Source: Candidatus Limimorpha sp.
Lineage (GTDB): Bacteria > Bacteroidota > Bacteroidia > Bacteroidales > F082
Assembly (NCBI GenBank): GCA_045117495.1
Contig: JBGUNT010000089.1
Coordinates: forward strand, 75-64,074
Direction: 5' to 3'
DNA: 64,000 bases
Shown: positions 1 through 64,000 of the stretch, in pieces
How the letters are laid out: the number at the start of each line of letters is the position of its first letter
How positions within the stretch are numbered: the stretch's first letter is position 1
The notes under the pieces: generated by a model
Seen by the model: only the letters and a program-made list of their open reading frames with translations
Database searches by the model: none
What the model was told of the DNA's origin: nothing
Program-made: the position numbers and the translations under genes

Positions 1-40
1 GAGATTTACTTTCTCGTAAAACGGGCAAAGCCCGAAAAAG

Positions 41-391
41 TTACAGCCCGTAGGCGTTTTTCACGTCGTCGAGGCTGATGCCCAGCAACTTCATCTTCTT
101 CACCACCTCGGGCAGCTCCTTCTCGAGGAACTCCTCGCGCATCTGCTTGAGGACGATGTCCTTGGCCTCGGGTGAGATGAAATAGCCGATGCCGCGTTTG
201 TTGTAGATGATGCCCGCAGCGGTCATGGTCTCGTAGGAGCGCATGATGGTGTTGGGGTTCACGCCGAGTTGTATGCCGTAGTCGCGCACCGATGGGATGC
301 GGTCGTCAGCCTTCAGCTCGCCGCGCAGGATCTGCTCGTAGATCTGCGAACAAATCTGCAAGTATATGGGTTTGTGTGCGTTGAATTCCAT
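41..391 (-). CDS. GntR-family (YtrA-like) transcriptional regulator
   Basis: 116 aa. Winged-helix signature IPSVRDYGIQLGVNPNTIMRSYE. Last gene of a three-gene minus-strand operon with an ABC ATPase and a membrane protein. Confidence 0.85.
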   Translation of the reverse strand: MEFNAHKPIYLQICSQIYEQILRGELKADDRIPSVRDYGIQLGVNPNTIMRSYETMTAAGIIYNKRGIGYFISPEAKDIVLKQMREEFLEKELPEVVKKMKLLGISLDDVKNAYGL

Positions 392-394
392 GGC

Positions 395-1231
395 TTAGTA
401 TTTTTGGGTCTTGATTTTACGATAGGTGAAGAAGAACAGCAGGGCGGTGACGAGGATGCCGATAATCATGCCCCAAATGGTCGCATTATGGGCTATACGA
501 AACATCTCACTCTTCGGGAGTCCCTCTATGGTTTCCATCCAGTGTTGTAGGCGCCCACTCGTGATGAAGAGCAGTCCGAAAACCGTGGAAAGCACGTAAC
601 CAATGCCAAGATAGCAGGCAAAGGTCTTGCCGGCCTTGTGTTTCTTGAAGAGCATGTTGCCCAACATGAAGATGGCCGCCCACTGAAGGATGGTGACATA
701 GAGCGAGGTACGCATCATGCCTACGGAGAATACGTCAGTAAAGTTAAACGTTGCCTCGCCAACCCGAACTGCGCCAGAGTGGTCGTTCATCATACGGCCA
801 ATCTCACCAATGCTATAAAGATGGATAGGCTTCTCGAAACCACCAAAGGGGAAAATCGACAAGAAGGCGTCGACCAAGTAGCCGCCGAAGAAGACGATGA
901 TAGGCGTCGCCACGGCGCAGTAGAGGAACATGCTGAGGAACTTCTCCAAGGAGGAGGCGGGCATCATGGCGAAGCTCACACCCTCACGCGAGAGATTGGC
1001 CTTACCGTAGACTTTCTCCGGCACAAGCATCATGGCCAAAGCCGTCCAGACACATAACATTCCAAAACGAACTGGCGACATGGTTTCGGAACCGAAGAGC
1101 AGGTTGAAGATCCAATAGATGGCATTCAGGCAGCAGAACACGATGAGTGCGGTGCCGAAGTTGCGGAAGTATTTCTTGCCGTCGTTGACCAAAAGGTTCT
1201 TGAAGCGGTTGAATTCAAATGTGTTATTCAT
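395..1231 (-). CDS. polytopic membrane protein, putative permease partner of the adjacent ABC ATPase
   Basis: 278 aa with multiple hydrophobic segments. Tightly packed between the ATPase gene (14-nt gap) and the GntR gene (3-nt gap). Confidence 0.6.
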   Translation of the reverse strand: MNNTFEFNRFKNLLVNDGKKYFRNFGTALIVFCCLNAIYWIFNLLFGSETMSPVRFGMLCVWTALAMMLVPEKVYGKANLSREGVSFAMMPASSLEKFLSMFLYCAVATPIIVFFGGYLVDAFLSIFPFGGFEKPIHLYSIGEIGRMMNDHSGAVRVGEATFNFTDVFSVGMMRTSLYVTILQWAAIFMLGNMLFKKHKAGKTFACYLGIGYVLSTVFGLLFITSGRLQHWMETIEGLPKSEMFRIAHNATIWGMIIGILVTALLFFFTYRKIKTQKY

Positions 1232-1245
1232 GGCTTGTCCTCCTA

Positions 1246-2070
1246 TTAGCTAAAAAGTTGTTTGATGGTTTCCTTGTTTTTCATGACGGTGTTGAAGAGC
1301 ACCTCGATGCTGACCTTGCTGTCGAGGCCCTCGGGGTTGCGGGTCACGTTGACGTAGCCGCCGGGAATCATCTCGCTGTAGAGCGCGGTGTCGTCCTTCT
1401 CCATGCCGTAGTCGAAATAGAGGCGGTCGGTGATGTCGCGGAACGAGGCCTTGAGCAGCACCTCGTCGTGGTCGAGGATGATGATGGGGTCGATGAGGTT
1501 CTCCACGTCCTTCACCTGGTGGGTGGAGATGATGATGGTGCGCTCGTCGGTGGCGTGCTTGGCGATGACCTGACGGAAGAGGGTCTTCGAGGGAATGTCG
1601 AGGCCGTTGGTGGGCTCATCGAGGAGCAGGTAGTCGGTGTTGAGCGACAAGGCCGAGGCGATGAGGCACTTCTTCTGCTGGCCAAACGACATCTCGGCGT
1701 ATTTGCGCGTCGGGTCCACATCCAACTCCTTGCAAAGTTCGAGGAAGAGGCTCTCGTCGGATTTGGGATAGAACTTGCCGAGTTCCTTTATATTATTAAT
1801 AGGTGTGCCCTCCGGGATGGCAAAGTCCTCAGAGATGAAGTAGATCTTCTGGAGGGTTTCGGGCAGGCGGTTGAAGGGAGCTATGCCGTCAACCTCGCAA
1901 GCGCCCGCAGTGGGCTTTTGCAAGCCGCTGATGAGTTTCAGCAGGGAGGTCTTCCCCACTCCATTTTCGCCCAGCAGCCCGTAGATGTTACCCTTTTCGA
2001 AGCCGAGGCTGATGTTTTTGAAGACTGGCTGATTCTTGTAGCCGAAGTCTAAGTTGCTGATTGTAATCAT
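1246..2070 (-). CDS. ABC transporter ATP-binding protein
   Basis: Walker A GENGVGKTS, ABC signature-like SFGQQKK, Walker B LLLDEP. Confidence 0.9.
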   Translation of the reverse strand: MITISNLDFGYKNQPVFKNISLGFEKGNIYGLLGENGVGKTSLLKLISGLQKPTAGACEVDGIAPFNRLPETLQKIYFISEDFAIPEGTPINNIKELGKFYPKSDESLFLELCKELDVDPTRKYAEMSFGQQKKCLIASALSLNTDYLLLDEPTNGLDIPSKTLFRQVIAKHATDERTIIISTHQVKDVENLIDPIIILDHDEVLLKASFRDITDRLYFDYGMEKDDTALYSEMIPGGYVNVTRNPEGLDSKVSIEVLFNTVMKNKETIKQLFS

Positions 2071-2113
2071 ATTGTTGTATTTTGTGTTAGTGTATTAGTT
2101 AAATAGAACACTG

Positions 2114-2121
2114 CAAAAGTA
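2114..2121 (-). promoter_or_regulatory. Bacteroidota -7 box (TACTTTTG on minus strand) for the ABC/GntR operon
   Basis: Plus-strand CAAAAGTA is the reverse complement of TAnnTTTG. It lies 44 nt upstream of the ATG at 2070. Confidence 0.5.
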
Positions 2122-2181
2122 CAACAATTTTTATTACTGTCAAGAAAAAAGTGATTTTTTTTGAAAAAATTTTCTTTGGGC

Positions 2182-2210
2182 AAAAAAAAGGAGCCTTTAC
2201 AAAGGCTCCC
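2182..2210 (-). terminator. intrinsic terminator overlapping the stop codon of the 153-aa gene
   Basis: Minus-strand hairpin GGAGCCTTTGTAAAGGCTCC followed by a T8 run. The stop codon lies in the loop. Confidence 0.7.
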
Positions 2211-2658
2211 CTGTAGGTAATTCGATAGGCAGTTCTTGTGGCAGTTCCGCGTTGTTGATCGACAGCACGCTGTCGACCACATACTTGCTCATGCCCCTCC
2301 ATGGCAAGGCGCCGAGATACTCCTTGTAGTGGAGCTCCACAAACTTGCCAGCGCTGCGTTCCAGCTGTCGGGCCACGTTCTCGTCCTTCACCGAGAAGTT
2401 GAACTCGTTCGACTGGATGGTCGCATTGCTGTTCTTTGAGTTGTAGCCAGCCTGGATGAGGCGTCCCTCATAGGTCTTAAAGACATAGCCTTTGTAGACA
2501 AACAGGTTCAGCTCGCCGGCCTTCACGCCGCTACCGAACACAAAATAGAACTTGAAAAAGACAAAGCCTGCCGCTGCCAAGAGTAGGATGAAACCTATGA
2601 TAGCAAAGATCCGGCAACCCGCTCTTTTCTTTTTGGGTTTTTCTGAGTATTCTTCCAT
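2197..2658 (-). CDS. hypothetical N-terminally membrane-anchored protein
   Basis: 153 aa. Basic N-terminus followed by one hydrophobic helix (IFAIIGFILLLAAAGFVFF). No recognised catalytic motif. Confidence 0.5.
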   Translation of the reverse strand: MEEYSEKPKKKRAGCRIFAIIGFILLLAAAGFVFFKFYFVFGSGVKAGELNLFVYKGYVFKTYEGRLIQAGYNSKNSNATIQSNEFNFSVKDENVARQLERSAGKFVELHYKEYLGALPWRGMSKYVVDSVLSINNAELPQELPIELPTGEPL

Positions 2659-2673
2659 AGTGTGTATTCTTTA

Positions 2674-3327
2674 TTATTGATGTTTCTTCTGATAATAGTC
2701 GCAAATCGTAGTGATGCCACATTCTTCGCATTTGGGCTTTCGGGCCAGGCACACGTAGCGCCCATGCAGGATAAGCCAATGGTGTGCCTTTGCCATCACT
2801 GCCTTGGGCAGGTGTGCCACCAAGGTCTTTTCCGTTTCCAACACGTTTTTCGAGTTACGGGTCAGACCGATGCGGTTCGACACCCTGAATACGTGTGTGT
2901 CGACAGGCATGGCGGGTTGTTTGAATGCCACCGCCATCATCACATTGGCGGTCTTGCGGCCTACGCCAGGCAGTTTTTGCAGGTCTTCCAAGTTGTCGGG
3001 CACGATGCCATCAAAATCCTTCACCAACGTTTGCGCCATCCCTAGCAGGTTCTTCGCCTTGTTGTTGGGATAGGAGATGCTTTTGATATAGGAGTAGATC
3101 TCCGCTGCCGACGATTGCGCCATCTCCTGTGCTGTAGGGAAACGCTGGAACAAGGTGGGCGTTGTCATGTTGACGCGTTTGTCGGTGCATTGTGCCGAAA
3201 GGATGACCGCCACCAACAGCTGATAGGGGTTCTCATACCTCAGCTCCGATTCTGCCACAGGCATGTGTTCCTCGAAATACGCCACAAAGGCGTCATACTT
3301 CTGTTGGATTTTCGTAACGCTCATCAA
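2674..3327 (-). CDS. nth: endonuclease III (DNA glycosylase/AP lyase)
   Basis: HhH-GPD motif LPGVGRKTANV. C-terminal 4Fe-4S cluster loop CLARKPKCEECGITTIC. Confidence 0.92.
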   Translation of the reverse strand: MMSVTKIQQKYDAFVAYFEEHMPVAESELRYENPYQLLVAVILSAQCTDKRVNMTTPTLFQRFPTAQEMAQSSAAEIYSYIKSISYPNNKAKNLLGMAQTLVKDFDGIVPDNLEDLQKLPGVGRKTANVMMAVAFKQPAMPVDTHVFRVSNRIGLTRNSKNVLETEKTLVAHLPKAVMAKAHHWLILHGRYVCLARKPKCEECGITTICDYYQKKHQ

Positions 3328-3776
3328 ATGATATCTCCCTGTTCGTCAACAAGCACGCCCCAGCTGACCGCCGTCATCGCGCCGTCTTCAAAGAAGAAGT
3401 CGATCAAGGCATCCTCGAACGAAACGCGCAACTCGCCATCCTCGGTTTCCTCTTCCAAATCCTTGAAACCGTTGTCTTTCATCAGCTTGACGACTTCGTC
3501 CTTCTTCAATTCAAAGACCTTCTTCCCAAACAATGTAGCCTCCTTGTTCTCGGTCTCGAAGCAAGCCACCACCGATTTGGTGATGCCTTCAAAATAGATA
3601 TTGGTTTGGATGCCATCGTATTCATAATAGATGGAGCGATTGCCCGTCTCCTCCATATCACTCAGTTCCTCATAGAAATCAGGCATTTCCAGGATCTTAA
3701 CGGTGTCGTCGAGCGTCATTCCGAAAGGTATCTCTCCATAGCCTTTCAGGGGATTAATGGTAAAGTCTTTCATCAT
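3324..3776 (-). CDS. hypothetical acidic cytoplasmic protein
   Basis: 150-aa ORF with no signal peptide. Its stop overlaps the nth start by 4 nt, which suggests translational coupling. Confidence 0.5.
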   Translation of the reverse strand: MMKDFTINPLKGYGEIPFGMTLDDTVKILEMPDFYEELSDMEETGNRSIYYEYDGIQTNIYFEGITKSVVACFETENKEATLFGKKVFELKKDEVVKLMKDNGFKDLEEETEDGELRVSFEDALIDFFFEDGAMTAVSWGVLVDEQGDII

Positions 3777-3846
3777 AATTATTGGGATTGGGCTGCTAAG
3801 ATAAGTATTTTATCATAACACCAGGCAAAAAAGACATTTTTTTCGC

Positions 3847-5085
3847 TTATTCGAAGCGAATCGACTTGGTAGGGCTGATGCGGTTGATGACAGAGGTCGG
3901 GATGAGCAGCATCAAGACCCAAAGCAGGAAAGTGCCCAGATTGATGAGCAGTACCGTCCAAAAATGCAATTCGATAGGCACTGCAGACAGATAATAGGTC
4001 TCGGCCGGCAGCTTGATCAAACCCGTGTATTTTTGCAGGAAACAAAAGCCTAGACCGATAGCATTGCCAATGAGCATCCCGATGAGCAGTATGCGCAACG
4101 AACGACGCAAAAATACCTCGCGAACGAACTTGTTGCTGGCGCCCATCGCCTTCAGCAGGCCGATGGTCGAAGTACGTTCTATTATGATGATGAGCAACAT
4201 GCTGACGACCGTAATACCAGCGACCAAGAGCATCAGGGCCATAATCAACCAGACGTTGGTATCCAACAAATCGAGCCAGTCGAAAATTTGCGGATGGCTT
4301 TCGCGGGCGGTATAAGAGGCCAATTCAGAGGGCAAGGCATAATAGAGTTTCTCATTGACTTGATTGGCATCGGCATCCTTGTCCAATGCGATTTCAAGCA
4401 GTCCGGCCTCGTTGTCTTCCCAGTCGTTCAGCTTGCGGATTTGGTTGAGATCGGCGAACACATAGCGCTCGTCAAACTCATAGAGTCCTGTCTCGTAGAT
4501 GCCTTTTACAGTGAATTTGCGACCTCTCGCCTGCTGGTCCTTGTCAATAAACCATACGCGTACATCATCGTCCACATTGAGCAGCATCTTGTCGGCGATC
4601 ACCTTGGACACCAGCACTTCCGTTGAGCGTTCACCAGCGGCATATTTTGGCGTTTGGCCACCGATGAGGCAGTGGGCGAAATAGCTCCAGTCATAGTTTT
4701 CGTCCACACCCTTCAAAATAACCCCCTGAATCTCGTCGTCAGTCTTGATCATGCCCGCCTTGTCGGCCACCATCTGGTAATGACAGATGCCTTCTACGGC
4801 ATCCAATCTGCTCATCAGAAGCGAATCCAACTGAAACGGCGTTTCTTCCACCGACTCATTCTTGTCGAGCGACTGCACATGGATGGGTGCCACAAAGCCC
4901 ACCACCTTGTCGCGAATCTGGTTCTTGAAGCCCACCACGACAGCCCAGGCGATGAGCATCACGATGATGGCCAAGGCCACACTCGCCACTGCCAATCGCA
5001 TCACCGTCGAAGACAAATTTTCCTTCGAAAGCGAAAAAATCCGGTCTGCTATGAATTTTGGGCCCGACATTTGTAGGTTTTTCAA
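3847..5085 (-). CDS. FtsX/LolC/LolE-family ABC transporter permease
   Basis: 412 aa. N-terminal TM helix, large periplasmic domain, three C-terminal TM helices with an FtsX-like region (IIIIERTSTIGLLKAMGASN). Confidence 0.8.
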   Translation of the reverse strand: MKNLQMSGPKFIADRIFSLSKENLSSTVMRLAVASVALAIIVMLIAWAVVVGFKNQIRDKVVGFVAPIHVQSLDKNESVEETPFQLDSLLMSRLDAVEGICHYQMVADKAGMIKTDDEIQGVILKGVDENYDWSYFAHCLIGGQTPKYAAGERSTEVLVSKVIADKMLLNVDDDVRVWFIDKDQQARGRKFTVKGIYETGLYEFDERYVFADLNQIRKLNDWEDNEAGLLEIALDKDADANQVNEKLYYALPSELASYTARESHPQIFDWLDLLDTNVWLIMALMLLVAGITVVSMLLIIIIERTSTIGLLKAMGASNKFVREVFLRRSLRILLIGMLIGNAIGLGFCFLQKYTGLIKLPAETYYLSAVPIELHFWTVLLINLGTFLLWVLMLLIPTSVINRISPTKSIRFE

Positions 5086-5093
5086 TAATTTTG
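5086..5093 (+). promoter_or_regulatory. -7 box TAATTTTG
   Basis: Matches TAnnTTTG, 22 nt upstream of the ATG at 5115. Confidence 0.5.
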
Positions 5094-5114
5094 CAAAAGT
5101 AAAAATAAAACCCG

Positions 5115-6347
5115 ATGAAACGACATTTCTTTGCCATCACTTTGCTGTTTTGCGTGTTTCTCCCGCAATGTCACGCCCAAGTCAGCCAAAACCATAACGA
5201 ACCAACAAGCATCATTACGACAGAGCAAGAGCCTTTATTGGCTTTTGTCGACAAGGCGCATTACATCTCTGCCGCAATGCAGATGGACGACTATCTCACG
5301 CTCCTGCAGGGAAAACGTGTCGGCGTAGTCGGCAACCAGACGAGCATCGTAGGAGAAAGGCATCTGGTGGACACTTTGCTCTCGCTGGGCATCGACATCC
5401 GTAAGATCTACACGCCTGAGCACGGCTTCCGCGGCACTGCCGACGCCGGCGCCAAGGTGAACAGCGGCAAAGACGAAAAGACGGGTATCGCCATCGCTTC
5501 ATTATACGGCAAAAACAAGAAGCCCACACCAGAAATGCTGCAAGGGATCGACATCATACTCTTTGACTTACAAGACGTCGGGGTTCGTTTCTACACTTAT
5601 ATTTCCACCATGAGCTACGTGATGGAAGCCGCTGCCGAAAACGGCATCCCCGTTGTCGTCCTCGACCGTCCCAATCCGAACGGCTTCTACGTCGACGGCC
5701 CTGTCCTGAAGGCTGAAAACCATTCTTTCGTGGGCATGCACCAGGTGCCTGTCGTCTACGGCATGACCATCGGTGAATACGCCCTGATGGTAAACGGCGA
5801 AGGCTGGCTTAAAAACGGCATTGCCTGCGACCTGACCGTGATTCCCATCAAGGGTTACATCCGCAACGCCATCTATGAATTGCCCGTGAAGCCCTCTCCC
5901 AACCTACCCAACTGGGAGTCGGTGTACCTCTATCCTACCCTTTGCTTCTTCGAAGGCAGTAGCGTCAGCGTGGGGCGCGGCACAGAGACGCCTTTCCAGG
6001 TTTATGGCCACCCCGACATGCGAGGGAGCTTTACTTTCACGCCCCAAAGCACCAGCGGTGCCTCAAAGCCCCTACTCGAAGGCCAACGTTGCCGCGGCGA
6101 GAACCTCGTGGAGTTCGCCCACGACTTTCCACACAACGAAAACCAGCTCCACTTAGAGTGGATTATCGATGCCTATCAACAAATGAAAGACAAAGGCTTC
6201 TTCAAGGATTACTTCCGTCTGCTGGCCGGTGACAAGCAACTGCAGCGCGCCATAGAAAACGGAAAAAGCGCGGACGAAATCCGCGCTTCATGGAGCGATG
6301 ACCTTGCATCGTTTTTGGCCATCCGGCAGAAATACCTACTCTACTGA
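5115..6347 (+). CDS. DUF1343-family protein (NamZ-like exo-beta-N-acetylmuramidase family)
   Basis: Signal peptide. Family-typical segments RVGVVGNQTS and ILFDLQDVGVRFYTYISTM. Confidence 0.7.
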   Translation: MKRHFFAITLLFCVFLPQCHAQVSQNHNEPTSIITTEQEPLLAFVDKAHYISAAMQMDDYLTLLQGKRVGVVGNQTSIVGERHLVDTLLSLGIDIRKIYTPEHGFRGTADAGAKVNSGKDEKTGIAIASLYGKNKKPTPEMLQGIDIILFDLQDVGVRFYTYISTMSYVMEAAAENGIPVVVLDRPNPNGFYVDGPVLKAENHSFVGMHQVPVVYGMTIGEYALMVNGEGWLKNGIACDLTVIPIKGYIRNAIYELPVKPSPNLPNWESVYLYPTLCFFEGSSVSVGRGTETPFQVYGHPDMRGSFTFTPQSTSGASKPLLEGQRCRGENLVEFAHDFPHNENQLHLEWIIDAYQQMKDKGFFKDYFRLLAGDKQLQRAIENGKSADEIRASWSDDLASFLAIRQKYLLY

Positions 6348-8015
6348 TTACATGAAACTGCTGCCACCGATAAACTGGCGCAACATAGATGTAGCCGGAA
6401 TCTCCTTGTCGGAGACAGGCGTGAAATAATGCAGGAAACGCAACAGACGGTGCGCTTCGGTGTATTCGCGGCAGTTGTTTGGCACCGTAGCCAAGGTACT
6501 CTCGGCATGGTTGCGCATGACGGCAAACTCCAAGAGATAAGCCGAGTTGAACATCACGTCGGCATTCTCCTGATAGGGATAGATCCACTTCTCCTCGGCG
6601 GCACGCACGCTGGCCCACTGGCTGATGGTTTGACGCGCTGTAAACGCACCTTTGTTATAGTCGCGCACGATGCGGCGCAGCAGTCGGTTGTCGTCAGTCG
6701 GGATGGTGTTGTGGTCATCCAATGCCGTGCTGGTCAAGGTGGAAATGAAGATGCGGAACTTGGTTGACTCGGGTATCTGGTCCGTCAGCATGGGATTTAA
6801 GGCGTGTATGCCTTCCAGCAACAAGACAGAGCCCGGCTTCAGCTGCAGTTTCTTGCCGTTGTATTCGCGCATACCCGTGACAAAGTTGTATTCAGGCACT
6901 TCTATCTCCTCGCCTTTCAGCAAGGCGATCAGGTCGCGTTCAAGGGCTGCGTGGTCGACCGTATCGAAGTTGTCAAAGTCATAGGTGCCATCAGGCAGCT
7001 TGGGGGTGTCCACACGGTTGACGAAATAATCGTCGGTGGAAAACGAGATGGGCTTCAGTCCGCAGGCCTTCAGCTGGATGCTGACGCGGCTGCAGAAGGT
7101 GGTCTTGCCGCTGCTGCTCGGTCCGGTGATGAGCACCAGACGGACGGGGTTTTCACTATGATAACGCCTGTTGATCTCCTCGGCGATCTGCACGATTTTC
7201 TTTTCTTGCAAGGCCTCAGCCACCTGCACCAACTCGCGCGCCATCCCATTTTGGCAGGCATGGTTGACATCGCCCACCGTGCTCAAGCCCATGATGTCGT
7301 TCCACTTCAGGCTTTCCGAAAACACCTCAAAGGTCTTAGGCTGGTCATGCATCTCGGCCAGCTGGTCGGGATGGTCACGGTCAGGAACACGGACCAGAAT
7401 GCCATCGCGATAGGAATCGATGTCCCAGATATTAAGATAGCCAGTGGATGGGACCAAACGGCCGTAATAATAGTCGGTGGTGCCATCCAAGGTGTAATAA
7501 TCGGTATAAGCCTCTCCGCTGGTTTCCAAAAGCTTCACCTTGTCTTCAAGCCCGAGTCCTCTGAACATGTTAATGGCATCCTCGATGCGGGCTTCATGGC
7601 GACGAAATTGGATGTCGTCGGCCACGATGGTCCTCATCCGCACCCTAAGGGCGGCGATGTCGTTGCCATCGAGGTTTTTCCCGTCGCTTTTCTTGATACG
7701 GTAATAGAAACCTTTAGAGATAGGATGCTCCATGCTCAGCTTACTGCCTGGAAACAAGTCCTGTGCGGCCTTATAAAGCAGGAAGCCCAACGACCGGAAA
7801 TAAACCAGACGTGCGGTATGGTGCGTGAGATCGAGAAACTCGACATCGCGGCTATTGTAGACACGAAATTTCAGCCCCTGCGACACATTGTTGACCATGG
7901 CGGAGACGATGGGATAAGGCCTGTCGAATTCAAACTCAGGCAACATCTCGAGCAAGGTCGTCCCCTCCTTGAACTCCTTTGTGGTTTGGTTGTTGATGCA
8001 ATAGACTTGAAGCAT
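6348..8015 (-). CDS. uridine/nucleoside kinase-family protein with N-terminal TGS-like extension
   Basis: 555 aa. P-loop ITGPSSSGKTTF within a C-terminal uridine-kinase-like domain. Confidence 0.7.
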   Translation of the reverse strand: MLQVYCINNQTTKEFKEGTTLLEMLPEFEFDRPYPIVSAMVNNVSQGLKFRVYNSRDVEFLDLTHHTARLVYFRSLGFLLYKAAQDLFPGSKLSMEHPISKGFYYRIKKSDGKNLDGNDIAALRVRMRTIVADDIQFRRHEARIEDAINMFRGLGLEDKVKLLETSGEAYTDYYTLDGTTDYYYGRLVPSTGYLNIWDIDSYRDGILVRVPDRDHPDQLAEMHDQPKTFEVFSESLKWNDIMGLSTVGDVNHACQNGMARELVQVAEALQEKKIVQIAEEINRRYHSENPVRLVLITGPSSSGKTTFCSRVSIQLKACGLKPISFSTDDYFVNRVDTPKLPDGTYDFDNFDTVDHAALERDLIALLKGEEIEVPEYNFVTGMREYNGKKLQLKPGSVLLLEGIHALNPMLTDQIPESTKFRIFISTLTSTALDDHNTIPTDDNRLLRRIVRDYNKGAFTARQTISQWASVRAAEEKWIYPYQENADVMFNSAYLLEFAVMRNHAESTLATVPNNCREYTEAHRLLRFLHYFTPVSDKEIPATSMLRQFIGGSSFM

Positions 8016-8041
8016 AGTGACTTAAGGAATGGAAATAAAAC

Positions 8042-9076
8042 TTATTCCGTAACTTGGTTTTGTATTCTATTGACGCCATCAATGGCAAGGCGATAATCAG
8101 GCTGCGTACTCAGCACCTGTTTATAGATATCCAGCGCCTCCGAATAGCGCCCCATCTGTTCCAAGACCCTTCCTTTGTTGTAACGGGCGTCAAGATAATT
8201 GGGATTCACTTCCAATGCCTTGTCAAAATACTCCAGGGCCACCTCATTGTTTTCCATATAGACGAAGTTGACATAGGCGATGTTATACAACAGGATGTAA
8301 TTGTCAGGTTGTTGCATCAGCAGCGTATCGTAATGGTGCAAGGCCTCCTCGGGCTCGCCATGGCTTTGCTGGTACAAAGCCAACTCATAGCGCGCATTGG
8401 TTTGATCGGGGAATTGTTGCTGCACCTTTTTGATGTAATCCAATGCATAAGGAGGCTGTTGTACAGCATAAATCCTACAGATTTGCTCGACCGGATCGTA
8501 AAACTGCTCATCCTGTTCGGCAGCATATTGGAAATTCTTCAATGCATTCACCGTATCATGCTGAGCCACGATATAGTACATACCTTTCACAAAATAGGCT
8601 CTTGGATTGTAGGGCGCCAATTTCAAAGCCTTGTCGACATAGGCAGCGGCAAGGTTATAGTTTTGTTGCAACAGGTTGAGCTCGCCTAGCTTGACGACAG
8701 GACGGGGATCCATGGGGTCGATCTCGCAGGCCTTGTTGAGGGTAGTGCTGATATTGCCATCATCGCCCAAGCCATAATAGACATCCGCCAATAGCAGATA
8801 GGTGTCGATATTATTGGGATCGAACTGCAGCGACTTGTTGATGTCGATCATAGCCTGTCCGATTTGCTCGTTGGCAAAATACGCCTGTGCCCTTCTACGA
8901 TATAGGCCGGCATTGGTGCTGTCCATAGCGATGGAGTCGCTCAGCAGTTGGACGGCCTCGCTCATAGTGACGGGAGCCGTTGACACTTGGGCTGTATTGT
9001 CGGTTTCAGGTTTCGGCGTGTTGTTGCAGGCTACAAAAGCGAGCAGCAAGCCGAGGAAAAGGATGAATTTTTTCAT
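8042..9076 (-). CDS. TPR-repeat lipoprotein
   Basis: Start moved to MKKFILFLGLLLAFVAC (lipobox). Multiple 34-aa TPR-like repeats. The longer ORF start at 9142 runs into a repeat element. Confidence 0.8.
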   Translation of the reverse strand: MKKFILFLGLLLAFVACNNTPKPETDNTAQVSTAPVTMSEAVQLLSDSIAMDSTNAGLYRRRAQAYFANEQIGQAMIDINKSLQFDPNNIDTYLLLADVYYGLGDDGNISTTLNKACEIDPMDPRPVVKLGELNLLQQNYNLAAAYVDKALKLAPYNPRAYFVKGMYYIVAQHDTVNALKNFQYAAEQDEQFYDPVEQICRIYAVQQPPYALDYIKKVQQQFPDQTNARYELALYQQSHGEPEEALHHYDTLLMQQPDNYILLYNIAYVNFVYMENNEVALEYFDKALEVNPNYLDARYNKGRVLEQMGRYSEALDIYKQVLSTQPDYRLAIDGVNRIQNQVTE

Positions 9077-9103
9077 TGTCAACTGAATTGTCTTTGTTAT
9101 TAC

Positions 9104-9140
9104 CGCTTTGCGCCACTGCTTCGTTCCTCGCAATGACGAC
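9104..9140. repeat. solo arm of the family-A palindromic element (CTTCGTTCCTCGCAATGACG)
   Basis: Matches the right arm of the complete elements at 11825-11920 and 29924-30008. Lies between the recA stop and the TPR gene start. Confidence 0.7.
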
Positions 9141-9145
9141 AAGGA

Positions 9146-10174
9146 TTATTCTTCACTCTTCTCGAGTGCCTCGAAGATCTTGGCGGTCAGTTCGTCGGCG
9201 AGTTCGGGGTTGTCTTCGATGAGTTTCTTGACCGAATCGCGACCTTGGGCCAGCTTGGAGTCGCCATAGCTGAACCATGAGCCACTCTTCTTGATGATGC
9301 CCATCTCAACGCCGAGGTCAACGATTTCGCCCGAGCGGGAGATGCCTTCGCCATAGAGGATGTCGAATTCGGCCTTACGGAACGGCGGAGCCACCTTGTT
9401 CTTGACGACCTTCACCTTGACGCGGCTACCCTGAACGTTCTCGCCATCTTTGATCTGGCTGATCTTACGGATGTCGATGCGCACTGAGCTATAGAACTTC
9501 AAGGCATTGCCGCCCGTGGTGGTCTCTGGATTGCCAAACATTACGCCGATCTTCTCACGCAACTGGTTGATGAAGATGCAGACGCAGCCCGTCTTGTTGA
9601 TGGTGGCAGTAAGCTTACGCATGGCTTGGCTCATCAGTCGGGCCTGGAGACCCATCTTGCTGTCGCCCATCTCGCCTTCAATCTCGCTCTTGGGCGTCAA
9701 GGCAGCCACGGAGTCGACCACGATGACGTCGATGGCACCGGAACGGATGAGGTTCTCGGCGATTTCGAGAGCTTGTTCGCCGTAGTCGGGTTGTGAGATA
9801 AGGAGGTTCTCCACGTCCACACCGAGTTTGGCGGCATAGAAACGGTCGAATGCATGCTCGGCATCGATGAAGGCGGCAATACCACCTTTCTTCTGTGCTT
9901 CGGCGATGACGTGCAATGCCAGCGTCGTCTTACCCGAACTCTCTGGGCCATATATCTCGGTGATGCGGCCCTTCGGCAAACCGCCTACGCCGAGGGCGTA
10001 GTCAAGGCCGATTGAACCGGTGGAGATGCTCTCCATCTTCTCAGCCTCGGCACCCAAGCGCATGATGCTTCCCTTACCGAAGCTCTTCTCAATGTTTCCC
10101 AATGTGGCTTCCAAAGCCTTCAGTTTCTCCTGCCTCAGTTTCGCAGCTTCTTCTTGTGTTTTCTCTGTAGTCAT
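9146..10174 (-). CDS. recA: recombinase RecA
   Basis: Walker [10 protein letters not shown]. Highly conserved RecA core ([13 protein letters not shown]). Confidence 0.97.
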
Positions 10175-10268
10175 AGTTTTGTGGGTTTTTTAATTAGTTA
10201 GTATTTAATGATTTAAAATTTAAAGATTCAAAATTTAAGATTCGATTTGTACGAATCAATTAAAAGGA

Positions 10269-10276
10269 CAAAGATA
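10269..10276 (-). promoter_or_regulatory. -7 box (TATCTTTG on minus strand) upstream of recA
   Basis: Plus-strand CAAAGATA. About 95 nt upstream of the recA ATG. Confidence 0.4.
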
Positions 10277-10461
10277 GTGATTTTTGACATGGCGATAGCG
10301 ATTTGCGGTGAATTATTTTTTCGCTGCAAAGTAACGGAGTTTGTCAAGACCGAGCCGTTGATTAAACGTTTGTAGTCGACAGCAGTCGTTTGTTGTCGTT
10401 TGTTGTCGGGTATATTATTGGTTTGCAATATTTTCTATTCAACAGAGATTGAAACCTCCGT

Positions 10462-11790
10462 TCATATCCGCTTCCTTCCCCAGTCAGCCTTCCAAATATA
10501 CACCAGCGAAATCAGGCCGATGGAGATGTTGTAGACCCACTCGGCGGTCCACACGCCAGCGATGGTGGAGGTCTTCGACATCAGGAAGACATAGATGATG
10601 TAGATGATGAGGATGCCAAATTCCAAGGCCATGGCGGCCGTGGTGTTGCCCGTGCCCGAGACAGCCTCGAAGAAGGTCATGGAGAAAGCGCCCAACAAGG
10701 TGGCGGCACAGATCACATACACCGAAGGAATGGCCGCCTGCGCCAAGGTGGTGTCGTCCGTGTAAATCTGAAGGACGAGATGCGGGATGATCGCAACAAT
10801 GACAACCAACACCAACGAGCATAAGAAGCTGTTCTTCACCACTTTCCAGACGCTCGACATCACCTCGTTGCTCTTGCCCTCACCAATGATGCGGCTCGTC
10901 AAAGTGTTGGCAGTCGAGGCAAAGGCGATGCCTGGGATGATGAGGATCATATAGGTGCTGCGGACCACCGACGAAACGCCGATGGCGGTCTCGCCCATCT
11001 TCTCAATCATGACGAAGAAGATGAACCAGGCACCGAACGAGAACAGCCGCTGTATCATGCTCGGGAAAGCCACCTTGAGGATGTCGCCCATCAAAGCGGG
11101 CTGCCACTTGTGCCAACGAAACATGCCATATTCCTCATGCGGTATCTTGATGTAGGTGTAAATCCAGAAGAAGAAAAACGCCGTGATTTCGGCCAACAGC
11201 GAAGCCAAAGCCGCGCCACCGATGCCCATCTCGGGCAGACCCACGTGGCCGAAGATCAAGGCCCAGTCAAAAAAGATGTTGACCACGGCCATGATGATGG
11301 TTGAGAAGGTGATCACCTGGGTGCTGCTGATGCCGACATAAAAGGAGCGGAACAGGAAGTTGAACACCACGAACATGATGCCGAACTGCCTGAATCTCAA
11401 ATACTCGCTCGCCGCCGCATAAATGTTTTCCGACTCAATGATGACATGCAACAGCCTATGGCTGAAGAAGAATAGGATACTGAACAGCAAGATGCCCAAA
11501 CCCAGCACAAACAATGCCCCATGCTGAAACACCACGCCGATTTTGCTGAAGTTGCCCTCTCCGTAACGCCGCGCAATAAAGATCTGTATGCCCACGGCAA
11601 AGCCCATCGCTAGGGTGGTGAAGACGAAATAATACAAGCCCGCCATCATGGAGGCACTCAGCTCGATGGTGCCGAGGTGACCCAAGAAAGCGGTGTCGGT
11701 GAAGGTGATGATGGTCTGCGCCAGGTTACCCAACATGATAGGGTAAGCGATGCGCCAGATCTCGCGGTTCGATACGGTGGTTTTAATCAT
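10462..11790 (-). CDS. MATE-family efflux transporter
   Basis: 12-TM profile. N-terminal MATE signature IWRIAYPIMLGNLAQ. Start placed at MIKTT; the ORF is open to 11838. Confidence 0.85.
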   Translation of the reverse strand: MIKTTVSNREIWRIAYPIMLGNLAQTIITFTDTAFLGHLGTIELSASMMAGLYYFVFTTLAMGFAVGIQIFIARRYGEGNFSKIGVVFQHGALFVLGLGILLFSILFFFSHRLLHVIIESENIYAAASEYLRFRQFGIMFVVFNFLFRSFYVGISSTQVITFSTIIMAVVNIFFDWALIFGHVGLPEMGIGGAALASLLAEITAFFFFWIYTYIKIPHEEYGMFRWHKWQPALMGDILKVAFPSMIQRLFSFGAWFIFFVMIEKMGETAIGVSSVVRSTYMILIIPGIAFASTANTLTSRIIGEGKSNEVMSSVWKVVKNSFLCSLVLVVIVAIIPHLVLQIYTDDTTLAQAAIPSVYVICAATLLGAFSMTFFEAVSGTGNTTAAMALEFGILIIYIIYVFLMSKTSTIAGVWTAEWVYNISIGLISLVYIWKADWGRKRI

Positions 11791-11824
11791 GCTGCAAAGA
11801 TAGGAATTTATTAGCACATTAATG

Positions 11825-11920
11825 TCGCTTTGCGTCACTGCGAGGAACGAAGCAGTCCAGACATCAAGCTCTTTATCTGGATTGCTTCGTCGTTCCTCCT
11901 CGCAATGACGCGAAGCGGCT
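11825..11920. repeat. complete family-A palindromic (REP-like) element
   Basis: Left arm GCGTCACTGCGAGGAACGAAGCAGTCCAGA and right arm TCTGGATTGCTTCGTCGTTCCTCCTCGCAATGACGC form a long imperfect hairpin in the MATE/nnr intergenic region. Confidence 0.8.
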
Positions 11921-11925
11921 CAAAT

Positions 11926-13434
11926 TCACTTTGAGCGAAGCGAAAAGAAAGCCTTCCCCAGATGCTCCGTGATATCAGAAGCAATCAAAGCCTCCTGCCC
12001 TATCTCGTCAACGGCGAGGTCGCCAGCGAGGCCGTGGAGATAGACACCCAACACTGCGGCTTCCTCAGGAGAATAGCGTTGCGCCAAGAGCGAGAGGATA
12101 ATGCCCGTCAGCACATCGCCGCTACCCGCCGTGGCCATGCCGGGATTGCCTGTGGTGTTGAAGAAGATGGTGCCGTTAGGCATCGCGACGGTGGTATGCG
12201 CGCCTTTCACGATGACGATGAGGTTGTATTTGGTAGCCAGTTCGCGCTGTTTTTCAAGGCGCTCAAAAGAGTTCGAGGTCTTACCCACCAAGCGTTCAAA
12301 CTCCTTGGGATGCGGTGTCAGTATCGTTTTGGCTGGCAGGAACGGCAGCCAAGTTGGGTTGTCGGAGAGGATGTTCAAGGCGTCGGCATCCATGACGAGT
12401 GGCACCTGCACTTCTTGGATGAGTCGTTTCAGGGCATGGACAGTGTCGTCAGCCTTGCCCAAGCCCGGACCTACGCCCACAGCGGTATAGGCATCCAGAT
12501 GTCCAAACGATGAGAAGCAGGTTTCGGAATCATCACCATCAATCATCGCCTCGGGGATGGCGGTCTGCAAAGGCAGTTGCGCCACCTTGGGCAAATGTAC
12601 GCTCAGCAAACCGACACCCGTGCGCAGACAGGCTTTCGTTCCTAGCAAAGCCGCACCCGTCTTGCCTTCGGAGCCAGCGATGAGCAGTGCGTGACCGTAG
12701 GTGCCTTTGTGGGAATATTTCGTGCGGTTGTGCAGTATCGGTCTCACCATCGCCTTGACCGTCAGCAGGTTGTTGGTCTCCACCTCTTCCAAATAGCGAG
12801 GGTGCAAACCGATGTCCAAGACCTCGAAGCGACCCACATACGGGTCGTTTTCGGGCAACAGGTAAGCCAACTTAGGATTTTGGAAGGTCAGCGTGTAGTC
12901 GGCCTTGAAGATGAAACCCAAGGCGCTGGGTTGGTCAGCGAAGAGGCCCGAGGGGATGTCGATGGCCACGCGGATGGCTTTGGTCTGGTTGAGGTAGGCA
13001 ATTAGGTCGGCGGTCATGCCCTGCGGCGGACGGTTGAGGCCCGAGCCAAAGATGGCATCGACCACCACATCGTTTGCATCCACTTTCGGGAAGTCGTCCT
13101 CGGTGAGGATGTCGAACATCGGCACCTTGGTCTCGTTCACAAGGCGGTAGTAGTTCACCTCGCAGTCGTGGCTCATGCGGTCGCTATGGCGCACCATAAA
13201 CACTTGCGGGACAATGTCTTGTTGGTTAAGCAGTCGGGCCACAACGAGGCCGTCGCCGCCGTTGTTGCCCATGCCGCAGAAGATCTTGATGGTCTTGTCG
13301 CGCGGCGCACGACGGTAGAGCCACTCGAAGACTTTCGTTGCCGCCCGTTCCATCAGGTCGACGGACTCGATGGGTTCGTTTTCTATCGTGTATTTGTCCG
13401 CTTCACGGATTTGTTCAACTGACAATATCTTCAT
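11926..13434 (-). CDS. nnr: bifunctional NAD(P)H-hydrate epimerase / ADP-dependent dehydratase
   Basis: YjeF N-terminal motif GNNGGDGLV. C-terminal carbohydrate-kinase motif GSGDVLTG. Confidence 0.9.
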   Translation of the reverse strand: MKILSVEQIREADKYTIENEPIESVDLMERAATKVFEWLYRRAPRDKTIKIFCGMGNNGGDGLVVARLLNQQDIVPQVFMVRHSDRMSHDCEVNYYRLVNETKVPMFDILTEDDFPKVDANDVVVDAIFGSGLNRPPQGMTADLIAYLNQTKAIRVAIDIPSGLFADQPSALGFIFKADYTLTFQNPKLAYLLPENDPYVGRFEVLDIGLHPRYLEEVETNNLLTVKAMVRPILHNRTKYSHKGTYGHALLIAGSEGKTGAALLGTKACLRTGVGLLSVHLPKVAQLPLQTAIPEAMIDGDDSETCFSSFGHLDAYTAVGVGPGLGKADDTVHALKRLIQEVQVPLVMDADALNILSDNPTWLPFLPAKTILTPHPKEFERLVGKTSNSFERLEKQRELATKYNLIVIVKGAHTTVAMPNGTIFFNTTGNPGMATAGSGDVLTGIILSLLAQRYSPEEAAVLGVYLHGLAGDLAVDEIGQEALIASDITEHLGKAFFSLRSK

Positions 13435-14027
13435 AGCTTCTCAAATTCTTTTTGCAGTTTCTCCTTTCCCTCAAACAATATCCCCGTAATTCCCAAAGCA
13501 TTCGCTGCTGCGACATTATTCGGATTATCATCAATAAACACCGTCTCCTCGGCCTTAATGCCGAAGCGCTGCAAGGCTAATTGGAAAATCCTCGGGTCGG
13601 GCTTCATCACCCGCTCGATGCCCGAAATCACCATGTCTTCCATAAGGTTGAGGACGGGATAAACAGGTCTTACCAAAGCAAAGGTCTCCTCCGACCAGTT
13701 GGACAGTCCAAACACACGGAAGCCTTTGTCCTTCAGTTCCTTGACCAATTCCTCCATGCCAGGTATCTGTCCGCCCATCATCTTCATGAAGTCGCCGTAA
13801 TATAGCTCGATTTCCTTCTTCCACTCGGGATACTCGGCAATGAGTTCCGCCGTGCCTTCTGCCACAGGACGACCATTGTCGTGTTGGGCGTTCCATTCGT
13901 AGGTGCAGATGTGGGTGAGGAACCATTCGGCCTTGTACACATCGCCGAAATAAGGATCATAGAGGTAATGCGGGTTCCAGTCGAGGAGCACGCCGCCGTA
14001 GTCGAATATAATGTTTTTGATCATCAT
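13431..14027 (-). CDS. HAD-superfamily hydrolase
   Basis: Motif I FDYGGVL and motif IV FIDDNPNN. Start moved to MMIKN because the upstream ORF extension translates a repeat element (PAMTV). Confidence 0.8.
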   Translation of the reverse strand: MMIKNIIFDYGGVLLDWNPHYLYDPYFGDVYKAEWFLTHICTYEWNAQHDNGRPVAEGTAELIAEYPEWKKEIELYYGDFMKMMGGQIPGMEELVKELKDKGFRVFGLSNWSEETFALVRPVYPVLNLMEDMVISGIERVMKPDPRIFQLALQRFGIKAEETVFIDDNPNNVAAANALGITGILFEGKEKLQKEFEKL

Positions 14028-14061
14028 TCCATTTTTACGAAGGACATAACCGAGCCCTTTT

Positions 14062-14197
14062 ACCGTCATTGCGGGCTTGACCCGCAAATCGAAGATTAGC
14101 TACGCTGAATCAAAGATTTCGACGTAGTCAATCTCCTATACGTAAGGGTGTCGTCTCCGCACGTAGGAGATGGCGGATCCTTGTCCGCCATGACGGG
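14062..14197. mobile_element. gene-less miniature element bounded by inverted hairpins (CCGTCAT-hairpin-AATC ... GAGAT-hairpin-ATGACGG)
   Basis: Left end at 14062-14090 has the GCGGGCTTGACCCGC hairpin. Right end at 14167-14197 has the GGCGGATCCTTGTCCGCC hairpin. Same terminal architecture as the two GIY-YIG cassettes at 57.3 and 58.8 kb. Confidence 0.6.
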
Positions 14198-14284
14198 TAT
14201 AGGATGAGTGTTGTTTTACCCGGTACAATGTCCACACTCGTCTATATTTTGCCGCAAAGTTAACGAAAAACTCAAAGAAAACCG

Positions 14285-14292
14285 TATTTTTG
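14285..14292 (+). promoter_or_regulatory. -7 box TATTTTTG
   Basis: 20 nt upstream of the tex ATG at 14312. Confidence 0.5.
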
Positions 14293-14311
14293 CATCTTTA
14301 AACCAGAAAAC

Positions 14312-16447
14312 ATGCCCAACACCATAGACTTCGCTGCGCAAATCGCACAGGAACTCGACCTCGCCACGCATCATGTGGCCAACGTCATTCGCCTCTTCGA
14401 CGAAGGCGCCACCATCCCCTTCATCGCCCGCTACCGCAAGGAAATGACCGGCACGATGAATGAAGAGAATGTGGCCGCCGTGCAGAAACGCCTGGAGCAA
14501 CTCGTTGAACTCCAAAAACGCAAGGAAAGCGTCATCGCCTCCATCCGCGAGCAGGAGAAACTCACGCCCGAACTGGAACAAAGGATACTGAACGCCAAGA
14601 CTTTGCAGGAAGTTGAGGATTTATATCTCCCCTACAAGCCCAAACGCCGCACCCGCGCCGCCATCGCCCGCGAGAAAGGCCTGGAGCCACTGGCCGCACA
14701 AATCATGGCGCAGAACGTGGACATGGTGGACCGCCTCGCGGCACGATACGTCAACGCGGGCAAGGGTGTCAACGACATCGAGGAAGCCCTGCAAGGTGCC
14801 AAGGACATCATGGCCGAATGGGTCTCGGAGAACATCAACGGGCGCAACCGCATCCGCAAAATCTTCCACATGCAGGGCGACATCAGCTCCGCCGTGGTCA
14901 AAGGCAAAGAAGAGGAAGGCAAGACCTACCAGCAGTATTTCGACTTCCGCGAGCCGATTTCCGAAGCGCCCTCGCACCGCCTCCTCGCCCTATTCCGCGC
15001 AGAGGAAGAAGGCATGGTGAAGCTGAAAATCAAGGTGGACGACGACTTTGTGCTGAACTCGTTGGAGAGCATCTTCCTGAAGAACGACAACGAATCGTCG
15101 GAGCTCGTACGCGAAGCCATCGCCGACTCATGGAAACGCCTCTTGGAGCCTTCCATTGAGACCGAGATCCGCAATTATTATAAGGAGAAGGCCGACGAGA
15201 CCGCCATCCGCGTCTTCGCCGAGAACCTGAAACAGCTGCTTTTGGCCGCCCCGTTGGGCCAGAAGCGCGTACTTGCCATCGACCCGGGCTTCCGCACGGG
15301 CTGCAAAGTGGTGGTCTTGAGCGAAACGGGAGCCTTGCTCCACAACGAGACCATCTACCCTCACCCGCCCAAGTCGGACACGGTGGGTGCCATGCGCAAG
15401 ATCAAGAGCCTCGTGGATGCTTACCGCATCAAGGTCATCGCCATCGGCAACGGCACGGCGGGACGCGAGACCGAGGACTTCATCCGCTCCATCAAGTTCG
15501 ACCGCGACCTGATGGCCGTGATGGTGAGCGAGAGCGGCGCCTCAGTGTATTCCGCCTCCAAGATCGCCCGCGATGAGTTCCCCGACTACGACATCACGGT
15601 GCGCGGCGCCGTCAGCATCGGGCGCCGACTGATGGACCCACTGGCCGAGTTGGTGAAGATCGACCCGAAGAGCATCGGCGTGGGACAATACCAGCACGAC
15701 GTCGACCAAAAGAAACTCGGCGAGAGCCTCGACCAGACCGTGGAGAGCTGCGTGAACGCCGTCGGCGTGGAACTCAACACCGCCAGCCAGCAGCTGCTGT
15801 CGTATGTGAGCGGCGTCGGGCCCACCTTGGCCTACAACATCGTCCACTACCGCGACGAAATCGGGGGCTTCAAGACGCGCCAACAACTCTATGGCGTGCC
15901 GCGCCTCGGCGACAAGGCCTTCGAGCAATGCGCCGGTTTCCTGCGCATCCATAACGGCGACAACCCCTTGGACCAAAGCGCCGTCCACCCCGAGAGCTAC
16001 CACATCGTGGAAAAGATGGCCAAGAAGCTGAACGTGAAGGTGAAAGACCTCATCGGCAACAAGGAACTCATCGCCCGAATCAACCCGAAGGACTTCGTGG
16101 AAGAGCATTTCGGCTTGGAGACCATCAACGACATCTTGGCCGAACTCGACAAGCCTGGCCGCGACCCGAGAAAGTCGTTCGAAGCCTTCGAGTTCGACAA
16201 GAACATCCGCGAAGTCAAGGACTTGCGCGTTGGCATGACGCTCAACGGCATCGTCACCAACATCACCGCCTTTGGCGCTTTTGTCGACATCGGTGTGCAT
16301 CAGGACGGCCTCGTCCACATCAGTCAGATGGCCGACCATTACATCAAAGATCCGAATGAAGTGGTGCATTTGAACCAGAAGGTTAAAGTCAAGGTACTGG
16401 ATGTGGATGCCAGCAGGAACAGAATCAGTTTGACGATGAAATTGTAA
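14312..16447 (+). CDS. tex: Tex-like RNA-binding transcription accessory protein
   Basis: 711 aa. N-terminal motif IARYRKE, YqgF/HhH middle region, C-terminal S1 domain (GIVTNITAFGAFVDIG). Confidence 0.9.
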   Translation: MPNTIDFAAQIAQELDLATHHVANVIRLFDEGATIPFIARYRKEMTGTMNEENVAAVQKRLEQLVELQKRKESVIASIREQEKLTPELEQRILNAKTLQEVEDLYLPYKPKRRTRAAIAREKGLEPLAAQIMAQNVDMVDRLAARYVNAGKGVNDIEEALQGAKDIMAEWVSENINGRNRIRKIFHMQGDISSAVVKGKEEEGKTYQQYFDFREPISEAPSHRLLALFRAEEEGMVKLKIKVDDDFVLNSLESIFLKNDNESSELVREAIADSWKRLLEPSIETEIRNYYKEKADETAIRVFAENLKQLLLAAPLGQKRVLAIDPGFRTGCKVVVLSETGALLHNETIYPHPPKSDTVGAMRKIKSLVDAYRIKVIAIGNGTAGRETEDFIRSIKFDRDLMAVMVSESGASVYSASKIARDEFPDYDITVRGAVSIGRRLMDPLAELVKIDPKSIGVGQYQHDVDQKKLGESLDQTVESCVNAVGVELNTASQQLLSYVSGVGPTLAYNIVHYRDEIGGFKTRQQLYGVPRLGDKAFEQCAGFLRIHNGDNPLDQSAVHPESYHIVEKMAKKLNVKVKDLIGNKELIARINPKDFVEEHFGLETINDILAELDKPGRDPRKSFEAFEFDKNIREVKDLRVGMTLNGIVTNITAFGAFVDIGVHQDGLVHISQMADHYIKDPNEVVHLNQKVKVKVLDVDASRNRISLTMKL

Positions 16448-16513
16448 TTTTGCACCTCTATTCGCAATAAAAACCGACGTAATTCAGTTTATAGAAACAA
16501 ATCGTTTTAAACA

Positions 16514-17344
16514 ATGAAGAGAATCAGAATCGCTACCCTATTGCTGACTTTATTATTGGCCATTCCAGCCCTACTTCATGCCCAGATCATCAAAGGTGAA
16601 GTGTTTTTGGGTGCCAATGGCTGCCAAGTGGATGGAGACGAGTGCTACGGCTTCAAGAAATTCGGCGTTCATGCCGGCGCCGGTGCTTTGGTGCCTCTCA
16701 CCAGCTGGATGGATGTCGGCCTCGAAGTGCTCTTCAACCAAAAAGGCGCTTTCAAACGCGACAGCATCACCTACAACAGCACCTATCCACACGCATATAA
16801 CTTAAAACTCAACTACGTGGAAGTGCCCTTGATGCTTTATATCACCGACAAGAATTCCGTTTCGGCAGGCATTGGCGTCTCCTACGGACGTATCGTCGGC
16901 ATCGATGAAAAGAACGACGGCGTCTCGACGGGCATCGGCATCGGCGACGGACACCTTCACTGGAAAGAAAACGAGGAAAGCATGCCCGACATCAGCGGCG
17001 TGACCAACCTCGATCAATTGGCCGACATTGTATATTCCTCTGGGTTCCATGACACCATCCCCATCCCTCAAGTCATTGCCAACTCCAACACCTATAGGCC
17101 ACACGATTTCAACATCTGCGCCAACATCAGGTTTCGTTTATGGGAAGGTTTCCATGCCGAGATGCGTTACCAATACTCTCTCCGACCCATCCGCACCCGT
17201 CTATACTATTCCAACGTTACTGAAACACTGCCGAGCCAGGTCCGTTTGCAATACAACAACACATTCACCCTCAGGCTCGTTTACATGTTCAATGAACGCA
17301 GAAGTAAAGTCAACAAGGAAGACATGAAAAAAGGAGGGCAATAA
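16514..17344 (+). CDS. outer-membrane beta-barrel (porin-family) protein
   Basis: Signal peptide ending LHAQ. Alternating beta-strand pattern with aromatic C-terminal strands. Confidence 0.55.
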   Translation: MKRIRIATLLLTLLLAIPALLHAQIIKGEVFLGANGCQVDGDECYGFKKFGVHAGAGALVPLTSWMDVGLEVLFNQKGAFKRDSITYNSTYPHAYNLKLNYVEVPLMLYITDKNSVSAGIGVSYGRIVGIDEKNDGVSTGIGIGDGHLHWKENEESMPDISGVTNLDQLADIVYSSGFHDTIPIPQVIANSNTYRPHDFNICANIRFRLWEGFHAEMRYQYSLRPIRTRLYYSNVTETLPSQVRLQYNNTFTLRLVYMFNERRSKVNKEDMKKGGQ

Positions 17345-17347
17345 AGC

Positions 17348-18058
17348 CTAACCCAAGTAATAGTCTTTTAGGAATTCCGTGTATTGTTGTGTGAAGTGAT
17401 TGTCGGCACCCCGAATCACGAACATTTCCTCTTTGACAACGTCGCAAGGCGAAAACCCCAATTCCAGATTCACCCGATTCGGTTCCCTCTCTGCTATGGG
17501 AACGATGGCCATACGTTTCTGAAGAAACAAGCCCATATGCTCGGCCACCTTCAAGAAATCGACTGATTCGTTAAGAGGAAGCACCAAGGCAAAACGGCCG
17601 TCGGGTTTCAACAGTCTACCAACCTCACGGCATAAAGAAGCATACGGCAAGGTCTCATCGGTATGGCGGGCGCGGTTCTTACGGTCGGCCTCACATTTAT
17701 AGGAACGGTTGAAAAAAGGAGGATTGGAAATGATAAGGTCGTATCTTTTATCGGTCCGAAAATCAACGATATTTGTACAATAAGCTTGCAAAAGATCTCG
17801 CCACTGAGAGGCCTCAAAATTCGTTTTGGCCTCCTCGAAAGAAGCTTCATCGATATCAACGGCATCAACATGAGCCACGCCCTTCTGAGCCAACATCAAA
17901 GGCAATATACCACAGCCTGTACCAATGTCAAGCACATAATCTGTCGCACGCACCTCCACCCAACGTCCTAACAAAACGGCATCGGTCCCCACCTTCATCG
18001 TTGAACGGTGATGGTAGAGACTGAAATGCTTAAAGTGGAAGGGGCGTGCATCGATCAT
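17348..18058 (-). CDS. tRNA (adenine37-N6)-methyltransferase (TrmN6/YfiC-like)
   Basis: SAM motif LDIGTGCGILPL. Catalytic NPPF motif. Confidence 0.8.
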   Translation of the reverse strand: MIDARPFHFKHFSLYHHRSTMKVGTDAVLLGRWVEVRATDYVLDIGTGCGILPLMLAQKGVAHVDAVDIDEASFEEAKTNFEASQWRDLLQAYCTNIVDFRTDKRYDLIISNPPFFNRSYKCEADRKNRARHTDETLPYASLCREVGRLLKPDGRFALVLPLNESVDFLKVAEHMGLFLQKRMAIVPIAEREPNRVNLELGFSPCDVVKEEMFVIRGADNHFTQQYTEFLKDYYLG

Positions 18059-18579
18059 TGCAAATACATGTCTATCAGCCCCTCGGGAGCTGTTATAGTA
18101 AGGATTTTTTTATTGCGGTCAACACTTTGGATCACCTGGTCAAGAATCGGGACAAGGATTTCTTTCTTATCCTTCATGACTTGCAGGATGGCTTGGGTGG
18201 GGTATTCCAACACCTGACTGACAGGTCCAAGCTCACCTTTCTCCGTGTCGACCACGGTGAAGCCTACGATTTCATGATAATAGAACTGCTTCCCACTGAG
18301 CTTAGGCAGCATCTCCAAAGGCAGGTAGGCCTGCTTGCCGACCAGGTGTTGCGCCGCCTCTATAGTCTTCACATCTTGAACAGCGATAAAGAATTTATCG
18401 CCGCTCATCGTGATCTTCTCCACAAAAAATGGTGTCAACACCTTGTTGATTTCGAGGAAAAAATGCTTCATCTCGAGGTAAGCCGATGGATCATCGGCGT
18501 CCACCTTGAGGGTCACCTCCCCTTTCAAGCCATGGGTCTTGGCAACCGTGCCCAGGTAAAAACAATCTTCTTTTTTCAT
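18055..18579 (-). CDS. rimM: 16S rRNA processing protein RimM
   Basis: N-terminal signature GTVAKTHGLKGEV. PRC-barrel C-terminus. Confidence 0.88.
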   Translation of the reverse strand: MKKEDCFYLGTVAKTHGLKGEVTLKVDADDPSAYLEMKHFFLEINKVLTPFFVEKITMSGDKFFIAVQDVKTIEAAQHLVGKQAYLPLEMLPKLSGKQFYYHEIVGFTVVDTEKGELGPVSQVLEYPTQAILQVMKDKKEILVPILDQVIQSVDRNKKILTITAPEGLIDMYLQ

Positions 18580-18596
18580 AGTCGTTTTTTATGCTG

Positions 18597-18604
18597 CAAA
18601 GATA
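18597..18604 (-). promoter_or_regulatory. -7 box (TATCTTTG on minus strand) for rimM
   Basis: Plus-strand CAAAGATA, 18 nt upstream of the rimM ATG. Divergent partner box TATTTTTG at 18613-18620 precedes the plus-strand gene. Confidence 0.5.
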
Positions 18605-18637
18605 AGAATTATTATTTTTGCCGCTCATTTTTATGTC

Positions 18638-19723
18638 ATGCACGAGTTTTCGCATTTGTTTTTGGATGTGCTGAGAAACAGCGTCTTAATCACCGGCTTG
18701 GTGATTATCATGATGCTGTTGCTTGAGTTTGTCAACCTCAACTCGCATGGGAAGTGGTTCAACAGGCTACGCCAGCGACCTTTCGGACAGATTGTTTTGG
18801 GCACGGGTTTGGGGCTCATCCCTGGCTGCATGGGTGGTTTTGCTGCCGTTTCGATGTATTCGCACAAGTTGCTGACTTTCGGCGCGTTGGTAGCCATGAT
18901 GATTGCCTCATCGGGCGATGAAGCCTTCGTCATGCTCGCCATGATACCGAAACAGGCCTTGTTGCTGATGGGCATCTTGTTTGTCATCGCCATCCTCACG
19001 GGCTGGCTTGTGGATAGGTTTTCCAAACCGAATGTCAAGGCCCAACACGAAGGCTGCGAGGACGGCTACCAGATCCATGAGGAAGACCACCACGATGAAA
19101 CCCACAAGCCAGAAAAAGCATCGTTCCGCCATATGCGCCACGCCAGCGCAGAGCGTATCGCCTTGCTGCTTGGCGTCATCCTTTTCATCGTGGCTTTAGC
19201 GTTCGGCATGTTCGAGCATGGGCACGAGGAAGTGACTCACACGCAGCTCAATATCTTTGACGAATACTGGATGAATCTCATCTTTGCACTCCTTAGCCTA
19301 TTCGTGGTGTGGTTCATCGCCACTGCACCCGAGCATGTCGTCAAGGAGCACCTCTGGGAGCACATCATCCGCAAGCATTTCCTGAGCATCTTCCTTTGGA
19401 CCTTTGGCGCCCTATTCGTCATCCAAGTCGGTTTGCATTACTTTGATATTGAAACACTTATAAGCAACAACATCCCATGGATGGTCCTTTTGGCTGTCTT
19501 GGTGGGCATCATCCCCGAGTCGGGACCGCATTTGCTGTTCGTCACCTTGTTTGCCACGGGCACAGTGCCCTTCTCGGTGCTGTTGGCCAGTTCCATCTCG
19601 CAGGACGGCCACGCCTCGTTGCCTTTGCTTGCAGAGAGCAAACGTAGTTTCGTCAAGGCAAAGATTGTCAATGCTTTGGTGGCGGCAGTTTGTGGGTATT
19701 TGTGTTATTTTATTGGTTTTTAA
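18638..19723 (+). CDS. 10-TM putative metal/arsenical exporter (ArsP_2-like family)
   Basis: 361 aa, polytopic. Recalled family-like segments SSGDEAF and IPESGPHL. His-rich central loop. Confidence 0.5.
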   Translation: MHEFSHLFLDVLRNSVLITGLVIIMMLLLEFVNLNSHGKWFNRLRQRPFGQIVLGTGLGLIPGCMGGFAAVSMYSHKLLTFGALVAMMIASSGDEAFVMLAMIPKQALLLMGILFVIAILTGWLVDRFSKPNVKAQHEGCEDGYQIHEEDHHDETHKPEKASFRHMRHASAERIALLLGVILFIVALAFGMFEHGHEEVTHTQLNIFDEYWMNLIFALLSLFVVWFIATAPEHVVKEHLWEHIIRKHFLSIFLWTFGALFVIQVGLHYFDIETLISNNIPWMVLLAVLVGIIPESGPHLLFVTLFATGTVPFSVLLASSISQDGHASLPLLAESKRSFVKAKIVNALVAAVCGYLCYFIGF

Positions 19724-19730
19724 GAGCATT

Positions 19731-19756
19731 GAGATTCCCTTCGGGAATCTTTTTTC
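19731..19756 (+). terminator. intrinsic terminator, family-D hairpin GAGATTCCCTTCGGGAATC plus T6
   Basis: Perfect 7-bp stem and T-run, 8 nt after the stop. The same hairpin sequence recurs at 28773, 47414 and 47522. Confidence 0.8.
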
Positions 19757-19779
19757 GCTTGACATATCGAAAAAAGCTG

Positions 19780-19787
19780 TATTTTTG
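19780..19787 (+). promoter_or_regulatory. -7 box TATTTTTG preceding the TPP riboswitch
   Basis: TAnnTTTG match about 10 nt upstream of the riboswitch 5' end. Confidence 0.5.
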
Positions 19788-19795
19788 CCGCCGAT

Positions 19796-19892
19796 ACCAA
19801 TAGGGGTGCCTTATCTGCTACGCAGATTGAAAGACAGGCTGAGATCAAACCCTTTGCACCTGATACGGATAATGCCGAAACAGGGAATCGAG
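19796..19892 (+). promoter_or_regulatory. TPP (THI-box) riboswitch
   Basis: Conserved elements AGGGGTGCC ... GCTGAGA ... ACCCTTTGCACCTGATACGGATAATGCCGAAACAGGGAA match the TPP aptamer consensus. Confidence 0.85.
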
Positions 19893-19948
19893 TTCCTCAT
19901 CTTTCCTCTATTGATTTATTGAATTATTAATCATTAAATCAACGAGTT

Positions 19949-22342
19949 ATGCTCAAAGAACAATCTTTTTTTCTAGCTTTCGCCACCTTAGTGACGATAG
20001 GTCTTCATGCACAGTCTACCCTTACAGGTTACGACACCCTTAATGTCCAAAATTTGGACGAGGTAGTGATCAACGGCGTGCGCCTTCAAAAAAACGCCCC
20101 TTTCTCCGTCACCAACATCGAGAAAACAGAACTCAACGACTTTTCGAAGACCGGTCAGGAGCTCCCCTTCCTGTTTGCGAAGACACCCGGCATCATCGCT
20201 TGGGGTGAGAACGGCATAGGCTCCGGTACTTCTTATATGCGCATCCGTGGCGCCGGCGACTCGCGCATCAATGTCACCCTCGACGGCGTTTCGCTCAACT
20301 CGCCCGAGGACCAGTGCGTGTTCTGGGCCAACATGAACAGCTACGGTTCGCTGCTCAGCTCGGTACAGATCCAACGCGGAGTTGGCAGTTCCACCAACGG
20401 CGACGGCGCCTTTGGCGGCACAGTGTCGCTGACATCGGCCAAGCCTTCCTTTGTGCCGAGTGCCGAAATCACGGGTTCCTACGGCTCGTTCAACACGCTC
20501 AACTTCGGTGCCAAGGCCTCCACGGGATTGCTGTGGAACCACCTCATCGTCGAAGGAGCCTACCACGAGACCCACACCGACGGCTTCATCCACGGCACCA
20601 AAGGCCGCAGCGGCAGCTACTATGGCGGCCTCACCTGGATGGGCAAGAACTTTGTCCTCCGCTACAAGAACATCGGTAACTTCGAGATGACCGGCCAGGC
20701 CTGGAACGGCGTGACGGCTGGCAACAACGACATGAGCCTCATGGACGGCACCTACGGCATCCCGACGGGCATCAAGACCTACGCCGATATGTATAAGGTG
20801 GGTCTAGGACAATTCAACTCGCTCTACGAGTACCTCGTCACCGACGAGGACGGTAACTTCGTCAAAGACGAGAATGGCAATTACATGACCCAACGCTACC
20901 AGATGAACGATGGTTCCTTCTGGGACCGCACCACCGACAATTTCTGGCAAGACCACAACCTGCTCTCCGCCGCTTGGGAGATCAACGAGCACTGGTCAAC
21001 CACGGCCACGCTGCACTATACCTACGGCTACGGCTATTACGATGAGTTCCGCCCCAACAACAAGCTCTCGAAGTTCGGTATGACCTACTACGACGCTGAA
21101 GGCAACCAAGTGAAAAAGACCGACTTCGTCCGCAAGAAAGGACTGCGTCAGGACACCTACGGCCTCGTGTGGTTCACCCGTTACAAGAACGCAAACTGGA
21201 ACGTCATTGGCGGCATCTCCGCGCAGAATTTCCAAGGCAACCACTTCGGCTATGTGACTTATATTGCCAACGAAGGCGTGGCTAACAAATACCTCGCCGA
21301 TGGCGACTACAAATATTACGACTCAGACGCACAGAAGCTCGACGGTAACATCTTCGTCAAGGCTGCCTACACCTTTGGCAATTACTGGACCATCTTCGGC
21401 GACATGCAGTTCCGCTATGTGGACTACAAGACCAACGGCATCAACGACAAGTTCTACGATGACGAGAGCGGCTACTACAACCAGCCACTCGACATCCACG
21501 AAACCTACCCCTTCTTCAACCCCAAGGGCGGCATCTCCTTCGATAAGGGCAGCCACCATGCTTACGCTTCCGTAGCCATGAGCCACCGCGAACCCGAGCG
21601 AAACAACTTCACCGACAACGGCTCCTATCCCTTCCCCAAGCCCGAGCAACTCCTCGACTATGAACTGGGCTACAACTACGACGGAAGCATCTTCCAGGCT
21701 GGCGCCAACCTCTATTATATGGACTACACCGACCAGTTCGTGCAGACCGGTGCCGTCAGCGACATCGGCGAGGCCCTCACCACCAATATCAAGGATTCGT
21801 ACCGCATGGGCATCGAGTTGCAAGCTGGCGTAAACGCCACCAAATGGTTGACCATCGAGGCCAACGCCGCCTTGAGCCAAAACAAAATCAAGGACTTCGA
21901 TGAGGTCGTCGAAGACTGGGACAATTGGGACACTGGCACCGCCACCATCCATTATGACAACTCCACCCTGGCCTTCTCGCCCTCGGCCATCCTAAACGGC
22001 TTTGTCACCTTCCACCATAAAGGCTTCGAGGCCACCTGGCATAGCAATTACGTCTCGCGCATGTATCTTGACAACACCGAGAACCTTGACCGCTCGCTGC
22101 CTGCCTACAGCACCTCCAACGTCAGCCTCGGCTACACGCTGAAGCCCAAGAAAGTCGTCAAGGAAGCCATCGTGAAGGTGAACTTCAACAACATCTTCAA
22201 CAAACGCTACGCCGCCAGCGGCTGGGTCTACTCGGCCATCTGCGACAGCTACGGCCACCCCAACGACAACCGTTACTACCAAATCGGTTTCATCCCGATG
22301 GCAGGATTCCATGTCATGGGCAACCTGACACTGCGGTTCTGA
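19949..22342 (+). CDS. TonB-dependent outer-membrane receptor (thiamine-regulated)
   Basis: Signal peptide, plug domain (IRGAGDSRINVTLDGVSLN), 22-strand-type barrel ending in the aromatic residue F. Preceded by the TPP riboswitch. Confidence 0.85.
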   Translation: MLKEQSFFLAFATLVTIGLHAQSTLTGYDTLNVQNLDEVVINGVRLQKNAPFSVTNIEKTELNDFSKTGQELPFLFAKTPGIIAWGENGIGSGTSYMRIRGAGDSRINVTLDGVSLNSPEDQCVFWANMNSYGSLLSSVQIQRGVGSSTNGDGAFGGTVSLTSAKPSFVPSAEITGSYGSFNTLNFGAKASTGLLWNHLIVEGAYHETHTDGFIHGTKGRSGSYYGGLTWMGKNFVLRYKNIGNFEMTGQAWNGVTAGNNDMSLMDGTYGIPTGIKTYADMYKVGLGQFNSLYEYLVTDEDGNFVKDENGNYMTQRYQMNDGSFWDRTTDNFWQDHNLLSAAWEINEHWSTTATLHYTYGYGYYDEFRPNNKLSKFGMTYYDAEGNQVKKTDFVRKKGLRQDTYGLVWFTRYKNANWNVIGGISAQNFQGNHFGYVTYIANEGVANKYLADGDYKYYDSDAQKLDGNIFVKAAYTFGNYWTIFGDMQFRYVDYKTNGINDKFYDDESGYYNQPLDIHETYPFFNPKGGISFDKGSHHAYASVAMSHREPERNNFTDNGSYPFPKPEQLLDYELGYNYDGSIFQAGANLYYMDYTDQFVQTGAVSDIGEALTTNIKDSYRMGIELQAGVNATKWLTIEANAALSQNKIKDFDEVVEDWDNWDTGTATIHYDNSTLAFSPSAILNGFVTFHHKGFEATWHSNYVSRMYLDNTENLDRSLPAYSTSNVSLGYTLKPKKVVKEAIVKVNFNNIFNKRYAASGWVYSAICDSYGHPNDNRYYQIGFIPMAGFHVMGNLTLRF

Positions 22343-22373
22343 GATCGACATTGCTTGTGATCAAAACTATCAT

Positions 22374-22401
22374 AAATCCCGCTCTTAGGAGCGGGATTTT
22401 T
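22374..22401 (+). terminator. intrinsic terminator
   Basis: Hairpin AAATCCCGCTCTTAGGAGCGGGATTT followed by a T-run, after the receptor gene. Confidence 0.8.
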
Positions 22402-22403
22402 CA

Positions 22404-22411
22404 TATCTTTG
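22404..22411 (+). promoter_or_regulatory. -7 box TATCTTTG
   Basis: 21 nt upstream of the ATG at 22432. Confidence 0.5.
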
Positions 22412-22431
22412 CGCTCAATAATAACACGATC

Positions 22432-23223
22432 ATGAAAAAAACGATTCTGAGTATTGCAATTATTGTCACCGCCATCCTGTTTGGATGCAGCGAGCCACAG
22501 CCTCTCACCATCTATATGGTTGGCGACAGCACCATGGCCGACCGATACGACACCATCGAAACGCCTGAACGTGGCTGGGGACAGGTATTCCCCACCTTTC
22601 TGAGCGAGCAAGCCCTCGTTAAAAACCATGCTAAAAACGGTAGAAGCACGAAATCCTTCCTCAACGAGGGTCGCTGGGAGAAAGTGATGGAAACGCTTGA
22701 CAAAGGCGACGTCGTCATCATTCAATTTGGCACCAACGATGCGAAAATTGAAGACTCCACGCTCTTTGCCGACCCTCATCATTATGCCCAAAACCTGTCT
22801 TTCATGATTCGCCAAGCAAAAACCGTCGGCGCCTTACCCATACTTTGCACACCCATCGCACGACGCCATTTCAATGGAGATGAACTACAGTATGTGCACG
22901 GCGACTATCCCGCTGCCGCCATTGAAGTAGCAGAAAAGGAAGACGTCCCCTTGGTGGATATGACTACCATCACCATGAGATGGCTTGAACCGCTTGGCGA
23001 AAAAGGTTCAAGGCCTTATTTTGTATATAAGATCAAACCTGGTGAATACAGCAAATATCCAGAGGGCAAGTCTGACAACACTCATCTGCGCGAAAAAGGT
23101 GCTCTAAAAGTGGCTGAATTGTTTTCCCGTGCCGTTACAAAGCAAAACATCAAGCCTCTGAAGGATTACATACAATCGAACAACAAAGAAATCAAATACA
23201 CCATCCCTTGTGGAATAGAGTAA
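22432..23223 (+). CDS. SGNH/GDSL hydrolase (rhamnogalacturonan acetylesterase-like)
   Basis: Signal/lipoprotein N-terminus. Block I MVGDSTMAD and block III FGTNDA. Start moved from the TTG at 22351 to the ATG. Confidence 0.8.
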   Translation: MKKTILSIAIIVTAILFGCSEPQPLTIYMVGDSTMADRYDTIETPERGWGQVFPTFLSEQALVKNHAKNGRSTKSFLNEGRWEKVMETLDKGDVVIIQFGTNDAKIEDSTLFADPHHYAQNLSFMIRQAKTVGALPILCTPIARRHFNGDELQYVHGDYPAAAIEVAEKEDVPLVDMTTITMRWLEPLGEKGSRPYFVYKIKPGEYSKYPEGKSDNTHLREKGALKVAELFSRAVTKQNIKPLKDYIQSNNKEIKYTIPCGIE

Positions 23224-23268
23224 GCTCAGACGACATCTATTAAACTCATCACTCCAAAACAAAGCCCC

Positions 23269-24588
23269 ATGATCTGGCCTGAACTGTTATCCAACAAACG
23301 CTATGCGCAGTCGCACAAGAGCACCGACATCCGGAGCTCTTTTCAACGCGACTATGACCGCATCCTCTTCTCAAGCCCTTTCCGCCGTCTGCAAAACAAG
23401 ACACAAGTTTTTCCTTTGCCAGGCGCACAGATGGTCCATAATCGTCTCACCCACAGCCTCGAGGTGGCCAGCGTCGGACGCTCTATCGCCTGCCGTACAG
23501 TAGAAAAGCTGGCAGTCAAACATCCTGAACTGAAGGAGCGCATGTCCGACATTGAGAACATCGTCGCCGCGGCTTGTTTGGCTCATGACCTAGGCAACCC
23601 GCCCTTCGGCCATTCGGGCGAAGACACCATCAGCAGCTTTTTCAATGATGGTCCAGGAAAAGCCTTGCAAAGCGCAATGCTACCCGAGCAATGGAGCGAC
23701 CTCATCGCCTTCGAAGGCAACGCCAATGCCTTTCGGCAGCTCACCCACCAATTCACGGGACGTCGTGCCGGTGGATTCTCTCTAACCTCTGCCACACTGG
23801 CAACGCTACTGAAATATCCTTATCCTTCCTTCAACAAAGGCAACCGCAAAAAATACAACGTTTTCTACTCCGAGATTCCCGCCTTCGAAGAGGTCGTCAA
23901 AGAGTGCGGAATGCCTCGTGTCGACAGTGAACGCCTCGTTTATGCCCGCCACCCTCTCTCCTACATGATGGAAGCCGCCGACGACATCTGCTATCTCATC
24001 CTCGACATGGAAGATGCCCATAAACGCGGCATCGTCAGCACCGAAGCCATCGAGGGCTGCTTTGTCTCGTTCTTCAACCCTTCCGACGAATCCGACAAAG
24101 GATTTTTCCAGCACAAGGACGAGGTCTATCGAGACGTGACCGACACCAACGAACGCATGGCCTTCATCCGTGCCATGCTCATCAACAAATTGGTAAACTG
24201 TGCCAGCGACATCTTTGTCAACAACCATGAGGCCATCATGAATGGATGCTTCGAGAAAAGCCTCATCGCACACCTGCCTGACTTCGAAAAAAAGGCCCTC
24301 GACCTTTGCCGCGATGAGTCTGTAAGACATATCTACCGACACCCTTCCGTGGTGAAGATCGAACTGACCGGCTTCAATGTCATCGGAACACTGTTGGAAG
24401 AATTCACCGATGCAGTGCTGAGTCCTAACACACCCTACAACAAGAAGCTGCTATCCCTCATCCCAGAGCAATTCAAAGTCGAGACCGACGACACCTACAC
24501 CAAGTTGCAATCCGTCATCGACTTCATTTCCAACATGACAGACCTTTATGCCGTACAACTTTATAAAGACTTAAGAGGAATCGACTGA
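23269..24588 (+). CDS. dgt: dGTP triphosphohydrolase-like HD-domain protein
   Basis: HD motifs RLTHSLEV and HDLGNPPFGH. Confidence 0.88.
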   Translation: MIWPELLSNKRYAQSHKSTDIRSSFQRDYDRILFSSPFRRLQNKTQVFPLPGAQMVHNRLTHSLEVASVGRSIACRTVEKLAVKHPELKERMSDIENIVAAACLAHDLGNPPFGHSGEDTISSFFNDGPGKALQSAMLPEQWSDLIAFEGNANAFRQLTHQFTGRRAGGFSLTSATLATLLKYPYPSFNKGNRKKYNVFYSEIPAFEEVVKECGMPRVDSERLVYARHPLSYMMEAADDICYLILDMEDAHKRGIVSTEAIEGCFVSFFNPSDESDKGFFQHKDEVYRDVTDTNERMAFIRAMLINKLVNCASDIFVNNHEAIMNGCFEKSLIAHLPDFEKKALDLCRDESVRHIYRHPSVVKIELTGFNVIGTLLEEFTDAVLSPNTPYNKKLLSLIPEQFKVETDDTYTKLQSVIDFISNMTDLYAVQLYKDLRGID

Positions 24589-26111
24589 TGAAAAAGAGTG
24601 TAACCATCATTTGCCTGTTGTTGTGCGGAGTGTTGTCCTTCGCCCAAGACCCTTTTGTTTCCAGGAGCACAAAATCATATTTGATAGCAGAATACAACCC
24701 AAAAGACACTTCTTTTTTGCAAGAAAAATGCCGTCAGGCTGGCTTGGACTTGGGAATCTCTGTTTTAGCCAACCGCATCCCCACCAACAGTCGTCTCGTT
24801 AGTCCCAAACCATCGCCGCACCTGTTGAAACAAGGGACGCTGCAGCTCCAAAGCAGCATCGATGACAACCAGATTGAGATTGCCGTCTACCTTTCCCCTT
24901 TGTTTGACCAGCCCCAAAACATCAACGTAATTCAAATCGACGATGAGCTGATTGTCTACCGCACCACGGAAGCCAGCACCTTCTTCCACCTGCTTCACCA
25001 TTGCAAACGCGGCGCCTTTGGCACCAAGGCCACCAGCCATGCCAAGAACGCCGTGGTATACAAGCTTTGGGACACTCCCGAGCGAGCCCTACTTCCCGAC
25101 CTCGAGGTGCAAAACCAAATGGCACAAGCCGAAGCCAAGAGATGGGCCAAAACCAATTCTCCCCTTTTGATTTTCAACGACCTGAAGAGTTACGCCCTCA
25201 ATGAGCTAGGCGACGAGGCCATAGGCCTTTTTCTTGACACGATGCACAAGTACAACCCTGGCAAACTCCTACAAGCCGACTTGCTCACACCCTCATCGAA
25301 GCAATATCTAAGCCGCGTCAACGAAAACCAATATTGGAATGAGTCGATGCGAACCAAGATCATCGAAACACTGACAGAGAAACAAGTTTACTACCACGAG
25401 AACCAAATGCCATGGATGATAGGAAACTTCAATATTCACCTTGCCGACAAGAACCGGAAAGCGACCTCGATGGAGGAATTGGAATGGTTTCTTTCCAAAG
25501 CCGCCGCCTTCGATGCAGGCTTCGGCCTTGATTTCAGCGCAGATGCCATGCGTAAACACGGTCTCACCAATATAATGCTAAACACAATTAAGATATGGGA
25601 GACCCTTCGCTTATCACAAGCCTTCAGCGACGACATCAAGGAAACGCTTAAAGACCCATATTGCGATTGGCACATCAAAAGGGACAAAGACTCCACCTTC
25701 CTCCTCTATCCGCAGCACAATTCTCGCCGCTATTATTGCAATCTATACAACGACCAATGGGAATGGAATTCCCCATACACGAGCCGCTTTGCGCTTTGCA
25801 TTACCGTTGAAGGTAAAGGAAGCATTAGCAATCCTGTCGTCAGAACCCTTAATGGAATTCTAGAATTTCCTTGCACCATAAAGGCCGGACAATATCTCAT
25901 TTATGATTTTGAAGGCAACGCTTGCATTACCGACTTTAACTACAACAAAATTGCCAACGTGTACGCGCTAGGCGAATCGTTCTTGGACGAAGGCATTTCA
26001 GAGGTCTCTTTCAGTTGCGAGGTGAAAATGGAAGAAAGGAAAAAACCTGAAGTAAACGTACGTTATTATACCCACGGCCATGCCAAGGAGTTGCGGATGC
26101 GGTCAAAATAG
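24588..26111 (+). CDS. hypothetical secreted protein
   Basis: 507 aa. Signal peptide MKKSVTIICLLLCGVLSFAQ. Start overlaps the dgt stop (TGATG). No motif recognised. Confidence 0.55.
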   Translation: MKKSVTIICLLLCGVLSFAQDPFVSRSTKSYLIAEYNPKDTSFLQEKCRQAGLDLGISVLANRIPTNSRLVSPKPSPHLLKQGTLQLQSSIDDNQIEIAVYLSPLFDQPQNINVIQIDDELIVYRTTEASTFFHLLHHCKRGAFGTKATSHAKNAVVYKLWDTPERALLPDLEVQNQMAQAEAKRWAKTNSPLLIFNDLKSYALNELGDEAIGLFLDTMHKYNPGKLLQADLLTPSSKQYLSRVNENQYWNESMRTKIIETLTEKQVYYHENQMPWMIGNFNIHLADKNRKATSMEELEWFLSKAAAFDAGFGLDFSADAMRKHGLTNIMLNTIKIWETLRLSQAFSDDIKETLKDPYCDWHIKRDKDSTFLLYPQHNSRRYYCNLYNDQWEWNSPYTSRFALCITVEGKGSISNPVVRTLNGILEFPCTIKAGQYLIYDFEGNACITDFNYNKIANVYALGESFLDEGISEVSFSCEVKMEERKKPEVNVRYYTHGHAKELRMRSK

Positions 26112-26212
26112 CAACGTTCACCATAGGGGAAACCTTCCTTTTCCCTATTGATGATGAGCATTTATTTAAAAAAGCATCATTAATAAGGATAAAAGCGTAT
26201 GAATTGTCTTTG

Positions 26213-26220
26213 TATTTTTG
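26213..26220 (+). promoter_or_regulatory. -7 box TATTTTTG
   Basis: 23 nt upstream of the feoAB ATG. Confidence 0.5.
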
Positions 26221-26242
26221 CAGCATCAAACAATAGACCCAA

Positions 26243-28603
26243 ATGACAACCCTCGATAAACTCGAAATAGGACAATCCGCACGCATCAAAGCCGTAGGAG
26301 GTGAAGGCCAACGCCGTCAGCACTTTCTCGACATGGGCCTCATCCCCGATGCCTTCATCAAGATTGTGAAATATGCGCCTCTTGGCGACCCCATGGAAGT
26401 AACGATTCACGGCTATGCGCTCACCTTACGCAAAGCCGATGCCGCCCTCATCGAAGTGGAACCATGCGACGACACACAAGCCGAAGAAAGAGCCGACAAC
26501 CTTGACCAGCTATATATCACCTCCCTTCCCGACCATAACGCCCACCCAGGCTTGGGCGAGGAAGGCATCTACCACGACAAGACCCATGAGACGCCACTGC
26601 CCAAGGGCACCCAACTCACCTTCGCCCTTGCCGGACAGCAGAACTGTGGCAAGACCACACTCTTCAACCAACTGACAGGCGCCAACCAACATGTGGGCAA
26701 CTTCCCTGGTGTCACCGTCGACCGCAAAGACGGCACCATCAAAGGGCATCCCGACGCCTCCGTCACCGACCTGCCTGGCATCTATTCTCTCTCCCCTTAT
26801 ACCTCCGAGGAGATCGTCTCGCGCGAATTCATCATGAAGGAGAAGCCAAAAGCCATCATCAACATTGTGGACGCCAACAACATCGAACGCAACCTCTATC
26901 TGACCATGCAACTCATGGAATTAGGAACGCCTATGGTGTTGGCCCTCAACATGATGGACGAGGTGCGCAACAACGGTGGCAGCATCTTGGTGAACGAGAT
27001 GGAACAGATCCTCGGTCTGCCCGTAGTACCCATCTCCGCTGCCAAGAATGAAGGCATCAACGAGCTCGTCGACCACGCCATCCACATCGCTAAATACCAA
27101 GAAGCCCCAGTGCGTCAGGACTTCTGCGACAAGGACGACCATGGCGGTGCCGTGCACCGCTGTCTCCACAGCATCATGCACCTCATCGAGGACCATGCGC
27201 AACGAGCCGACATCCCTGTGCGTTTTGCCGCCTCCAAACTCATTGAAGGTGACAACATCGTCATGGAGGCCTTGAAGCTCTCGCAAAACGAGAAAGAGAC
27301 CCTCGAACACCTCATCCTGCAGATGGAAGAGGAACGTGGCCTCGACCGCGCCGCAGCCATGGCCGAGATGCGCTTCGCCTTCATCAAGAAGCTATGTGAC
27401 AAGACCGTCGTAAAGCCCAAAGAAAGCAAAGAATACCAACGCAGCCGACGCATCGACCGCATCCTGACGGGCAAGTGGACTGCCATCCCCATCTTCATCC
27501 TCGTCATGATGGGCATCATATGGCTCAGCATCGACGCCCTCGGAGCACCTTTGCAGGACTGGCTCGACCAAGGCATCTCGTGGCTCGCAGGAGTGACAGG
27601 CAACGCCTTGGCCAACTGGAATGTCAGCCCCGCAGTGCAGTCACTCGTTGTCGACGGCATCTTCGGCGGCGTCGGCAGCGTATTGAGTTTCGTGCCTATC
27701 ATCATCCTGCTATTTTTCTTCCTCAGTCTGCTGGAAGACAGCGGCTATATGGCACGCGTGGCTTTTGTCAGCGACAGCTTCTTGCGTAAGCTCGGTCTCA
27801 CCGGCCACAGCATCGTGCCCATGCTCATCGGCTTTGGCTGCACCGTGCCCGCCGTGATGGCCACGCGCACCCTGCACTCCACCCACGACCGTTGGCGCAC
27901 CATCCTGTTGACGCCGTTCATGAGCTGTTCGGCAAAGATTCCCATCTACGCCTTCTTTACCAGCGTTTTCTTCCCGCATCATGGTGGGCTGGTGTTAATC
28001 GGATTATACCTCCTGGGCATCATCGTTGGCATCGTCACTGCTTTGTTCACCAAGTGGTTTGGCGACAAGGGCGACGTGGCGCCTTTCGTCATGGAGCTGC
28101 CCAACTACCGTCTGCCAAGTCTCAAGAACGTGGCGCACCTGCTATGGGACAAGACCAAAGACTTCTTGCAACGCGCCTTCACCGTCATCTTCATCGCCTC
28201 CTTGGTGATCTGGCTCCTGCAGACCTTCGACTTCCACTTCCAGATGGTCGAGAACGGTGAAGGCAGCATGCTAGCCAGTGTGGCCGGCTGGATTGCACCT
28301 ATATTCCGCCCCATCGGTCTTGGCGAGTGGCAGATCGTCACCGCCTTGGTGAGCGGCTTTATGGCAAAGGAAAGTGTGGTGGCCACCCTCGAGGTCTTGA
28401 ACGCCATGCCTTTGTTCACCACCGTCACCAGCATCTCCATGTTGGTCTTCTGCCTGCTCTATACGCCTTGCGTGGCCGCCATGGCCGCCGTCCGTCGCGA
28501 GTTGGGCACTAAGTGGATGCTGTTTATCATCCTGTTCCAATGCGTCGTCGCCTGGCTCTGTGCCTGGTTTGCTTACCTCATCGCCAACGCCATCATCGCA
28601 TGA
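26243..28603 (+). CDS. feoB: fused FeoA-FeoB ferrous iron transporter
   Basis: N-terminal FeoA SH3-like domain. G-domain motifs GQQNCGKTTLFN and DLPG. Polytopic C-terminal permease. Confidence 0.93.
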   Translation: MTTLDKLEIGQSARIKAVGGEGQRRQHFLDMGLIPDAFIKIVKYAPLGDPMEVTIHGYALTLRKADAALIEVEPCDDTQAEERADNLDQLYITSLPDHNAHPGLGEEGIYHDKTHETPLPKGTQLTFALAGQQNCGKTTLFNQLTGANQHVGNFPGVTVDRKDGTIKGHPDASVTDLPGIYSLSPYTSEEIVSREFIMKEKPKAIINIVDANNIERNLYLTMQLMELGTPMVLALNMMDEVRNNGGSILVNEMEQILGLPVVPISAAKNEGINELVDHAIHIAKYQEAPVRQDFCDKDDHGGAVHRCLHSIMHLIEDHAQRADIPVRFAASKLIEGDNIVMEALKLSQNEKETLEHLILQMEEERGLDRAAAMAEMRFAFIKKLCDKTVVKPKESKEYQRSRRIDRILTGKWTAIPIFILVMMGIIWLSIDALGAPLQDWLDQGISWLAGVTGNALANWNVSPAVQSLVVDGIFGGVGSVLSFVPIIILLFFFLSLLEDSGYMARVAFVSDSFLRKLGLTGHSIVPMLIGFGCTVPAVMATRTLHSTHDRWRTILLTPFMSCSAKIPIYAFFTSVFFPHHGGLVLIGLYLLGIIVGIVTALFTKWFGDKGDVAPFVMELPNYRLPSLKNVAHLLWDKTKDFLQRAFTVIFIASLVIWLLQTFDFHFQMVENGEGSMLASVAGWIAPIFRPIGLGEWQIVTALVSGFMAKESVVATLEVLNAMPLFTTVTSISMLVFCLLYTPCVAAMAAVRRELGTKWMLFIILFQCVVAWLCAWFAYLIANAIIA

Positions 28604-28770
28604 ACTGGCCTACCGTCATAGTGCTGTTGGTCGTTTTGGCCCTTGTCGTGGTCGCCGTAATGGCGATGCGACGCGGAAAAGGCTCATGCTCTTGTGGCGG
28701 AAAAGGCAAAAAAAATGAAAGCTGCAACGGATGCCAAGGATGCACGGTGGATTGTCCGTTTAGACGGTGA
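28600..28770 (+). CDS. FeoB-associated Cys-rich membrane protein
   Basis: 56 aa. One TM helix, then CSCGG..CNGCQGC..C. ATG overlaps the feoB stop (ATGA). Confidence 0.7.
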   Translation: MNWPTVIVLLVVLALVVVAVMAMRRGKGSCSCGGKGKKNESCNGCQGCTVDCPFRR

Positions 28771-28772
28771 TT

Positions 28773-28791
28773 GAAATTCCCTTCAGGAATC
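28773..28791. repeat. family-D hairpin (GAAATTCCCTTCAGGAATC) between convergent genes
   Basis: Sequence relative of the hairpins at 19731, 47414 and 47522. Confidence 0.6.
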
Positions 28792-30038
28792 TATTCTTCC
28801 ACTAAATGATAGTATTTCGGCTCATATCCCTCCCACGCCCCTGTCAACAGCTCGGGGTGGAAGAAATGGATGAAATCAGCCAGCAATAGGTCGGGCTCGC
28901 ATTGCGACTGCTCAAAATAACCCGTTGAAAGGATATCGCAGACGATGATTTTATGGTTTTTAAAAGCATCGAAAAGCGTATAGACAGGGTTCTCTTTCCC
29001 TAAGGATTCATATGTCATCGGAAAAGGATTGGAGTTGATGACACGCCAATATTCGGCCTGCTGTGCCTTGGCGAGGATGCTCTCGGCGTCCATGGGGACG
29101 CTAGCCGTCGACGGGTTGTCTTTCCATATGTAGTCGGCACCGGCATCGGCAAAGAGTTTGGCGATATAGCTGCGGCCTCCCGCCACATACCACTGCCCGT
29201 TGAAAGCCAAGTCAGAGAATACAGTGGGACGATGCTCCACCCCGGCACAAAGTGTCGAGAGGGCTTTGTAGCGTCGTTCGATGTCGGCAAACCAAGCGTC
29301 GGCCTTATCCTCACAGCCTGCCATGATGCCGATGACACGGATCCATTCGGCACGGCCCAAGGGCGTGTTCTCCATATAATCGGCAAAGGGGAACAACACA
29401 GCACCTGTGACATTGAGACCGCCTTGGTTGCCATCGAAATAGGGCGAATACAACAAGGCGTCGGGCTTGATTTGTATCATACGCTCGATGTCAGCAGCGG
29501 CCTCCGTACCGATGTCGTAAACTTTCTCCTCTGCCAATAAGGCGCGCATGGTGGAGTCGGTGACAAAACGACCCTCAAGGATGCCTTTCACGCGGTCGAT
29601 CTCGCCAAGGCGAAGAAATACTGCCCATTGTGTGGCTGAGAACGAGACCACGGACTTGACTGGGACTCGAAGTACGCCTTTCACATCCGTATCGACGGCT
29701 TTCGTCGTGTCTTTGACCATGGCAAACTTGCCCAGCGACAAGGTGGTATCCCACGGGCAGATCACTTCCATCAGATAGCCGTAGTCTTTCTCGCTGACGA
29801 CGACATTATGCGCATAGCGCATCAGGTTGTCGACCTCGGTCTTCTCTTCCTTGACTTGATGGTTGAACCTACAGGATGATGCGGAGAACAATAATCCTAA
29901 TATCAGCAACAACCCTAATGCGTGTCGCTTCGCGTCATTGCGAGCGTAGCGCGGCAATCCAGATGTGATGCTTCCTTTCTGGATTTCTTCGTTCCTCGCA
30001 ATGACGGAATCCGTCAGTATTGGTTTATCGTTTTCCAT
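28791..30038 (-). CDS. periplasmic-binding-protein-type (BtuF/FhuD-like) ABC substrate-binding lipoprotein
   Basis: Peripla_BP_2-like segments (VKSVVSFSATQWAVFLRLGEIDRV, IKPDALLYSPY). Lipobox LFSASSC. True start is uncertain: the ATG at 30038 precedes a repeat element, and an alternative TTG at 29957 lies inside the element. Confidence 0.75.
   Translation of the reverse strand: MENDKPILTDSVIARNEEIQKGSITSGLPRYARNDAKRHALGLLLILGLLFSASSCRFNHQVKEEKTEVDNLMRYAHNVVVSEKDYGYLMEVICPWDTTLSLGKFAMVKDTTKAVDTDVKGVLRVPVKSVVSFSATQWAVFLRLGEIDRVKGILEGRFVTDSTMRALLAEEKVYDIGTEAAADIERMIQIKPDALLYSPYFDGNQGGLNVTGAVLFPFADYMENTPLGRAEWIRVIGIMAGCEDKADAWFADIERRYKALSTLCAGVEHRPTVFSDLAFNGQWYVAGGRSYIAKLFADAGADYIWKDNPSTASVPMDAESILAKAQQAEYWRVINSNPFPMTYESLGKENPVYTLFDAFKNHKIIVCDILSTGYFEQSQCEPDLLLADFIHFFHPELLTGAWEGYEPKYYHLVEE
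29924..30008. repeat. complete family-A palindromic element embedded in the 5' end of the binding-protein ORF
   Basis: Arms GTCGCTTCGCGTCATTGCGAGCGTAGCGCGGCAATCCAGA and TCTGGATTTCTTCGTTCCTCGCAATGACGG. Translated in frame as VIARNEEIQ...LPRYARNDAKRH. Confidence 0.8.
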
Positions 30039-30192
30039 TGATTTCCTCCAAGCAGTCTTTACACAGGCAGTCGCTGTAGTGTTCCTTCAGATAGGCTTTG
30101 GTGCTGTCATTGAGCTGTACTTTCACGCACCAGCAGTCGATGGAATGCACGCATTCAAACGTTTTTCCGCAACGGGGACAAGTCTTTTTCAT
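30025..30192 (-). CDS. cysteine-rich CWC-family protein
   Basis: 55 aa. CPRCG...C..IDCWC...C.CKDC pattern. Start moved to MKKTCPRCG. Confidence 0.7.
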   Translation of the reverse strand: MKKTCPRCGKTFECVHSIDCWCVKVQLNDSTKAYLKEHYSDCLCKDCLEEINGKR

Positions 30193-30252
30193 AGTCAAAA
30201 AAGGGCGTGAGACTTTTGTCTCCAAAAGCCTCACGCAAAATAAGAATATCAA

Positions 30253-31332
30253 TTATTTAAACAACATTGCACTGGGAATGACGCCCGCCTCAAATGAATT
30301 GAGCAACACACCGTCATCAGAATAACGACACACGGTACCGTTCATCATATAATTTTTGGCATCGGTCACATAGACATCACCCGTATTCGGGTTGACGGCC
30401 ATGTTATAAAGCAAACCCTGGGGCTCAGCTTCAATACGGAACGTCTCTGAAAGGATCTGCGTTCCAAGATCGAAACGACGCACTTCGTTATTATAGATCA
30501 AATAAAACATACTGCCAGTAGGATTGGCTCTCAAAGTAGAAACCGTACCTTCAAATTCATACCGTTTGGAAGCCGTCTTCATCATCGGGTCAATCTCCCA
30601 TAAGGAAGGTTGCTCGCCATAGTCTTCATCCCAAGAACGGCCCTCGCAAAGCACCCATACATGGCCATTCCTGTCAACGGCCATGCTGTTAGGCTCTTTT
30701 CCCACTTCAATTTCGGCCACCTTGACGTCGTTGTTCATGTCGATGACCTGAACCGTGTTGTAACTGTCATGCGAGGTGTTATCCACATAATAGTATGACC
30801 AGTTGCTGACATACAGTTCGTTGCCTACAGGCACCATCTTCTCGGTGGTCTTACCCGTTTCGATAAACCCGCAATGGGTCATATCTTTGGGATTCACAAT
30901 CCACAGGCCAGTACCGATGATGTCGCTGACATAAGCCTTTTCAGGCGTCACGAAGAACATCTCACGCGGCGAATAGAAGTCGGTCAGTTTAAACGGCTTC
31001 GTGGTGTCGCAAACAATCGAGTTGGCATCCACCTTATAGATAAGGTTGCTGTTGTTGACCACAATGTAAAGCTTGCCGTCAACAAGCGTCATGCTTTCGC
31101 CCACATCGCCAAGCGGTGCATCGTTCACCTTATAGAACAGGTTGTTGCAAACCGTGTCGGCTATGGGATCATAAAACGTCAAAGACGCATTTGAAAATTG
31201 GAAGTTGCCCTCGTTGAGCACCAGCACGCCTGAACCCACCGTAAAACCATTCGGATCAACGGATGGAGTGGGCTTGCAGGCGAACAGCAAGGCGGCGAGG
31301 CATGCCAACAAAAGCAAGTTAATTCTTTTCAT
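30253..31332 (-). CDS. beta-propeller surface lipoprotein (YncE/DUF5074-like; BtuG-type candidate by context)
   Basis: Lipobox LLFAC. About seven repeated blade motifs (LYIVVNNSN, AYVSD, LYVSNW, VWVLCEG, VYVTDAKN). Lies in the cobalamin-riboswitch operon. The BtuG assignment is inference. Confidence 0.65.
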   Translation of the reverse strand: MKRINLLLLACLAALLFACKPTPSVDPNGFTVGSGVLVLNEGNFQFSNASLTFYDPIADTVCNNLFYKVNDAPLGDVGESMTLVDGKLYIVVNNSNLIYKVDANSIVCDTTKPFKLTDFYSPREMFFVTPEKAYVSDIIGTGLWIVNPKDMTHCGFIETGKTTEKMVPVGNELYVSNWSYYYVDNTSHDSYNTVQVIDMNNDVKVAEIEVGKEPNSMAVDRNGHVWVLCEGRSWDEDYGEQPSLWEIDPMMKTASKRYEFEGTVSTLRANPTGSMFYLIYNNEVRRFDLGTQILSETFRIEAEPQGLLYNMAVNPNTGDVYVTDAKNYMMNGTVCRYSDDGVLLNSFEAGVIPSAMLFK

Positions 31333-31345
31333 TGAAGTTTGTATT

Positions 31346-32326
31346 TTATTGTTTTACAACTCTTTTCGTAATAGTATTCCCATCAGCTTTGATGCAGACG
31401 AAATAAATGCCTTGGTTCAAGCCACTCATGTCGACAATAGAAGATGTAGAAATCATCACCTGCTGTCCCATAAGGTTATAGATCTCAACCGATTCCAGAT
31501 TTTCGACCTTGATGGTAAGTCTGTCCCTCACGGGATTGGGATACATGGCAACAGTTTCGTCCTCATTCTCAACAACGTCATAATGATCCAAATCATGAAT
31601 CACGCCTACGGCATCCAAGTCAAAGCCACTGGAAGGAAATCCCGTTGGCCACGGGTCGTTGATAACATGACCTTCCGAGTCGTTGTTGGCATATTCAGGT
31701 TGTATACAACCCACCACGTCGACAATACGGACGTGTGTCACCTTGTTCTTGTCGAGCAATTCGTTGTCCTCCACCTCATCCAAGTCAAAAGGCGTCCCAT
31801 AAAAAGCACCGTATTTACTGGCGAAGTTATGGAGTTGTGAAGGAACAATGGAGCCTGCATTGCCTAATTGGGTCTCGGTTTGGACGTAAGTTACAGCAGG
31901 AAAACGGAAAAAATTCTCGCCATCGGAACTAACCTCCACGAAGCCAAGCTCAAGTGCCCACGTATCAGGGTTTTGTGCGTTGGCGAAGCCATTTTCGAAC
32001 ACGGCGAAATCGGGGCCAGGGCCATTATAAATCGGTGAGGCAAAAGTCAAGACGGCATTTCCACCATCGCCGAGGCTGACGACATCCATCGTCCCGCCAG
32101 GACGGCCCAGGGCCAGCGACTCATTGCCAAACGAGGCCACGCCGTTTTCAGGCTTGTCGATCCTCATCGGACCGCGCTCTACAATGCAGCCTGTAGCCCA
32201 TGCCACAAAGGCCGACGAGTCGGCATGCATGGCTGTGGTGCCAGGTTTATCTTGTGCAGGTGCAAATTGCGCCCACATTGCAACCGGCACCATAGCCATC
32301 AGCAGAAATGAGATCCTTTTTTTCAT
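31346..32326 (-). CDS. secreted protein with T9SS C-terminal sorting domain
   Basis: Signal peptide. C-terminus MYPNPVRDRLTIKV...GIYFVCIKADGNTITKRVVKQ is typical of Por_Secre_tail. Start overlaps the upstream stop (ATGA). Confidence 0.7.
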   Translation of the reverse strand: MKKRISFLLMAMVPVAMWAQFAPAQDKPGTTAMHADSSAFVAWATGCIVERGPMRIDKPENGVASFGNESLALGRPGGTMDVVSLGDGGNAVLTFASPIYNGPGPDFAVFENGFANAQNPDTWALELGFVEVSSDGENFFRFPAVTYVQTETQLGNAGSIVPSQLHNFASKYGAFYGTPFDLDEVEDNELLDKNKVTHVRIVDVVGCIQPEYANNDSEGHVINDPWPTGFPSSGFDLDAVGVIHDLDHYDVVENEDETVAMYPNPVRDRLTIKVENLESVEIYNLMGQQVMISTSSIVDMSGLNQGIYFVCIKADGNTITKRVVKQ

Positions 32327-33582
32327 TTCACCACAAGTTTGGCGGTAGTCACATTGCTGTTGTTGCTCACGCTAATGAAATACATGCCAGCATTCAGCAT
32401 TTCGGTGCTGACACGCACTTGTTCACCAACTTGTGCATCAACACTTTGCTTGCCGACCAAACGGCCTTGTAAATCGTAAACCGAAACTTCGTTAAGGCCA
32501 GCGTTTTCAAGGGTCACAAATGCCTCGCCAACAGCGGGATTCGGATAGACAACCAGGGTACTGGATTGGCTCTCGTTCACGCCCGTGTTGTCGATGGCGG
32601 GCTCAATGGGTTGTTCCCAAGAAATGGTGGTCCAGTCGGAAGACATGATACCGCAAGCATAACCGCCAACCTTCACGAAGTCACCGTCATGAATCGGTTC
32701 AGCCGACATTGCATTCTGACCCATCAAGCCATTCACGCTATGCATAGGCACATCATAGTCGGGATCGCCCCACTGTGCATCCGGGTTGGGGCACATGGTC
32801 AGATCATATTGATCATCCACATAAGTGACGTTGGTGGGAGCCGAACCGATGACCGTCAAACGGCTGTCGGCAGCGGCAATATCAGTAAGAGCTTGGAAAA
32901 CGGTGGCTTCACCATCGAAACGGTAACCCCAAGCCAAAGCAGCCTCAGTGTAGCTGCACCAGCTGATGGCAACTACAACTTCGTTTTCGCCTTCGCCGAC
33001 CCAGAACAAAATCTCGTCAGCTGAAATAGTGGCATCAATGACCTCTCCACCTGCATTCGGGTCAGTAGCAGGAATGATTTCGGTAGTCCAAGAAATAGTG
33101 GTCCAATCAGTGGACATAATACCGCAAGCATAGCCACCAACCTTAACGAAGTCGCCATCATGAATGGGTTCAGCCGACATCATGTTCTGACCCATCAAGC
33201 CATTCACGCTATGCATGGGAACATCATAGTCGGGATCGCCCCACTGTGCATCCGGGTTGGGACACATGGTCAGGTCATACTGATCATCCACGTAAGTGAC
33301 GTTGGTGGGAGCAGAACCGATGACCGTCAAACGGCTGTCGGCAGCGGCAATATCAGTAAGAGCCTGGAAAACGGTGGCCTCACCGTCGAAACGGTAGCCC
33401 CATGCCAGAGCGGTCTCAGTGTAACTGCACCAGCTGAGGGCAACCACGACTTCATTTTCGCCTTCGCCGACCCAGTATTGGATGTCGGCAGGATCGATAG
33501 TAGCATCTTGTTGTGCAAACAGGTTGGTCGTAAACAGACCAAACATTCCAAGAAGGAATAAAAGGGTAAAGTTTTTACGCAT
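32323..33582 (-). CDS. secreted T9SS-sorted protein with an internally duplicated 140-aa domain
   Basis: Signal peptide. Two near-identical domains (aa 26-165 and 183-322). C-terminal T9SS domain VYPNPAVGEAFVTL...GMYFISV. First gene after the cobalamin riboswitch. Confidence 0.75.
   Translation of the reverse strand: MRKNFTLLFLLGMFGLFTTNLFAQQDATIDPADIQYWVGEGENEVVVALSWCSYTETALAWGYRFDGEATVFQALTDIAAADSRLTVIGSAPTNVTYVDDQYDLTMCPNPDAQWGDPDYDVPMHSVNGLMGQNMMSAEPIHDGDFVKVGGYACGIMSTDWTTISWTTEIIPATDPNAGGEVIDATISADEILFWVGEGENEVVVAISWCSYTEAALAWGYRFDGEATVFQALTDIAAADSRLTVIGSAPTNVTYVDDQYDLTMCPNPDAQWGDPDYDVPMHSVNGLMGQNAMSAEPIHDGDFVKVGGYACGIMSSDWTTISWEQPIEPAIDNTGVNESQSSTLVVYPNPAVGEAFVTLENAGLNEVSVYDLQGRLVGKQSVDAQVGEQVRVSTEMLNAGMYFISVSNNSNVTTAKLVVK
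32617..33507. repeat. in-frame tandem duplication, 471-bp period (copies 32617-33036 and 33088-33507)
   Basis: The string GACCCATCAAGCC recurs at 32718 and 33189 (offset 471). The translated copies differ at about 10 of 140 residues, 6 of them in the first 11. Many nucleotide differences are synonymous. Confidence 0.9.
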
Positions 33583-33694
33583 AATAATATAATTTTAGGT
33601 TTGACATTCAATCCATTACATTAAAATGCTTTAGGGAAACGTGGATACACCTTATGCTATAAGGAAAGCCAGCTCTTGTCCCGAAAGCCTCGTT

Positions 33695-33860
33695 TCGTCG
33701 ACAGGCGGCAGGTCTTCTGACTTACTCCTTGAAGCGGGTCGCCTTCCCGAAAAACAATGTTTTCAGTGGCATAGTGACCAGCGTGAAGAGCTTACAGCAG
33801 CGGGAACTGTCCAGGATTTGCACCCGATTCCCTATTGAGCCTTGAGGCACCGCTTATCGG
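33695..33860 (-). promoter_or_regulatory. cobalamin (B12) riboswitch aptamer
   Basis: The minus strand reads GGTGCC...AATAGGGAATCGGGTGCAAATCC...GACAGTTCCCGCTGCTGTAA...GCCACTG...GGGAAGGC...AGTCAGAAGACCTGCC. The B12 box is at 33707-33722. The expression platform continues to the ATG at 33582. Confidence 0.88.
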
Positions 33861-33863
33861 TTG

Positions 33864-33871
33864 CAAAGATA
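33864..33871 (-). promoter_or_regulatory. -7 box (TATCTTTG on minus strand) driving the B12 riboswitch operon
   Basis: Plus-strand CAAAGATA immediately upstream of the riboswitch 5' end. Confidence 0.55.
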
Positions 33872-33915
33872 CAGCATTTTCTATAATAAGGTATACTATC
33901 TTCGAAAAAAGTTCC

Positions 33916-33923
33916 TATTTTTG
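33916..33923 (+). promoter_or_regulatory. -7 box TATTTTTG for the divergent large surface-protein gene
   Basis: 31 nt upstream of the ATG at 33954. Confidence 0.5.
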
Positions 33924-33953
33924 CACATCAAACAACAAATTCATCCAGTCGCA

Positions 33954-36900
33954 ATGAAAAAAGCATTTACCCTTTTTGTCACCCTGCTGTTTATGCTCGG
34001 CTTTGCCAACGCCCAAGATGTTTATTTTTCTGGCAATGGCAACGGCATAGGCAAGATTTGGAAAAACAACACTTTGATTTATAGCATCTCCGATAGCGTT
34101 AACCTCCAAGTGGAGGACCTTCATGTTGCCACAAACGGAACCGTTTATACTGCAGGCCGCGCTATTGCCTCCTCCTATGTGCTGGGACGCGTTTGGATGA
34201 ACGACTCGTGCGTCTTCAGTGCCGACACCAACACCATTATCGACCATCTGGTCCTCACCAACGACGGTTGGATGGCGGCTGGCTTCAACAACGTCTGGCA
34301 AAACGGCGAACTCCTTTATTCTTACAGTTACGAAGAAGCCGAATGCTATATCCATAGTGTAGCCTTTGACACAAACATGGACGACTTTTATGCAGGCGGT
34401 GCCATCTCCTTCAATAGCGACTCCCTCTTTCACGCCAGTGTTTGGAAAAACGACTCGCTCCTTTGGATGGAAGATACCGTTTCGAGCGTCCAAAGCATCT
34501 GTTTCGATGGCGAGGACCTCTTTGCAGCGGGATTCATGGTTGAAAACGACACCCTTTACGGTGTCATTTGGCAAAACGACTCCATCATCTACCAAATGGA
34601 AAACGCCAACTTCGGGCACATTGCTGAATTCAACGGAAGTCTCTATTGGTCGGGGCTTTCCTTGTCGGATACCATAGTCTACATTTGGCAAGACGGCGAG
34701 GTCCTTTACGCCTTGCCCGAGCTTTCTGGAATCAGCAATTTGGTCGTCAACGAGAGCGGTGTTTATTATACCGATGCACAAACGGTTTACAAAGACGGCG
34801 AAGTCCTCTATCAGCCAGGTTACACCCTCACGGGCCTTGCCGTGCTGCCCAACGAGGAAATCGCAGTCCACTCTTTACCCTGGTACGACGGTTTTGAAAC
34901 CGACAGCACTTATTGGGACGAATGGACCATCCTCGACTTCGACGGCAACGCCGAAATCGGATGGCAGCGTAACGACGAGGATGCCGCCACCGGCGACTAC
35001 AGCGCCCGTCACCAAGCTTGCGACAACATCCAAGAAGGCTGGCTCATCACCCCGCCCCTTTACCTGCTGCCCGATCAAGACTCTACTTGGATGACCTTCA
35101 AAACCATGGAGGTCAACCCGGAGAATTTCACCACCAGCAGCCTCCTGGTTTCGACCACAGGCACCGAACTCGCCGACTTCACCCAGATTTGGGCACAAGA
35201 CAATCCCACAGAAGATTGGGCTTCCGTCCGTGTCGACCTCTCTGATTACCAAGGCGACACCATCTATCTTGCCTTCAAATACAGCGGTCACCACGGCCAC
35301 GACTGGTACATCGATGACATCGCCGTTGAAGAGACTCTGACCCTCTACAACATCATCGTTGAGGCCGACAGCACCGGCTGGGGCACCGTCACTGGTGGCG
35401 GCGCCTACCATCCTGGCGACACCATCCAAATCGAGGCCTTCCCTACCGTGGGACATGAGTTCTTGCATTGGAACGACAGCATCGTCGACAACCCACGCAC
35501 CATCGTAGTCACCCAAGACAGCACTTTCACTGCCTATTTCGGCACGCTGCAATTCCTCATCGAGACCTATGCCTCACCCGAAGCCTATGGCATCGTGACG
35601 GGAGGCGGCACCTATCTTTATGGCGACACCATACAGATCGAAGCCATCCCCAACCTCGGCTACGTTTTCTTGGGCTGGGACGACGGCATCGCCGACAACC
35701 CACGCACTATCGTCGTCACCGAAAATGCCTCCTACACCGCCAACTTCGACGTACAACAATGTGTCATCACCACGGGAGTCACCCCTGAAGGGGCAGGTAC
35801 CGTGACAGGCGGCGGCACTTACGGCTATGGCGAGACAGTGACCCTGACAGCACAAAACAACGAAGGATACGTCTTCAGCCAATGGTATGACGGCGTCACC
35901 GACAGCCAACGCGACATCCTCGTCGAAGGCGACGCTACCTATATCGCCATCTTCACGCCCCTGCAATACGAAATCACAACCGCATGCCTTCCTGCCGAAG
36001 GCGGCTTCGTCGACGGTGGCGGCATCTACGACTGCGGCAGCACGGCAGTGCTCACCGCTGTAGCCAACGCAGGCTACTCCTTCCTCTGCTGGAGCGATGG
36101 CATCACCAGCAATCCGCGCTACGTCACCGTGACCCAGAACGCCACTTATACCGCCCGCTTCTTAGCAAACGCCCCGACGCAATACACGGTCACCGTACTC
36201 GCCAACGACCCGTCGCTGGGAACGGTAAGCGGCGGTGGCACCTATAATGAAGGCTCCGACATCGAAATCAGCGCCGAACCCTTTGAAGGCTGCTTCTTCA
36301 AACAATGGGACGACGGCAACACCGACAACCCGCGTCGCATCACCGTCACCGAAGACATGACCTTCATCGCCATGTTTGGCACCACTGAAACCTATACCAT
36401 CCAGGTCAGGCCTGAGAACCCGCTCTACGGCAGCGTTTACGGCGGCGGCACCTATCCTGTCAACACGGTCATCACCATCGGCGCCTTACCCGCCCAGGGT
36501 TATTACTTCTCGGGATGGCAAGACGGCAACGTCGATAACCCGCGTACCATCACCGTCACCGAAAACGCCCTTTATACCGCTTCCTTCTCTCCCAATCCTG
36601 TGGTGACCTACAATGTCACCATCAACTACGACGCTAATCATGGCTACGTCGTTGGAGGCGGCACCTTTGTGGCTGGCAGCATTATCTCTATCGCCGCCAT
36701 CCCTTATGACGGCTACCTGTTTGACAGATGGAGCGACAACTCCACCGACAACCCCAAAGAGATTCTTGTCGACCACGACATCACCTTGACTGCCTTCTTC
36801 CGATTCACCAACGTGGATGAACATGGCTCAGTCGCCTACACCCTATACCCCAACCCCGCCGACGACATGCTCCACGTGGAAGGCCTTGACGGCTCCAATG

Positions 36901-37043
36901 AAATCAAGATTTACAATACCATGGGCATGTTGGTCAAGTCAATGAACGCCGAAGGCGACGCGCTCATCCCCGTCGATGACCTGTCGTCGGGCTTGTACCT
37001 CCTGCGTATCGGGCAACATACCACTACGTTCATCAAGAAGTAG
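33954..37043 (+). CDS. large T9SS-sorted surface protein
   Basis: Start moved to MKKAFTLFVTLLFMLGFANAQ. N-terminal WxN-type repeats such as IWKNNTLIYS and VWQNGELLYS. A choice-of-anchor-J/MAM-like domain (LPWYDGFE...WLITPP). Seven B-repeats (GxVxGGGTY...F.GW.DG..DNPRTI.VT). T9SS tail LYPNPADDMLHV...GLYLLRI. Confidence 0.8.
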   Translation: MKKAFTLFVTLLFMLGFANAQDVYFSGNGNGIGKIWKNNTLIYSISDSVNLQVEDLHVATNGTVYTAGRAIASSYVLGRVWMNDSCVFSADTNTIIDHLVLTNDGWMAAGFNNVWQNGELLYSYSYEEAECYIHSVAFDTNMDDFYAGGAISFNSDSLFHASVWKNDSLLWMEDTVSSVQSICFDGEDLFAAGFMVENDTLYGVIWQNDSIIYQMENANFGHIAEFNGSLYWSGLSLSDTIVYIWQDGEVLYALPELSGISNLVVNESGVYYTDAQTVYKDGEVLYQPGYTLTGLAVLPNEEIAVHSLPWYDGFETDSTYWDEWTILDFDGNAEIGWQRNDEDAATGDYSARHQACDNIQEGWLITPPLYLLPDQDSTWMTFKTMEVNPENFTTSSLLVSTTGTELADFTQIWAQDNPTEDWASVRVDLSDYQGDTIYLAFKYSGHHGHDWYIDDIAVEETLTLYNIIVEADSTGWGTVTGGGAYHPGDTIQIEAFPTVGHEFLHWNDSIVDNPRTIVVTQDSTFTAYFGTLQFLIETYASPEAYGIVTGGGTYLYGDTIQIEAIPNLGYVFLGWDDGIADNPRTIVVTENASYTANFDVQQCVITTGVTPEGAGTVTGGGTYGYGETVTLTAQNNEGYVFSQWYDGVTDSQRDILVEGDATYIAIFTPLQYEITTACLPAEGGFVDGGGIYDCGSTAVLTAVANAGYSFLCWSDGITSNPRYVTVTQNATYTARFLANAPTQYTVTVLANDPSLGTVSGGGTYNEGSDIEISAEPFEGCFFKQWDDGNTDNPRRITVTEDMTFIAMFGTTETYTIQVRPENPLYGSVYGGGTYPVNTVITIGALPAQGYYFSGWQDGNVDNPRTITVTENALYTASFSPNPVVTYNVTINYDANHGYVVGGGTFVAGSIISIAAIPYDGYLFDRWSDNSTDNPKEILVDHDITLTAFFRFTNVDEHGSVAYTLYPNPADDMLHVEGLDGSNEIKIYNTMGMLVKSMNAEGDALIPVDDLSSGLYLLRIGQHTTTFIKK
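35343..36800 (+). repeat. seven tandem roughly 70-aa B-repeat (Listeria-Bacteroides repeat-like) modules, coding
   Basis: The motif TVTGGGTY..G.T..I.A.P..GY.F.GW.DG..DNPRTI.VTE...YTA.F recurs seven times in the translation. Confidence 0.8.
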
Positions 37044-37062
37044 GAAACGGAACACCTATAAT

Positions 37063-37096
37063 AAAAAGAGGTGGCCTTTGGGGCCACCTCTTTTTT
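37063..37096. terminator. bidirectional intrinsic terminator
   Basis: AAAAAGAGGTGGCCTTTGGGGCCACCTCTTTTTT lies between convergent genes. Confidence 0.85.
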
Positions 37097-37110
37097 ATTC
37101 ATCACAAACT

Positions 37111-38142
37111 CTAAAGCAATCCTTCTTGCTTTTTGCTCCAAAACGTTTTGAAATCTTCATAGTTTTTCTGCAACAGCTTCGGAGTGTCCAACGAATATGG
37201 GCACTTCTCTCGACAGGTGTTGCAATGCTTGCATTGTTCAATCTGTTTCATCTTCTCTGCCCATTCCTCGGTGAGATACACACTTAAAGGCGCCCTGCGC
37301 AGGAACAAGCTCATGCGTGCGCAGTCGTTGATTTGGATGCCAGCTGGGCACGGCATGCAATAGCCACAGCCCCTACAGAAATCGCCTGCCAGCTCCTCGC
37401 GTTCTTTCTCGATCTTACGCCACGACGTCAGCGAAAGTTCTGGGGCCTGCTCTTGGTAGGAGATAAACTCGTCAAGCTCGCTCTCACGTTGTATACCCCA
37501 GATAGGCAGGGCATGGTCAAACTGGTTCAAAAAAGCATATGCCAAAGCCGAGTCGGTGATAAGGCCACCTGCCATCGCCTTCATGCAGATGAACCCCATA
37601 TTGTGCTTGTAGCAAGCCTCCACAATCTTCTGGTCTTCAAGTGACGAAAGGTATGAGAAAGGATACTGCAACGTGTCGTAGCAATCCCTTTCAATGGCTT
37701 CCATGGCCACCGACTGGCGGTGGTTACTGATGCCAATGAAACGTACCTTGCCTTGTCGCTTGGCCACCTTCATCGCATCATAAAGGCCTTGCTTGTCACC
37801 CGGACGAGGGCAATAGCTTGGATTGTGGAATTGATACACATCCAGGTAATCCGTGCGCAAATTGGTCAAAGTGGTATGAAGATCCTTCCAAAAATCCTCA
37901 ACGGTAGTAGCCGCCGTCTTGGAAGCAATGATCACCTTGTTGCGACGACCCTCGAAAGCGGCACCTATCTTCTCTTCGCTATCCGTATAGAAACGGGCCG
38001 TATCATAAAAATCGATACCATGATCGAAAGCCTTATGCAACAAGTAAACGGCCTCTTTTTCGCTGATCCTCTGAATAGGCAACGCACCAAAGCCATTCTT
38101 GTTCACTTTTAGGTTGGTCTTCCCTAACGTTATAATCTTCAT
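37111..38142 (-). CDS. aldo/keto reductase fused to a C-terminal 4Fe-4S ferredoxin-like domain
   Basis: AKR N-terminus (GFGALPIQR, DFYDTARFY). C-terminal Cys clusters CRGCGYCMPCP and CKHCNTCREKCP. Start moved to MKIITLG. Confidence 0.85.
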   Translation of the reverse strand: MKIITLGKTNLKVNKNGFGALPIQRISEKEAVYLLHKAFDHGIDFYDTARFYTDSEEKIGAAFEGRRNKVIIASKTAATTVEDFWKDLHTTLTNLRTDYLDVYQFHNPSYCPRPGDKQGLYDAMKVAKRQGKVRFIGISNHRQSVAMEAIERDCYDTLQYPFSYLSSLEDQKIVEACYKHNMGFICMKAMAGGLITDSALAYAFLNQFDHALPIWGIQRESELDEFISYQEQAPELSLTSWRKIEKEREELAGDFCRGCGYCMPCPAGIQINDCARMSLFLRRAPLSVYLTEEWAEKMKQIEQCKHCNTCREKCPYSLDTPKLLQKNYEDFKTFWSKKQEGLL

Positions 38143-38254
38143 ACCTAATTGATTTAAAAGCACAAAAATAATAAAAGTTTTTATATAATCCTGTCTTTCA
38201 GAAAAAAATAAATCCCAAGTGCCTGAAAAAGAGGCCTCGCAACCAAAAAAACTC

Positions 38255-38262
38255 TATCTTTG
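38255..38262 (+). promoter_or_regulatory. -7 box TATCTTTG
   Basis: 16 nt upstream of the aroQ ATG. Confidence 0.5.
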
Positions 38263-38277
38263 CAGCAAAAGAAAACC

Positions 38278-38691
38278 ATGGACATCCTCATCCTAAACGG
38301 GCCCAATCTCAACCTGTTAGGGAAACGCGAACCGGAGATATACGGCCACGTCTCCTTCGAGCAGTATCTGGCAACACTCCAAAGCCGATTCCCGCAGCAC
38401 CGGATGACCTATCGCCAATCGAACCACGAAGGTGTCCTTATCGATCTGCTCCAAGAGGCGGATGGACGATACGATGCCGTTGTGATGAACCCTGGTGCCT
38501 ATGCCCACACTTCCATCGCCTTGGCCGATTGCATCCGCGCCATCAGCATCCCTGTTGTCGAGGTGCACATCTCCGACATCAGCAAGCGGGAGCCTTACCG
38601 CCGCCATTCTTATACAGCAGAAGCCTGCCAAGCTTGTTTCTCAGGATTTGGCATGGAAAGCTACGATAAAGCCATTGATAGCCTTGGATAA
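38278..38691 (+). CDS. aroQ: type II 3-dehydroquinate dehydratase
   Basis: ILNGPNLNLLGKREPEIYG signature and HISD motif (VEVHISDI). Confidence 0.92.
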   Translation: MDILILNGPNLNLLGKREPEIYGHVSFEQYLATLQSRFPQHRMTYRQSNHEGVLIDLLQEADGRYDAVVMNPGAYAHTSIALADCIRAISIPVVEVHISDISKREPYRRHSYTAEACQACFSGFGMESYDKAIDSLG

Positions 38692-38696
38692 AAGGT

Positions 38697-39719
38697 TCAG
38701 GAGAAATCCTTTTCTTTCAATTCGCTGTACTTGTTCTTCTTCAGAACCATGCTGTCGAAAACGATGTTGCGTTGATAGACGCAGCTCGCCTTCTTATGCG
38801 TACCATTGGCACGATAAGCACGCAAGGCTTTCATGCGCTTGAAGAAGTCACGATGTGCCTTGAAGACCATCCTGAAGTCGCCGAAGCATCCTTCCAACAA
38901 AAACTTCAATGACGCCACCCAATCGAGGATCAGGCGGTAGGCGATGACGGGCCAGACATGCCCGTCGGGAAGGTTCTTCACCAAGAGTGAAAGGTTGTTC
39001 CTGAAATTGAGGTAAGTCTTGCGTGGCGAGTTCTTCGGCAACGTGCCGCCTCCGATATGATACACCTTCGAAGCGGGACAGCAGTAAATCTTGTAGCCGG
39101 CATTCTTCAGCCGCCAGCACAAGTCGATTTCCTCCATATGGGCGAAGAAGCTGTCGTCGAGACCGCCAATCTGCTTGTACAGGTCAGCCCTGACAAACAT
39201 GCAAGCGCCTGTGGCCCAAAAAACCTCCATGGGCTCATCATACTGCCCTTCGTCGTTCTCAAGGTTCTGAAACATGCGTCCACGGCAGAAAGGATAGCCG
39301 TACTTGTCGATGAAACCGCCACAAGCGCCGGCATACTCAAACTGTTCCTTATGGTAATACGACAAGATCTTCGGCTGACAGGCCGCAATCATCGGGTCGG
39401 AATCCATCAAGGCGATGACGGGCTCGATCCATTGAGGGACTACTTCGATATCGGAATTCAGCAGCACATAGTACTCGGACTCTATCTGCGCCAATGCGAG
39501 GTTGTAGCCCGTGGCAAAGCCGCCGTTGCTACCGTTTTCAATCAAACGGATCTCGGGGAAATGCGCTTGCATGAAAGCGACCGAATCGTCGGTAGAGGCA
39601 TTGTCGGCCACGACGACCTCCGCCAAAGCCGGGTCGCAGTTGGCAATCACCGTAGGAAGGAAACGTTCCAAGAACGTCTTCCCATTATAGTTCAATATGA
39701 CGACAGCCACTTTTTTCAT
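38697..39719 (-). CDS. family 2 glycosyltransferase
   Basis: N-terminal VAVVILNYNG, DNASTDDS and DxD-like segments typical of GT2. Confidence 0.85.
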   Translation of the reverse strand: MKKVAVVILNYNGKTFLERFLPTVIANCDPALAEVVVADNASTDDSVAFMQAHFPEIRLIENGSNGGFATGYNLALAQIESEYYVLLNSDIEVVPQWIEPVIALMDSDPMIAACQPKILSYYHKEQFEYAGACGGFIDKYGYPFCRGRMFQNLENDEGQYDEPMEVFWATGACMFVRADLYKQIGGLDDSFFAHMEEIDLCWRLKNAGYKIYCCPASKVYHIGGGTLPKNSPRKTYLNFRNNLSLLVKNLPDGHVWPVIAYRLILDWVASLKFLLEGCFGDFRMVFKAHRDFFKRMKALRAYRANGTHKKASCVYQRNIVFDSMVLKKNKYSELKEKDFS

Positions 39720-40606
39720 GCCTTTTCTGTATTTCTAACGTGCTTCCATCTACGATGCGACCAAAGCCAGTTGTCGGGTTGTTCGACAATCAAACGCTCC
39801 ACATGCCTCACGTATTGTTCCACAATTTCATTCTTTGCGGTTTCTTTCGGGTTGATGCTGACAGGATGCAAGGTCACCTCATAGCGTCCCCTTCCCTGTC
39901 GCGACATCTCCACGAAGACCACTGCATAGTCCAGAAGCTTGGCCATACGTTCCAGCCCCGTAAACCAGCATGTCTCGCGATGGAGAAACTCCGTCCAATA
40001 ATCGCTCTCAACCCCTCTTGGCGACTGGTCGGCGACGATCAGGCATGCCGTGGGGATACCTTTGCGTTCCGCCAAGCCTCTCAAAGCCACATCAGCCTCC
40101 AGCATATATTCCTTGTCGGTGCGATTGAGCTGGCGTATCTTCAACATGAAAGCGTCCAGATAAGGGTCGTGGAGCCGCTTGTAGATGCCCGTGCTCTTGT
40201 GATCCGACAAGGTGCGCATCAACATGCCGACCCACTCCCAGTTGCCCGAATGGGGCGAGGCAAAGAAAACGCTTTTCCGCTGTTCATAGAGCTCCTCGAT
40301 CAGTTCAGGATTCGTGAACGTCACCCGCTGACGCAAGTCTTCTAGGCTAACATGCAACATCTTACAAGTCTCCAAAGCCACGTCACACATGTTTCTATAG
40401 AAACGTTTCTCTATAGCTTTCAGCTCCTTGCGACTTTTTTCAGGAAACGACTGTTGCAGGTTCTCCCTTACCACCTTCCTGCGGTAACGAACCACATGAT
40501 ACAACATGAATGCGTAAAAGTCGGACCTCAGGTAGAGCAGGCGAAATGGCGTATAGGCCACCCCATAAGCCCACAGCTTTGCCAGAAGGAAACCGACCTT
40601 GCCCAT
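39716..40606 (-). CDS. lysophospholipid/lipid A (LpxL-like) acyltransferase-family protein
   Basis: HSGNWEW acyltransferase motif. 4-nt overlap with the downstream GT2 gene. Confidence 0.78.
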   Translation of the reverse strand: MGKVGFLLAKLWAYGVAYTPFRLLYLRSDFYAFMLYHVVRYRRKVVRENLQQSFPEKSRKELKAIEKRFYRNMCDVALETCKMLHVSLEDLRQRVTFTNPELIEELYEQRKSVFFASPHSGNWEWVGMLMRTLSDHKSTGIYKRLHDPYLDAFMLKIRQLNRTDKEYMLEADVALRGLAERKGIPTACLIVADQSPRGVESDYWTEFLHRETCWFTGLERMAKLLDYAVVFVEMSRQGRGRYEVTLHPVSINPKETAKNEIVEQYVRHVERLIVEQPDNWLWSHRRWKHVRNTEKA

Positions 40607-40612
40607 AACGGA

Positions 40613-42091
40613 TTATCTCGGGTTGTTGTACAAGTCGCCCGCATGCGAGCCCCAGCCCTTCTCGTATTCGGTTTGGTCGACACCCTGGTCATAGCCCTCG
40701 CCATAGATACGGGAATAGATCTCGAGCTGCCAGCGGTAGTTGTTGATCTCGCCCACCACATCGGAGTGAATCAGATGGTAGTCGTTGGTTGAGTTGTCTT
40801 TCGACATGAACACAAAATGCTTGTTGCGTTGGTTGGCCACTTGGTAATAATGCCAGATCTCGTAAGGATAGGCGCCTGGCTCGTTGGGGCTTTCCACGAT
40901 CTTGTCGGGTTGTCCGTATTTGAGGAACACATAGCCTCTGTCGGTACGATAGCCTGGATATGAGGTGGTCTTGAACGACATGTTGACACGCTTGACGGCA
41001 TTCAGATAGTCATTCCATGCAAAGCTTGGGTTCAAAGGAGCACGCGAGCTCCAGAAGTTCAGGAAAAACTGCTGCATGGTCTTAAGGTCGTCGGTCTTCA
41101 CCAGTCCAGCGGTATAGTCACGCTCAGCCTCCGAACAGATCGGGTCGAGGTAGCGGATATACTGGCGCAAGGTATCTATGTTATTGATTTGCGAGACAAA
41201 GGAATTGGTGATGTTGACGGCGGCGATGTTCGACATGTCGTAGCCCACGCCTGGGTTGCTGCGTTGGAAGAAGGCGCTATGCGAACATATCAAGGCATTG
41301 GAGCGGTCGCGCATCTCGACGACAAGGTAATAGTTGCCAGACGGCAGCTCTGTGATGTCGAGCGTGTTGAGCAGGATGTTGACATTGTCCACATCAAGGC
41401 GTTGCCCATAGCTGAATTCCGGCAGCTTCATCATCGACTCGCTAGCCTCGATATAGTAATTGACGAGGTATTTGCCGTCCTCGTGGATCTTGTTGCTGTT
41501 GTACAATTCGACATAGAACTTCAACTTGTCATCGTTGACGCCATAGAATGGATAGACACGAGGCAGGAAGTCCATGCCGCTCTTGGTGCAAGAGGTCGGC
41601 TTCTCAGCCTTTTGGTAGCTGTCGAACAGCAGGATATCCGAGATGCCTGGTAGGCCATCCTTGTAATCCACCGTCACCGTGACCATGTCTTTTGAAGGCC
41701 TGCTGTTGGCATTCAAGTCCCTGACTTCGATATCCATCTCGTACTCACCGTTGGGCAACGAGAAGCGCTGCTGATCGATGAAAGCACCGTCTAGCGCGGT
41801 GGTGTCGGTCACTACGGGGCTGTCGAGGGCAATTTTGGAATAGTTGCAGATCAACGAGTCGCCGGCGTGGCGGAAAGTAGTAGTGATTTCGACCGTGGCC
41901 TTGAACTTGCCAGGTTCGAATTCCTTATATACGGCAGACCTGCATTCGAATGCCAAGGCGTTCTCCACGTAAGGCGTGGTGCCGGGCAGGTCATATACCG
42001 TGGTCGACAGATAAGGTTTCAACATCTTCACCTGCGCCTCGCCCATGAACGGCAGCAGGAAAAGAGGGAATAACAAGAGTAGTTTTTTCAT
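40613..42091 (-). CDS. GWxTD-domain secreted protein
   Basis: Signal peptide. C-terminal segment [20 protein letters not shown]...YEIWHY is typical of the GWxTD family. Confidence 0.65.
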
Positions 42092-42162
42092 TTTCGTTCA
42101 GTATTGGAGCACAAAAATAACAAAATTTTGCCAATAAAGTGTTACACGAACTAGATTTTTTG

Positions 42163-42170
42163 TACTTTTG
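42163..42170 (+). promoter_or_regulatory. -7 box TACTTTTG for the tRNA-Ser pair
   Basis: Ends 5 nt before the mature 5' end of the first tRNA. Confidence 0.55.
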
Positions 42171-42174
42171 CAGC

Positions 42175-42262
42175 GGAGATATGGCTGAGTGGTCGATAGC
42201 GGCGGTCTTGAAAACCGTTAAGCCGAAAGGCTTCGGGGGTTCGAATCCCTCTGTCTCCGCCA
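42175..42262 (+). tRNA. tRNA-Ser (anticodon TGA), CCA encoded
   Basis: Acceptor GGAGATA pairs with TGTCTCC. Anticodon loop CTTGAAA. Long variable arm. T-loop GGTTCGAATCC. Confidence 0.92.
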
Positions 42263-42296
42263 AGCGGCAATTGTCGCTTTCTTTTTTTCCTGTTTT

Positions 42297-42382
42297 GGAG
42301 AGATGCCGGAGTGGTCGATCGGGGCGGTCTCGAAAACCGTTGAACGCTTTGCGTTCCAAGGGTTCGAATCCCTTTCTCTCCG
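42297..42382 (+). tRNA. tRNA-Ser (anticodon CGA)
   Basis: Acceptor GGAGAGA pairs with TCTCTCC. Anticodon loop CTCGAAA. Long variable arm. T-loop GGTTCGAATCC. Confidence 0.92.
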
Positions 42383-42385
42383 CAA

Positions 42386-42416
42386 CAAAAAAGCCAGCAA
42401 AATTGCTGGCTTTTTG
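42386..42416 (+). terminator. intrinsic terminator after the tRNA pair
   Basis: Hairpin AGCCAGCAAAATTGCTGGCT followed by a T-run. Confidence 0.85.
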
Positions 42417-42439
42417 TTTTCATATTATCGCAAAAAATG

Positions 42440-42447
42440 TATTTTTG
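42440..42447 (+). promoter_or_regulatory. -7 box TATTTTTG
   Basis: 34 nt upstream of the ATG at 42481. Confidence 0.5.
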
Positions 42448-42480
42448 CATCTTCATCAATTGTCAAAAAACACCCTTTCT

Positions 42481-42972
42481 ATGAAACACTATTTGAAACA
42501 TGCATTTATGCTTTTCGCATTGGCGATGGGCTTATCTGCCTTGTCGTATGCACAAAGCACCGACGTGCTTCTTGTGGTCAAGACGAATGACGGGCAAGAG
42601 ATCTCCCATGAAATGTCGAGCGAATCAAGATTCTATTTTGAAGACAACGCCTACCTCGTCATCGAAGACATGGTTGGCAATCGCGCCATAGCAAGATATG
42701 CTTTGGCCGACATACAAAAAATCACCTGTCAAGAGACGACAGGCACCTCAGAAACAGAAGAAGTCATGGCCGTATACCCCAACCCTGTTCACGACTCCAT
42801 GGTGCTATTGCACTTCGAAGGAGCCCAAACCATCAACATCTACGCCGTCGACGGACGCCTGATGCGCTCCGCAGTGGTCAGTAGGGGGCAAGCCATCGAC
42901 GTCTCAGACTTCCCCGCCGGCTTGTACCTCGTCAAGACACAACAACAGACCCTTAAAATGATCAAGCTATGA
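42481..42972 (+). CDS. small secreted protein with T9SS C-terminal sorting domain
   Basis: Signal peptide ending SYAQ. C-terminus VYPNPVHDSMVLL...GLYLVKTQQQTLKMIKL. The longer ORF from 42139 runs through the tRNA genes and is rejected. Confidence 0.65.
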   Translation: MKHYLKHAFMLFALAMGLSALSYAQSTDVLLVVKTNDGQEISHEMSSESRFYFEDNAYLVIEDMVGNRAIARYALADIQKITCQETTGTSETEEVMAVYPNPVHDSMVLLHFEGAQTINIYAVDGRLMRSAVVSRGQAIDVSDFPAGLYLVKTQQQTLKMIKL

Positions 42973-45251
42973 GAAAGACCTTATTAATATTGGGCCTGCT
43001 GATAGCATGCAAGGGCCTGTACGCACAAGACTACCATATCAACCTGCATAGCAATGGCTCTGTGGTATACAACAACGACGTGAACGACATCAACGACATC
43101 CGTTTCCAAGGAAGCCAGCCTGCCAACATGCTCATCAACGCGGGCGGTAGTTTCGGCTCCTTCCCTATCACCAGTTTTGACAGCATCACGTTTATCCTAC
43201 AAGAACCCCCTGCGGGCGATGTGGTATACATCACCTACAACGGCTCGGGCGTGGATATCATCAATCCATTCAGCGACAGCGGCGTAAGCATCAGCACAAA
43301 TGCAACCAACGTTACCGTAAACTCTACCAAGGCCAATGTGCCTTACGTCGTCTCTGGTTCTTCCGACGATGGCTCGCTGACGATGTATAGCTCTTCATCT
43401 TTCAACTTGACACTCAGCGCTTTGTCGCTAGCAAGCAACACCACTGCCGCCATCAACATATCCTCACCAGTGGATGTCACACTCGCCGTCGAAGGCACCT
43501 GCACTCTCGCCGACGGTGCCAACAGCAGTGCCAATGCAGCTTTATATGCTATGGGCAACCTCACCTATGAAGGGGACGGCATCTTGCGTGTCACTGGCAA
43601 CGCCAAACATGGCATCTTGGTCGATGGCATCTTAACCGTCAACAACGGCGAAATCGACATCATAAACACCGACAGCGACGGCATCCACGGTAGTAGCAAC
43701 CTCATTTGGAATGATGGAACGCTTAACATTGCCTCTGCCGGAAGCGATGGTCTCGACATTTCTGGTGACGTTACCATACAAAGCGGCGACCTCAGCATCC
43801 ATACCACTGCCGAAAGCCAAAGAGGCATCAAAGTGTCGGGCATCTTCACCATGAACGACGGCACGTTGACCATCCACAACAGCGGCCAGGACGGCAAAGG
43901 CATCAAAGGTGACGGTCTCATCAACATCAACGGTGGCCACCTCACCATCGAGCATTCGGGCGACATGTCGAAAGGCATCAAATGTGACGCCGACATCACC
44001 ATCACGGGCGGCACTTTCGACATCACGTCTTCGGGCAGCACCGTCTTGGAAACGGTCGACGGACAAAACGTGCCCGCCTACTGCACCGCCATCAAGTGCG
44101 ACACCGACATCCACATCACAGGCGGTGACTTCACCATCACCCTGCCCACCACCAACCATGGCGGCAAGGGTATCAGCGCCGACGGCAACCTGACCATCGA
44201 CGGCGGCACCTTCGTCATCACCACACAAGGTAATGGTGCCTCCTACACCGTCAGCGGGAACACCAAAGACGCCTACACCTCTGCCTGCCTACGTTCCGAC
44301 GGCAACATGAGCATCCTTTCAGGCCAAATTACCCTCAACAGTTCAGGTACAGGTGGAAAAGGCATCAACGTGGGTGACGACGACCACACCACCTCTACGC
44401 TGACACTCGGCACACAAGGCGGCAACGACGACGGCCTCATCCTCAACGTGACCACCAGCGGTGAGCGCATCACCATCACGAGTGGCGGCGGCGGTCCCTG
44501 GGGCGGTGGCGACTATGCCAACCCGAAGGGCATCAAGAGCCGTGGCAACCTGACCATCAACAGCGGCACCATCACCGTGAACTGCACCCAAAACAACGAA
44601 GGCGGCGAGTGCATCGAGAGCAAGTCCACCTTGACCATCAACGGCGGCCACATCGAGACCTACTCAAAGACTGACGACCCCATCAACGCGGCACAAAATC
44701 TCACCATCAATGGTGGCACCGTCTACTCGCACAGCGACAACAACGATGGCATCGACTCAAACGGCACCATGTTCCTCAACGGTGGCTTTGTCATCTCCAA
44801 CGGCGCACGCCAACCCGAAGAAGGCTTCGACTGCGACAACAACCAGTTCAAGATCACAGGAGGCACCCACATAGGCACCGGTGGCGGCACCAGCAACCCC
44901 ACGCAAAACGTCTGCACCCAACCCACCCTAAAAATCAACACGCAACCTGGCTACGCCATCCAAATCACCAAGTCAGACGGCACCGTCATTTGCACCTACC
45001 AATGCCCGCAATTCACCGGTGGCGGCGGTGGCGGTCCTGGATGGGGCAGCAGCATGGTCATGCTCTTCACCGACCCACAGCTACAGACTGGCCAGAGCTA
45101 CACCGTAAGATACAACGGCACCATCAGCGGCGGCACCAACTGGAACGGCTACTATACAGGTAACGTCACCTACTCGGGCGGCAGCCAGACTACGGTCAAC
45201 GTCAACTCGATGGTCACCACAGTAAGCGCCGGAGGCGGTGGAGGCTGGTAA
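42969..45251 (+). CDS. secreted parallel beta-helix protein (Cthe_2159-like carbohydrate-binding family)
   Basis: Signal peptide. More than 15 repeats of the form G.GI...G.L.I.GG.L.I.S..DG(I/L). Gly runs near the C-terminus. ATG overlaps the upstream stop (ATGA). Confidence 0.6.
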   Translation: MRKTLLILGLLIACKGLYAQDYHINLHSNGSVVYNNDVNDINDIRFQGSQPANMLINAGGSFGSFPITSFDSITFILQEPPAGDVVYITYNGSGVDIINPFSDSGVSISTNATNVTVNSTKANVPYVVSGSSDDGSLTMYSSSSFNLTLSALSLASNTTAAINISSPVDVTLAVEGTCTLADGANSSANAALYAMGNLTYEGDGILRVTGNAKHGILVDGILTVNNGEIDIINTDSDGIHGSSNLIWNDGTLNIASAGSDGLDISGDVTIQSGDLSIHTTAESQRGIKVSGIFTMNDGTLTIHNSGQDGKGIKGDGLININGGHLTIEHSGDMSKGIKCDADITITGGTFDITSSGSTVLETVDGQNVPAYCTAIKCDTDIHITGGDFTITLPTTNHGGKGISADGNLTIDGGTFVITTQGNGASYTVSGNTKDAYTSACLRSDGNMSILSGQITLNSSGTGGKGINVGDDDHTTSTLTLGTQGGNDDGLILNVTTSGERITITSGGGGPWGGGDYANPKGIKSRGNLTINSGTITVNCTQNNEGGECIESKSTLTINGGHIETYSKTDDPINAAQNLTINGGTVYSHSDNNDGIDSNGTMFLNGGFVISNGARQPEEGFDCDNNQFKITGGTHIGTGGGTSNPTQNVCTQPTLKINTQPGYAIQITKSDGTVICTYQCPQFTGGGGGGPGWGSSMVMLFTDPQLQTGQSYTVRYNGTISGGTNWNGYYTGNVTYSGGSQTTVNVNSMVTTVSAGGGGGW

Positions 45252-45280
45252 CAAGAATTCAATCCATAAACAAACATAAC

Positions 45281-47407
45281 ATGTCAAAAAAACTCTTACA
45301 CGTGATCGCTTTAAGTATCATCGCATTAAGCGCTTGCGACAACAAGCAGGCAAAACAAGAGGAGGCTCCTGCAGCCAACCCCTTCCTGACCGAATACACA
45401 ACGCCCTTCCAGGTGCCACCGTTCGACCAAATCAAGAATGAACACTATATGCCTGCCTTCGAAGCCGGCATCAAAGAACAACAAGGCGAGATAGACGCCA
45501 TCGTCAACAACGCCGAGACGCCGACCTTCGAGAACACCATCCTGCCCTTCGACAAGTCGGGCCAGACCCTCGACCGCGTCAGCAACGTGTTCTTCAACCT
45601 CAACGAATGCCTCACCAACGACGAGATGATCGCCATCGCCGAGCAGGTATTGCCCATGCTCTCGAAACATAGCGACGCCATCATGATGAACCCGAAACTC
45701 TTCGAGCGCATCGACTACGTCTACCAGCACCGCAACGAGATGGGCCTCGACGACCAGCAGATCCGCGTGGTGGAGAAGTACCATCAGGACTTCATCCGCA
45801 GCGGCGCCGGCCTGAATGCAGAGCAACAAGCCGAGCTGAGCCAAATCAACGAGCAACTCTCCACGCTAAGCTTGCAATTCGGCAACAACCTGCTGAAGGA
45901 AAATGCAGGCTACAAACTCGTCATCGAAGATGAAAAAGACCTCGCCGGTCTGCCGCAGACCAGCATCGACGCCGCTGCCGAGCAAGCCAAGGCTGACGAC
46001 ATGGAAGGTAAGTGGGTGTTCACCCTCAGCAAGCCCAGCCTCATCCCCTTCCTGCAGTTTGCCGACAACCGCGACCTGCGCGAAAAGATGTACAAAGCCT
46101 ACTACAACCGCGGCGACAACAACAACGAATACGACAACAAGAAGCTCATCAACGAGATGTGCAAGCTGCGCGTGCAGAAAGCCAAGCTCTTCGGCTATAA
46201 CAACTATGCCGACTACGTCCTTGCCGTCAACATGGCACAAGACTCCAAGACGGTGGACAAGTTCCTCATCGACATCTTCAACCCTGCCCAGCAGCTCGCC
46301 AAGAGAGAACTCGCCGAGATGCAAGCCATCGCCGACGCCGAAGGCGCTGGCATCAAGCTTGAAGGCTGGGACTGGTGGTACTACGCAGAGAAGCTCCGCA
46401 AGGCCAAATACGACTTCGACGAGAACTACATCAAGCCTTACCTGACCGTTGACAATGTGCGCAACGGCATGTTCACGGCTGCCAATAAGCTGTATGGCAT
46501 CACCTTCACGCAAAACACCAATCTGCCTGTCTATTATCCGGGCGTGGAGACCTACGAGGTGAAGGAAGCCAACGGCGACTTCCTCGGCATCCTCTACATG
46601 GACTATTATCCGCGCGACTCGAAGAGCGGCGGTGCCTGGTGCACCAGCTTCCGCGAGAGCGGCTACGACATCGAAGGCAACAAGGTCTATCCCGTCGTCT
46701 CCTTGGTGATGAACTTCACCCCTGCCTCGGGCGACACCCCTGCCCTGCTCACTTGGGACGAGACCGAGACCATGTGGCATGAGTTCGGTCACTCGCTGCA
46801 TGCCTTCTTCAGCGACGGCCTCTACGACCGCACCTGTGGCAACGTGCCCCACGACTATGTGGAGATGCCCTCGCAAATCATGGAGAACTGGGTCGCCGAG
46901 CCCGAGGTCATCCGCATGTACGCCAAGCACTACCAGACTGGCGAGGTCATGCCCGACAGCCTCATCAACAAGATCGAGAACAGTGCCTTGTTCAACCAAG
47001 GCTTCATGACCACCGAGCTTATCGCCGCCTCCATCCTCGACATGAAATACCACGAGCTGACCGAGCCACAGGACCTCGACGTCGATGCCTTCGAGAAGCA
47101 GCAGATGGACGCCATCGGCCTGATGCCCGAGATCTTGCCGCGTTACCGCAGCACCAACTTCAGCCACATCTTCAACGGTGGCTACAGCGCCGGTTACTAC
47201 GCATACACCTGGGCTGAGGTGCTCGACAAGGACGCCTTCAACTACTTCAAGACCTCTGGCAACCTCTTCAATCCTGAGTTGGCCGCCTCGTTCAGGAAGA
47301 ACTGTCTGCAGGAATGCGGCAATGACGAAGGCATGGTGCAGTACCGCAAGTTCCGCGGCCAGGACCCGGACTATGAGCCTTATTTGAAGGCCCGCGGACT
47401 GAAGTAA
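45281..47407 (+). CDS. dcp: M3-family peptidyl-dipeptidase
   Basis: Lipoprotein-like N-terminus. Zinc motif WHEFGHSLH with downstream E. Overall M3A architecture. Confidence 0.9.
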   Translation: MSKKLLHVIALSIIALSACDNKQAKQEEAPAANPFLTEYTTPFQVPPFDQIKNEHYMPAFEAGIKEQQGEIDAIVNNAETPTFENTILPFDKSGQTLDRVSNVFFNLNECLTNDEMIAIAEQVLPMLSKHSDAIMMNPKLFERIDYVYQHRNEMGLDDQQIRVVEKYHQDFIRSGAGLNAEQQAELSQINEQLSTLSLQFGNNLLKENAGYKLVIEDEKDLAGLPQTSIDAAAEQAKADDMEGKWVFTLSKPSLIPFLQFADNRDLREKMYKAYYNRGDNNNEYDNKKLINEMCKLRVQKAKLFGYNNYADYVLAVNMAQDSKTVDKFLIDIFNPAQQLAKRELAEMQAIADAEGAGIKLEGWDWWYYAEKLRKAKYDFDENYIKPYLTVDNVRNGMFTAANKLYGITFTQNTNLPVYYPGVETYEVKEANGDFLGILYMDYYPRDSKSGGAWCTSFRESGYDIEGNKVYPVVSLVMNFTPASGDTPALLTWDETETMWHEFGHSLHAFFSDGLYDRTCGNVPHDYVEMPSQIMENWVAEPEVIRMYAKHYQTGEVMPDSLINKIENSALFNQGFMTTELIAASILDMKYHELTEPQDLDVDAFEKQQMDAIGLMPEILPRYRSTNFSHIFNGGYSAGYYAYTWAEVLDKDAFNYFKTSGNLFNPELAASFRKNCLQECGNDEGMVQYRKFRGQDPDYEPYLKARGLK

Positions 47408-47413
47408 TCTGAT

Positions 47414-47543
47414 GAGATTCCCTGCGGGAATGGAGCAAATGTGCTAGTAAACAAGCGGCGGCTTGTGACGTTTACGACCTGTAAGCGTTACTTGCCGCCG
47501 CGGTTTACATTATGATCATAACTCCATTCCCGAAGGGAATCTC
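47414..47543. repeat. 130-nt composite palindrome: two inverted family-D hairpins flanking an internally self-complementary core
   Basis: GAGATTCCCTGCGGGAATGGAG (47414-47435) is the reverse complement of CTCCATTCCCGAAGGGAATCTC (47522-47543) except in the loop. The inner pair is GTAAACAAGCGGCGGC and GCCGCCGCGGTTTAC. Confidence 0.75.
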
Positions 47544-47566
47544 AACTCTAGGCATCGCCCACACAC

Positions 47567-47639
47567 ACGCTTCGCGCGTCATTGTATGAGCGAGACCGCC
47601 GCGAGCGAAGCAAAGCGGCAGTCAGGCGCGAAGCGACGC
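47567..47639. repeat. degenerate family-A-like palindromic element
   Basis: Contains GCGTCATTGTATGAGCGAG. Outer stem ACGCTTCGCGCGTC with GGCGCGAAGCGACGC. Confidence 0.5.
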
Positions 47640-47640
47640 A

Positions 47641-47680
47641 AAAAAAAAGAAGGCCACCACAGATGTGATGGCCTTCTTAT
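47641..47680. terminator. bidirectional intrinsic terminator
   Basis: A8 run, hairpin GAAGGCCA...TGGCCTTC, T-rich tail. Lies between convergent dcp and the phosphatase gene. Confidence 0.75.
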
Positions 47681-47698
47681 TCTATTTTGTTTTTAAGC

Positions 47699-48433
47699 TT
47701 ATTCAAACAACTTCTTGTTGTTCTCCAGCAGGCGCTGCAGCTGCTCCAGCTCCTTGTCCTTCAGCTTGATCTCGGGCACAAACTTTCGGAAGTTCTCCAG
47801 ACCATGCATGTCGGAGCCCACATAGTCGTACATGCCTTCCTTCAGCATGTCGTGCGACTTCTCGTAGGCCGGATCGCCATAGACGCCCGCCAACGAAAGC
47901 AGGTTAAGCTGGAACTTATAGTTCTTGTCCTTCCAACGCAGGTAGTTGGCCTTGTTGGCGTATTGATAGCGCTCAGGATGGGCGATGACGGGCTGATAGC
48001 CCTCACACATGATGTCGTACAACATCTCGGTGATGCCATGCTCATACATCAGATAAGACGTCTCGCACAACACGTGGGTGCCCGCCTTGTCCAAACACAA
48101 GAATCCTTGCTTGTAATGCTTCATGAACTCGGCATCGAGCATGTACTCGGCCGCCAGCCGCAGCTCTATCTTGCTCACCTTGGTGGCTTCGGCCTTGAAG
48201 TCTTCAAAAGCCTTCATGATGGTCTCCCGTTCGTTGTCGGGATATTCCTTCATGAAATGCGGTGTAAGAATCATCTTGGTCACTCCCTTCGCCTCGAGCG
48301 TCTTCAGAGCTTCGAGCGACTTGCCCGTCGAGCGGAAACCGTCGTCGACGCCAGGGAGCAGGTGACAATGCATGTCGCAGGCTCCTTGGAAGAAGCCTTC
48401 AGGCAGTTTATGTCGGAATGAGAATAGTGGCAT
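47699..48433 (-). CDS. PHP-family protein-tyrosine phosphatase (CpsB/YwqE-like)
   Basis: N-terminal metal motif DMHCHLLPGVDDG. Later HPER motif. Adjacent to the tyrosine autokinase gene. Confidence 0.85.
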   Translation of the reverse strand: MPLFSFRHKLPEGFFQGACDMHCHLLPGVDDGFRSTGKSLEALKTLEAKGVTKMILTPHFMKEYPDNERETIMKAFEDFKAEATKVSKIELRLAAEYMLDAEFMKHYKQGFLCLDKAGTHVLCETSYLMYEHGITEMLYDIMCEGYQPVIAHPERYQYANKANYLRWKDKNYKFQLNLLSLAGVYGDPAYEKSHDMLKEGMYDYVGSDMHGLENFRKFVPEIKLKDKELEQLQRLLENNKKLFE

Positions 48434-50922
48434 CAGTTCTTGTCTTCTTCAGTGGATTCGGACGATTTATGGTGCTTGTGGTGATGGCGTTTCTTGAACA
48501 GGCCTTTCTTCTCGTCCTTTCCTTCGTCAATGCCATATCCGTAGCCGTAACCATAACCGTAACCATAACCATAACCGTAACCATAGCCGTAACCATAGCC
48601 GTAATAGCCATAACCGCGTTTCTTCTTGTTGACGGAGTTGAGCACCAGGCAGAGGTTCGGGAACTTACCATCTTTGTAGAACTTATCCACGTCGAAGAGC
48701 AAGCGCTTGTCGGTCTTGCCGGCCCTCAGCACGAAGATGGTGGTGTCGGCCACGCGCTTCACGATGTCGGAGTCGGCCACCATGCCCACCGGCACGTTGT
48801 CGAGGAAGACATAGTCGTAACGCTTGCGCAGCTCAGCGACCATAGCATCCAGGCGGTTGCTCATGAGTAGCTCGGCGGGGTTGGGCGGCACGGGGCCTGA
48901 GAAGATGATGTCCATATTGGGCACCGTAGTGTCGGAATGGATGATATCATCGATACGATCGGTCTTGCCCGACAGGTAGTTCGACACGCCAGCGCGGGTG
49001 CCTACGCCGAAGACCTTGAACATGGTACCCTTTCGGATGTCCAAGTCGACGAGGACCACCTTACGCGAAGCCCATGCGAAGCTCGAAGCCAAGTTGGACG
49101 AGACAAAGGTCTTGCCCGACGACACCATGAAGGAGGTGAACATGACCACATGCGAGCCTTCCTTCTGGGCTTTCATATACTCGAGGTTGGAGCGGATCAG
49201 GCGGAACGACTCCGAAATGGAATCGCGGCCGTTCTCACGCACCACGATGGCATGGCCTTCCACACTCTTCTCATAAGGCACATCGCCCAAGAACGGCACC
49301 TTGGTAGCCTTTTCCACATCTGCCCTGTCGTGGACAGCGGTATCAAGCAGCCTGCGGAGCAGCATGATGGCGGCAGGGATGGCCAAACCGATCAAAATGC
49401 CCATCATAACGGACTTCTTCTCGTCGGGTGCCACCGGCCTGTTGTTGGGAGCAGCGTAGTCAATGACACGGGAAGCTGCTTCCAATTGAGGGCCTGTCAA
49501 AAGGAGCTCCTCACGTTTAGTCAGTAACTGCAGGTAAAGCTTCTCCTTGATGTTCTGCATACGTCCCACCTCGTTCAGTTCCAACTGGGCAGTAGGCACC
49601 GACTGGATCTGGGCATTGGCAATGCTACGCTCACGGTCGGCTGCATCGATACGGGTCTGCAAACCTTGCAGGTTGCTTTCCAACATAGCCAAAATCGACG
49701 AACGCAACGTCCTTTGTGATTCCTGCAGGTTAACTGCCACAGGATTGTTCATAGTTCCATCAGCCCTATATTCTTCCAGCGTGGTTTGATTGTCATTATA
49801 CTTCTTGATGATAGCAGCCGCTTCTCCACTAATACTCACAGCACCAATGGGAATCACCTGACCCTCATTATTTTCAATGAAGTTGATCAAAAACCGCACA
49901 TTACCCGCTTGGTCTCTTAATTTTTTTGCCTCTTCAGTAGAAGCCGCACTGCTGGCAACATAGGTCTGGCCAAAGGATTTGGTATCAATCAAATTATGCG
50001 AACGCTTGAAGTCTACAAATACTCTCTCATAATCCTGAATGTCGTTCATCAAGTAGGTAATACGGTCATTGATAAAAGCCTCAGAATAATCCAAGATCCT
50101 TTGTTGGTCATCAATGGACTCCTGGTTGTACACATCAATCAAGGTATTAAGAGCATCAGCTGCGCGCAAAGGCGAGGTATCTTGTAGTGAGAGTCTCAAA
50201 ATGGAGTTACGATCGTTATCCCTTCTCACGCCAATACGTCCACGATAAGAAGCCGCCACCGCTGAAAGCGGCTTACGACTCACAGTAATAGGCGTGTTGA
50301 TATAATCCTTATAGATCCAAGTAGGGGCAATCACCACGCGACCCTGGGGAATCATCACCGTATCGTTCAGCTTTACCTTCATGGAGGGCACATTGCCACC
50401 GACATCTTCCAGCATGACAAAACTGTTGTCGACAGGACGCACCGTAAAGGAAACACCAGCTTCTTCTTCCATACCAGGGAAGGCCACTTCAACCGGTGAG
50501 GTCTTATAAAGGTCCTTATTACGCTTGGCCACCTTCGTCTTGTATGAATACATGGTGTTCAGATTCAGCTGACGCACCATGTTTTCCATATTGGTCTGCG
50601 ACTTCAGCACCATCATCTCATTTTGAACAGAGCTAATGGCCACACCTTGCCCCGTGATGGCACTGATAGCCGTTGAACCTCGGGAATCCGAGCCGCCACT
50701 AGCCACCGTTTTGACCATAATGGAAGCCGAACTGGCATAAATCCTTTCCTGATTTCGAACCTTATAATAGGCATACATTCCACAAATAGCAGCACAGAGA
50801 ACAAACCAATGCAGATTGCGCAGCACCAAAAAGAGAAAGTCCTTAAACTTAAAACCGCTATTGTTATCCTCATCCAAAAATGAGGTGTTATTGGAATTGT
50901 TGTTAATCTGATTGTTATCCAT
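48433..50922 (-). CDS. polysaccharide co-polymerase / tyrosine autokinase (Wzc-like)
   Basis: Wzz-type periplasmic region flanked by two TM helices. Walker A SSGKTFVSSNLA, A' VLVDLDIRKG, Walker B YVFLDNVP. C-terminal Tyr cluster. Confidence 0.9.
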   Translation of the reverse strand: MDNNQINNNSNNTSFLDEDNNSGFKFKDFLFLVLRNLHWFVLCAAICGMYAYYKVRNQERIYASSASIMVKTVASGGSDSRGSTAISAITGQGVAISSVQNEMMVLKSQTNMENMVRQLNLNTMYSYKTKVAKRNKDLYKTSPVEVAFPGMEEEAGVSFTVRPVDNSFVMLEDVGGNVPSMKVKLNDTVMIPQGRVVIAPTWIYKDYINTPITVSRKPLSAVAASYRGRIGVRRDNDRNSILRLSLQDTSPLRAADALNTLIDVYNQESIDDQQRILDYSEAFINDRITYLMNDIQDYERVFVDFKRSHNLIDTKSFGQTYVASSAASTEEAKKLRDQAGNVRFLINFIENNEGQVIPIGAVSISGEAAAIIKKYNDNQTTLEEYRADGTMNNPVAVNLQESQRTLRSSILAMLESNLQGLQTRIDAADRERSIANAQIQSVPTAQLELNEVGRMQNIKEKLYLQLLTKREELLLTGPQLEAASRVIDYAAPNNRPVAPDEKKSVMMGILIGLAIPAAIMLLRRLLDTAVHDRADVEKATKVPFLGDVPYEKSVEGHAIVVRENGRDSISESFRLIRSNLEYMKAQKEGSHVVMFTSFMVSSGKTFVSSNLASSFAWASRKVVLVDLDIRKGTMFKVFGVGTRAGVSNYLSGKTDRIDDIIHSDTTVPNMDIIFSGPVPPNPAELLMSNRLDAMVAELRKRYDYVFLDNVPVGMVADSDIVKRVADTTIFVLRAGKTDKRLLFDVDKFYKDGKFPNLCLVLNSVNKKKRGYGYYGYGYGYGYGYGYGYGYGYGYGYGIDEGKDEKKGLFKKRHHHKHHKSSESTEEDKN
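48532..48616 (-). repeat. coding (Gly-Tyr)n dipeptide repeat, about 13 units, in the Wzc C-terminal tail
   Basis: Translation RGYGYYGYGYGYGYGYGYGYGYGYGYGYGID. Codons alternate between GGT/GGC and TAT/TAC. Confidence 0.9.
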
Positions 50923-50984
50923 TGCTCAAATATAATTGTAAAACAACTCTTAGATTGCAAAAGAGATATGCTTATTGATTGGGT

Positions 50985-51779
50985 TTAATGATTCTGCTTA
51001 TTGATAACTTCACGGAAAGTCAGGTATAGGGTAACCATAGATCCAATCGAGGTAATGGCCGACAGCAGCCAAGTCCAGTTGGAATAGCCCTCGCGGAGGA
51101 AACGGCGGGTGCCTGCTTCGGTGAAAATGATATCGTTTTGCTGCAACAAGTAGAACTCGTCATCAAAGATATCTACGGATCGTGGATCCAGATAATGGAT
51201 TACCATCCTGCCATTCACCTCGCGCATCACGCCAATGCGGTCACGACGGGTATACAACTCTAATCCTCCAGCCATAGCCAAAGCCTCCAAGAAAGTGCAA
51301 CGCTCTTCCGTAATGTTCAACACCTTGCCGCTTTCCGTACCAAGGAAAAACACCTTGAAATTCAAAAAACGAACCATCACATTGGGATTACTCAAATAGC
51401 CATTGGATTTCAGCTTATTCATTATCAAGTCCTGCAACTGCAAACGCGTCAAACCGGCCACATGTAACTCACCCAGAATGGGAAATTCAATGTTGCCATT
51501 TACATCCACTAAATAACCCATACGATTGTTTGTATTATTGGTTCCTACCGTACCCAACACATTGAAAGGCTTCACCAACTCATCATTCTTGCCATCACTT
51601 AAAACATAGATACTCAACTCGTCATAAGGAACTATGGTGGCCTCAAACTTATCGTTCAAAGGTACCCCATATTCGGGCATGTCGCGCAAATAGCGCACTT
51701 TTTTGGAAGTGACACAAGAAGTGGTAATCAAGCCCAAGAGGGCGATTGAAAACAGGAACAAAAATATTGATTTTTTCAT
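50985..51779 (-). CDS. polysaccharide export outer-membrane protein (Wza-like)
   Basis: Start moved to MKKSIFLFLFSIALL with lipobox-like TTSC. Poly_export and SLBB-like segments. Confidence 0.82.
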   Translation of the reverse strand: MKKSIFLFLFSIALLGLITTSCVTSKKVRYLRDMPEYGVPLNDKFEATIVPYDELSIYVLSDGKNDELVKPFNVLGTVGTNNTNNRMGYLVDVNGNIEFPILGELHVAGLTRLQLQDLIMNKLKSNGYLSNPNVMVRFLNFKVFFLGTESGKVLNITEERCTFLEALAMAGGLELYTRRDRIGVMREVNGRMVIHYLDPRSVDIFDDEFYLLQQNDIIFTEAGTRRFLREGYSNWTWLLSAITSIGSMVTLYLTFREVINKQNH

Positions 51780-51802
51780 AGAAACGCGCGTTTTTGAATG
51801 TG

Positions 51803-51810
51803 CAAAAATA
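51803..51810 (-). promoter_or_regulatory. -7 box (TATTTTTG on minus strand) upstream of wza
   Basis: Plus-strand CAAAAATA, 24 nt upstream of the ATG at 51779. Confidence 0.45.
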
Positions 51811-51852
51811 CAAATTATTCTGAAAAATGGTATGCTTTTTATCCCCAAAAAC

Positions 51853-52659
51853 TCAACTTTTCCAATAGGATTCTACCAACTTACGGTATACCTTGGCAAC
51901 GCCCTTGTTGTTTTTGGCCATCAGCTTCAGGTTATTTCTCAACAACTCCCTAAGATGCAGCCAGTTCCATTGAGCCCAACTGCCTGTCCACAAGGTATGG
52001 GCTAGGATCATCGCCTTTTCGGGAAAACCGCCCTCTTCAATGCATTTCACAATCTCTTGGGTGGTATGGAATTTCAGCCCGAAGCCACTTTCCACCACAT
52101 CACGGACAGCGTATTTGCCACCATCCCAGGCATAGCCCGTGTCGGTAAGATAGAAAACCTGGTTGAAATCAACAGACAAATAAGGCTCGCCCACCAAACC
52201 ATAATCGGAAAGTTGGTGGTTCTTCCACAACAAGCGGTTATCATATTTCGAAGTCGAGCTGCCATGCATGCACACCGAGCGCACGGGGTAGTATTCCCTG
52301 AAATATGCTAAATGCTTCTCAAACGAAGCCATGGCTTTCGCCTCATCGCCTTCGGCCAGGGCCAAGTCCTCGTAATGATAGCCCACCTCATGACCAAGTT
52401 CCGCGATTTGCCGGATCACTTCGGGCACATTGCTCTGCTTGACGATGCGGAAAAAGTAGGTGGCACGAATGCCAAGGCTGTTCTCAAGCTGTGCCATCTT
52501 CAAGGCATTCCAAGCTTTTTCGTCCACATCATGGCGCAACACCACGGTCTTGCCTTGAGCAGGGGAAAGCATGAAGTCGCCGAAGGTTTGAAAGGTATAA
52601 CCTGCCTCCTTCAATGCGACCATCAGTGTCTTATAGGACTTTAAGGTAAAATCACGCAT
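51853..52659 (-). CDS. polysaccharide-deacetylase-like (CE4-related) protein
   Basis: 268 aa. LRHDVD motif and conserved His residues resemble divergent NodB-fold enzymes. Sits in a capsule locus. Confidence 0.45.
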   Translation of the reverse strand: MRDFTLKSYKTLMVALKEAGYTFQTFGDFMLSPAQGKTVVLRHDVDEKAWNALKMAQLENSLGIRATYFFRIVKQSNVPEVIRQIAELGHEVGYHYEDLALAEGDEAKAMASFEKHLAYFREYYPVRSVCMHGSSTSKYDNRLLWKNHQLSDYGLVGEPYLSVDFNQVFYLTDTGYAWDGGKYAVRDVVESGFGLKFHTTQEIVKCIEEGGFPEKAMILAHTLWTGSWAQWNWLHLRELLRNNLKLMAKNNKGVAKVYRKLVESYWKS

Positions 52660-52662
52660 GCC

Positions 52663-53190
52663 TCATTTCTTGTCGAAGGGTTCAAGAAGCGGATTCAAGT
52701 CTTTCACCACCTTGGCTGGGACACCCGCAACCAACACGCGCGGGGGCACGTCCTTCGTCACCACGGAGCCCGTCGCCACCACCGCCTCGTCACCAATGGT
52801 AACGCCCGGGATGATGGTCACATTCGGCATGATCCAAACGCCCTTGCCGATGGTGGTCTTCTTGATGGTCCGAGGATAGATGTTTTTCAAGATTGTGTCG
52901 GAAGGTATGTTGGCGTGTGCCGTGATGATGGCGCGGTCGCCAATCGACGAATGGTCGCCGATGCTGATTTGGTCCGTAAACACCCGGTCAAAAATCACCT
53001 CATGGCCAATATAGACGCCCTTCCCTATTTTCACTCCACGCCAACGCTGCATCACCGTCCGCCACGACTTGATGGGCGTGATGAAAATCAACTTGTCAAG
53101 AAAGAAACGCCACAGGAATTTGATGGCGTACCAAATCTTTCCGAAAAAGCTGTCCAAACCATAAAACTGAAGTACTTCTTTTGCTGGCAT
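52663..53190 (-). CDS. hexapeptide-repeat O-acyltransferase (WcaF/Mac-like)
   Basis: Left-handed beta-helix repeats (IGDHSSIGDRAIIT, IGKGVWIMPNVTIIPGVTIGDEAVVATGSVV). Confidence 0.8.
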   Translation of the reverse strand: MPAKEVLQFYGLDSFFGKIWYAIKFLWRFFLDKLIFITPIKSWRTVMQRWRGVKIGKGVYIGHEVIFDRVFTDQISIGDHSSIGDRAIITAHANIPSDTILKNIYPRTIKKTTIGKGVWIMPNVTIIPGVTIGDEAVVATGSVVTKDVPPRVLVAGVPAKVVKDLNPLLEPFDKK

Positions 53191-53192
53191 AA

Positions 53193-54125
53193 TTATTCCG
53201 ATTTACGTTGATAGAGTTCTTTGCAGGTAATAAACTCAAATGACTTCTTTTGGAAGAACGACAATTCCTTCTCAAAAATGGGTAAGGCTTTCTCGCCCAG
53301 GTTTTTCACTTTGAGCTTGTGGCGTAGCACATCGCCCAAAAGATAAGAGATATAATTGTTTGCACGGCGTTCGATCTTGCCTCCTTCCCAGTCCTCATCG
53401 ATAAACTCGTTGGGATGGGTGAGAAACACAAACTGTCGGCCGTTGCAACAGGTCTCCCAATACAAGACGCGACGGGTCATTCGATTCAAGCCTGGAGCAA
53501 TGCGCATGAAGGTACCAATATACGGGAAACCCATAGCAGAAATGGGCACCTCAAGCACTTGAGAATCGCCTTTTTTAAAGATGTTGTCTAGGTTGACGAA
53601 ATAGGCTTTACGTGGTGCCGTAATCCAATGGAGCTTCTTCAGAGCGCCAAAAGAAAACATCATATCGAAGCGCTGTGAGGCAACCGAGCTGTCCACTTTG
53701 AAGCCCGCCTCCTTCATGATCATCGGGAAGTGTTCATCCACACGTGCTGCCGGTGCCCTAAACGAGACCACTTCGTCTCCGATGATATTTTCGAGAATCT
53801 GCTTGGATTGTTTCAGATGAGCGAGTTGTTCTTCAGGGGTAAGCACGTCGAAGGCTTTGCTCACCTCGTGGGTCAGGCCGTGGGAGCCCACCTCGTGGCC
53901 GCGTTCGTAGGCCATCTTCACCACCTCAGGATAGAGTTGGGCAATATGGCCCGTGTAGAAGAACGTGGCTTTAACGCCAAACTTGTCGTAGAGGTCAAGT
54001 AGGCGTGGCATGCCTTGGGTCAGCACATACCCGCCCGTCTTGTCACGAAGCTTGTGATTAAGGATCGACGTGGTCTCCACGTCATTGGTGATAAGACAAA
54101 TGCGTTCTTTATTCATTCGCAACAA
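53193..54125 (-). CDS. polysaccharide deacetylase (NodB homology domain)
   Basis: Motifs TNDVE, HGLTHE and FRAP. The start may be the second Met, at 54116. Confidence 0.78.
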   Translation of the reverse strand: MLRMNKERICLITNDVETTSILNHKLRDKTGGYVLTQGMPRLLDLYDKFGVKATFFYTGHIAQLYPEVVKMAYERGHEVGSHGLTHEVSKAFDVLTPEEQLAHLKQSKQILENIIGDEVVSFRAPAARVDEHFPMIMKEAGFKVDSSVASQRFDMMFSFGALKKLHWITAPRKAYFVNLDNIFKKGDSQVLEVPISAMGFPYIGTFMRIAPGLNRMTRRVLYWETCCNGRQFVFLTHPNEFIDEDWEGGKIERRANNYISYLLGDVLRHKLKVKNLGEKALPIFEKELSFFQKKSFEFITCKELYQRKSE

Positions 54126-54155
54126 AGATACAAATATATTACAATCCTGTCAATT

Positions 54156-54479
54156 CTAAAAAATCCGTTCCATCCTTTGCCACTTCTCGGTTGAACTCGC
54201 TCCGGCGGCGCAGCTCTGGAATTGCGAGACGTAGGCTTCCCACTCTGCTTGCCTTGGCAGCATGGCCAATCGGGCCATGTCGCGGTCGAAGTCGAAGTCG
54301 TCTACCGTGTCCATGATCATGAAGAGCTGGCGGCCGTGGCGGTAGATCTGCATGTCGAGGATGCCTACCTCGCGCTGACCAGCTATGACTTCGGGCCAGA
54401 CGTGGGAGTGGGCTTCGCAGTATTTCTCAATGAGATAGGGATCGTCAACGAGCGTTAGGGTTTGGCAATAACGTTTCAT
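54156..54479 (-). CDS. L-rhamnose/L-fucose mutarotase-family protein
   Basis: 107 aa. RhaM-family signature HSHVWPEV...MQIYRHGRQLFMIMDT. Directly downstream of fucP. Confidence 0.78.
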   Translation of the reverse strand: MKRYCQTLTLVDDPYLIEKYCEAHSHVWPEVIAGQREVGILDMQIYRHGRQLFMIMDTVDDFDFDRDMARLAMLPRQAEWEAYVSQFQSCAAGASSTEKWQRMERIF

Positions 54480-54568
54480 TTCACTCAGATTATATGTTTT
54501 TTTATTTCACACAGATTACACGGATGGCACAGATTTTATTCACCTACGGTGAATTTGTCATACAGATA

Positions 54569-55864
54569 TCACATATTTTGATTCACCTTGCGGTGAATTG
54601 ATGAAGCACGAACACCATATATAGTGACGATAATGAAACACAACAAAGGCAGCGCATAACTGACATTCACGGCAGGATGTCCCATGACCGTGCCACAATC
54701 GATAATCATCCCTTGCAGCGGGGGCATGAGGGCGCCACCCACGATGGCCATCACGAGGAAAGCGGCTCCCAACGAAGCATCCTCGAGGCTCACATCCTCC
54801 AAGGCCGTGCCATAGATGGTGGGGAACATCAGGCTCATGAAAAAGCTGATGCCTATCAGGCAGTAAAGTCCCGCTTTACCTACAATCAAGATGGCTCCCA
54901 ACGTGCATAGCGCTGCACAAATCCCAAAGATGGTCAGCAGACGTCTGCCGTCGGTGTATTTCATCAGCCAAGTGGAGAGGAAACGCCCTACCAAGAACAG
55001 GCACATGGCAAGGATGTTATAGTTCTGCGCCGTGGCCTTGTCGATGCCCAAGTTATCGGCATAGTGGATGATGAAGGTCCATACCATAATCTGCGCCGCC
55101 ACATAAAACACTTGCGCGATCACACCTTCGCGATAGACTTTGTTGGTCCAAAGCCGTTTCATCGTACCCCTAGTGGCCATTGTCGCTTGTCCCTCGGCCT
55201 TTGGCACTTTGACCAGCGCGATGATCACGAACATCACGACCACTACAATGCCCAAGGCCACATACGGGTCGCGTATCACCGCCAAGTCGTGCAACCTGAT
55301 CTCAGCCTTCTCTGCCTCGCTCAGCATCGGAAACAGGATGTTGCCTGCGGCATCCCTCTTGTCGGAAAGCAAGTTGGGCAGCACAATCATGCTGGCCACG
55401 GCCATGCCTGCCAGCGAACCCATGGGGTTGAAGGCCTGTGAAAGGTTGAGCCGTCGTGTGGAATTCTCCTTCGGGCCTAATGAAAGGATGAAGGGATTGG
55501 CCGTCGTCTCAAGGAAAGCCAGGCCGAAGGTAAGGATATAGAGGCTGAAGCAGAAGAAGGTGAAGCTCTGACGAGCAGCAGCTGGGATGAATAGAAAGGC
55601 TCCGATGGCATAGAGCGCAAGTCCTAACAAGATGCCTTTCTTATAGCTGTAACGCCGGATGAACAGGGCTGCGGGCACCGCCATGGTGGCATAGCCGCCA
55701 TAGAAGGCGAACTGAATGAGCGACGCCTTGGCAGCGGGCAGTTCCATCAAGGTCTGGAACGCAGCCACCATTGGGTTGGTGATGTCGTTGGCGAAGCCCC
55801 ACAGCGCGAAGAGGGTTGTGATGGCGATGAAGGGCAGCAGGTACTTTTTCTCAACGAGCTTCAT
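54569..55864 (-). CDS. fucP: L-fucose:H+ symporter (MFS)
   Basis: N-terminal signature LFALWGFANDITNPMV. 12 TM segments. Confidence 0.88.
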   Translation of the reverse strand: MKLVEKKYLLPFIAITTLFALWGFANDITNPMVAAFQTLMELPAAKASLIQFAFYGGYATMAVPAALFIRRYSYKKGILLGLALYAIGAFLFIPAAARQSFTFFCFSLYILTFGLAFLETTANPFILSLGPKENSTRRLNLSQAFNPMGSLAGMAVASMIVLPNLLSDKRDAAGNILFPMLSEAEKAEIRLHDLAVIRDPYVALGIVVVVMFVIIALVKVPKAEGQATMATRGTMKRLWTNKVYREGVIAQVFYVAAQIMVWTFIIHYADNLGIDKATAQNYNILAMCLFLVGRFLSTWLMKYTDGRRLLTIFGICAALCTLGAILIVGKAGLYCLIGISFFMSLMFPTIYGTALEDVSLEDASLGAAFLVMAIVGGALMPPLQGMIIDCGTVMGHPAVNVSYALPLLCFIIVTIYGVRASSIHRKVNQNM

Positions 55865-55937
55865 TATATTAAAGTTGAGAGTTTAGAGTTTAGAGTTTAG
55901 AGTTGTGGAAAGTGTAGAGTGTAGAGTTATTGAGTAT
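55865..55937 (-). promoter_or_regulatory. G-free heptamer-repeat leader (CTCTNNA)n upstream of fucP
   Basis: 73 nt with no C on the plus strand. The minus strand reads ...CTCTACACTCTACAC...CCACAACTCTAAACTCTAAACTCTAAACTCTCAACTTTAATATA-ATG. It fills the whole spacer between the kinase stop and the fucP ATG. Confidence 0.7.
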
Positions 55938-57143
55938 CTAAGGGCGGCGGATAGTGAGTGGGATGGATTCGGGGTGGGTTTGGCAGAACGAATGTGCGTC
56001 TTTGACGACGCAGGCAAGATAGCCGCCTCCGCCGGCGCCGGGCATTTTCCAAGCTAGGACATCGGGGATAGCGGAATAGCGTTTGATGAAGTCTTCAATC
56101 GTAGGAGATTGCGGGTCTTCGCCCGCAATGACACCATGGGGGTGAACCATTCCAGGAAACATGGAAGTCTGGGCATTAAACGAAGCTTTGTAGGCCTTAG
56201 CAAAGGCGTCCAAGTCCTTATGCATGATGGCTTGCCAGCAGTCGTCGGCAGCTTGGGCCAAGGCCTTCACTTTCGGCTCGGTGATGTCTTTGCCTTCCAC
56301 CACGGAACAGCCCGGTTGGCGTGGCTCCATGGGAATCATGACGAGATGCTGCTCGAGCCAACTCAAAATGTCTTCGTCTTGACAAGTCTCAATCTTGATG
56401 GGCCAATAGAGTTTGTCGTAATAGTGTCGCACCAGCCCCGGCATGCAGATGCCAATGCTGTCCTGTGCCCCACTGATGATGCCGTCGCTACGCTCCGGAT
56501 CGTTCTCGAAACAGAAGACGAGCTTGGCGAGGGTCTCAGGGTCCATGTCGGGCAGTCGCATCGGCCATATCCTTTTGATCATGTTGCGTGTCGAGGTGGA
56601 GAGGCCGCAGCGCTCGCGCACCTCGAAAGTGGGCTCCAGCGAGATAGTGATGGCCCATCCTGGGGCGAAGCAGGAGACGTAGGGCTGGTCGATCCATGTG
56701 CCGGCGAGGTCCAAGCGGGTGGGAATCTGGCAGAGGTCCTGTTTCAGCGCGGTGGAAGAACGGGCTTCCAACCCTTTGGAGGGGGTGCGTTGCAGCACAA
56801 TGTATTGGATGCCTCGCTCCTCGCAAAACTTACGTTTCGCTTCGGAGGCACCGTCCTCGTTGACCACAAAGATATCAGGCTTCACCCGATCGACAGTGCC
56901 GATGAAATCCATCACGCCGTCGCCATCGTTGATGAAGGCGTCTTTCACGTAGCGGATGGCCTTCACCATGAAGAGGCGCTCCTTTTCGGGATAGAGCGTC
57001 TTATGGTTTTTGTAGTGCAGGATGGTCTCGTCGGAGCCAATGCCCACATAGAGGTCGCCATACTGCGCCGCCTGGCGGAAGAACTCGACGTGGCCGCTGT
57101 GGAGGAGGTCGTAACAACCGCTGACGAAAACCTTCGGTTTCAT
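55938..57143 (-). CDS. fusion of a cytidylyltransferase-fold nucleotidyltransferase and a GHMP-family sugar kinase
   Basis: N-terminal VFVSGCYDLLHSGHVEFF (HxGH). C-terminal GHMP motif II-like CGLSTST and motif III MPGAGGGGY. Start moved to MKPKV. Confidence 0.7.
   Translation of the reverse strand: MKPKVFVSGCYDLLHSGHVEFFRQAAQYGDLYVGIGSDETILHYKNHKTLYPEKERLFMVKAIRYVKDAFINDGDGVMDFIGTVDRVKPDIFVVNEDGASEAKRKFCEERGIQYIVLQRTPSKGLEARSSTALKQDLCQIPTRLDLAGTWIDQPYVSCFAPGWAITISLEPTFEVRERCGLSTSTRNMIKRIWPMRLPDMDPETLAKLVFCFENDPERSDGIISGAQDSIGICMPGLVRHYYDKLYWPIKIETCQDEDILSWLEQHLVMIPMEPRQPGCSVVEGKDITEPKVKALAQAADDCWQAIMHKDLDAFAKAYKASFNAQTSMFPGMVHPHGVIAGEDPQSPTIEDFIKRYSAIPDVLAWKMPGAGGGGYLACVVKDAHSFCQTHPESIPLTIRRP
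56105..56132. repeat. family-B hairpin (GAGATTGCGGGTCTTCGCCCGCAATGAC) lying in frame inside the kinase CDS
   Basis: Nearly identical to the intergenic hairpin at 57708-57738. Translated as GVIAGEDPQSP. Confidence 0.75.
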
Positions 57144-57216
57144 TAGTGTAGAGTTTAGAGTTGTGGTTTGTTGAGAGTTCAAAGTTTAGAGTTGTGGTTT
57201 GTTGAGAGTGTATAGT
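57144..57216 (-). promoter_or_regulatory. G-poor heptamer-repeat leader upstream of the kinase gene
   Basis: One C in 73 nt on the plus strand. A 27-nt perfect direct repeat AGTTTAGAGTTGTGGTTTGTTGAGAGT occurs at 57152-57178 and 57183-57209. Confidence 0.7.
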
Positions 57217-57699
57217 TTAAGAGTTGTTAGTGTCATTTGGTTTGTAGGAGTTGAGGAGGCCTGAGAGAAGACGAGCGTCTTCTTGCCCTTCCTTATAAGG
57301 CACTCTATGGGCCGTACCGCGGCCCTCATCGCGGGCTTGACCCGCGATCTCCGCGATTTCCCCTTTCTCTTCATACGCCTCTTTCACCCCCCGCATATAA
57401 TCAGCATCAACTCCAATGGCTTCAGCCAAATCTTTCCAATCAGGATTAAAGCCATTGATCAAGTCCTCTTTCCACTCTCTACGCCACTTCTTCAGTTGTT
57501 TCTCTCTATGTATTCCAACATCCAAGCGATCATACTCTTCATAATACACAAGTTTTTCAGTATTATACCTGTCAGAGAACCCTTGATTGATGTGTAACTT
57601 ATGTTCTGCAACTCTCCTTTTTAGGTTCCTTGTGACTCCTGTGTAAAGAGTGGTGTTGTACTTGTTGGTTAATATGTAAACGATTCCTTTTGGGCCCAT
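57217..57699 (-). CDS. GIY-YIG nuclease-family protein, copy 1 (C-terminally extended)
   Basis: GIVYILTN...LYTGVT..L..R..EH GIY-YIG core. About three quarters identical by eye to copy 2 over roughly 110 aa. The ORF then reads through the flanking hairpin (EIAGQARDEG). Confidence 0.8.
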   Translation of the reverse strand: MGPKGIVYILTNKYNTTLYTGVTRNLKRRVAEHKLHINQGFSDRYNTEKLVYYEEYDRLDVGIHREKQLKKWRREWKEDLINGFNPDWKDLAEAIGVDADYMRGVKEAYEEKGEIAEIAGQARDEGRGTAHRVPYKEGQEDARLLSGLLNSYKPNDTNNS

Positions 57700-57738
57700 A
57701 GCATTATGAGATTGCGGGTCTACGCCCGCAATGAGGGG
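57323..57738 (-). mobile_element. GIY-YIG cassette 1 bounded by inverted family-B hairpins
   Basis: Left end CCCTCATCGCGGGCTTGACCCGCGATCTC (57323-57351). Right end GAGATTGCGGGTCTACGCCCGCAATGAGGGG (57708-57738). These are reverse complements, with compensatory stem changes. Confidence 0.5.
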
Positions 57739-57851
57739 TTAACAGCATTGAGAGGGGCTAACAACGATTGGATTTACGCACGCAACGAAAGGTTAACAGC
57801 ATTGAGGGGGTCTACATGGATTATGCCAAAAGCCAATGGCCAAAGGTGCGA

Positions 57852-58793
57852 TTATCGCTCCGCGCGCATAGGGTTATTCAAAAAGTCATCATACGCCAAG
57901 CGGATGCCGTCCTCCAAGTCGGTCTTGTAGGTCCAGCCGAGGGCAGTGGCCTTGCTCACATCCAACAGCTTGCGAGGTGTGCCGTTGGGGCGGGTGGTGT
58001 CCCACTTGATGTTGCCTTCGTAGCCAATAACCTTGGCGACCAGTTCGGTGAGTGCCTTGATGGTCAGCTCCTTCCCTGTCCCAGCGTTGACGGTCTCGTT
58101 GCCGCTGTAGTTGTTCATCAGGAAAACGCAGAGGTTGGCGAGGTCGTCGACATATAGGAACTCGCGCAGCGGCGAGCCGTCGCCCCAGCAGATTACCTCC
58201 TTCAGCCCGTTGACCTTGGCTTCGTGGAAGCGGCGGATCAACGCGGGCAGCACATGGCTATGCTCAGGATGGTAGTTATCGTTGGGGCCATACAGGTTAG
58301 TCGGCATCACGCTGATGTAGTCGGTGCCATACTGGCGGTTGAGGAACTCACAATACTTCAGGCCGCTGATCTTCGCCAAGGCATAGGCTTCGTTGGTCTT
58401 CTCAAGCTCGCCTGTGAGCAGGCATGACTCCTTCATAGGCTGTGGCGCCATACGGGGATAGATACAACTGCTGCCGAGGAACTCCAGCTTCTTGCAGCCG
58501 TTCTTCCAAGCCGCATGGATGACGTTCATCTCGAGGATCATGTTGTCGTACATGAAGTCGGCCAGGGCGTTCTGGTTGGCGATGATGCCGCCGACTTTGG
58601 CCGCGGCGAGGAAGACGTATTCGGGCTTTTCGGCTTCGAAGAAGGCCTCCACCTGGTCCTGACGCGTCAAGTCCAGTTCTTTATGCGTCCTGGTGATGAT
58701 GTTGGAATAGCCTTGTCGTTGCAATTCACGGACGATGGCCGAGCCCACCATCCCACGGTGACCAGCAACGTATATTTTGCTGTTTTTGTTCAT
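57852..58793 (-). CDS. fcl: GDP-L-fucose synthase
   Basis: Rossmann motif KIYVAGHRGMVGSAI. Catalytic YxxxK (YALAK). Start moved to MNKNSK. Confidence 0.93.
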   Translation of the reverse strand: MNKNSKIYVAGHRGMVGSAIVRELQRQGYSNIITRTHKELDLTRQDQVEAFFEAEKPEYVFLAAAKVGGIIANQNALADFMYDNMILEMNVIHAAWKNGCKKLEFLGSSCIYPRMAPQPMKESCLLTGELEKTNEAYALAKISGLKYCEFLNRQYGTDYISVMPTNLYGPNDNYHPEHSHVLPALIRRFHEAKVNGLKEVICWGDGSPLREFLYVDDLANLCVFLMNNYSGNETVNAGTGKELTIKALTELVAKVIGYEGNIKWDTTRPNGTPRKLLDVSKATALGWTYKTDLEDGIRLAYDDFLNNPMRAER

Positions 58794-58847
58794 TGTTTTT
58801 GTATTTGCTTCTAATACTGCGCTATCGGACAAACCCAAAACGGGAGA

Positions 58848-59301
58848 CCCTCATGGCGGACAAGGATCCGCCATCTCTCACGCTTAGGGTGGCTCTGGAT
58901 CATAATATCCATTTTCATACGCATCTTTTACAGACTGCATATATTCCTCATTCAATCCTATCGAATCCGACAAGTCTTCCCATGTAGGATTGAATTCGCT
59001 TATCAACTTCTCTTTCCATTCCCTACGCCATTTCTTCAGCTGTTTTTCTCTGTGGATACCATCAACGAGAAGATCATAGACTTCATAATACACCAGTTTC
59101 TCTGTGTTGTATCGTTCAGAGAAGCCATTATTAATATGGAGCTTATGCTCGGCCATCCTACGTATGAGGTTTCTGGTCACTCCTGTATAAAGGGTTGTGT
59201 TGTTTTTATTTGTGAGGATGTAGACAATTCCTTGGAGAGGCATAGGAGCGAGTGTGTCGTTTCGTGTCAGAGATCGCGGGTCTGACGCCCGCGATGAGGG
59301 G
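58848..59301 (-). mobile_element. GIY-YIG cassette 2 bounded by inverted hairpins
   Basis: Left end CCCTCATGGCGGACAAGGATCCGCCATCTCTC (58848-58879). Right end GAGATCGCGGGTCTGACGCCCGCGATGAGGGG (59270-59301). Same CCCTCAT...ATGAGGGG termini as cassette 1. Confidence 0.5.
58884..59243 (-). CDS. GIY-YIG nuclease-family protein, copy 2
   Basis: 119 aa with GIVYILTNKNNTTLYTGVTRNLIRRMAEHK. Confidence 0.85.
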   Translation of the reverse strand: MPLQGIVYILTNKNNTTLYTGVTRNLIRRMAEHKLHINNGFSERYNTEKLVYYEVYDLLVDGIHREKQLKKWRREWKEKLISEFNPTWEDLSDSIGLNEEYMQSVKDAYENGYYDPEPP

Positions 59302-59384
59302 TTTGGGGTGTGAGTGGGTCGTTAACGGGAAAGGTTGGTGAGAGCGTTGGATGCAATGCATTTCTACCACGAAGGAATATCCCA

Positions 59385-60464
59385 CTAATCCTCCATGTGT
59401 GTCTTCAAATACAACTTCTTCACAAACCTCATATCATGCTCGACCATGATCCTGACGAGGTCTTCGAAGGATGTCTTGCGGGGGTTCCAGCCGAGGAGTG
59501 TCTTGGCCTTGGTGGGGTCGCCGAGCAGCTGCTCCACCTCTGCCGGGCGGAAGAAGCGTGGGTCGACCTCGACCAGGCTCTTGCCCGTAGCGATGTCGAT
59601 GCCTCTCTCGTCGACGCCTTCGCCTTCCCAGCGTAGGGTAATGCCCACGTGCTTGAAAGCCAAGGTGCAGAACTCGCGGACGGTGTGGTACTCACCCGTG
59701 GCGATAACGAAGTCTTCAGGCTTCTCCTGCTGCAGGATGAGCCACATGCACTCCACGTAGTCCTTGGCATAGCCCCAGTCGCGGAGGGCATTGAGGTTAC
59801 CGAGATAGAGCTTGTCCTGATAGCCTTGCTTGATGCGTGCCGCCGCTAGGGTAATCTTGCGGGTGACGAAGGTCTCGCCGCGGCGTTCGCTCTCATGGTT
59901 GAAGAGGATGCCGTTGACGGCGAACATGCCATAGCTCTCGCGGTAGTTCTTCACAATCCAGAAGCCGTACTGCTTGGCCACACCATAGGGCGAGCGTGGA
60001 TAGAAGGGTGTGGTCTCCTTCTGTGGCACCTCTTGCACGAGGCCAAAGAGCTCGGATGTGGAGGCTTGGTATATCCTGCATTTCTTCTCCAGCCCGAGGA
60101 TGCGCACGGCTTCGAGAAGGCGCAGTGTGCCGACGGCGTCGGCTTCGGCGGTGTACTCGGGGCAGTCGAACGACACCTTGACATGGCTCTGGGCGGCCAG
60201 GTTATAGATTTCGTCGGGTTGTATCTTTTGGATGATGCGAACGAGCGACGACGAGTCGGTCATGTCGCCGTAGTGCAGGGTGAGCAGGCGCTTGTTCTTC
60301 ATGTCGCGCACCCATTCATCGAGGTAGAGGTGTTCGATGCGACCTGTGTTGAACGACGACGAGCGACGGATGATGCCGTGCACCTCGTAGCCTTTTTCCA
60401 AAAGGAACTCGGCAAGGAATGAGCCATCTTGGCCCGTGATGCCGGTGATTAATGCGGTTTTCAT
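59385..60464 (-). CDS. gmd: GDP-mannose 4,6-dehydratase
   Basis: [27 protein letters not shown]. Catalytic YGVAK. Highly conserved throughout. Confidence 0.96.
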
Positions 60465-60537
60465 TCTTTTTGAAAGTTGAGAGTTTAGAGTTTAGAGTAG
60501 TTGAGAGTGTAGAGTAGTTTGTTAAGAGTGTAGAGTT
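60465..60537 (-). promoter_or_regulatory. G-free heptamer-repeat leader upstream of gmd
   Basis: Positions 60467-60537 have no C on the plus strand. The minus strand shares the 26-nt block ACTCTAAACTCTAAACTCTCAACTTT with the fucP leader. Confidence 0.7.
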
Positions 60538-60846
60538 TTAACCTTTATTTAGTTTTGCTGGAAGTATTCTATCTACAATCACATAGTTTCCTTCAATATG
60601 ATAGACATAAATCCAGCGACGATTGTGTGACACCATCCTACGAGCTTTGGGATGTATCATACGCAAAGTCTTGGACGTTGTGCAGCCATAACAATCAGCA
60701 TATACTGCCAGCATCTTAATTTCGGCGCGCATATTATTGGCATAGCGGACAGCTCCTTCTTCTGATAACATTTCGTCAAGAAAGATTCGTAGCTTGTCCA
60801 TGTCAGCTCGTGCTGAATAGCTGATTCTAACCTCATAGATTTGCAT
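60538..60846 (-). CDS. RelE/ParE-family type II toxin (putative)
   Basis: 102 aa. C-terminal pattern RRMVSHNRRWIYVYHIEGNYVIVDRILP is typical of ParE/RelE. Overlaps a small upstream ORF by 14 nt. Confidence 0.6.
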   Translation of the reverse strand: MQIYEVRISYSARADMDKLRIFLDEMLSEEGAVRYANNMRAEIKMLAVYADCYGCTTSKTLRMIHPKARRMVSHNRRWIYVYHIEGNYVIVDRILPAKLNKG

Positions 60847-61033
60847 AGTCCTTACGCACTAATGAAATCAATTCATCAAAATAGGCATCGACCGACATCG
60901 TGTTTGCCAATACGTTCTCGGTTGGAATAGCACCTGCATTGGGAGCATAAGTGGCGCTAGAAACACCATATGCAGCTGCTGGCTCTGATGCCTTGAGCGG
61001 ATCGTTTTGTGTATCTTGATAAGTTTTACTCAT
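60833..61033 (-). CDS. putative cognate antitoxin (unclassified)
   Basis: 66-aa ORF overlapping the toxin start. -7 box TATATTTG (minus strand, 61062-61069) lies 29 nt upstream. Confidence 0.4.
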   Translation of the reverse strand: MSKTYQDTQNDPLKASEPAAAYGVSSATYAPNAGAIPTENVLANTMSVDAYFDELISLVRKDYANL

Positions 61034-61402
61034 ATAATATCTTTACTCGTTTGTACCACTGCAAATATACAAATAATACCTTTATGACGCAGGTATAGAT
61101 TGACTACGCCGAATCGTAGATTTCCACGCTCGCGCGCAAATCCTCCACAGGGATGACATGCCTGCTGCTGAGGTGCGCGAGCCCGATAAGGGCGAAACGC
61201 AAAGATTTATGATAGATTTGTGGAAGATTTGTTTCCTTCTCTTCAACGTTACCAGTTATTTTTTCGCAAAAATACATATTTTGTCATAAAATGATTATCA
61301 TAAAATGACAAAATCTTTGTTTTTCATTTTGCTCATCAAAGCAGGCATTGGATGCCAATCAGGCAACGGTTCCTTGATCTGTAATGTCAAATTATTGGTT
61401 AA

Positions 61403-61879
61403 TCATTTGTACCGGCGGAAGGAATAGACGGTCCTTACGCCCAAGGCTTCTTTCTGTAAGACAAGTTTCAACCGCGACATCTCCACGACTTGATAGGTGC
61501 CTGACAGGCGCATTTCATAGCGAAGACCCTCCGTGAGCCAGAGCGTCTTCGTGAAACTTATCCGCTTCTTGGAAGCGTTGAAGGAGAACTGCGAGCCGTC
61601 CACATCCACGTCATCGAGGTCGAACTGCGTGAAACTACCTTTCTTTGCAAGCGCGATGCGCGGTTCGCTCAAGGAAAGATAGAAATGGACACCGGAATAA
61701 TCGACTTGATTCTGGGCGTCCTGCCCGACCGTACCGGCGGGAACGACACTCTTGGACTCCAGGGCCCACACTCCGTAGATGGATCCCGTGAGATCTCCAG
61801 TATGACTGACCCTATTCACCCCGCAGGATGTAAGCAGGGCCGTGCAGGCTATAACAGCCACAATCAACATTCTTTTCAT
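61403..61879 (-). CDS. hypothetical lipoprotein
   Basis: Start moved to MKRMLIVAVIACTALLTSCG (lipobox LTSC). No other motif recognised. Confidence 0.55.
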   Translation of the reverse strand: MKRMLIVAVIACTALLTSCGVNRVSHTGDLTGSIYGVWALESKSVVPAGTVGQDAQNQVDYSGVHFYLSLSEPRIALAKKGSFTQFDLDDVDVDGSQFSFNASKKRISFTKTLWLTEGLRYEMRLSGTYQVVEMSRLKLVLQKEALGVRTVYSFRRYK

Positions 61880-61984
61880 GGTATTATCGATTATTAAAAT
61901 CATTGGTGGCACTATATGTAAACACTTACGAAATCGTATTACTTGCCCGTTCTTCTTGATAAAAACGGAAAATAACAAGCACCA

Positions 61985-62641
61985 TCATTTTCTCTTCAGT
62001 GGAGCCAGCGAATACACCTTATTTGGCGCATCGGTCATTTTCACGACTCTTTTCAATATGGATGCAAAGTCAAATGAATAACCAAGCATCCTGATTTCAG
62101 GAACAAGAAGCTCGTCTATATCGCCAAAATAAATGATGGCCTTGTCAACCATGATTGGGTCGTAGGCAGGATAACGTTCAAGCAAAAGATGCTTTATTTG
62201 ATTATATGAAAAACGGGTTGAAAGAAACGCTATGTCCACAAAATCTTTGGGGCGCTTACCAGAATTAATAATCGCATGCATTTTCATGGCAGCGATATCT
62301 GCAATAGATGCAAGTCGCATTCCATCTTCATTAAGTGATCCCTCCAACCATGGGAAAGGATGGTGAATGACATCGATCTTAACTCCATTTATAAAACCAA
62401 TAAGCGTGTTCTCTTCTATAACCGAAGGAGTAAGACCATACTTGTCTATCAAAAGTGACTGCACCACCATCATATCCATCAGCTCAACACTGAACAAGTC
62501 CAAGTCGTCGCTTTCGCGGTGCCCAATCTGGAGTGACAATGCAGTACCACCAACCAATCTGGTTGTGGCAAGAGCCGGCTCAGCTTGCAAAGACTTTAAC
62601 AGCTCAAGTGTACTTCCCTTAATTGTGCTTGTTTGTAACAT
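61985..62641 (-). CDS. AbiEii/AbiGii-family nucleotidyltransferase toxin
   Basis: N-terminal signature LVGGTALSLQIGHRESDDLDLF. Confidence 0.72.
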   Translation of the reverse strand: MLQTSTIKGSTLELLKSLQAEPALATTRLVGGTALSLQIGHRESDDLDLFSVELMDMMVVQSLLIDKYGLTPSVIEENTLIGFINGVKIDVIHHPFPWLEGSLNEDGMRLASIADIAAMKMHAIINSGKRPKDFVDIAFLSTRFSYNQIKHLLLERYPAYDPIMVDKAIIYFGDIDELLVPEIRMLGYSFDFASILKRVVKMTDAPNKVYSLAPLKRK

Positions 62642-62925
62642 CTTGTTTCTGTAATATCCAAATTAAGCGCTTTGCACATAAAATCCAAATTGCGCGGTGA
62701 CAAATCGACCACCTCGTCACGAGCAATCTTTCGGAAACCGCGTATGCCTCCATACAGGTCAAAAGCCCCATACCAATCTGACAAACGGCCCATAGAAATC
62801 ACACGTTCCGCCACGGTCTTCCGGTATTTCTGCCAGTCGAAGTTTTCCAGCTGATACTCCCAAAGCAATCCTCTGTTGATTTGGTGTTTCCCTCTTTCCA
62901 ACTTATATGTAGCAAATACTTTCAT
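62596..62925 (-). CDS. DUF6922-like putative antitoxin partner of the AbiEii toxin
   Basis: Pattern LLWEY...AERVISMGRLSDWYGAFDLYGG..I...L..RNLDFMC. Overlaps the toxin ORF by 46 nt. -7 box at 62977-62984 (minus strand). Confidence 0.55.
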   Translation of the reverse strand: MKVFATYKLERGKHQINRGLLWEYQLENFDWQKYRKTVAERVISMGRLSDWYGAFDLYGGIRGFRKIARDEVVDLSPRNLDFMCKALNLDITETRCYKQAQLREVHLSC

Positions 62926-63314
62926 TTGAAAATATCAATTCAAAATAAGGATGATAACTGGAATATTATGATTATGCAAAGATACACAAATTATGTGAAA
63001 TATGCAACACCTTTATCTGTGTTTTTCGTTCATTCTCCTTGATAAGGGCGAACTAAGAATCAAGTCCGAGCATCATCGGTCTTCGGCAAACGATGACTTT
63101 GGATAAAAAGGGCAAGTAGGCATGTCATCCCCGCGGCACGCAGTGCGACAGAAAGGAATCTATGACTGCAGCTTAAATTAGCTAGTCCATCTGACGATTC
63201 CCATGCCGTCGATTTGTGTCATCGAAAGGATTAAAGTAACACAAACTGATTATGCAAGGGAACAATCAACTTTAATTTTGAGATTTATTTTCTCAAAATG
63301 CCTGCTTATTCGTA

Positions 63315-64000
63315 TTATAGTTTTGGCCCTTCATAATCTAAGACCTCTGTATAGATTGCCGAAACCAACATACCACTAACACCTCTCGAACTATCCCCAA
63401 ATATTTTCACTGCATAACGAGCACGCGTAACGGCTACGTACATTCGACTATGCCAAGCATAATTCATAAAATGGTATGCTTCCTTTTCGGTTGAACGAGA
63501 AGGTGGTACTCGTCCATCATCCACACCCACCATAACAACTGCATCAAACTCAAGGCCTCCCACATAATCAATACCTCCTAATACAAATTTCCCTCCCAGC
63601 TCGGCTTTTTTCATAGTTTTCGTGTCACTTCGGCTTTGTAATTTCTCAAAACCTTTGTGATTCGCCAGCATATATTTCTCAAACTTGGAGATAAGTTCTT
63701 CTGAAGTAGGAATAAAGACAACTTTCGATTTTGAAACTCGTTTTTGGCCACAATAGTTTTCAGCCCATTCCACTGCCTTCTCAATTGATACAGCATCACC
63801 TTGGACAAGGGAATAGGAAGGACGGATTGATTTTAACTCATCATCGTTAATGAAATTGAAAGCAGCGTAATTCAACGGATTCTCGAAAGTAAACAAAGTG
63901 GCTCCAGATGAAAGGATGTTGAATGCGAGGTTTACAATGTCAGGAGAGCATCTGAAAACAGTGTTAAAACTGTTCTCCTTGGTTTCCCCTTCAATTGCAT
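63315..64000 (-). CDS. SF1 (UvrD-like) helicase, C-terminal part; ORF open to the window edge
   Basis: C-terminal helicase motif MYVAVTRARYAVKIF. Manual translation upstream of the listed TTG start shows no stop codon up to position 64000 (..AIEGETKENSFNTVFRCSPDIVNLAFNILSSGATLFTFENP..). Confidence 0.6.
   Translation of the reverse strand, partial: AIEGETKENSFNTVFRCSPDIVNLAFNILSSGATLFTFENPLNYAAFNFINDDELKSIRPSYSLVQGDAVSIEKAVEWAENYCGQKRVSKSKVVFIPTSEELISKFEKYMLANHKGFEKLQSRSDTKTMKKAELGGKFVLGGIDYVGGLEFDAVVMVGVDDGRVPPSRSTEKEAYHFMNYAWHSRMYVAVTRARYAVKIFGDSSRGVSGMLVSAIYTEVLDYEGPKL

Follow-up and report, generated by a model that had tools for sequence, protein, structure and literature searches.

A gene-less pair of CGTC-tagged hairpins and two Ssn-like GIY-YIG cassettes in a rumen Bacteroidales genome

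The CGTC-tagged REPs were defined by Di Nocera et al. (BMC Genomics 2013) as repeats with a CGTC tag (also TGTC or CCTC) that stays unpaired, a stem of 8-9 bp that opens with complementary A and T, a 4-5-nt loop and a 3-nt tail of consensus CCA (PMC3733652). They occur mostly as HH (tags-outside) dimers, often heterodimers, in which conserved spacers of 20-100 bp end in sequences complementary to one another. In-frame intragenic copies are on record, RPE-4 and RPE-6 of the Rickettsia palindromic elements count among the CGTC families, and the superfamily is present in Bacteroidetes (PMC3733652). These repeats were reported to "lack a dedicated transposase", and no associated enzyme gene was found (PMC3733652).

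A nuclease that recognizes repeats of this layout was described by Chenal et al. (Nat Commun 2025). SsnA is a 94-aa single-domain GIY-YIG protein that binds the Neisseria NTS (CGTCAT-TCCCGCG…CGCGGGA-ATC…) as ssDNA only, and its cut falls a few nt upstream of the NTS (PMC11893778). Binding depends critically on the C that directly follows the palindrome, and cutting on the 3 nt that precede it; the Ssn enzymes characterized do not cut dsDNA, only the strand reading CGTCAT is cut, and the N. meningitidis SsnA does not bind RNA (PMC11893778). The ssn gene is typically flanked by NTS-type repeats, and the authors noted a resemblance to IS elements and to RAYT/REP while leaving open the movement of the repeats or of NTS-ssn-NTS units (PMC11893778). 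The repeat class (2013) and the Ssn nuclease partnership (2025) are thus known already; new here are a rumen-Bacteroidales family of such repeats and a variant with a G-first stem.

Tagged hairpins and ssn genes in the window

The stretch of DNA analyzed here (64 kb in all, hereafter the window) contains a gene-less element, mini 1 or simply the mini, with the layout CCGTCAT-hairpin…hairpin-ATGACGG at 14063-14196, flanked by the divergent gene starts of HAD and tex. A 136-bp gene-less element of this layout had been described in an earlier note on this DNA; it is real, its given coordinates being off by one at each end. The parts of the mini and its surroundings are as follows.

14028-14239: whole block without counterpart in relatives (alignment to L011 and L012)
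~14048-14225: full repeat unit of the mini, outer arms AACCGAG… / …CCCGGT plus the hairpin pair (arm alignment, family consensus)
14063-14069: CCGTCAT, left boundary
14064-14086, plus strand: left end, A type; tag CGTCAT at 14064-14069, hairpin TGCGGG-cttga-CCCGCA at 14070-14086
14087-14130: nested 44-nt hairpin insert, bounded AATC…AATC, without counterpart in canonical family members (family alignment)
14131-14171: central stem-loop ATCTCCTA … TAGGAGAT, inverted repeat I6; conserved and covarying in a 17-member alignment
14166-14195, minus strand: right end, B type; tag CGTCAT, hairpin GGCGGA-caagga-TCCGCC, tail ATCTCC
14172-14189: right hairpin in its plus-strand reading, GGCGGA/tccttg/TCCGCC
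14190-14196: ATGACGG, right boundary

The odd left "tail" of the mini, AATCG, is due to the nested 44-nt insert. A 22-nt version of this nested block was seen inside the mini1-type copy of L118 (3560-3672) and a stand-alone copy in L066 (2190-2250), and the block may represent a second tiny repeat family. The CAT of the left tag (14067-14069) gives the HAD gene, whose start lies at 14025-14027, an in-frame upstream ATG, and public HAD gene calls therefore vary (197, 198, 212 and 213 aa). Exact-protein look-ups of HAD (198-aa start) and of gmd matched no record.

The mini is a near-palindrome of which both strands fold equally. Its fold is a four-helix junction with a strong z-score on both strands (RNA z = -5.7 and -4.9), and the DNA z-score is -3.4 over the 231 nt from 14020 to 14250 and -7.4 in a second, related pair (mini 2, see below). 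A search of Rfam, for the window at gathering thresholds and for the mini locus permissively, returned nothing relevant to the element. Elsewhere in the window there are a cobalamin riboswitch, a TPP riboswitch and two tRNA genes (33690-33869, 19792-19903, 42175-42382).

Beyond the mini, hairpins of the same kind were found at three further places in the window, which are listed here together with the inserted blocks that hold them.

56105-56133, minus strand: singleton end TGTCAT-TGCGGG-cgaaga-CCCGCA-ATCTCC, in frame in ORF 55938-57143
57144-57851: insertion that separates fcl from the downstream gene and holds cassette 1 (the two genes abut in L148, L156 and L194)
57323-57737, minus strand: cassette 1, tags-outward ends around ssn ORF 57217-57699 (160 aa)
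58797-59385: block inserted between gmd and fcl, holding cassette 2 (relative to L148, which has a 5-nt spacer there)
58848-59300, minus strand: cassette 2, tags-outward ends around ssn gene 58884-59243 (119 aa)

In the 64 kb there are six exact copies of the motif CCNTCATNGCGG, arranged in three inverted pairs that belong to the mini, to cassette 1 (57323/57737) and to cassette 2 (58848/59300). A hairpin-aware regular expression recovered 6 ends in the window against 0.0 expected from shuffles, and a pattern for the whole pair gave one match against 0 expected. A hairpin scan brought the number of ends to seven by adding the intragenic one at 56105-56133 (minus strand). All seven ends align as (C/T)(G/C)TCAT - N-GCGGR - loop - YCCGC-N' - ATCTC, with N/N' and R/Y complementary in every one and with the tags CGTC (2), CCTC (4) and TGTC (1). 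They form one family and are not two unrelated hairpin types. The right hairpin of the mini agrees with the cassette 2 left end at 27/27 positions, in line with the near-exact reverse complement reported before; the left hairpin differs from the cassette 1 left end in the closing base pair alone. Hairpins that bracket the cassettes are indeed paired here without a gene and in the same relative orientation, as the mini is tags-outward like the cassettes. Specifically, the mini is a tags-outward ("HH", head-to-head) heterodimer of the hairpin family bracketing the GIY-YIG genes.

The two ssn paralogs lie within 2 kb of each other, and the ssn ORF of cassette 1 reads through the left hairpin. In Pfam, both the 119-aa and the 160-aa product have GIY-YIG (PF01541) as their single domain. 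When the cassette 2 protein was searched with tblastn against a plasmid collection, an N. gonorrhoeae chromosome was matched (E=4e-20); PLSDB files two complete 2.17-Mb N. gonorrhoeae chromosomes as plasmids. The 94-aa gonococcal ortholog from a chromosome filed in this way (NZ_CP119140.1:1881075-1883741, L232) served as the SsnA comparison sequence. It has Y6, Y17 and E64 as published and sits among nine canonical NTS repeats. BLASTP against this protein gave gapless alignments at 48% identity, with E=3e-30 for cassette 2 and E=1e-27 for cassette 1, where Chenal et al. used E < 1e-10 against Neisseria SsnA as their criterion of Ssn-family homology (PMC11893778). The catalytic Y6/Y17/E64 of SsnA align with Y8/Y19/E66 of the cassette 2 protein. 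Given this gapless identity and the catalytic residues in register, the cassette proteins are, judging from their sequences, members of the Ssn family. The sole PDB sequence match of the ssn protein was a weak one to the UPF0213 protein 1ZG2 (E=0.24), which places it outside the UPF0213 subfamily. Cassette 1 also has short tandem or direct repeats in its outer arms, and others lie upstream of the adjoining transporter gene (57150-57215, 55868-55930, 57738-57830); these are GAGTTTAGAGTT-type units, and CTCAATGCTGTTAACC is present twice.

Filled and empty sites among relatives

The mini is unchanged, as a 100% identical block, in nine same-species contigs with identical Tex, i.e., in 10 strains counting the window, and recent activity is therefore not visible. 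Two close relatives, L011 (Tex 94% identical) and L012 (92%), have an empty HAD-tex site, GATCAT|TGTCTATATTTTGCC, with synteny kept. The block missing from them comprises 212 nt (14028-14239), so that the empty site asked for by the earlier note exists. The mini reached the HAD/tex junction as an insertion, and no intermediate state of this insertion was found among further HAD-tex alleles of relatives. In L010, L228 and L229, the junction (14028-14311) has other occupants, namely Bro-N domain genes and an 87-aa membrane ORF with short tandem repeats. As occupants differ across relatives, the HAD-tex junction is an insertion hotspot, directly upstream of the tex promoter region.

Compared with L148, in which the three genes abut, the window has ~589 and 708 extra nt around fcl, and no ssn gene was found between gmd and fcl or after fcl in any of 80 fcl loci (90-96% identity). 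The gene that carries the singleton end (ORF 55938-57143) is a 401/414-aa cytidylyltransferase/kinase-like gene, to which the end adds ~36-42 nt, or ~12 aa, in frame (HPHGVIAGEDPQSP). This end is missing in five orthologs and kept at the same site in L192 with a compensated stem (GCCGG/CCGGC). The singleton end, the pair and the cassettes are thus all insertion-polymorphic. In every case the inserted block exceeds the span from hairpin to hairpin, with 212 versus 134 nt for the mini and 589 versus 453 and 708 versus 415 nt for the cassettes. The earlier note had proposed looking for target-site signatures at the CCNTCAT and ATGANGG boundaries; no target-site duplication is visible at the mini, cassette or singleton junctions, these boundaries included.

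An identical ssn protein (P0177) occupies one fixed locus on 24 contigs, and the cassettes thus do not behave as an autonomous transposon on the move would. There are many close ssn homologs, a good number of them on very short contigs, as expected of repeats that break assemblies. Downstream of ssn in L233-L238 there are BIME-like arrays of alternating ends in ~190-nt modules (e.g., L235:2873-3429). Strains with one and the same ssn protein have different numbers of copies (5 to 7 ends), and spurious 89-96-aa ORFs are called inside the arrays.

A dispersed family in other genomes

Species-representative genomes were scanned with the pattern TCATNGCGGRN{5,7}YCCGCNATCTC, which matched at least 119 loci. 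The matches listed come mainly from Bacteroidales and other Bacteroidota MAGs (rumen, gut, termite gut), and 213 ends were detected in their 826 kb. This single-end pattern, which demands both arms, replaced a loose paired-end pattern whose 14 hits on viral contigs were chance matches in GC-rich contigs without hairpins. Among the matches listed, 155 raw pattern hits had N/N' in Watson-Crick pairing in 153 cases (T-A 106, G-C 27, C-G 15, A-T 5) and R/Y in 148. Since the free closing pair is complementary in 153/155 raw hits, a test free of ascertainment, the hairpin itself is under selection. The two bases before TCAT, which were left free in the pattern, were CG in 87, TG in 40 and CC in 7 of the 155 hits listed; most hits thus have the canonical CGTC or TGTC tag.

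Tags-outward pairs of 62-149 nt made up 40 of the 49 '+-' neighbors among the matches listed, so that gene-less pairs do recur: at least 40 are present in other genomes, in addition to a second one in some strains of the window's own species. This latter pair, mini 2 (L003:4019-4104), is 86 nt long and has the same A/B composition. L003, L006, L007 and L008 (2611-4104) have an extra 440-aa RHS-repeat-like gene plus mini 2 between a YjeF-like gene and HAD, while the window, L001, L002, L004 and L005 are without both.

About 17 of the listed pairs, from different MAGs, form one homologous 82-84-nt family with the layout [TTTTAC]CGTCAT - B hairpin (GGCGGA…TCCGCC) - ATCTCCTA…central stem…TAGGAGA - A hairpin (TTGCGGGTCAAGCCCGCAA) - TGACG[GTAAAA]. 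In the 17-member alignment, 89.8% of the cells are paired, as against 33-43% with the partners slid, and covariation is above that of all 500 shuffles. The pairing of the terminal hairpins in this alignment is partly circular, the detector having demanded perfect stems, and weight was put on the 155 raw hits. Mini 1 also belongs to this family, enlarged by the nested 44-nt block. A mini1-type copy sits at an unrelated locus in another MAG (L118), with homology to mini 1 stopping at ~14224. Many arms share a motif ~30 nt beyond the tag (…ACGGGAA-N12-CC-N-CCTTTTAC-CGTCAT), from which a canonical unit of ~150 nt around a core of ~83 nt follows. In the sequences collected, BLAST found no other copies of the outer arms of the mini and the cassettes as separately repeated sequence; their conservation is at the level of the motif. 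The mini is therefore a member of a conserved rumen-Bacteroidales family with an ~83-nt core, or ~150 nt with the arms.

Pairs of this family occur in either orientation and at unrelated loci, and one end lies inside a coding region. Most pairs (20/25) are found between co-directional genes. Independent cassettes are present in L140 and in L233-L238, where ssn is flanked by ends on both sides, tags outward.

Possible roles and comparison with known systems

We consider the mini to be a gene-less, tags-outward heterodimer of Ssn-related motifs (CGTC-tagged REPs) that was inserted at its site and is a putative substrate or partner of the cassette Ssn nucleases, a reading to which we give a probability of about 0.6. 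When the DNA becomes single-stranded, in replication, repair or DNA uptake, each mini end would fold into an 8-bp hairpin. By analogy with SsnA, the cassette nucleases (57-59 kb) would bind the strand reading CGTCAT-hairpin-ATC and nick it a few nt outside the tag. The mini could then act as a non-coding, trans-acting substrate or partner of these nucleases, much as a REPIN does beside its RAYT, and Ssn cutting might drive the spread or the maintenance of the repeats. One obstacle is that inverted ends combined with an ssDNA-only nuclease leave one cuttable end per strand, so no complete pathway of excision and insertion can be drawn up.

A bolder proposal is that the filled and empty sites (singleton, pair, two cassettes and the strain-variable arrays) are footprints of Ssn-dependent mobility, with Ssn as the missing mobilizing enzymes of the CGTC-tagged REPs. 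We regard this as possible and rather doubtful. If true, a nuclease without known strand transfer would be at the base of a second partnership of the REPIN/RAYT kind, one with an unrelated mechanism; to our knowledge, no transposition or strand-transfer chemistry has been described for Ssn. The locus and its relatives provide natural filled and empty alleles for a singleton end, a pair and a gene cassette. These are concrete substrates and junctions with which Ssn-linked repeat mobility can be tested, and they do not overturn the current understanding.

A serious alternative for the function is a domesticated recognition mark. The hairpins would be host Ssn cut sites that modulate the recombination or uptake of incoming ssDNA, and the pairs would have spread slowly by recombination and been kept for this role. 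In N. meningitidis, SsnA and the NTS modulate natural transformation, and the discoverers of the system suggest domestication (PMC11893778). A locus-stable ssn within the species and a mini that is invariant among 10 strains fit this idea, as do ends that bracket the surface-polysaccharide precursor genes gmd and fcl, in line with the clustering of NTS around selected genes (PMC11893778). On the other hand, natural competence would have to be assumed for this uncultured rumen organism, an in-frame insertion in an enzyme gene is hard to square with host design, and presence/absence at four independent sites, together with dispersed nested and composite copies in other species, demands an insertion process. 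The domesticated mark thus fits all of the observations while leaving the insertions unexplained, and we hold it to be unlikely as the full account.

Less likely still is a passive structural or regulatory REP (a terminator, mRNA stabilizer, insulator or protein-binding site) that is functionally unlinked to the nuclease. The very stable fold and the location of 20 of 25 pairs between co-directional genes would suit such a role, and roles of this kind are known for REPs elsewhere (PMC3733652). Against termination, the mini has no T-tract and no terminator-like site, pairs show no enrichment at convergent gene ends, and with divergent gene starts on both sides of mini 1 termination has no relevance there. 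The conserved unpaired tag and the C after the stem point to sequence-specific recognition by a protein, ends of this kind border the ssn genes of several lineages, and a role in RNA sits poorly with an N. meningitidis SsnA that does not bind RNA (PMC11893778).

The earlier note had read the mini and the cassettes as non-autonomous and autonomous partners, after the manner of MITEs or of RAYT genes and REPs. Shared ends, the tags-outward arrangement and the empty sites uphold part of this reading, and the RAYT/REP analogy was also raised by the discoverers of Ssn (PMC11893778). Other parts do not stand: no target duplication is seen, ssn is locus-stable, the inserted block is larger than the pair, and the mini is not a cassette minus its gene. 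In its strict form, that of a classical MITE which arose from the GIY-YIG cassette by internal deletion and moves by cut-and-paste with the GIY-YIG protein as transposase, the idea is largely contradicted and very improbable. The ends are common to the cassettes, one of them being identical at 27/27 positions, both kinds of element are tags-outward, and empty sites exist. However, both ends of the mini are of the type on the 3' side of the gene and resemble two different cassettes, and its interior is a central stem conserved across species and not cassette sequence, so the mini did not arise from a cassette by deletion. Neither the unseen target-site duplication nor the locus-stable cassettes agree with cut-and-paste, and the Ssn enzymes characterized so far do not cut dsDNA (PMC11893778). 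As an analogy, the comparison of the mini with MITEs and REPINs is reasonable and partly supported.

The weakest candidate, a cis-regulatory RNA or a gene for a structured small RNA between HAD and tex, could draw on the four-helix junction with its strong z-score on both strands and on the compensatory stem changes, and it has next to no probability in view of an Rfam match that was not found, a near-palindrome of which both strands fold equally, copies in either orientation at unrelated loci and even inside a coding region, and the absence of the element from close relatives with the same flanking genes.

Among the described systems, the Rickettsia palindromic elements share with the end at 56105-56133 the in-frame insertion of a palindromic repeat in coding genes; they differ in host phylum, and the unit here is a single one of ~40 nt that adds ~12 aa. 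Like the MITEs of TIR insertion sequences, the mini is short and gene-less, has terminal inverted repeats in common with a gene-bearing element and is polymorphic for presence/absence. Unlike them, it has no target-site duplication and no DDE transposase, and its interior was not left over from the gene-bearing element by deletion. The likeness to REPIN/RAYT (Bertels & Rainey 2011, PMC3116915; Nunvar 2010, PMC2817692) extends to two inverted hairpins with a spacer, which are non-coding and far outnumber a single-locus enzyme gene, and to an enzyme gene that is itself flanked by the repeats and is locus-stable, with largely vertical inheritance. The enzyme here is a GIY-YIG nuclease and not an HUH/Y1 tyrosine transposase, and the tag is CGTC and not GTAG.

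With the CGTC-tagged REPs (PMC3733652), the repeats described here share the tag variants, an 8-bp stem opening with A/T (AT-N-GCGGR), a short loop, a predominance of HH dimers, often heterodimers, conserved spacers and in-frame intragenic units. The differences are loops of 5-7 nt (5 nt in 120/213 ends among the matches listed) in place of 4-5, a CTC tail in place of the CCA consensus, and ends that flank GIY-YIG genes, as in PMC11893778.

The closest match is the Ssn/SRM system (PMC11893778), in which a tagged hairpin (CGTCAT - palindrome - ATC) likewise brackets a small GIY-YIG gene in inverted copies and in which hairpins far outnumber genes and cluster around particular genes. The SRM layout, i.e., an oriented hairpin with a conserved unpaired 5' tag, a palindrome and a conserved C, was found in the window on both sides of ssn, and both positions critical in Neisseria are conserved in the window ends, as the ATC tail and the (G/C)TC tag. 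On the other hand, the published SRM regular expression HGTCWYN(0-2)YYVSBRHN(0-5)WNVSBRGN(0-2)RNCYNB gave 0 hits in the window and 9 sites in the gonococcal control locus. It misses the window ends because their stems are G-first (GCGGG…CCCGC as opposed to TCCCGC…GCGGGA) and the cassette tag is CCTC, so surveys that use this pattern probably undercount Bacteroidota. The Bacteroidales cassettes are tags-outward, whereas the nearest repeats around the gonococcal ssnA are tags-inward (one locus, L232). Relative to the published system (PMC11893778), the host is an uncultured rumen Bacteroidales with two ssn paralogs within 2 kb, and the empty sites found here add evidence for insertion that was not reported there.

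Follow-up and report, generated by a model that had tools for sequence, protein, structure and literature searches.

A cobalamin-riboswitch gene cluster without btuB encodes candidate B12-capture proteins with predicted type IX secretion signals beside BtuG and BtuF in Bacteroidales

The window (the whole 64-kb stretch of DNA analyzed here) contains a cobalamin riboswitch followed by five close-packed minus-strand open reading frames, all intact, which encode, in order, a 419-aa protein (P1; 32323..33582), a 326-aa protein (P2; 31346..32326), a propeller lipoprotein (BtuG; 30253..31332), a small Cys_rich_CWC protein (30025..30192), and a binding-protein lipoprotein (BtuF; 28791..30038). An earlier note on this DNA had described the same five genes, and our ORF coordinates agree with it, including the 4-nt ATGA overlap between the P1 and P2 genes. 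It had also recognized a well-formed B12 aptamer on the minus strand, which was borne out by a search with Rfam RF00174: the aptamer (33690..33869, minus strand) reaches 105.7 bits with E = 2e-25, against a gathering score of 31.5, over the full length of the model (positions 1-189), and a custom covariance model gives it 151 bits. The B12 box, AGTCAGAAGACCTGCC, lies inside the aptamer at 33722-33707, and a putative Bacteroidetes-type -7 box, TATCTTTG (33864..33871, minus strand), was read off the sequence and fits TAnnTTTG, the known consensus of Bacteroidetes promoters.

The 3' end of the aptamer lies 107 nt upstream of the P1 start codon (33582) on the same strand. Over this leader, from the aptamer to the P1 ATG, a consensus scan found no terminator-like site, and the leader's fold is unremarkable (z = -1.69). 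A consensus scan did locate an intrinsic-terminator-like hairpin, with a 14-bp stem followed by a T-run, in the btuG/CWC intergenic position (30205..30236, minus strand). The close packing of the genes stands, but this strong hairpin 3' of btuG makes it uncertain that all five share a single transcript, as a one-operon reading would have it, and the CWC gene and btuF may be uncoupled from the riboswitch. For the genes under its control, the riboswitch predicts ligand-dependent repression by B12.

The last three products of the cluster belong to recognizable families. The 359-aa propeller lipoprotein is present as described but is not a new accessory protein; it is assigned as BtuG: this seven-bladed DUF5074 protein (PF16819, 68.9 bits) matches solved BtuG chains (E = 1.3e-56 to 8bmx; also 8bn0, 8bmy, and 3dsm) and is 36% identical over its full length to BT1954 (BtuG2) of Bacteroides thetaiotaomicron (E = 8e-66), and its N-terminus, MKRINLLLLACLAALLFAC, includes a lipobox (LLFAC, with the cysteine) that predicts a lipoprotein. 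The 415-aa binding-protein lipoprotein, previously called an orphan BtuF-like protein, is by its sequence a true orthologue of Bacteroides BtuF; it matches Peripla_BP_2 (80.3 bits), aligns with B. thetaiotaomicron BT1952 at 27% identity over 321 aa (E = 6e-39), and has a C-terminal FHPEL motif in common with it. Its lipobox reads LFSASSC, and an in-frame TTG at 29957, just 5' of the lipoprotein signal, may serve as an alternative start. Between these two, the 55-aa CWC protein (PF14375, 48.9 bits) has no signal peptide in its sequence. Its family occurs in 11 of the 80 related B12 loci surveyed below and at two further loci (L202 and L204), and a member has been described within a cobamide-biosynthesis cluster of Sulfurospirillum (PMC7755780).

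The first two products are predicted cargo of the type IX secretion system (T9SS), as had been proposed from their tails. Both have hydrophobic, Sec-type N-termini, and both end in a type-A C-terminal sorting domain (PF18962, 51 bits; TIGR04183, 53-57 bits), which spans aa 345-419 of P1 (nt 32326-32550) and aa 261-326 of P2 (nt 31349-31546). These features suggest that P1 and P2 are anchored at the surface via the T9SS. No T9SS machinery genes were seen within the window. A third T9SS cargo gene adjoins the operon at 33861-37043.

Between its signal and its tail, P1 consists of two tandem domains (about aa 24-180 and 181-337). The duplication noticed earlier is evident in the gene itself as 300-nt copies (33088-33387 and 32617-32916) that are 91% identical. 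We tentatively classify these domains as a divergent transcobalamin-like SLBB/DUF4430 type on the evidence of relatives and of the predicted fold. PF14478 is matched by 9 of 23 P1-family members, three of them above the Pfam cut-off, and with that cut-off at 23.8 bits, relatives sharing 37-44% identity reach 28.8-37.8; the window's own P1 domain gives no match to this model at E <= 1. In the AlphaFold model of P1 (pLDDT 88), the best Foldseek matches are 3u7z, 7qbg, 3kq4, 2pmv, and 4kki, and include transcobalamin, intrinsic factor, and haptocorrin, all at weak values (E = 0.06-0.7, TM 0.37-0.42). The P1 domain is also extended at its N-terminus and carries an inserted stretch of ~15 residues (CPNPDAQWGDPDYDV). 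PF14717, the model for DUF4465 (BtuJ), does not match P1, P2, or their families; elsewhere it does pick up the neighboring DUF4465 genes of related loci (E = 3e-47).

P2 starts with a Sec-type signal (..AMWA|QF), in place of the lipoprotein anchor of BtuH, followed by a BtuH-like domain at aa 20-258 (nt 31553-32269). No Pfam model exists for this domain, and the family comprises 2,244 clusters (50% identity) at E <= 0.001. We interpret the P2 domain as a probable remote homologue of BtuH's B12-binding domain, with confident similarity over ~50 columns. A P2-family profile matches BtuH1, BtuH2, and BtuGH, all at one motif, and hhalign comparisons with the three B. thetaiotaomicron BtuH domains give probabilities of 65-83% (E = 6e-5 to 9e-6); the alignment has 19% identity over 190 columns, of which only about 50 are confidently aligned. 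In the other direction, a BtuH HMM run against 1,313 ORFs returned 70 matches, and 63 of the 70 are P2 proteins. A second P2 profile searched against the PDB found no BtuH chain. The P2 structural model is of high confidence (pLDDT 94.8), and in the structure comparison the sole Foldseek match below 1e-3 is BtuG1/BtuGH (8blw_B; E = 1.5e-4, TM 0.48); the BtuH2 structure, 7BIZ, is absent from the best 50 matches. Resemblance to discoidin and carbohydrate-binding beta-sandwiches was also found by Foldseek. In BtuH2, a Na/Ca and phosphate site is formed by N399, E406, D522, S582, and E584 (PMC13616437). Three invariant or nearly invariant residues of P2, N93, F95, and E107, align with N399, F401, and E406 of BtuH2, whereas the pairing of D197 with D522 and of D217/D219 with S582/E584 falls in low-confidence regions of the alignment only. 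The two T9SS cargo proteins, which the earlier note had offered as candidates for a different class, are not an entirely separate one: one is SLBB/DUF4430-like and the other is a probable distant relative of BtuH.

Support for the suggested role of these proteins in corrinoid capture extends beyond this one locus. In 80 surveyed genomes encoding a P2 relative, a same-strand cobalamin riboswitch lies upstream of that gene in 69, at a median distance of 1.5 kb; of the surveyed P2 loci with enough upstream sequence, about 90% have one. Operon contents were counted for 67 related loci and the window's own (n = 68): BtuG is encoded in 40, a Plug-domain receptor in 34, a DUF4465-T9SS protein in 29, and a DUF4430-like protein in 23. 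DUF4465 and DUF4430-like genes occur together in none of the 68, and in the window's clade the DUF4430-like gene stands in place of the DUF4465 gene. At three loci (L023, L055, and L079), DUF4430-like and P2 domains are joined in a single polypeptide. P1-domain relatives also occur alongside btuG, btuF, and btuB, even in operons that lack the 326-aa type, as in one with the order riboswitch-BtuG-P1-BtuF-receptor, and the number of P1 domains varies from one to three across loci. The families extend to Bacteroidota from soil, freshwater, and marine environments and to some Planctomycetota.

The earlier observation that the operon lacks btuB and btuCD also held. When the BtuB-like receptors of related loci were made into an HMM, it detected no BtuB-type receptor in the 64-kb window, where the sole TonB-dependent receptor (19949-22342, plus strand) lies behind a TPP riboswitch, and no frame of the window has both the Walker A and LSGGQ motifs of an ABC ATPase. 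The BtuB-less gene order is kept in the 15 most closely related genomes, 10 of which retain BtuG, and neither these loci nor the window has a BtuB within 10 kb; the order occurs with intact genes in at least 10 different genomes, at 61-90% identity. The genes 3' of the operon in relatives are unrelated ones. Outside the window's clade, the operons of relatives still include the receptor gene. Our view of each genome covers the 64 kb of the window and 20 kb per relative, which makes a btuB elsewhere in the genome the simplest assumption; btuCD would likewise be encoded at a distance. The transporter that BtuG would cap is therefore assumed, given that no BtuB lies within 10 kb. We regard this B12-scavenging set, which lacks the gene for the usual outer-membrane transporter, as an atypical form of an uptake system that is already known.

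We consider it probable that the operon encodes a B12-repressed, T9SS-anchored surface relay of an uncultured gut or rumen member of the Bacteroidales, which captures B12 and feeds a BtuB and a BtuCD encoded elsewhere. The riboswitch would permit expression of the operon at low levels of intracellular cobamide. P1 and P2 would pass first through the Sec pathway and next through the T9SS, and their type-A C-terminal domains would anchor them at the cell surface or on vesicles, where both would capture free corrinoids. In such a relay, P1 would fill the role of the DUF4465 protein BtuJ of other Bacteroidota, and P2 that of BtuH. The vitamin would pass from P1/P2 to the surface lipoprotein BtuG, which would cap BtuB, a TonB-dependent transporter, and in the periplasm the lipoprotein BtuF would carry it to BtuCD. 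The small, presumably cytoplasmic CWC protein may have a corrinoid-linked role.

It is conceivable, though we regard it as unlikely, that P1 and P2, although members of the B12 regulon, do not bind free corrinoids, and that they instead bind host or dietary B12 carriers (intrinsic factor, haptocorrin), strip B12 from these, have a different tetrapyrrole or cobalt as their ligand, or serve as a scaffold for BtuG. SLBB domains have varied soluble ligands, with B12 one candidate among others (PMC1796856), and both the discoidin-like and carbohydrate-binding-like aspect of the P2 fold and the clear conservation of BtuH residues at the metal/phosphate site alone would be compatible with such a function. 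However, the two domain types sit at the operon positions of the proven binders BtuJ and BtuH, and the mutual exclusion of DUF4430-like and DUF4465 genes also argues for corrinoid binding, while host carriers would be irrelevant in the soil, freshwater, and marine habitats in which the families occur.

The missing receptor gene bears on two other interpretations. Capture could be uncoupled from a dedicated BtuB, such that the T9SS binders and BtuG form a free-standing, self-contained device on the surface or mainly on vesicles, which either feeds a different outer-membrane channel from the canonical co-encoded BtuB or serves as a shared extracellular store of B12. We give this little credence, in its general form as in either variant. 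The lack of a TonB-dependent receptor in the operon and within 10 kb, in the window and in the 15 closest loci, even where BtuG is kept, is consistent with it, the more so as btuG of B. thetaiotaomicron is reported to be universally linked to btuB loci (PMC8941943); on the other hand, the BtuG proteins of known structure are stably complexed with BtuB (PMC10404256), relatives outside the clade hold the receptor in the same operon, and a distant btuB is the simpler explanation given the extent of sequence covered. It is more improbable still that the layout is a decaying, non-functional remnant of a canonical btuB-btuG operon. The absence of btuB from the operon could be read in this way, as could the related contig L202, on which the P1 and P2 genes are in pieces, yet the window's five ORFs are intact behind a full-length riboswitch, the intact gene order recurs across genomes, and the varying P1 domain number together with the recent duplication suggests continuing selection.

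Competition for vitamin B12 is a shaping force in gut and rumen microbial communities, and the Bacteroides system is known as a set of surface lipoproteins, BtuG, BtuH, BtuJ, and BtuK, arranged about BtuB. If the surface relay proposed here is correct, type IX secretion would be a delivery route for B12-capture proteins beyond what has been noted bioinformatically for DUF4465. The P2 family, very large and unannotated, would appear to be BtuH's counterpart in the environment, and its domain would offer a ready marker of B12-uptake loci in Bacteroidota and some Planctomycetota. Furthermore, the fold of animal B12 carriers (the transcobalamin beta-domain, SLBB) would appear to be interchangeable with BtuJ on a Gram-negative surface.

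The Btu loci of B. thetaiotaomicron comprise a BtuB-BtuG core, the accessory lipoproteins BtuH, BtuJ, BtuK, and BtuL, and BtuFCD (PMC13616437; PMC10404256). The window's operon is similar in its cobalamin riboswitch, its orthologous BtuG and BtuF, its additional surface-protein genes 5' of btuG, and the predicted logic of a multi-protein extracellular relay. It differs in lacking btuB, btuCD, BtuK, and BtuL, in having accessory proteins that are predicted T9SS cargo instead of lipoproteins, and in encoding a DUF4430/SLBB protein at the site of the DUF4465 protein BtuJ. With the reference BtuH domains (BT1488, BT1956, and the C-terminal domain of BT1490; PDB 7BIZ and 8BLW), P2 shares the core motif VSLG.GG...DF.V.GN.F...E.G.V.VS.D, possibly a second block seen by eye, FDL...D..G....I.FV(K/R)I, and a genomic niche beside btuG and btuB; unlike BtuH, it has no PKD domains and carries a T9SS tail instead of a lipid anchor, and its family extends far beyond the gut Bacteroidetes covered by the survey of BtuH.

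For P1, the closest precedent is the transcobalamin-like SLBB/DUF4430 clade, for which B12 scavenging was predicted in Gram-positive bacteria in 2007 (Burroughs et al.; PMC1796856), and which was described from Firmicutes and archaea near CbiO/CbiQ-type transporters (PMC1796856). Like members of this clade, with their predicted role in uptake-dependent organisms, P1 is multi-copy in its domains and predicted to be extracellular, it has relatives above the PF14478 cut-off, and its weak fold matches are to 3u7z of R. gnavus and to the animal B12 carriers. It differs in its Bacteroidota host, its T9SS tail, its setting in btuG/btuF operons, and its lack of an alpha/alpha toroid partner domain. 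T9SS tails on B12-binding domains are not unprecedented: they have already been noted for the DUF4465 family, in which 229 of 824 members carry the T9SS tail IPR026444 (PMC12751083). P1 and P2 resemble these DUF4465-T9SS proteins in their predicted surface delivery, and in the 29 operons that encode one, the DUF4465 gene lies beside a P2 homologue.

Upstream of the five genes lies a full-length cobalamin riboswitch recognized by Rfam (33690-33869, minus strand; 105.7 bits, E 2e-25), with a B12 box at 33722-33707 and, as a putative promoter element, a Bacteroidetes-type -7 box (TATCTTTG) at 33871-33864, both on the same strand. The genes follow on the minus strand with almost no spacing between the ORFs: P1 (32323-33582, 419 aa) and P2 (31346-32326, 326 aa), which overlap by 4 nt (ATGA) and both end in type-A T9SS sorting domains (Pfam, NCBIfam); P3 (30253-31332, 359 aa), a DUF5074 protein by Pfam and NCBIfam; P4 (30025-30192, 55 aa), a Cys_rich_CWC protein (PF14375) without a signal peptide; and P5 (28791-30038, 415 aa), a Peripla_BP_2 protein by the same databases, with a possible TTG start at 29957 directly ahead of the lipoprotein signal. 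The earlier note described this locus accurately, and the riboswitch, the five ORFs, their domains, and the missing BtuB were all found again.

No expression platform for the riboswitch was definable from the leader by folding or by a scan for terminator-like sites. The 60-nt gap between the btuG (P3) stop and the CWC start holds a strong terminator-like hairpin (30205-30236, minus strand), in which a 14-bp stem, GCGTGAGGCTTTTGGAGACAAAAGTCTCACGC, is followed by CCTTTTTTGA. Given this hairpin, the riboswitch transcript may largely stop after btuG, in which case the CWC gene and btuF would be expressed via read-through or from a promoter of their own. A T9SS cargo protein of 1,060 aa with seven InlB B-repeat (Flg_new_2) domains is encoded divergently from the promoter region of the riboswitch (33861-37043, plus strand). 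With its TTG start, this long ORF runs into the riboswitch DNA on the opposite strand, so translation probably begins at the internal MKKAFTLF.

For P3, matches to solved BtuG structures (8bmx, 8bn0, 8bmy, 8baz, 3dsm, and 8p97) reach E 1e-56 to 1e-52. For comparison at the sequence level, the Bacteroides thetaiotaomicron btu loci were rebuilt from gut-metagenome contigs, found via published cloning-primer sequences (PMC12751083 supplement); the reconstruction is sound, since every residue of the rebuilt BtuH2 is present at its literature numbering. Aligned with the rebuilt loci, P3 shows 36% full-length identity to BtuG2 (E 8e-66), and P5 shows 27% identity to BT1952, the BtuF lipoprotein, across 321 residues (E 6e-39). 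These matches identify P3 as BtuG and P5 as BtuF, so that the propeller and binding-protein lipoproteins pointed out previously are both real, and are known components instead of new accessories.

The 239-aa domain of P2 is widespread, with 2,244 cluster representatives (50% identity clusters, E <= 0.001), and is frequently embedded in larger proteins, the longest of 2,235 aa. Neither the window copy nor its relatives have a Pfam or NCBIfam model, and the sole signal in those databases is a weak resemblance, below threshold, to the LIC_13355 lipoproteins of NCBIfam. The earlier note had proposed a comparison of predicted structures with BtuG and BtuH, and here the AlphaFold model of P2 (pLDDT 94.8) gave a single Foldseek match below 1e-3: 8BLW chain B (E 1.5e-4), the B. 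thetaiotaomicron BtuG1/BtuGH protein, which bears a BtuH domain. The BtuH2 structure, 7BIZ, was outside the top 50 fold matches. The P2 family profile matches BtuH1, BtuGH, and BtuH2, all on the same motif; its match to BtuG2 is marginal (E 0.12, below the inclusion threshold), and BtuJ2 and BtuL are not matched. Profile-profile comparison with BtuH gave a probability of 65% (E 6e-5, 49 columns), or 83% (E 9e-6, 190 columns) with a greedier alignment. The invariant P2 residues N93, F95, and E107 align with N399, F401, and E406 of BtuH2, which belong to the site where Na and Ca hold the phosphate of the nucleotide loop (PMC13616437). Conversely, searching the 1,313 ORFs of 80 loci encoding a P2 relative with an HMM built on the three BtuH domains gave 70 matches at E <= 1, and 63 of these, including the top 30, were P2 proteins. 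Against the PDB, one P2 profile (A2) reached 8blw_B at E 7.5e-4, a tail-free profile (A4) found no BtuH chain, and a sequence search with P2 matched the T9SS tail only; tails in the P2 alignment were trimmed by tblastn match coordinates. Full membership is opposed by the ranking of 7BIZ, by the outcome with profile A4, and by the anchor, which in P2 is a T9SS tail and not a lipid. Altogether, P2 is very probably a genuine, though distant, relative of the BtuH B12-binding domain. Kinship with DUF4465/BtuJ was also considered and rejected, as P2 has no Pfam match and the two co-occur as separate genes.

The duplicated domain that the earlier note had read in the 419-aa protein is borne out at the DNA level by two 300-nt copies (32617-32916 and 33088-33387), whose 91% identity indicates a recent tandem event. 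Among relatives the copy number ranges from one to three, a sign that it changes quickly within the clade; the usual form is a single domain plus T9SS tail of ∼262 aa. The repeated domain (153 aa) has only 53 relatives in a large protein collection, and the window copies have no direct Pfam match and no NCBIfam family. Among 23 aligned relatives, however, PF14478 (DUF4430) matches nine, and three (37-40% identical to P1) exceed its cut-off (28.8-37.8 vs. 23.8 bits) over the segment equivalent to P1 MHSVNGLMG...DGDFVKVGG. The best PDB matches of the P1 AlphaFold model (pLDDT 88) are 3u7z, a DUF4430 protein, and after it transcobalamin, intrinsic factor, and haptocorrin, at weak E-values of 0.06-0.7. 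A PDB sequence search with P1 matched only the T9SS tail, and tyrosine-phosphatase matches of the family profile were discarded as spurious. Within the SLBB beta-grasp superfamily, DUF4430 corresponds to the transcobalamin-like clade, whose extracellular bacterial members were predicted by Burroughs et al. (2007) to be B12 scavengers, mainly in Firmicutes and beside CbiO/CbiQ genes (PMC1796856). P1 is probably a tandem transcobalamin-like domain; our literature search found no experimental or functional study of a bacterial DUF4430/PF14478 member.

A scan of one genome per species confirmed 548 P2 relatives, and the best 80 of these loci span Bacteroidales, Flavobacteriales, Chitinophagales, Cytophagales, and Saprospiraceae, along with two Planctomycetota. 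In all seven of the diverse loci searched with Rfam, a same-strand cobalamin riboswitch lay upstream, and a covariance model built from those seven extended this to 69 of the 80 (median distance 1.5 kb), with three of the 11 negative loci ending within 200 nt of the gene. The enrichment beside cobalamin riboswitches that the earlier note had put forward as a check is therefore clear. Across 68 riboswitch-led operons (the window's own included), BtuG occurs in 40, a Plug-domain receptor of ∼650 aa in the BtuB position in 34, a T9SS-tailed protein of the DUF4465 (BtuJ) family in 29 (tallied from cluster counts, as an HMM built with tails matched every T9SS protein), and a DUF4430-like protein, always first after the riboswitch, in 23. 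DUF4465 and DUF4430-like genes occur together in none of the 68. In three loci, a cobalamin riboswitch precedes a gene for a giant predicted surface protein, a single polypeptide in which between two and five DUF4430-like domains are joined to one P2/BtuH-like domain: L023 (5036-11404; 2,122 aa), L055 (7721-10882; 1,053 aa), and L079 (plus strand; 2,383 aa). L023 has two riboswitches, at 4802 and 11491. A single-domain P1 relative also occurs independently of P2, in L203, in the order riboswitch-BtuG-P1-BtuF-receptor.

Besides the window, B12 operons from several lineages of Bacteroidota contain a member of the CWC family (PF14375): 11 of the 80 loci (among them L002, L004, L005, L007, L011, L013, L035, and L057) and contigs L202 and L204. 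Another member, SMUL_1567, is flanked by cbiA and sirC in the cobamide-biosynthesis cluster of Sulfurospirillum (PMC7755780). This genomic placement suggests a corrinoid-linked role for the family, for which we found no functional study in the literature. Separately, a Fibrobacter-like contig with abundant Fib_succ_major lipoprotein genes (L201, JGI Ga0466718_078287; 6048-14795, plus strand) has six cobalamin-clan riboswitch-like elements in 9 kb (20-48 bits with our covariance model). Most of them immediately precede one or another of several short sets of genes, and one of these sets includes a distant P1 relative (P0051). Rfam scores these elements below threshold, with AdoCbl at 41.8 bits where the gathering score is 50, and with further matches to AdoCbl-II and Cobalamin.

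The lack of BtuB noted earlier holds under closer search: an HMM from the BtuB-like receptors of related loci has no match in the window, and the sole TonB-dependent receptor there (19949-22342, plus strand; 797 aa) lies directly behind a TPP riboswitch (19792-19903, plus strand; 57 bits) and is presumably a thiamine outer-membrane transporter. ABC-ATPase motifs were not found in any frame. The absence of btuB and btuCD holds for the 64 kb of the source genome at hand, and a route truly independent of BtuB is quite unlikely. The closest loci, L001-L015 (61-90% identity), come from uncultured Bacteroidales of rumen, yak, sheep, horse, and human gut, and share the order DUF4430 (one to three copies) with T9SS tail, P2 with T9SS tail, BtuG (kept in 10), CWC in some, and BtuF, with no BtuB-like receptor within 10 kb; downstream genes have no relation to transport. 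A Segatella/Prevotella origin, to which the many metagenome matches had pointed, was rejected because the closest genomes are these uncultured Bacteroidales. The order is also seen on two more metagenome contigs. This recurrence argues against both an assembly accident and decay as the cause of the missing btuB, and a decaying remnant is barely credible. Judged from these sequences, the gene order without BtuB is characteristic of this clade.

The reading we consider likely is a T9SS-anchored capture relay that feeds BtuG, a distant BtuB, and BtuF-BtuCD. Starting from the observed riboswitch, domain identities, sorting signals, and genomic linkage, we infer binding, anchoring, order of hand-over, and regulation as follows. 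At low cobamide the operon would be expressed, and P1 and P2, exported and anchored via the T9SS, would capture extracellular corrinoids, with P1 in the role of BtuJ and P2 in that of BtuH. BtuG would then receive the vitamin and cap a BtuB encoded elsewhere, and BtuF would ferry it through the periplasm to BtuCD. That P1 and P2 instead bind a non-corrinoid ligand or strip carriers is improbable.

Riboswitch-controlled accessory B12 binders around BtuBG are a well-established general principle, and a published count exists of DUF4465 proteins with T9SS tails (PMC12751083). A literature search combining T9SS with the cobalamin riboswitch found no functional study, and we found no description of Bacteroidota using a transcobalamin-type SLBB domain in place of BtuJ, of P2 as a phylum-wide, T9SS-borne family distantly related to BtuH, or of a conserved btuG-btuF operon without btuB. 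The locus merits specialist attention and is easily tested. The relay proposed here would mirror the extracellular relay of B. thetaiotaomicron (PMC13616437; PMC10404256; 10.1101/2025.07.01.662609).

Follow-up and report, generated by a model that had tools for sequence, protein, structure and literature searches.

A compact protein of 401 residues encoded by Candidatus Limimorpha sp. appears to activate salvaged L-fucose in place of Fkp, the much larger enzyme known from Bacteroides fragilis. We put the probability at roughly 0.6 that it acts as a bifunctional L-fucose 1-kinase and L-fucose-1-phosphate nucleotidyltransferase. Its gene lies in a window of 64,000 nucleotides (the whole stretch of DNA analysed, to which all positions refer) and combines an N-terminal nucleotidyltransferase domain of the HxGH type with a shortened C-terminal GHMP kinase domain. 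The folds of the two domains, the conservation of their active sites, the gene context and the distribution of the enzyme are established; from these we infer the two activities as well as the identity of sugar and nucleotide, GDP being the most probable nucleotide in view of the gene context. Judged by its architecture, the protein is a further member of a family whose function has already been proposed (PMC13313206).

The genes and domains concerned are arranged as follows.

54156 to 54479, minus strand: RhaM-family 6-deoxy-L-hexose mutarotase (PF05336, 101 bits)
54569 to 55864, minus strand: fucP, L-fucose:H+ symporter (TIGR00885 equivalog, 533 bits against a cut-off of 280), 73 bp downstream of the target
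55938 to 57143 including the stop codon, minus strand: target gene for the fusion protein, 401 aa from an ATG start (from the list of open reading frames and the translation)
55941 to 56729, minus strand: C-terminal shortened GHMP-kinase (fucokinase-like) domain of the target, residues 139-401
56733 to 57143, minus strand: N-terminal HxGH (cytidylyltransferase-fold) nucleotidyltransferase domain of the target, residues 1-137, with the fold match starting at residue 2
57217 to 57699, minus strand: GIY-YIG nuclease gene between fcl and the target, outside the pathway (PF01541, 53 bits)
57852 to 58838, minus strand: fcl, GDP-L-fucose synthase of the de novo route (NF047922, 481 bits; PF01370)
58884 to 59243: second GIY-YIG gene, between gmd and fcl
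59385 to 60464, minus strand: gmd, GDP-mannose 4,6-dehydratase of the de novo route (TIGR01472, 582 bits)

The earlier note on this DNA had placed gmd and fcl upstream of the fusion gene and fucP with a mutarotase downstream, and this reading stands, as all four genes lie on the minus strand and match their family models. Past fucP and the mutarotase come genes for a polysaccharide deacetylase, an acetyltransferase, Wza and Wzc. Two small GIY-YIG cassettes break up the operon of gmd, fcl and the target; in a relative of the same genus (genome G225, locus L004), only 279 bp separate gmd from the enzyme gene that follows it, without a gap of the size of a nuclease gene. An in-frame TTG at 57182, 13 codons upstream of the ATG, would yield a protein of 414 aa. 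The ATG is nevertheless the likely start, since the N-termini of homologues lie 2-4 residues ahead of the KVFVSGC motif. Contigs from RNA libraries (four studies, relatives 90-95% identical) tile the locus, with DNA carry-over possible and neither transcription nor operon structure provable from them. A spike of depth at 55812-56025 was considered as a gene signal and rejected, its source being a simple heptamer repeat.

The two-domain architecture with an N-terminal HxGH domain, previously read from the letters, is borne out by domain models and by structure prediction. Residues 7-133 match the Pfam model PF01467 (CTP_transf_like) with 58.1 bits against a cut-off of 21, and the HxGH motif reads H15-S-G-H18. 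An AlphaFold2 model of the target, built on an alignment of 43 diverse family members, reached a pLDDT of 92.3 and a pTM of 0.82. Its N-terminal domain superposes on the Rossmann-like TagD (1coz) with a Z score of 18.3 and an rmsd of 1.8 Å over 125 of 126 TagD residues, and further fold matches are HldC, the Fom1 CyTase, ECT and CCT. The best specific NCBIfam match of this domain is RfaE domain II, at 50.5 bits against a cut-off of 181.5. Among 121 species, at 42-88% identity, residues G9, D12, H15, G17, H18, K45 and R56 are invariant, R128 is kept in 118 of the 121 sequences, and the stretch R128-S-S-T131 is conserved with minor substitutions. The RTEGISTT signature reads R119-T...R128-S-S-T131 and carries a family-wide insertion of 5 residues relative to TagD.

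The approximately 260 residues past this domain match neither a Pfam nor an NCBIfam GHMP kinase model; for Pfam, GHMP_kinases_N and GHMP_kinases_C give no match in the target at E <= 0.01, and PF08544 is reached by some of its relatives. The Fkp model NF009948 scores 22.4 bits against a cut-off of 721, with a match restricted to residues 360-384 and to the end of the model, and a phmmer search of the PDB matches Fkp solely around PGAGGGGY. With a profile of the C-domain family, Fkp becomes the top PDB match (4.7e-17), followed by HddA (6.7e-11) and WcbL (3e-8). At the structural level, the top match of residues 139-401 is the heptokinase WcbL (4usk; Z 23.4, rmsd 4.1 Å, 250 residues). The fucokinase domain of Fkp (9iip) matches with a Z score of 21.3 and an rmsd of 3.0 Å over 231 residues at 21% identity, and galactokinases and mevalonate kinases are next in the ranking (Z 17-20, with 1s4e at 19.9). 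The sequence match to Fkp and the GHMP fold (Z 21-23) thereby uphold the C-terminal GHMP kinase that had been recognised by its MPGAGGGGY motif.

The active site of Fkp provides a detailed template for this domain. Its residues R592 and D762 lie at O1 of beta-L-fucose-1-phosphate, D762 serving as general base; W599 stacks on C4-C5-C6 of the sugar, and its replacement by alanine entails a more than 3000-fold loss in kcat/Km; D601, T602, G759 and Q761 hold the sugar hydroxyls, and E751, the loop 712-720 and A900 also take part (PMC11982464). In the alignment, the counterparts of R592, W599, D601, T602, G759, Q761 and D762 are R143, W150, D152, Q153, G225, Q227 and D228 of the target, and those of E751, the loop and A900 are E213, G180-T185 and A370. 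Six of the seven fucose contacts are identical, the exception being T602, replaced by Q153. E213 and A370 are likewise identical to their Fkp equivalents; the phosphate loop is altered. This loop (motif II) reads G180-L-S-T-S-T-R186 instead of the canonical GSGLGSS, with S184 and T185 aligned to S719 and S720 of Fkp, and motif III, MPGAGGGGY, occupies residues 367-375. In all 121 species R143, W150, D152, Q153, S184, R186, Q227 and D228 are invariant; E213 is kept in 118 of 121 sequences, and the glycines of motif III (G369-G374) in 119-121 of them. With active-site residues invariant or nearly so on both sides of the fusion, both domains look catalytically maintained.

Fkp (949 aa; PDB 5yys, 9iip, 9iit) and the target would thus share the same presumed two-step salvage and a homologous kinase domain, with an identical PGAGGGGY in motif III. 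They also share their domain order, transferase at the N-terminus and kinase at the C-terminus (for Fkp, PMC11982464). The earlier note was wrong in calling the order opposite to that of Fkp; it is opposite to that of HldE. It was right about the nucleotidyltransferase fold, which differs between the two enzymes: the transferase of Fkp is an NTP-transferase of about 500 aa with a beta-helix, whereas that of the target is an unrelated HxGH domain of 137 aa with the Rossmann-like fold of TagD. The target also lacks the three-helix linker of Fkp. HldE/RfaE and HldC offer another parallel, as they too join a sugar kinase with an HxGH-fold sugar-1-phosphate nucleotidyltransferase. In HldE, however, the kinase is N-terminal, has the PfkB fold and acts on a heptose phosphate on the way to ADP-heptose, whereas the kinase of the target is C-terminal and of the GHMP type.

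These resemblances bring up a pathway to a nucleotide-activated heptose, as with HddA and HldC, in which the first place of WcbL among the structural matches and of RfaE domain II among the specific models of the N-domain would find a natural place. HddA and WcbL (PDB 3k85, 4usk) are top fold matches of the C-domain (Z 18-23) and have the QD catalytic motif and motif III in common with it. They differ from the target in being stand-alone enzymes with a full-length N-terminal subdomain, a GSGLGSS loop and a phosphorylated heptose as substrate, and in carrying a glycine where the target family and Fkp keep the fucose-stacking tryptophan. Sequence profiles place Fkp ahead of HddA and WcbL by 6-9 orders of magnitude, the score of RfaE domain II remains far under its cut-off, and the neighbouring fucose permease and mutarotase, the latter even fused to the enzyme in some relatives, act on free sugars and not on heptose 7-phosphate. 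A heptose substrate, which the earlier note had kept as an alternative, is therefore disfavoured and in our view very improbable.

The kinase domain of the target is shortened in one place. Between motifs I and II, all 118 family sequences with located motifs have 37 residues and Fkp has 123; the remaining motif spacings differ from those of Fkp by at most 4 residues. The 86 residues absent across the family include the positions of D644, M645, P666 and I669, the adenine contacts of Fkp in a modelled ATP complex (PMC11982464). Such a loss could mean that the GHMP part has no kinase activity and binds or senses fucose or fucose-1-phosphate, leaving a single catalytic domain and phosphorylation to another protein. 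The removal of the adenine-pocket region, a motif II off consensus and the lack of a match of the target to the Pfam GHMP models agree with such a role, as does the description of the C-domain of Amuc_1591, a similarly built protein of Akkermansia muciniphila, as substrate-binding (PMC13313206). It is hard to reconcile with the retention of D228, R143, E213, the metal and phosphate loop at S184/T185 and motif III, all unchanged or almost so across 121 species, and the assembly (85.7% complete) yielded no further candidate for a fucokinase. Furthermore, the short kinase domain also occurs on its own, in proteins of about 240 aa that begin precisely at the domain boundary, which makes of it an autonomous unit. 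We regard an inactive kinase domain as quite improbable and an active fucokinase as the better reading of this domain.

The genomic surroundings of the enzyme were compared within 6 kb in the closest 80 loci, each from a different species, at 59-88% identity. This close set includes Segatella copri, Prevotella, Alloprevotella, Muribaculaceae and Alistipes, and its labels are all Bacteroidota except for one short contig placed in a Subdoligranulum bin and two bins left unclassified; none of the loci is from Akkermansia. Genes for fucP and/or rhaM lie near the enzyme gene, almost always in the same orientation, in at least 48 of the 80 loci; gmd, fcl or manC accompany it in at least 29; and at least one of these five genes does so in at least 55. 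The counts are lower bounds, several contigs ending early. An order-wide sample of 40 loci gave import genes in 12, GDP-sugar genes in 20 and either in 27. The linkage of homologues to fucose genes, a point on which the earlier note had let its idea stand or fall, is thus seen for fucP, rhaM, gmd, fcl or manC at about two thirds of loci. About a third of the relatives are without any fucose or GDP-sugar gene within 6-7 kb. At loci without fucose genes, ManC, capsule or unrelated neighbours were seen, and no alternative conserved partner was found there.

The order of these genes differs from one genome to another: with FUS for the fusion enzyme gene, FUS-fucP-rhaM, fucP-FUS and rhaM-fucP-FUS are among the arrangements. 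As the association persists though gene order varies, it points to functional coupling rather than inherited synteny. In three genomes, the RhaM mutarotase is itself fused ahead of both enzyme domains, in proteins of 566-606 aa that twice adjoin fucP. These fusions suggest as substrate a free reducing sugar for which the choice of anomer counts, which fits an anomeric kinase and argues against heptose-phosphate pathways. Distant members, at 33-43% identity, adjoin glycosyltransferases and sulfotransferases or sit on phage-like contigs, so that the link with fucose is a trait of the Bacteroidales clade to which the target belongs.

The source assembly (2.47 Mb, 85.7% complete) holds three GH29 fucosidases and a single fucP that passes the cut-off, namely the gene next to the target. 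The presence of a canonical fkp was a further check suggested beforehand; the Fkp model found no match in this 85.7% complete assembly, and neither did a search for a fucose isomerase (fucI). In the assembly as it stands, the target is therefore the sole visible fate of imported fucose. Among 301 sampled Bacteroidales genomes, the main-clade enzyme occurs in 39, Fkp in 26 and both in none, though one of the Fkp genomes contains a member of a paralogous class that is more divergent. An overlap of about 3.4 genomes is expected by chance; the probability of zero, about 0.03, is uncorrected and ignores phylogeny, so the missing overlap serves as supporting evidence only. Three GTDB families (f16, f40 and f71) are mixed, Fkp being present in some of their genomes and the compact enzyme in others. 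The enzyme is common in Bacteroidales of the gut and rumen, including Segatella copri, Prevotella, Alloprevotella and Muribaculaceae.

The nucleotide deserves separate consideration. The HxGH domain might use CTP, ATP or UTP and deliver CDP-, ADP- or UDP-L-fucose to dedicated glycosyltransferases. Its closest characterised relatives employ CTP (TagD, ECT, CCT, Fom1) or ATP (HldC/RfaE domain II, PPAT), and the lone precedent of this fold for a sugar-1-phosphate, HldC, yields an ADP-sugar. As characterised nucleotidyltransferases of the HxGH fold use CTP or ATP, and we know of no GTP user among them, GDP-fucose would be a product without precedent there. Yet the gene is repeatedly linked to the GDP-sugar enzymes manC, gmd and fcl, it is not found together with Fkp, itself a producer of GDP-fucose, and characterised fucosyltransferases take GDP-fucose. 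CDP-, ADP- and UDP-L-fucose are, to our knowledge, not known in nature. Moreover, the 5 additional residues of the RTEGISTT loop could give the base pocket another shape. We consider a product other than GDP-fucose unlikely.

Neither the mode of ATP binding nor the NTP of the transferase can be read from homology, since the adenine segment is missing and motif II and the RTEGISTT loop are altered. A kinase without the usual adenine pocket, joined to a transferase whose fold uses CTP or ATP, leaves some room for an unprecedented mode of action. The product could be a non-GDP fucose nucleotide, or the transferase domain could help to form the nucleotide site of the kinase, in a composite cleft coupling both reactions; we find such a mode doubtful.

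The closest precedent comes from Akkermansia muciniphila. Lakey et al. (Gut Microbes 2026) found that D-arabinose-resistant mutants of this bacterium were all altered in Amuc_1591, with V176 and G326 as reported positions, and that growth was rescued by L-fucose or mucin; on this genetic evidence, Amuc_1591 was proposed as a "fucose-nucleotidyltransferase" (PMC13313206). Among the protein sequences gathered here, none combines V176 with G326. Going by that description, the protein resembles the target, with an N-terminal adenylyl/cytidylyltransferase and a C-terminal sugar-kinase-like domain superposing on 9IIP; its gene neighbours murJ, whereas that of the target neighbours fucP, gmd and fcl (PMC13313206). 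Beyond this paper, a search of the literature on Fkp, Prevotella, copri and fucose salvage found nothing on the compact fusion family. The idea of a compact route independent of Fkp, put forward in the earlier note with import, anomer conversion, 1-phosphorylation and nucleotidyl transfer encoded side by side, is thus less new than was implied, the same function having been proposed in 2026 for a protein built alike in Akkermansia (PMC13313206). In substance the idea is largely supported: as far as sequences and models can tell, it agrees with the active site, the gene context in 120 relatives, the fusions, the absence of a match to Fkp in the assembly and the lack of overlap between the two enzymes.

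The same study bears on the choice of the sugar. L-galactose, D-arabinose or another 6-deoxy-L-hexose could be the physiological substrate, as FucP-type permeases and Fkp-like kinases accept such sugars. The mutarotase next to the target belongs to the rhamnose-mutarotase family, T602 of Fkp has become Q153, and D-arabinose is apparently accepted in Akkermansia (PMC13313206). In distant clades, a change of W150 to F is coupled with a change of Q227 to a hydrophobic residue, suggesting that specificity varies within the family; this paired swap would be consistent with a role of the two positions in setting sugar specificity. The target itself is, however, adjoined by a high-scoring fucP equivalog and by gmd and fcl, it keeps six of the seven Fkp fucose contacts, including the tryptophan stacking on C4-C5-C6, and the Akkermansia phenotype is rescued by L-fucose (PMC13313206). 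A main substrate other than L-fucose appears improbable.

For L-fucose, the salvage route may be pictured as follows. GH29 fucosidases could free L-fucose from glycans, FucP would import the free sugar, and the RhaM-type mutarotase would provide the beta anomer. The C-terminal domain would then phosphorylate O1 with ATP, D228 acting as general base, while R143 and the S184/T185 loop would hold the phosphates and W150, D152 and Q227 the sugar. The N-terminal HxGH domain would join beta-L-fucose-1-phosphate to an NTP, giving NDP-L-fucose, most likely GDP-L-fucose. This product would share a pool with the upstream gmd/fcl route and would supply the capsule genes downstream.

Such a single-protein route of 401 aa to activated fucose would serve chemoenzymatic synthesis. 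In gut Bacteroides, the incorporation of salvaged fucose into surface glycans is known to contribute to fitness, and this trait has been attributed to Fkp. If the compact enzyme is functionally equivalent to Fkp, the recycling of host- and diet-derived fucose into capsules would extend far beyond what annotation based on Fkp indicates.

Two genes for GIY-YIG nucleases, which form a paralogous pair, are inserted among gmd, fcl and the gene of the cytidylyltransferase–GHMP kinase fusion enzyme. In a genome of the same genus (G225, locus L004), the enzyme gene lies only 279 bp downstream of gmd, a distance into which a GIY-YIG gene would not fit. The features concerned here in the window are:

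48433-50922, minus strand: Wzc-type tyrosine kinase gene
55877-55904: tandem repeat of the heptamer GAGTTTA, about four copies, within the 73 bp that separate the fusion gene from fucP
57217-57699, minus strand: GIY-YIG nuclease gene
58884-59243, minus strand: GIY-YIG nuclease gene

The heptamer repeat attracts unrelated contigs with loose ends, which pile up heavily in all four RNA runs (contigs from RNA libraries), and RNA depth over these positions is therefore meaningless. On another aspect, the Wzc-type kinase ends at its C-terminus in a long, perfect (GY)n tract with over 15 repeats and then a stretch rich in histidine and lysine, a tyrosine cluster of unusual regularity.

Elsewhere, at locus L124 (4086-7653), a homologue 34% identical to the fusion enzyme belongs to a sulfated-glycan cluster with CysNC, a PAPS reductase-like gene, two sulfotransferases, an ABC-2 exporter and a GT2 gene. 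Immediately downstream of this homologue stands a second, free-standing cytidylyltransferase-like gene of 169 aa.

The domains of the family were also encountered in further fusions, in the proteins P0135, P0216, P0151 and P0133. These comprise Gmd with the short kinase domain (601 aa), a GT2 glycosyltransferase with the short kinase domain (667 aa), a PNP_UDP_1 phosphorylase with cytidylyltransferase and kinase (655 aa), and two cytidylyltransferase domains with a kinase (539 aa); part of them could be artefacts of assembly or gene calling. Searching the genomes revealed a separate class of open frames of 450-530 aa in about 15 of the 301 Bacteroidales genomes (for instance G071:C8:12027-12791 and G009:C22:10620-11402), with a match confined to the first 180-270 residues, at 32-38% identity and E about 1e-29. 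This class appears to be a related transferase domain joined to another fusion partner.

Distant relatives are carried by phage-like contigs (L128, 6001-7170; L131, 1361-2452; L133, 4001-4726), as full-length homologues and one free-standing short kinase domain of 241 aa. They adjoin Thy1, a UvsX-like recombinase, a DnaB helicase, a DNA methylase and numerous small ORFs, and some are neighbours of glycosyltransferases. These contigs hint at sugar activation encoded by phages.

Follow-up and report, generated by a model that had tools for sequence, protein, structure and literature searches.

The closest described system is that of the Ssn nucleases, which are associated with NTS/SRM hairpin repeats (Chenal et al. 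2025, Nat Commun 16:2388; PMC11893778). Ssn cuts single-stranded DNA by hydrolysis and is not a demonstrated transposase; the characterised enzymes act on the 5' side of the motif and leave double-stranded DNA and RNA uncut (PMC11893778). Mutants of SsnA from Neisseria meningitidis (Nm) identified Y6, Y17 and E64 as residues needed for cleavage; the flank positions of the repeat (C after the palindrome and TC before it) are critical to both binding and cleavage, and altering the sequence of the palindrome while keeping its structure abolishes the activity of Nm SsnA (PMC11893778). NTS clusters flank loci of the surface-glycan type in Neisseria, and the only role of Ssn shown by experiment is that seen in transformation assays of N. 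meningitidis (PMC11893778). The NTS-ssnA-NTS architecture was already reported in the same study, which draws the analogy with REP/RAYT and IS200/IS605 explicitly; it established the enzyme and its association with the repeats, and left open the movement of NTS-ssn-NTS units (PMC11893778). Our literature search on GIY-YIG hairpin/MITE elements, Bacteroidales and the 23S IVS found nothing relevant beyond this paper. An earlier note on the DNA analysed here was not aware of any description of such a system, a statement that this publication makes out of date.

The window, namely, the whole stretch of 64,000 nt analysed in this study, carries two such cassettes, one gene-less doublet and one solo hairpin (Table 1). 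The earlier note had described cassette 1 as a GIY-YIG gene bracketed by inverted hairpins, and both the motif scan and Pfam agreed with this description; its second cassette, its gene-less 136-bp copy at approximately 14.06 kb and its solo hairpin within a coding sequence at 56.1 kb were likewise all recovered.

Table 1. Features of the SRM-ssn-SRM cassettes and related hairpins in the window
Feature	Position	Strand	Content or basis
Cassette 1	57323-57738		GIY-YIG gene on minus strand between two inverted hairpin copies; sequence
Cassette 1 5' SRM hairpin	57708..57738	-	Motif and structure scan
Cassette 1 3' SRM hairpin	57323..57351	+	Motif and structure scan
Cassette 1 ssn ORF	57217..57699	-	160 aa; Pfam GIY-YIG E=4.6e-14
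23S_rRNA_IVP four-helix-bundle gene remnant	57201..57285	-	Protein tail and nucleotide alignment
Decayed extra SRM half and flank	57770..57814	-	54-nt direct repeat of 57716-57760, upstream of cassette 1
Cassette 2, full extent	58828..59325	-	Homology to copies in other genomic contexts
Cassette 2 5' SRM hairpin	59270..59300	-	CCCTCAT-CGCGGG-cgtcaga-CCCGCG-ATCTC
Cassette 2 3' SRM hairpin	58847..58877	+	CCCTCAT-GGCGGA-caagga-TCCGCC-ATCTC
Cassette 2 ssn ORF	58884..59243	-	119 aa, intact, own stop codon; Pfam GIY-YIG 1.7e-14
Gene-less SRM doublet (REPIN/MITE-like)	14063..14197	.	Two inverted SRMs, structured 75-nt spacer
Solo SRM in cytidylyltransferase/kinase CDS	56104..56132	-	Encodes ..GVIAGEDPQSP..

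The proteins encoded by both cassettes were compared by BLASTP with the 94-aa SsnA of N. gonorrhoeae, for which the gonococcal ortholog L024:1501-1785, rather than CAX49033.1, served as the reference. The cassette 2 protein showed 48% identity over 89/94 residues without gaps (E=3e-30), and the cassette 1 protein also showed 48% identity without gaps (E=1e-27), which places both within the family as delimited by Chenal et al. (blastp E<1e-10, at least 75% of SsnA covered). In CDD that family corresponds to cd10448 (GIY-YIG_unchar_3), and Pfam assigned the window proteins to the superfamily model PF01541. Residues Y6, Y17 and E64 of Nm SsnA aligned with Y8, Y19 and E66 in both window proteins. 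In cassette 2, GIY-YIG was the sole Pfam match, in agreement with the single-domain architecture of Ssn (up to 150 aa), and the greater length of the cassette 1 ORF was due only to read-through into non-homologous sequence. Both cassettes also conform to the general definition of SRMs as oriented hairpin repeats of 20-50 nt that flank the gene on both sides, and the TCAT...ATC flanks are common to the window motifs and NTS (CGTCAT-stem-ATC). On sequence criteria, the window cassettes are thus members of the Ssn/SRM system. The sole NCBIfam match, to the group I intron endonuclease model TIGR01453, covered the first approximately 35 residues and was below threshold (19.5-20.8 bits versus a cut-off of 56.05), and the cassette 2 protein matched no PDB sequence at E<=0.01. 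Exact-sequence look-up returned no record for the window Fcl and Gmd, and a single 1.2-kb Logan contig for the cassette 2 protein. A scan of IMG/VR viral contigs and tblastn against GenBank phages detected no relatives, hence no sign of a phage vehicle.

The oriented motif that brackets the cassette 1 gene is C[C/G]TCAT-(8-bp stem, 4-7 nt loop)-ATCTC. Its exact pattern matched three times in the window, compared with 0.00 in shuffled sequences, and a structure-only scan (TCAT, a perfect 8-bp stem and C) gave six matches, whereas 200 dinucleotide shuffles averaged 0.02 and never exceeded 1. In gene orientation, the 5' SRM of cassette 1 reads CCCCTCAT-TGCGGG-cgtaga-CCCGCA-ATCTC, ends 8 nt ahead of the ATG and folds as DNA at -8.4 kcal/mol (z=-3.35). 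The 3' SRM, which reads CCCTCATCGCGGGCTTGACCCGCGATCTC on the plus strand, is inverted relative to the 5' SRM, carries the forward motif on that strand and folds at -14.6 kcal/mol (z=-4.1); CCCTCATTGCGGGCGTAGACCCGCAATCTC, on the minus strand at 57708-57737, is its inverted partner at the other end. The two stems of cassette 1 are one compensatory pair apart (C-G versus T-A) and have unlike loops. The two SRMs of cassette 2 have unlike stems and identical flanks. The gene-less doublet, which lies between divergent ORFs with a candidate TTG-start ORF overlapping its left end, has a DNA fold z of -4.45. Among 51 aligned copies, the palindrome was preceded by TC and followed by C in all or nearly all cases, the stem was paired in 99.5% of cells, six of the eight pairs had changed on both sides, and only 1/408 cells was G-T. 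This covariation bears out the earlier proposal that the stem changes are compensatory and the structure itself conserved.

The motif is also tied to the nuclease gene, as had been proposed: its density was 8.1/kb within 150 nt of homologous genes and 0.11/kb elsewhere, a 75-fold enrichment. Flanking inverted hairpins were seen in homologs elsewhere, with the forward motif upstream in 16/18 close homologs, the inverted motif downstream in 15/18 and both together at 14/18 loci. The Bacteroidales stem has a G-rich 5' arm (A-T-N-[GC]-C-G-G-N), and most gene-flanking copies have CTCAT rather than GTCAT. The counts leaned to CTCAT for gene-flanking and GTCAT for dispersed copies; as the copies are phylogenetically non-independent, no functional split is claimed.

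The published SRM pattern, HGTCWYN(0-2)YYVSBRHN(0-5)WNVSBRGN(0-2)RNCYNB, applied with SRMs sought within 500 bp to either side of the gene, gave no matches in the window or at the 18 close-homolog loci, and it does detect the copies of N. gonorrhoeae, Azospirillum and Rickettsiales. The Azospirillum homolog (50% identity) is located between sufB and sufC, and its flanking SRMs fit the published pattern; judged from its protein and its repeats together, it bridges the window motifs to canonical SRMs. In addition, a graded series of stems joins ATTCCCGC of Neisseria to ATTGCGGG and ATCGCGGG in the window and homolog loci. A Bacteroidales variant of the SRM that the published search pattern misses is therefore one new element of this study. 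Like the Neisseria system, the window units combine a single-domain GIY-YIG protein with the same catalytic residues, a TCAT/ATC hairpin on both sides and extra gene-less copies. They differ in the G-rich 5' arm of the stem, in the CTCAT of most gene-flanking copies, in a strict bracket (forward upstream, inverted downstream) with approximately 30 nt of outer sequence, and in their host, an uncultured rumen Bacteroidales in which the activity is a prediction.

Similar comparisons were made with other systems. REP/REPIN elements with RAYTs share with the window units the short oriented palindromes, the inverted doublets as apparent unit and a single-copy or few-copy gene flanked by the repeats that it recognizes; RAYTs, however, are HUH/Y1 enzymes (PF01797) with covalent intermediates, whereas the window protein is a GIY-YIG enzyme expected to be hydrolytic. 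Membership of REP/RAYT was rejected, as Y1_Tnp PF01797 was absent and Pfam detected only GIY-YIG in both ORFs. The subterminal hairpins of IS200/IS605 are likewise seen as ssDNA and cleaved a few nucleotides off the hairpin, but both ends are cut on the same strand by Y1 TnpA, an enzyme of unlike class, whereas the window motifs lie inverted on opposite strands. This membership was rejected because of the missing Y1 domain and the inverted motifs in both cassettes and at 14 of the 18 homolog loci. T4 Seg and I-TevI share the GIY-YIG catalytic fold and a gene inserted between conserved genes, but have extra DNA-binding domains, which the window protein lacks, and cut dsDNA; membership of the GIY-YIG homing endonucleases (group I intron/Seg) was rejected on the TIGR01453 score and the absence of NUMOD/IENR. 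Intrinsic terminators were also rejected, since no T-run was found and the tails are ATCTCC or ATGAGGG. The dRS3/NIME repeats of Neisseria form tandem arrays of hairpin-bounded units of 50-150 nt, as do rhizobial RIME-type mosaics. Arrays of hairpin-bounded units were found adjacent to ssn at three homolog loci (L004, L008 and L013; period approximately 110), and the 54-nt repeat at 57716-57814 is comparable; the window differs in holding array remnants only, with sequences unrelated beyond the motif flanks.

Comparison of relatives identifies the cassettes as insertions in a sugar-nucleotide (GDP-fucose) operon. In the closest relative, L026 (Gmd 97% and Fcl 96% identical), both operon junctions are empty: gmd and fcl are joined as TAA-GA-ATG, and the kinase ATG shares bases with the stop of fcl, leaving no room for either cassette. 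Cassette 2 is present and cassette 1 absent in L001, while L010 shows the opposite; in other relatives, the occupant of these junctions is a four-helix-bundle gene (23S_rRNA_IVP) or an ssn of another lineage, or hairpins stand there alone. The locus is thus clearly variable in presence and absence rather than fixed. Copies of the cassette 2 type were found at 71-87% nucleotide identity in other gene contexts, and ssn was co-oriented with the upstream gene at 17/17 loci, representing approximately nine independent contexts. The limits of cassette 2 were set by blastn against L003, L011, L013 and L023 together with end alignments, and approximately 20-35 nt are conserved outside each SRM. The architecture given earlier for the 416-bp unit of cassette 1 therefore stands, but not its extent, since copies of the cassette 2 type are conserved for approximately 30-35 nt beyond each hairpin. 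Because the junctions hold extra sequence besides the cassettes, the exact ends are not fixed. Neither a target-site duplication nor a common target sequence was detected at three empty/filled comparisons, and no allele of precise excision of either cassette was found among the loci compared. This comparative evidence for the units as insertions, including filled and empty alleles and alternative occupants, is a second new element.

Cassette 1 is degraded. Its Ssn core comprises residues 1-110 (57370-57699); the homology to cassette 2 stops at approximately residue 110, and the ORF then reads through the 3' hairpin. The loss of the stop codon had been noticed before, and the read-through across the hairpin is correct; the tail, however, is a 23S_rRNA_IVP remnant, so that more than simple stop-codon loss is involved. 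Over the final approximately 17 codons and the 3' flank, the sequence is what remains of a 23S_rRNA_IVP gene, namely its terminal codons (..EDARLLSGLLNSYKPND*) and the flank behind them, joined to the ORF in frame; the tail matches the four-helix-bundle ORF of L010. The remnant gave no match by blastn-short and was revealed by direct alignment; Pfam PF05635 was found on its intact relatives. One more copy of the 57716-57760 repeat unit is present in L010. The 5' leader of cassette 1 is nearly absent and promoter prediction was negative, so expression of the cassette presumably depends on read-through. Truncated at both ends, cassette 1 may be inactive.

Taken together with the homology to characterised enzymes, these observations make it probable that cassettes 1 and 2 are Ssn-family SRM-ssn-SRM units with ssDNA cleavage activity, present as selfish insertions in F082-like rumen Bacteroidales. 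Each unit consists of a gene for a single-domain GIY-YIG nuclease of approximately 110-120 aa, flanked by its cognate oriented repeat in two inverted copies. By analogy, hairpin binding by the protein is most likely confined to single-stranded DNA, with TCAT before the stem and C after it being read, and the bound strand would be hydrolysed a few nucleotides to the 5' side of the motif, as expected from homology to the Neisseria and Wolbachia enzymes. With the two motifs inverted, a unit would have one cleavable motif per strand, at the 5' end of that strand. Since the window stems escape the published pattern and a change of palindrome abolishes the activity of Nm SsnA, recognition in the Bacteroidales Ssn would, on this analogy, have to represent a co-evolved hairpin specificity. 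The units would have inserted themselves between the closely packed gmd, fcl and kinase genes, in the same direction as the operon. The motifs also occur as gene-less doublets and solo hairpins, one of them in frame within a CDS. We infer both that the window proteins cleave ssDNA and that this cleavage drives the spread of the units. Given the hydrolytic nature of GIY-YIG enzymes, any transposition would probably need host replication or repair for its completion. Against this explanation stand the failure of the published SRM pattern, the lack of a target-site duplication, common target sequence or precise-excision allele at the loci compared, and the truncation of cassette 1; moreover, cuts outside the unit on opposite strands would fit no established transposition chemistry.

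The same units might instead serve a domesticated host function, in which the nuclease restricts incoming or exposed ssDNA that bears the motif and thereby modulates recombination or transfer near the flanked genes, the hairpins being marks maintained by the host. The role shown in N. meningitidis is of this kind, neither window copy has lost its catalytic residues, and the cassettes lie in a surface-glycan operon, a locus type flanked by NTS clusters in Neisseria. The junctions themselves argue for turnover rather than a conserved host function, as they are empty in the closest relative and occupied elsewhere by unrelated small genes, another Ssn lineage or bare hairpins; furthermore, cassette 1 is degraded and one hairpin interrupts a coding sequence. 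We regard a host function as possible but doubtful, and it would also fit a mobile origin, not being exclusive of the insertion explanation.

A free-standing homing endonuclease similar to T4 seg, which breaks the empty junction so that its gene is copied by repair and for which the hairpins are incidental or protective, would account for the GIY-YIG fold, the position between conserved genes, the filled and empty alleles among relatives and the weak TIGR01453 match. It is improbable, as characterised Ssn enzymes do not cut dsDNA (PMC11893778), the window protein is a bare catalytic domain of approximately 110 aa without DNA-binding domains and far below the TIGR01453 cut-off, and the gene-less doublets, the solo and nested hairpins and the occurrence of the same cassette in approximately nine unrelated contexts are left unexplained. 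Still less probable, to a degree that we regard as very slight, is an action of the hairpins on RNA or transcription (terminators, attenuators or REP-like mRNA stabilisers), with the proximity to the nuclease gene secondary. In favour of this, the hairpins form stem-loops that are stable and rich in GC, and they lie between genes in transcribed parts of an operon; but none of the hairpins is followed by a T-run or was called terminator-like, and both orientations relative to transcription occur inside one unit. The near absence of G-U intermediates is consistent with pairing as DNA, and the motif is enriched around ssn rather than at the ends of genes at large. At the gathering threshold, Rfam matches in the window were limited to cobalamin and TPP riboswitches and two tRNAs, with none at the hairpins.

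Returning to the selfish Ssn units, we propose tentatively, as an idea less likely to hold than to fail, that SRM-ssn-SRM units are autonomous mobile elements whose hydrolytic GIY-YIG ssDNA nuclease starts movement at hairpins extruded on single-stranded DNA, with co-directional insertion at operon junctions, in-frame insertion in coding sequences and shedding of gene-less doublets. If true, such elements would stand beside REPIN/RAYT and IS200/IS605 as a second case of this lifestyle, evolved independently and without an HUH or DDE enzyme. A locus with filled and empty alleles, alternative occupants and hairpin insertions of the gene-less, nested and in-frame kinds makes the question of Ssn mobility directly testable. 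As the published SRM pattern misses the CTCAT motif class of the Bacteroidales and Sinorhizobium type, current censuses undercount the Ssn/SRM system, and more pairs of nuclease and hairpin specificity exist for the development of ssDNA tools. For annotation, a small gene labelled 'GIY-YIG nuclease family protein' within a Bacteroidales operon is best treated as an Ssn cassette, along with the odd peptide tails that such cassettes create.

Insertion within a coding sequence has a parallel in the Rickettsia palindromic elements (RPE), palindromic repeats of 100-150 bp that lie in frame in protein genes. As with RPE, the insertion in the kinase gene is palindromic, in frame and without destruction of the gene, but it is shorter: the solo SRM belongs to an insertion of 12-13 codons (approximately 39 nt), which is a third new element of this study. 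This insertion is missing in nine orthologs and found in seven, including that of the window. In a rough NJ tree, the insert-bearing genes are spread over two to three separate clades, suggesting that insertion at one kinase codon has possibly been repeated.

The nuclease proteins encoded by cassette 1 (between fcl and the cytidylyltransferase/kinase gene) and cassette 2 (a like unit between gmd and fcl), which share 71% identity over their first ~110 residues, belong to the Ssn family of GIY-YIG single-strand DNA nucleases. A tblastn search against PLSDB matched N. gonorrhoeae chromosomes (NZ_CP119140.1 and NZ_CP119142.1, both 2.17 Mb and filed as plasmids, an artefact of that database), and the ORF of 94 aa at the matched site, with copies of CGTCATTCCCGCGCAGGCGGGAATC all around it, is orthologous to SsnA. 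In BLASTP, both window proteins aligned with 89 of its 94 residues at 48% identity without gaps (cassette 2, E=3e-30; cassette 1, E=1e-27), and SsnA Y6, Y17 and E64, mutation of which abolished cleavage (PMC11893778), were all conserved in both. SsnA, an enzyme made of a GIY-YIG domain alone, recognises an oriented hairpin repeat called the NTS (CGTCATTCCCGCGMAVGCGGGAATCYRG), which it binds only as single-stranded DNA (Chenal et al. 2025, Nat Commun 16:2388, PMC11893778). Related motifs, the SRMs, flank Ssn homologs across phyla, lying on both sides of the gene in 42% of cases; the Discussion of the same paper noted that NTS-ssnA-NTS resembles an insertion sequence, likened it to IS200/IS605 and REP/RAYT, and proposed its mobility without demonstration (PMC11893778). 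The central idea of the earlier note, a REP/RAYT-like system with a small GIY-YIG nuclease as its associated gene, was correct, but it was not new, having already been published in that paper. The feature is real and well defined, and it falls within the Ssn/SRM system already published, so the kind of system is not new; what is new is a repeat variant that evades the published detector and, from comparison of relatives, unusually clear evidence of cassette insertion and turnover.

Coordinates of the operon genes, cassette 1 elements and four-helix-bundle genes (window unless a locus is named)
Feature	Position	Strand	Detail
gmd	59385-60464	minus	
fcl	57852-58793	minus	
Kinase gene, 401 aa	55938-57143	minus	N-terminal domain cytidylyltransferase-like
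Cassette 1 GIY-YIG ORF	57217-57699	minus	Pfam GIY-YIG, E=4.6e-14
Cassette 1 3' hairpin	57323-57351		Read on + strand: CCCTCAT-CGCGGG-cttga-CCCGCG-ATCTC
Cassette 1 5' hairpin	57708-57738		Read on + strand: GAGAT-TGCGGG-tctac-GCCCGCA-ATGAGGG
Four-helix-bundle gene remnant	57201-57285		Fused to cassette 1 ORF
Four-helix-bundle gene (23S_rRNA_IVP, PF05635, bAvd-like)	L001:11443-11796		
Four-helix-bundle gene (23S_rRNA_IVP, PF05635, bAvd-like)	L010:8408-8773		

Re-reading of the sequence bore out the layout first described for cassette 1, namely, a hairpin, the minus-strand GIY-YIG gene and an inverted hairpin. The exact flank-plus-stem pattern gave three matches in the window against 0.00 expected. 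A structure-only scan (TCAT, a perfect 8-bp stem beginning with AT, a 3-8-nt loop, then C) detected six sites, compared with a mean of 0.02 and a maximum of 1 in 200 dinucleotide shuffles. These comprised the four cassette ends, a site within the kinase CDS at 56.1 kb and, in the gene-less doublet of inverted hairpins at 14.06 kb, one of the two arms, the other having a stem of 7 bp. Folded as single-stranded DNA, all hairpins lay well below shuffled controls (z -3.2 to -4.5). A second SRM-like family, with the canonical NTS-type flanks CGTCATTGCGAGG...GCAATCCAGA, was located at 9137(-), 11909(-), 29934(+) and 30005(-), including an inverted doublet at 29934-30008 with a good DNA fold (z=-3.8); no ssn gene matching it was found within the window.

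By their architecture, though not by the published search pattern, the window hairpins can be classed as SRMs, and their flanks are the same as those of the Neisseria NTS. The published pattern gave no match in the window or in 18 close-homolog loci, while it did detect the Neisseria, Azospirillum and Rickettsiales copies; window-type hairpins are missed because the stem is G-rich on its 5' arm (AT-N-[GC]-C-G-G-N) and most of the copies that flank a gene read CTCAT rather than GTCAT. Among the loci fetched, stem sequences made up a graded series, from ATTCCCGC, ATTCCCGG, ATTCCGGC and ATTCCTGC to ATTGCGGG, ATCGCGGG, ATAGCGGG and ATGGCGGA. In 51 distinct aligned copies the helix was paired in 99.5% of cells, a value partly built in by a scan requiring near-perfect stems, which does not apply to stem diversity: six of the eight pairs varied on both sides, one taking all four Watson-Crick types. 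Invariant positions lay on both sides of the stem (one C before and one C after it) and within it (the first A and the central C-G pair), mirroring the mutational map of the Neisseria NTS, in which binding depends most on the C that directly follows the palindrome and cleavage on the three bases that precede the palindrome (PMC11893778). At the third base before the stem, C (CTCAT) was present in 31 of 46 gene-flanking hairpins and G (GTCAT) in 24 of 49 dispersed copies, isolated doublets being nearly all G (all loci pooled, the copies not being independent); in Neisseria the bases before the stem govern cleavage (PMC11893778).

This structured repeat is specifically associated with the nuclease gene. 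A genome scan with both window proteins yielded 23 loci, mostly from rumen Bacteroidales MAGs, the nearest being RUG12545 (L001) and 'bacterium F082' (L010). Among 18 close homologs, the forward motif lay within 150 nt upstream in 16 and the inverted motif downstream in 15, and motif density was 8.1 per kb beside the gene against 0.11 per kb over the remaining 267 kb. The ssn gene was co-oriented with its upstream gene in 17/17 loci, representing about nine independent contexts. Homologs from other phyla showed a similar arrangement. On the Azospirillum lipoferum 4B plasmid AZO_p3 (L108, 255506-255799), a homolog of 50% identity lies between sufB and sufC with canonical, pattern-positive SRM doublets on both sides, indicating that intra-operon, co-oriented insertion is not peculiar to Bacteroidales. 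A Spirosoma homolog lies between two glycoside hydrolase genes, and Sinorhizobium homologs have hairpins of the CCCTCAT type.

Comparison of related operons identified the cassettes as insertions. Across the operon, L001 and L010 share 92-94% DNA identity with the window; L001 has cassette 2 and an intact four-helix-bundle gene in place of cassette 1, and L010 has cassette 1 and a four-helix-bundle gene in place of cassette 2. Scanning metagenomes with Fcl yielded 80 loci in which this protein was at least 90% identical. One of these, L026 (identities of 97% for Gmd, 96% for Fcl and 85% for the kinase), has its three genes back to back: only GA separates the stop of gmd from the ATG of fcl, and the kinase ATG overlaps with the stop of fcl. 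Therefore, both cassettes and all else in the 591-nt and 708-nt spacers of the window are insertions into a translationally coupled operon. The same junctions were elsewhere occupied by four-helix-bundle genes (L033, L046, L047 and L092), a bare SRM doublet (L083), solo SRMs (L058 and L070) or CA-rich leader repeats (L029). The four-helix-bundle genes appear to be another class of cassette that competes with Ssn for these junctions. Two further loci (L006:11420-11900 and L057:3550-4000) carried, just downstream of fcl, an Ssn of another lineage (46% identity to cassette 2) between motifs of the types GTCAT...GGAATCTAT and ATGACATCCC, whose loops are long (~30 nt); another nuclease-hairpin pair thus reached this junction independently. 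One more junction filler, a 171-nt insertion between gmd and fcl (L032:1024-1194), carried CACAGAT/GTGAAATC-type short repeats and no ORF or SRM. Directly upstream of the kinase start codon, at 57145-57227, the window has tandem repeats that are CA-rich and G-poor on the gene strand (ACTCTCAACAAACCACAACTCTAAACT, 31-nt period, 2.6 copies); similar CTCTAAACT repeats occupy operon junctions of relatives (L029:1705-1779 and L010 near 8780-8850).

The earlier note placed the hairpins properly but drew the unit too narrowly. Cassette-2-type copies from differing gene contexts were conserved for ~30-35 nt outside each hairpin (upstream ..TAAACGACAC..CCCCAAA; downstream, read inward, ..GCTTTATTGAGAAAACCCAAAGCGGGA), and blastn homology of window cassette 2 to such copies ran from 58828 to 59325, so the hairpins are subterminal. 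Cassette 1 is a trimmed version, with a 5' leader of 8 nt and no stop of its own. Just past its 3' hairpin, ~85 nt align to the 3' end and downstream flank of the 23S_rRNA_IVP four-helix-bundle gene, and this adjoining remnant accounts for the ..EDARLLSGLLNSYKPND tail of the 160-aa ORF. Upstream of cassette 1 is a decayed second hairpin unit, a 54-nt repeat; intact hairpin arrays of ~110-nt period were found in three loci (L004, L008 and L013).

Within the kinase CDS, the hairpin at 56104-56132 encodes 12-13 extra in-frame codons at a site where orthologs without it read ..MFPAMIQG-(S/C)VQ... The insertion is present in the window, L001, L010, L028, L030 and L070 and missing from nine orthologs; in L030 (about 6300-6380) the loop of this hairpin holds a second, nested one. 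A rough NJ tree, without support values and with the insert columns removed, split the insert-bearing kinases into two or three separate clades and placed the empty L026 as sister of the window/L001 pair. This scatter, a lead only, may point to gain on more than one occasion, to precise loss or to recombination. The C-terminus of the kinase gene product gave a weak, sub-threshold match to fucokinase.

Cleavage by SsnA falls on the bound strand, a few nucleotides to the 5' side of the motif, and dsDNA and RNA stay uncut (PMC11893778). By analogy with the Neisseria and Wolbachia enzymes, the window proteins would likewise cut single-stranded DNA 5' of their own motif, and such cutting may underlie the spread of the units. 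With inverted motifs, either strand of the unit would have a cleavable motif at the 5' end of that strand, and the hydrolytic nuclease could nick just outside the unit on the strand exposed in replication, conjugation or repair; completion of movement would need host functions. We know of no established transposition chemistry for hydrolytic nicking of this kind.

In N. meningitidis, SsnA reduces transformation by DNA carrying the NTS (PMC11893778), and the present findings are compatible with a like host-level role, namely, restriction of single-stranded DNA. Homing on double-stranded empty sites is poorly supported. The same holds for RNA-level roles of the hairpins, none of which was terminator-like; only one cell of the 51-copy alignment held a G-T pair, which fits DNA rather than RNA pairing.

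Rfam detected a cobalamin riboswitch at 33690-33869(-), a TPP riboswitch at 19792-19903(+) and two adjacent tRNA genes at 42175-42382(+) in the window, all unrelated to the Ssn cassettes.
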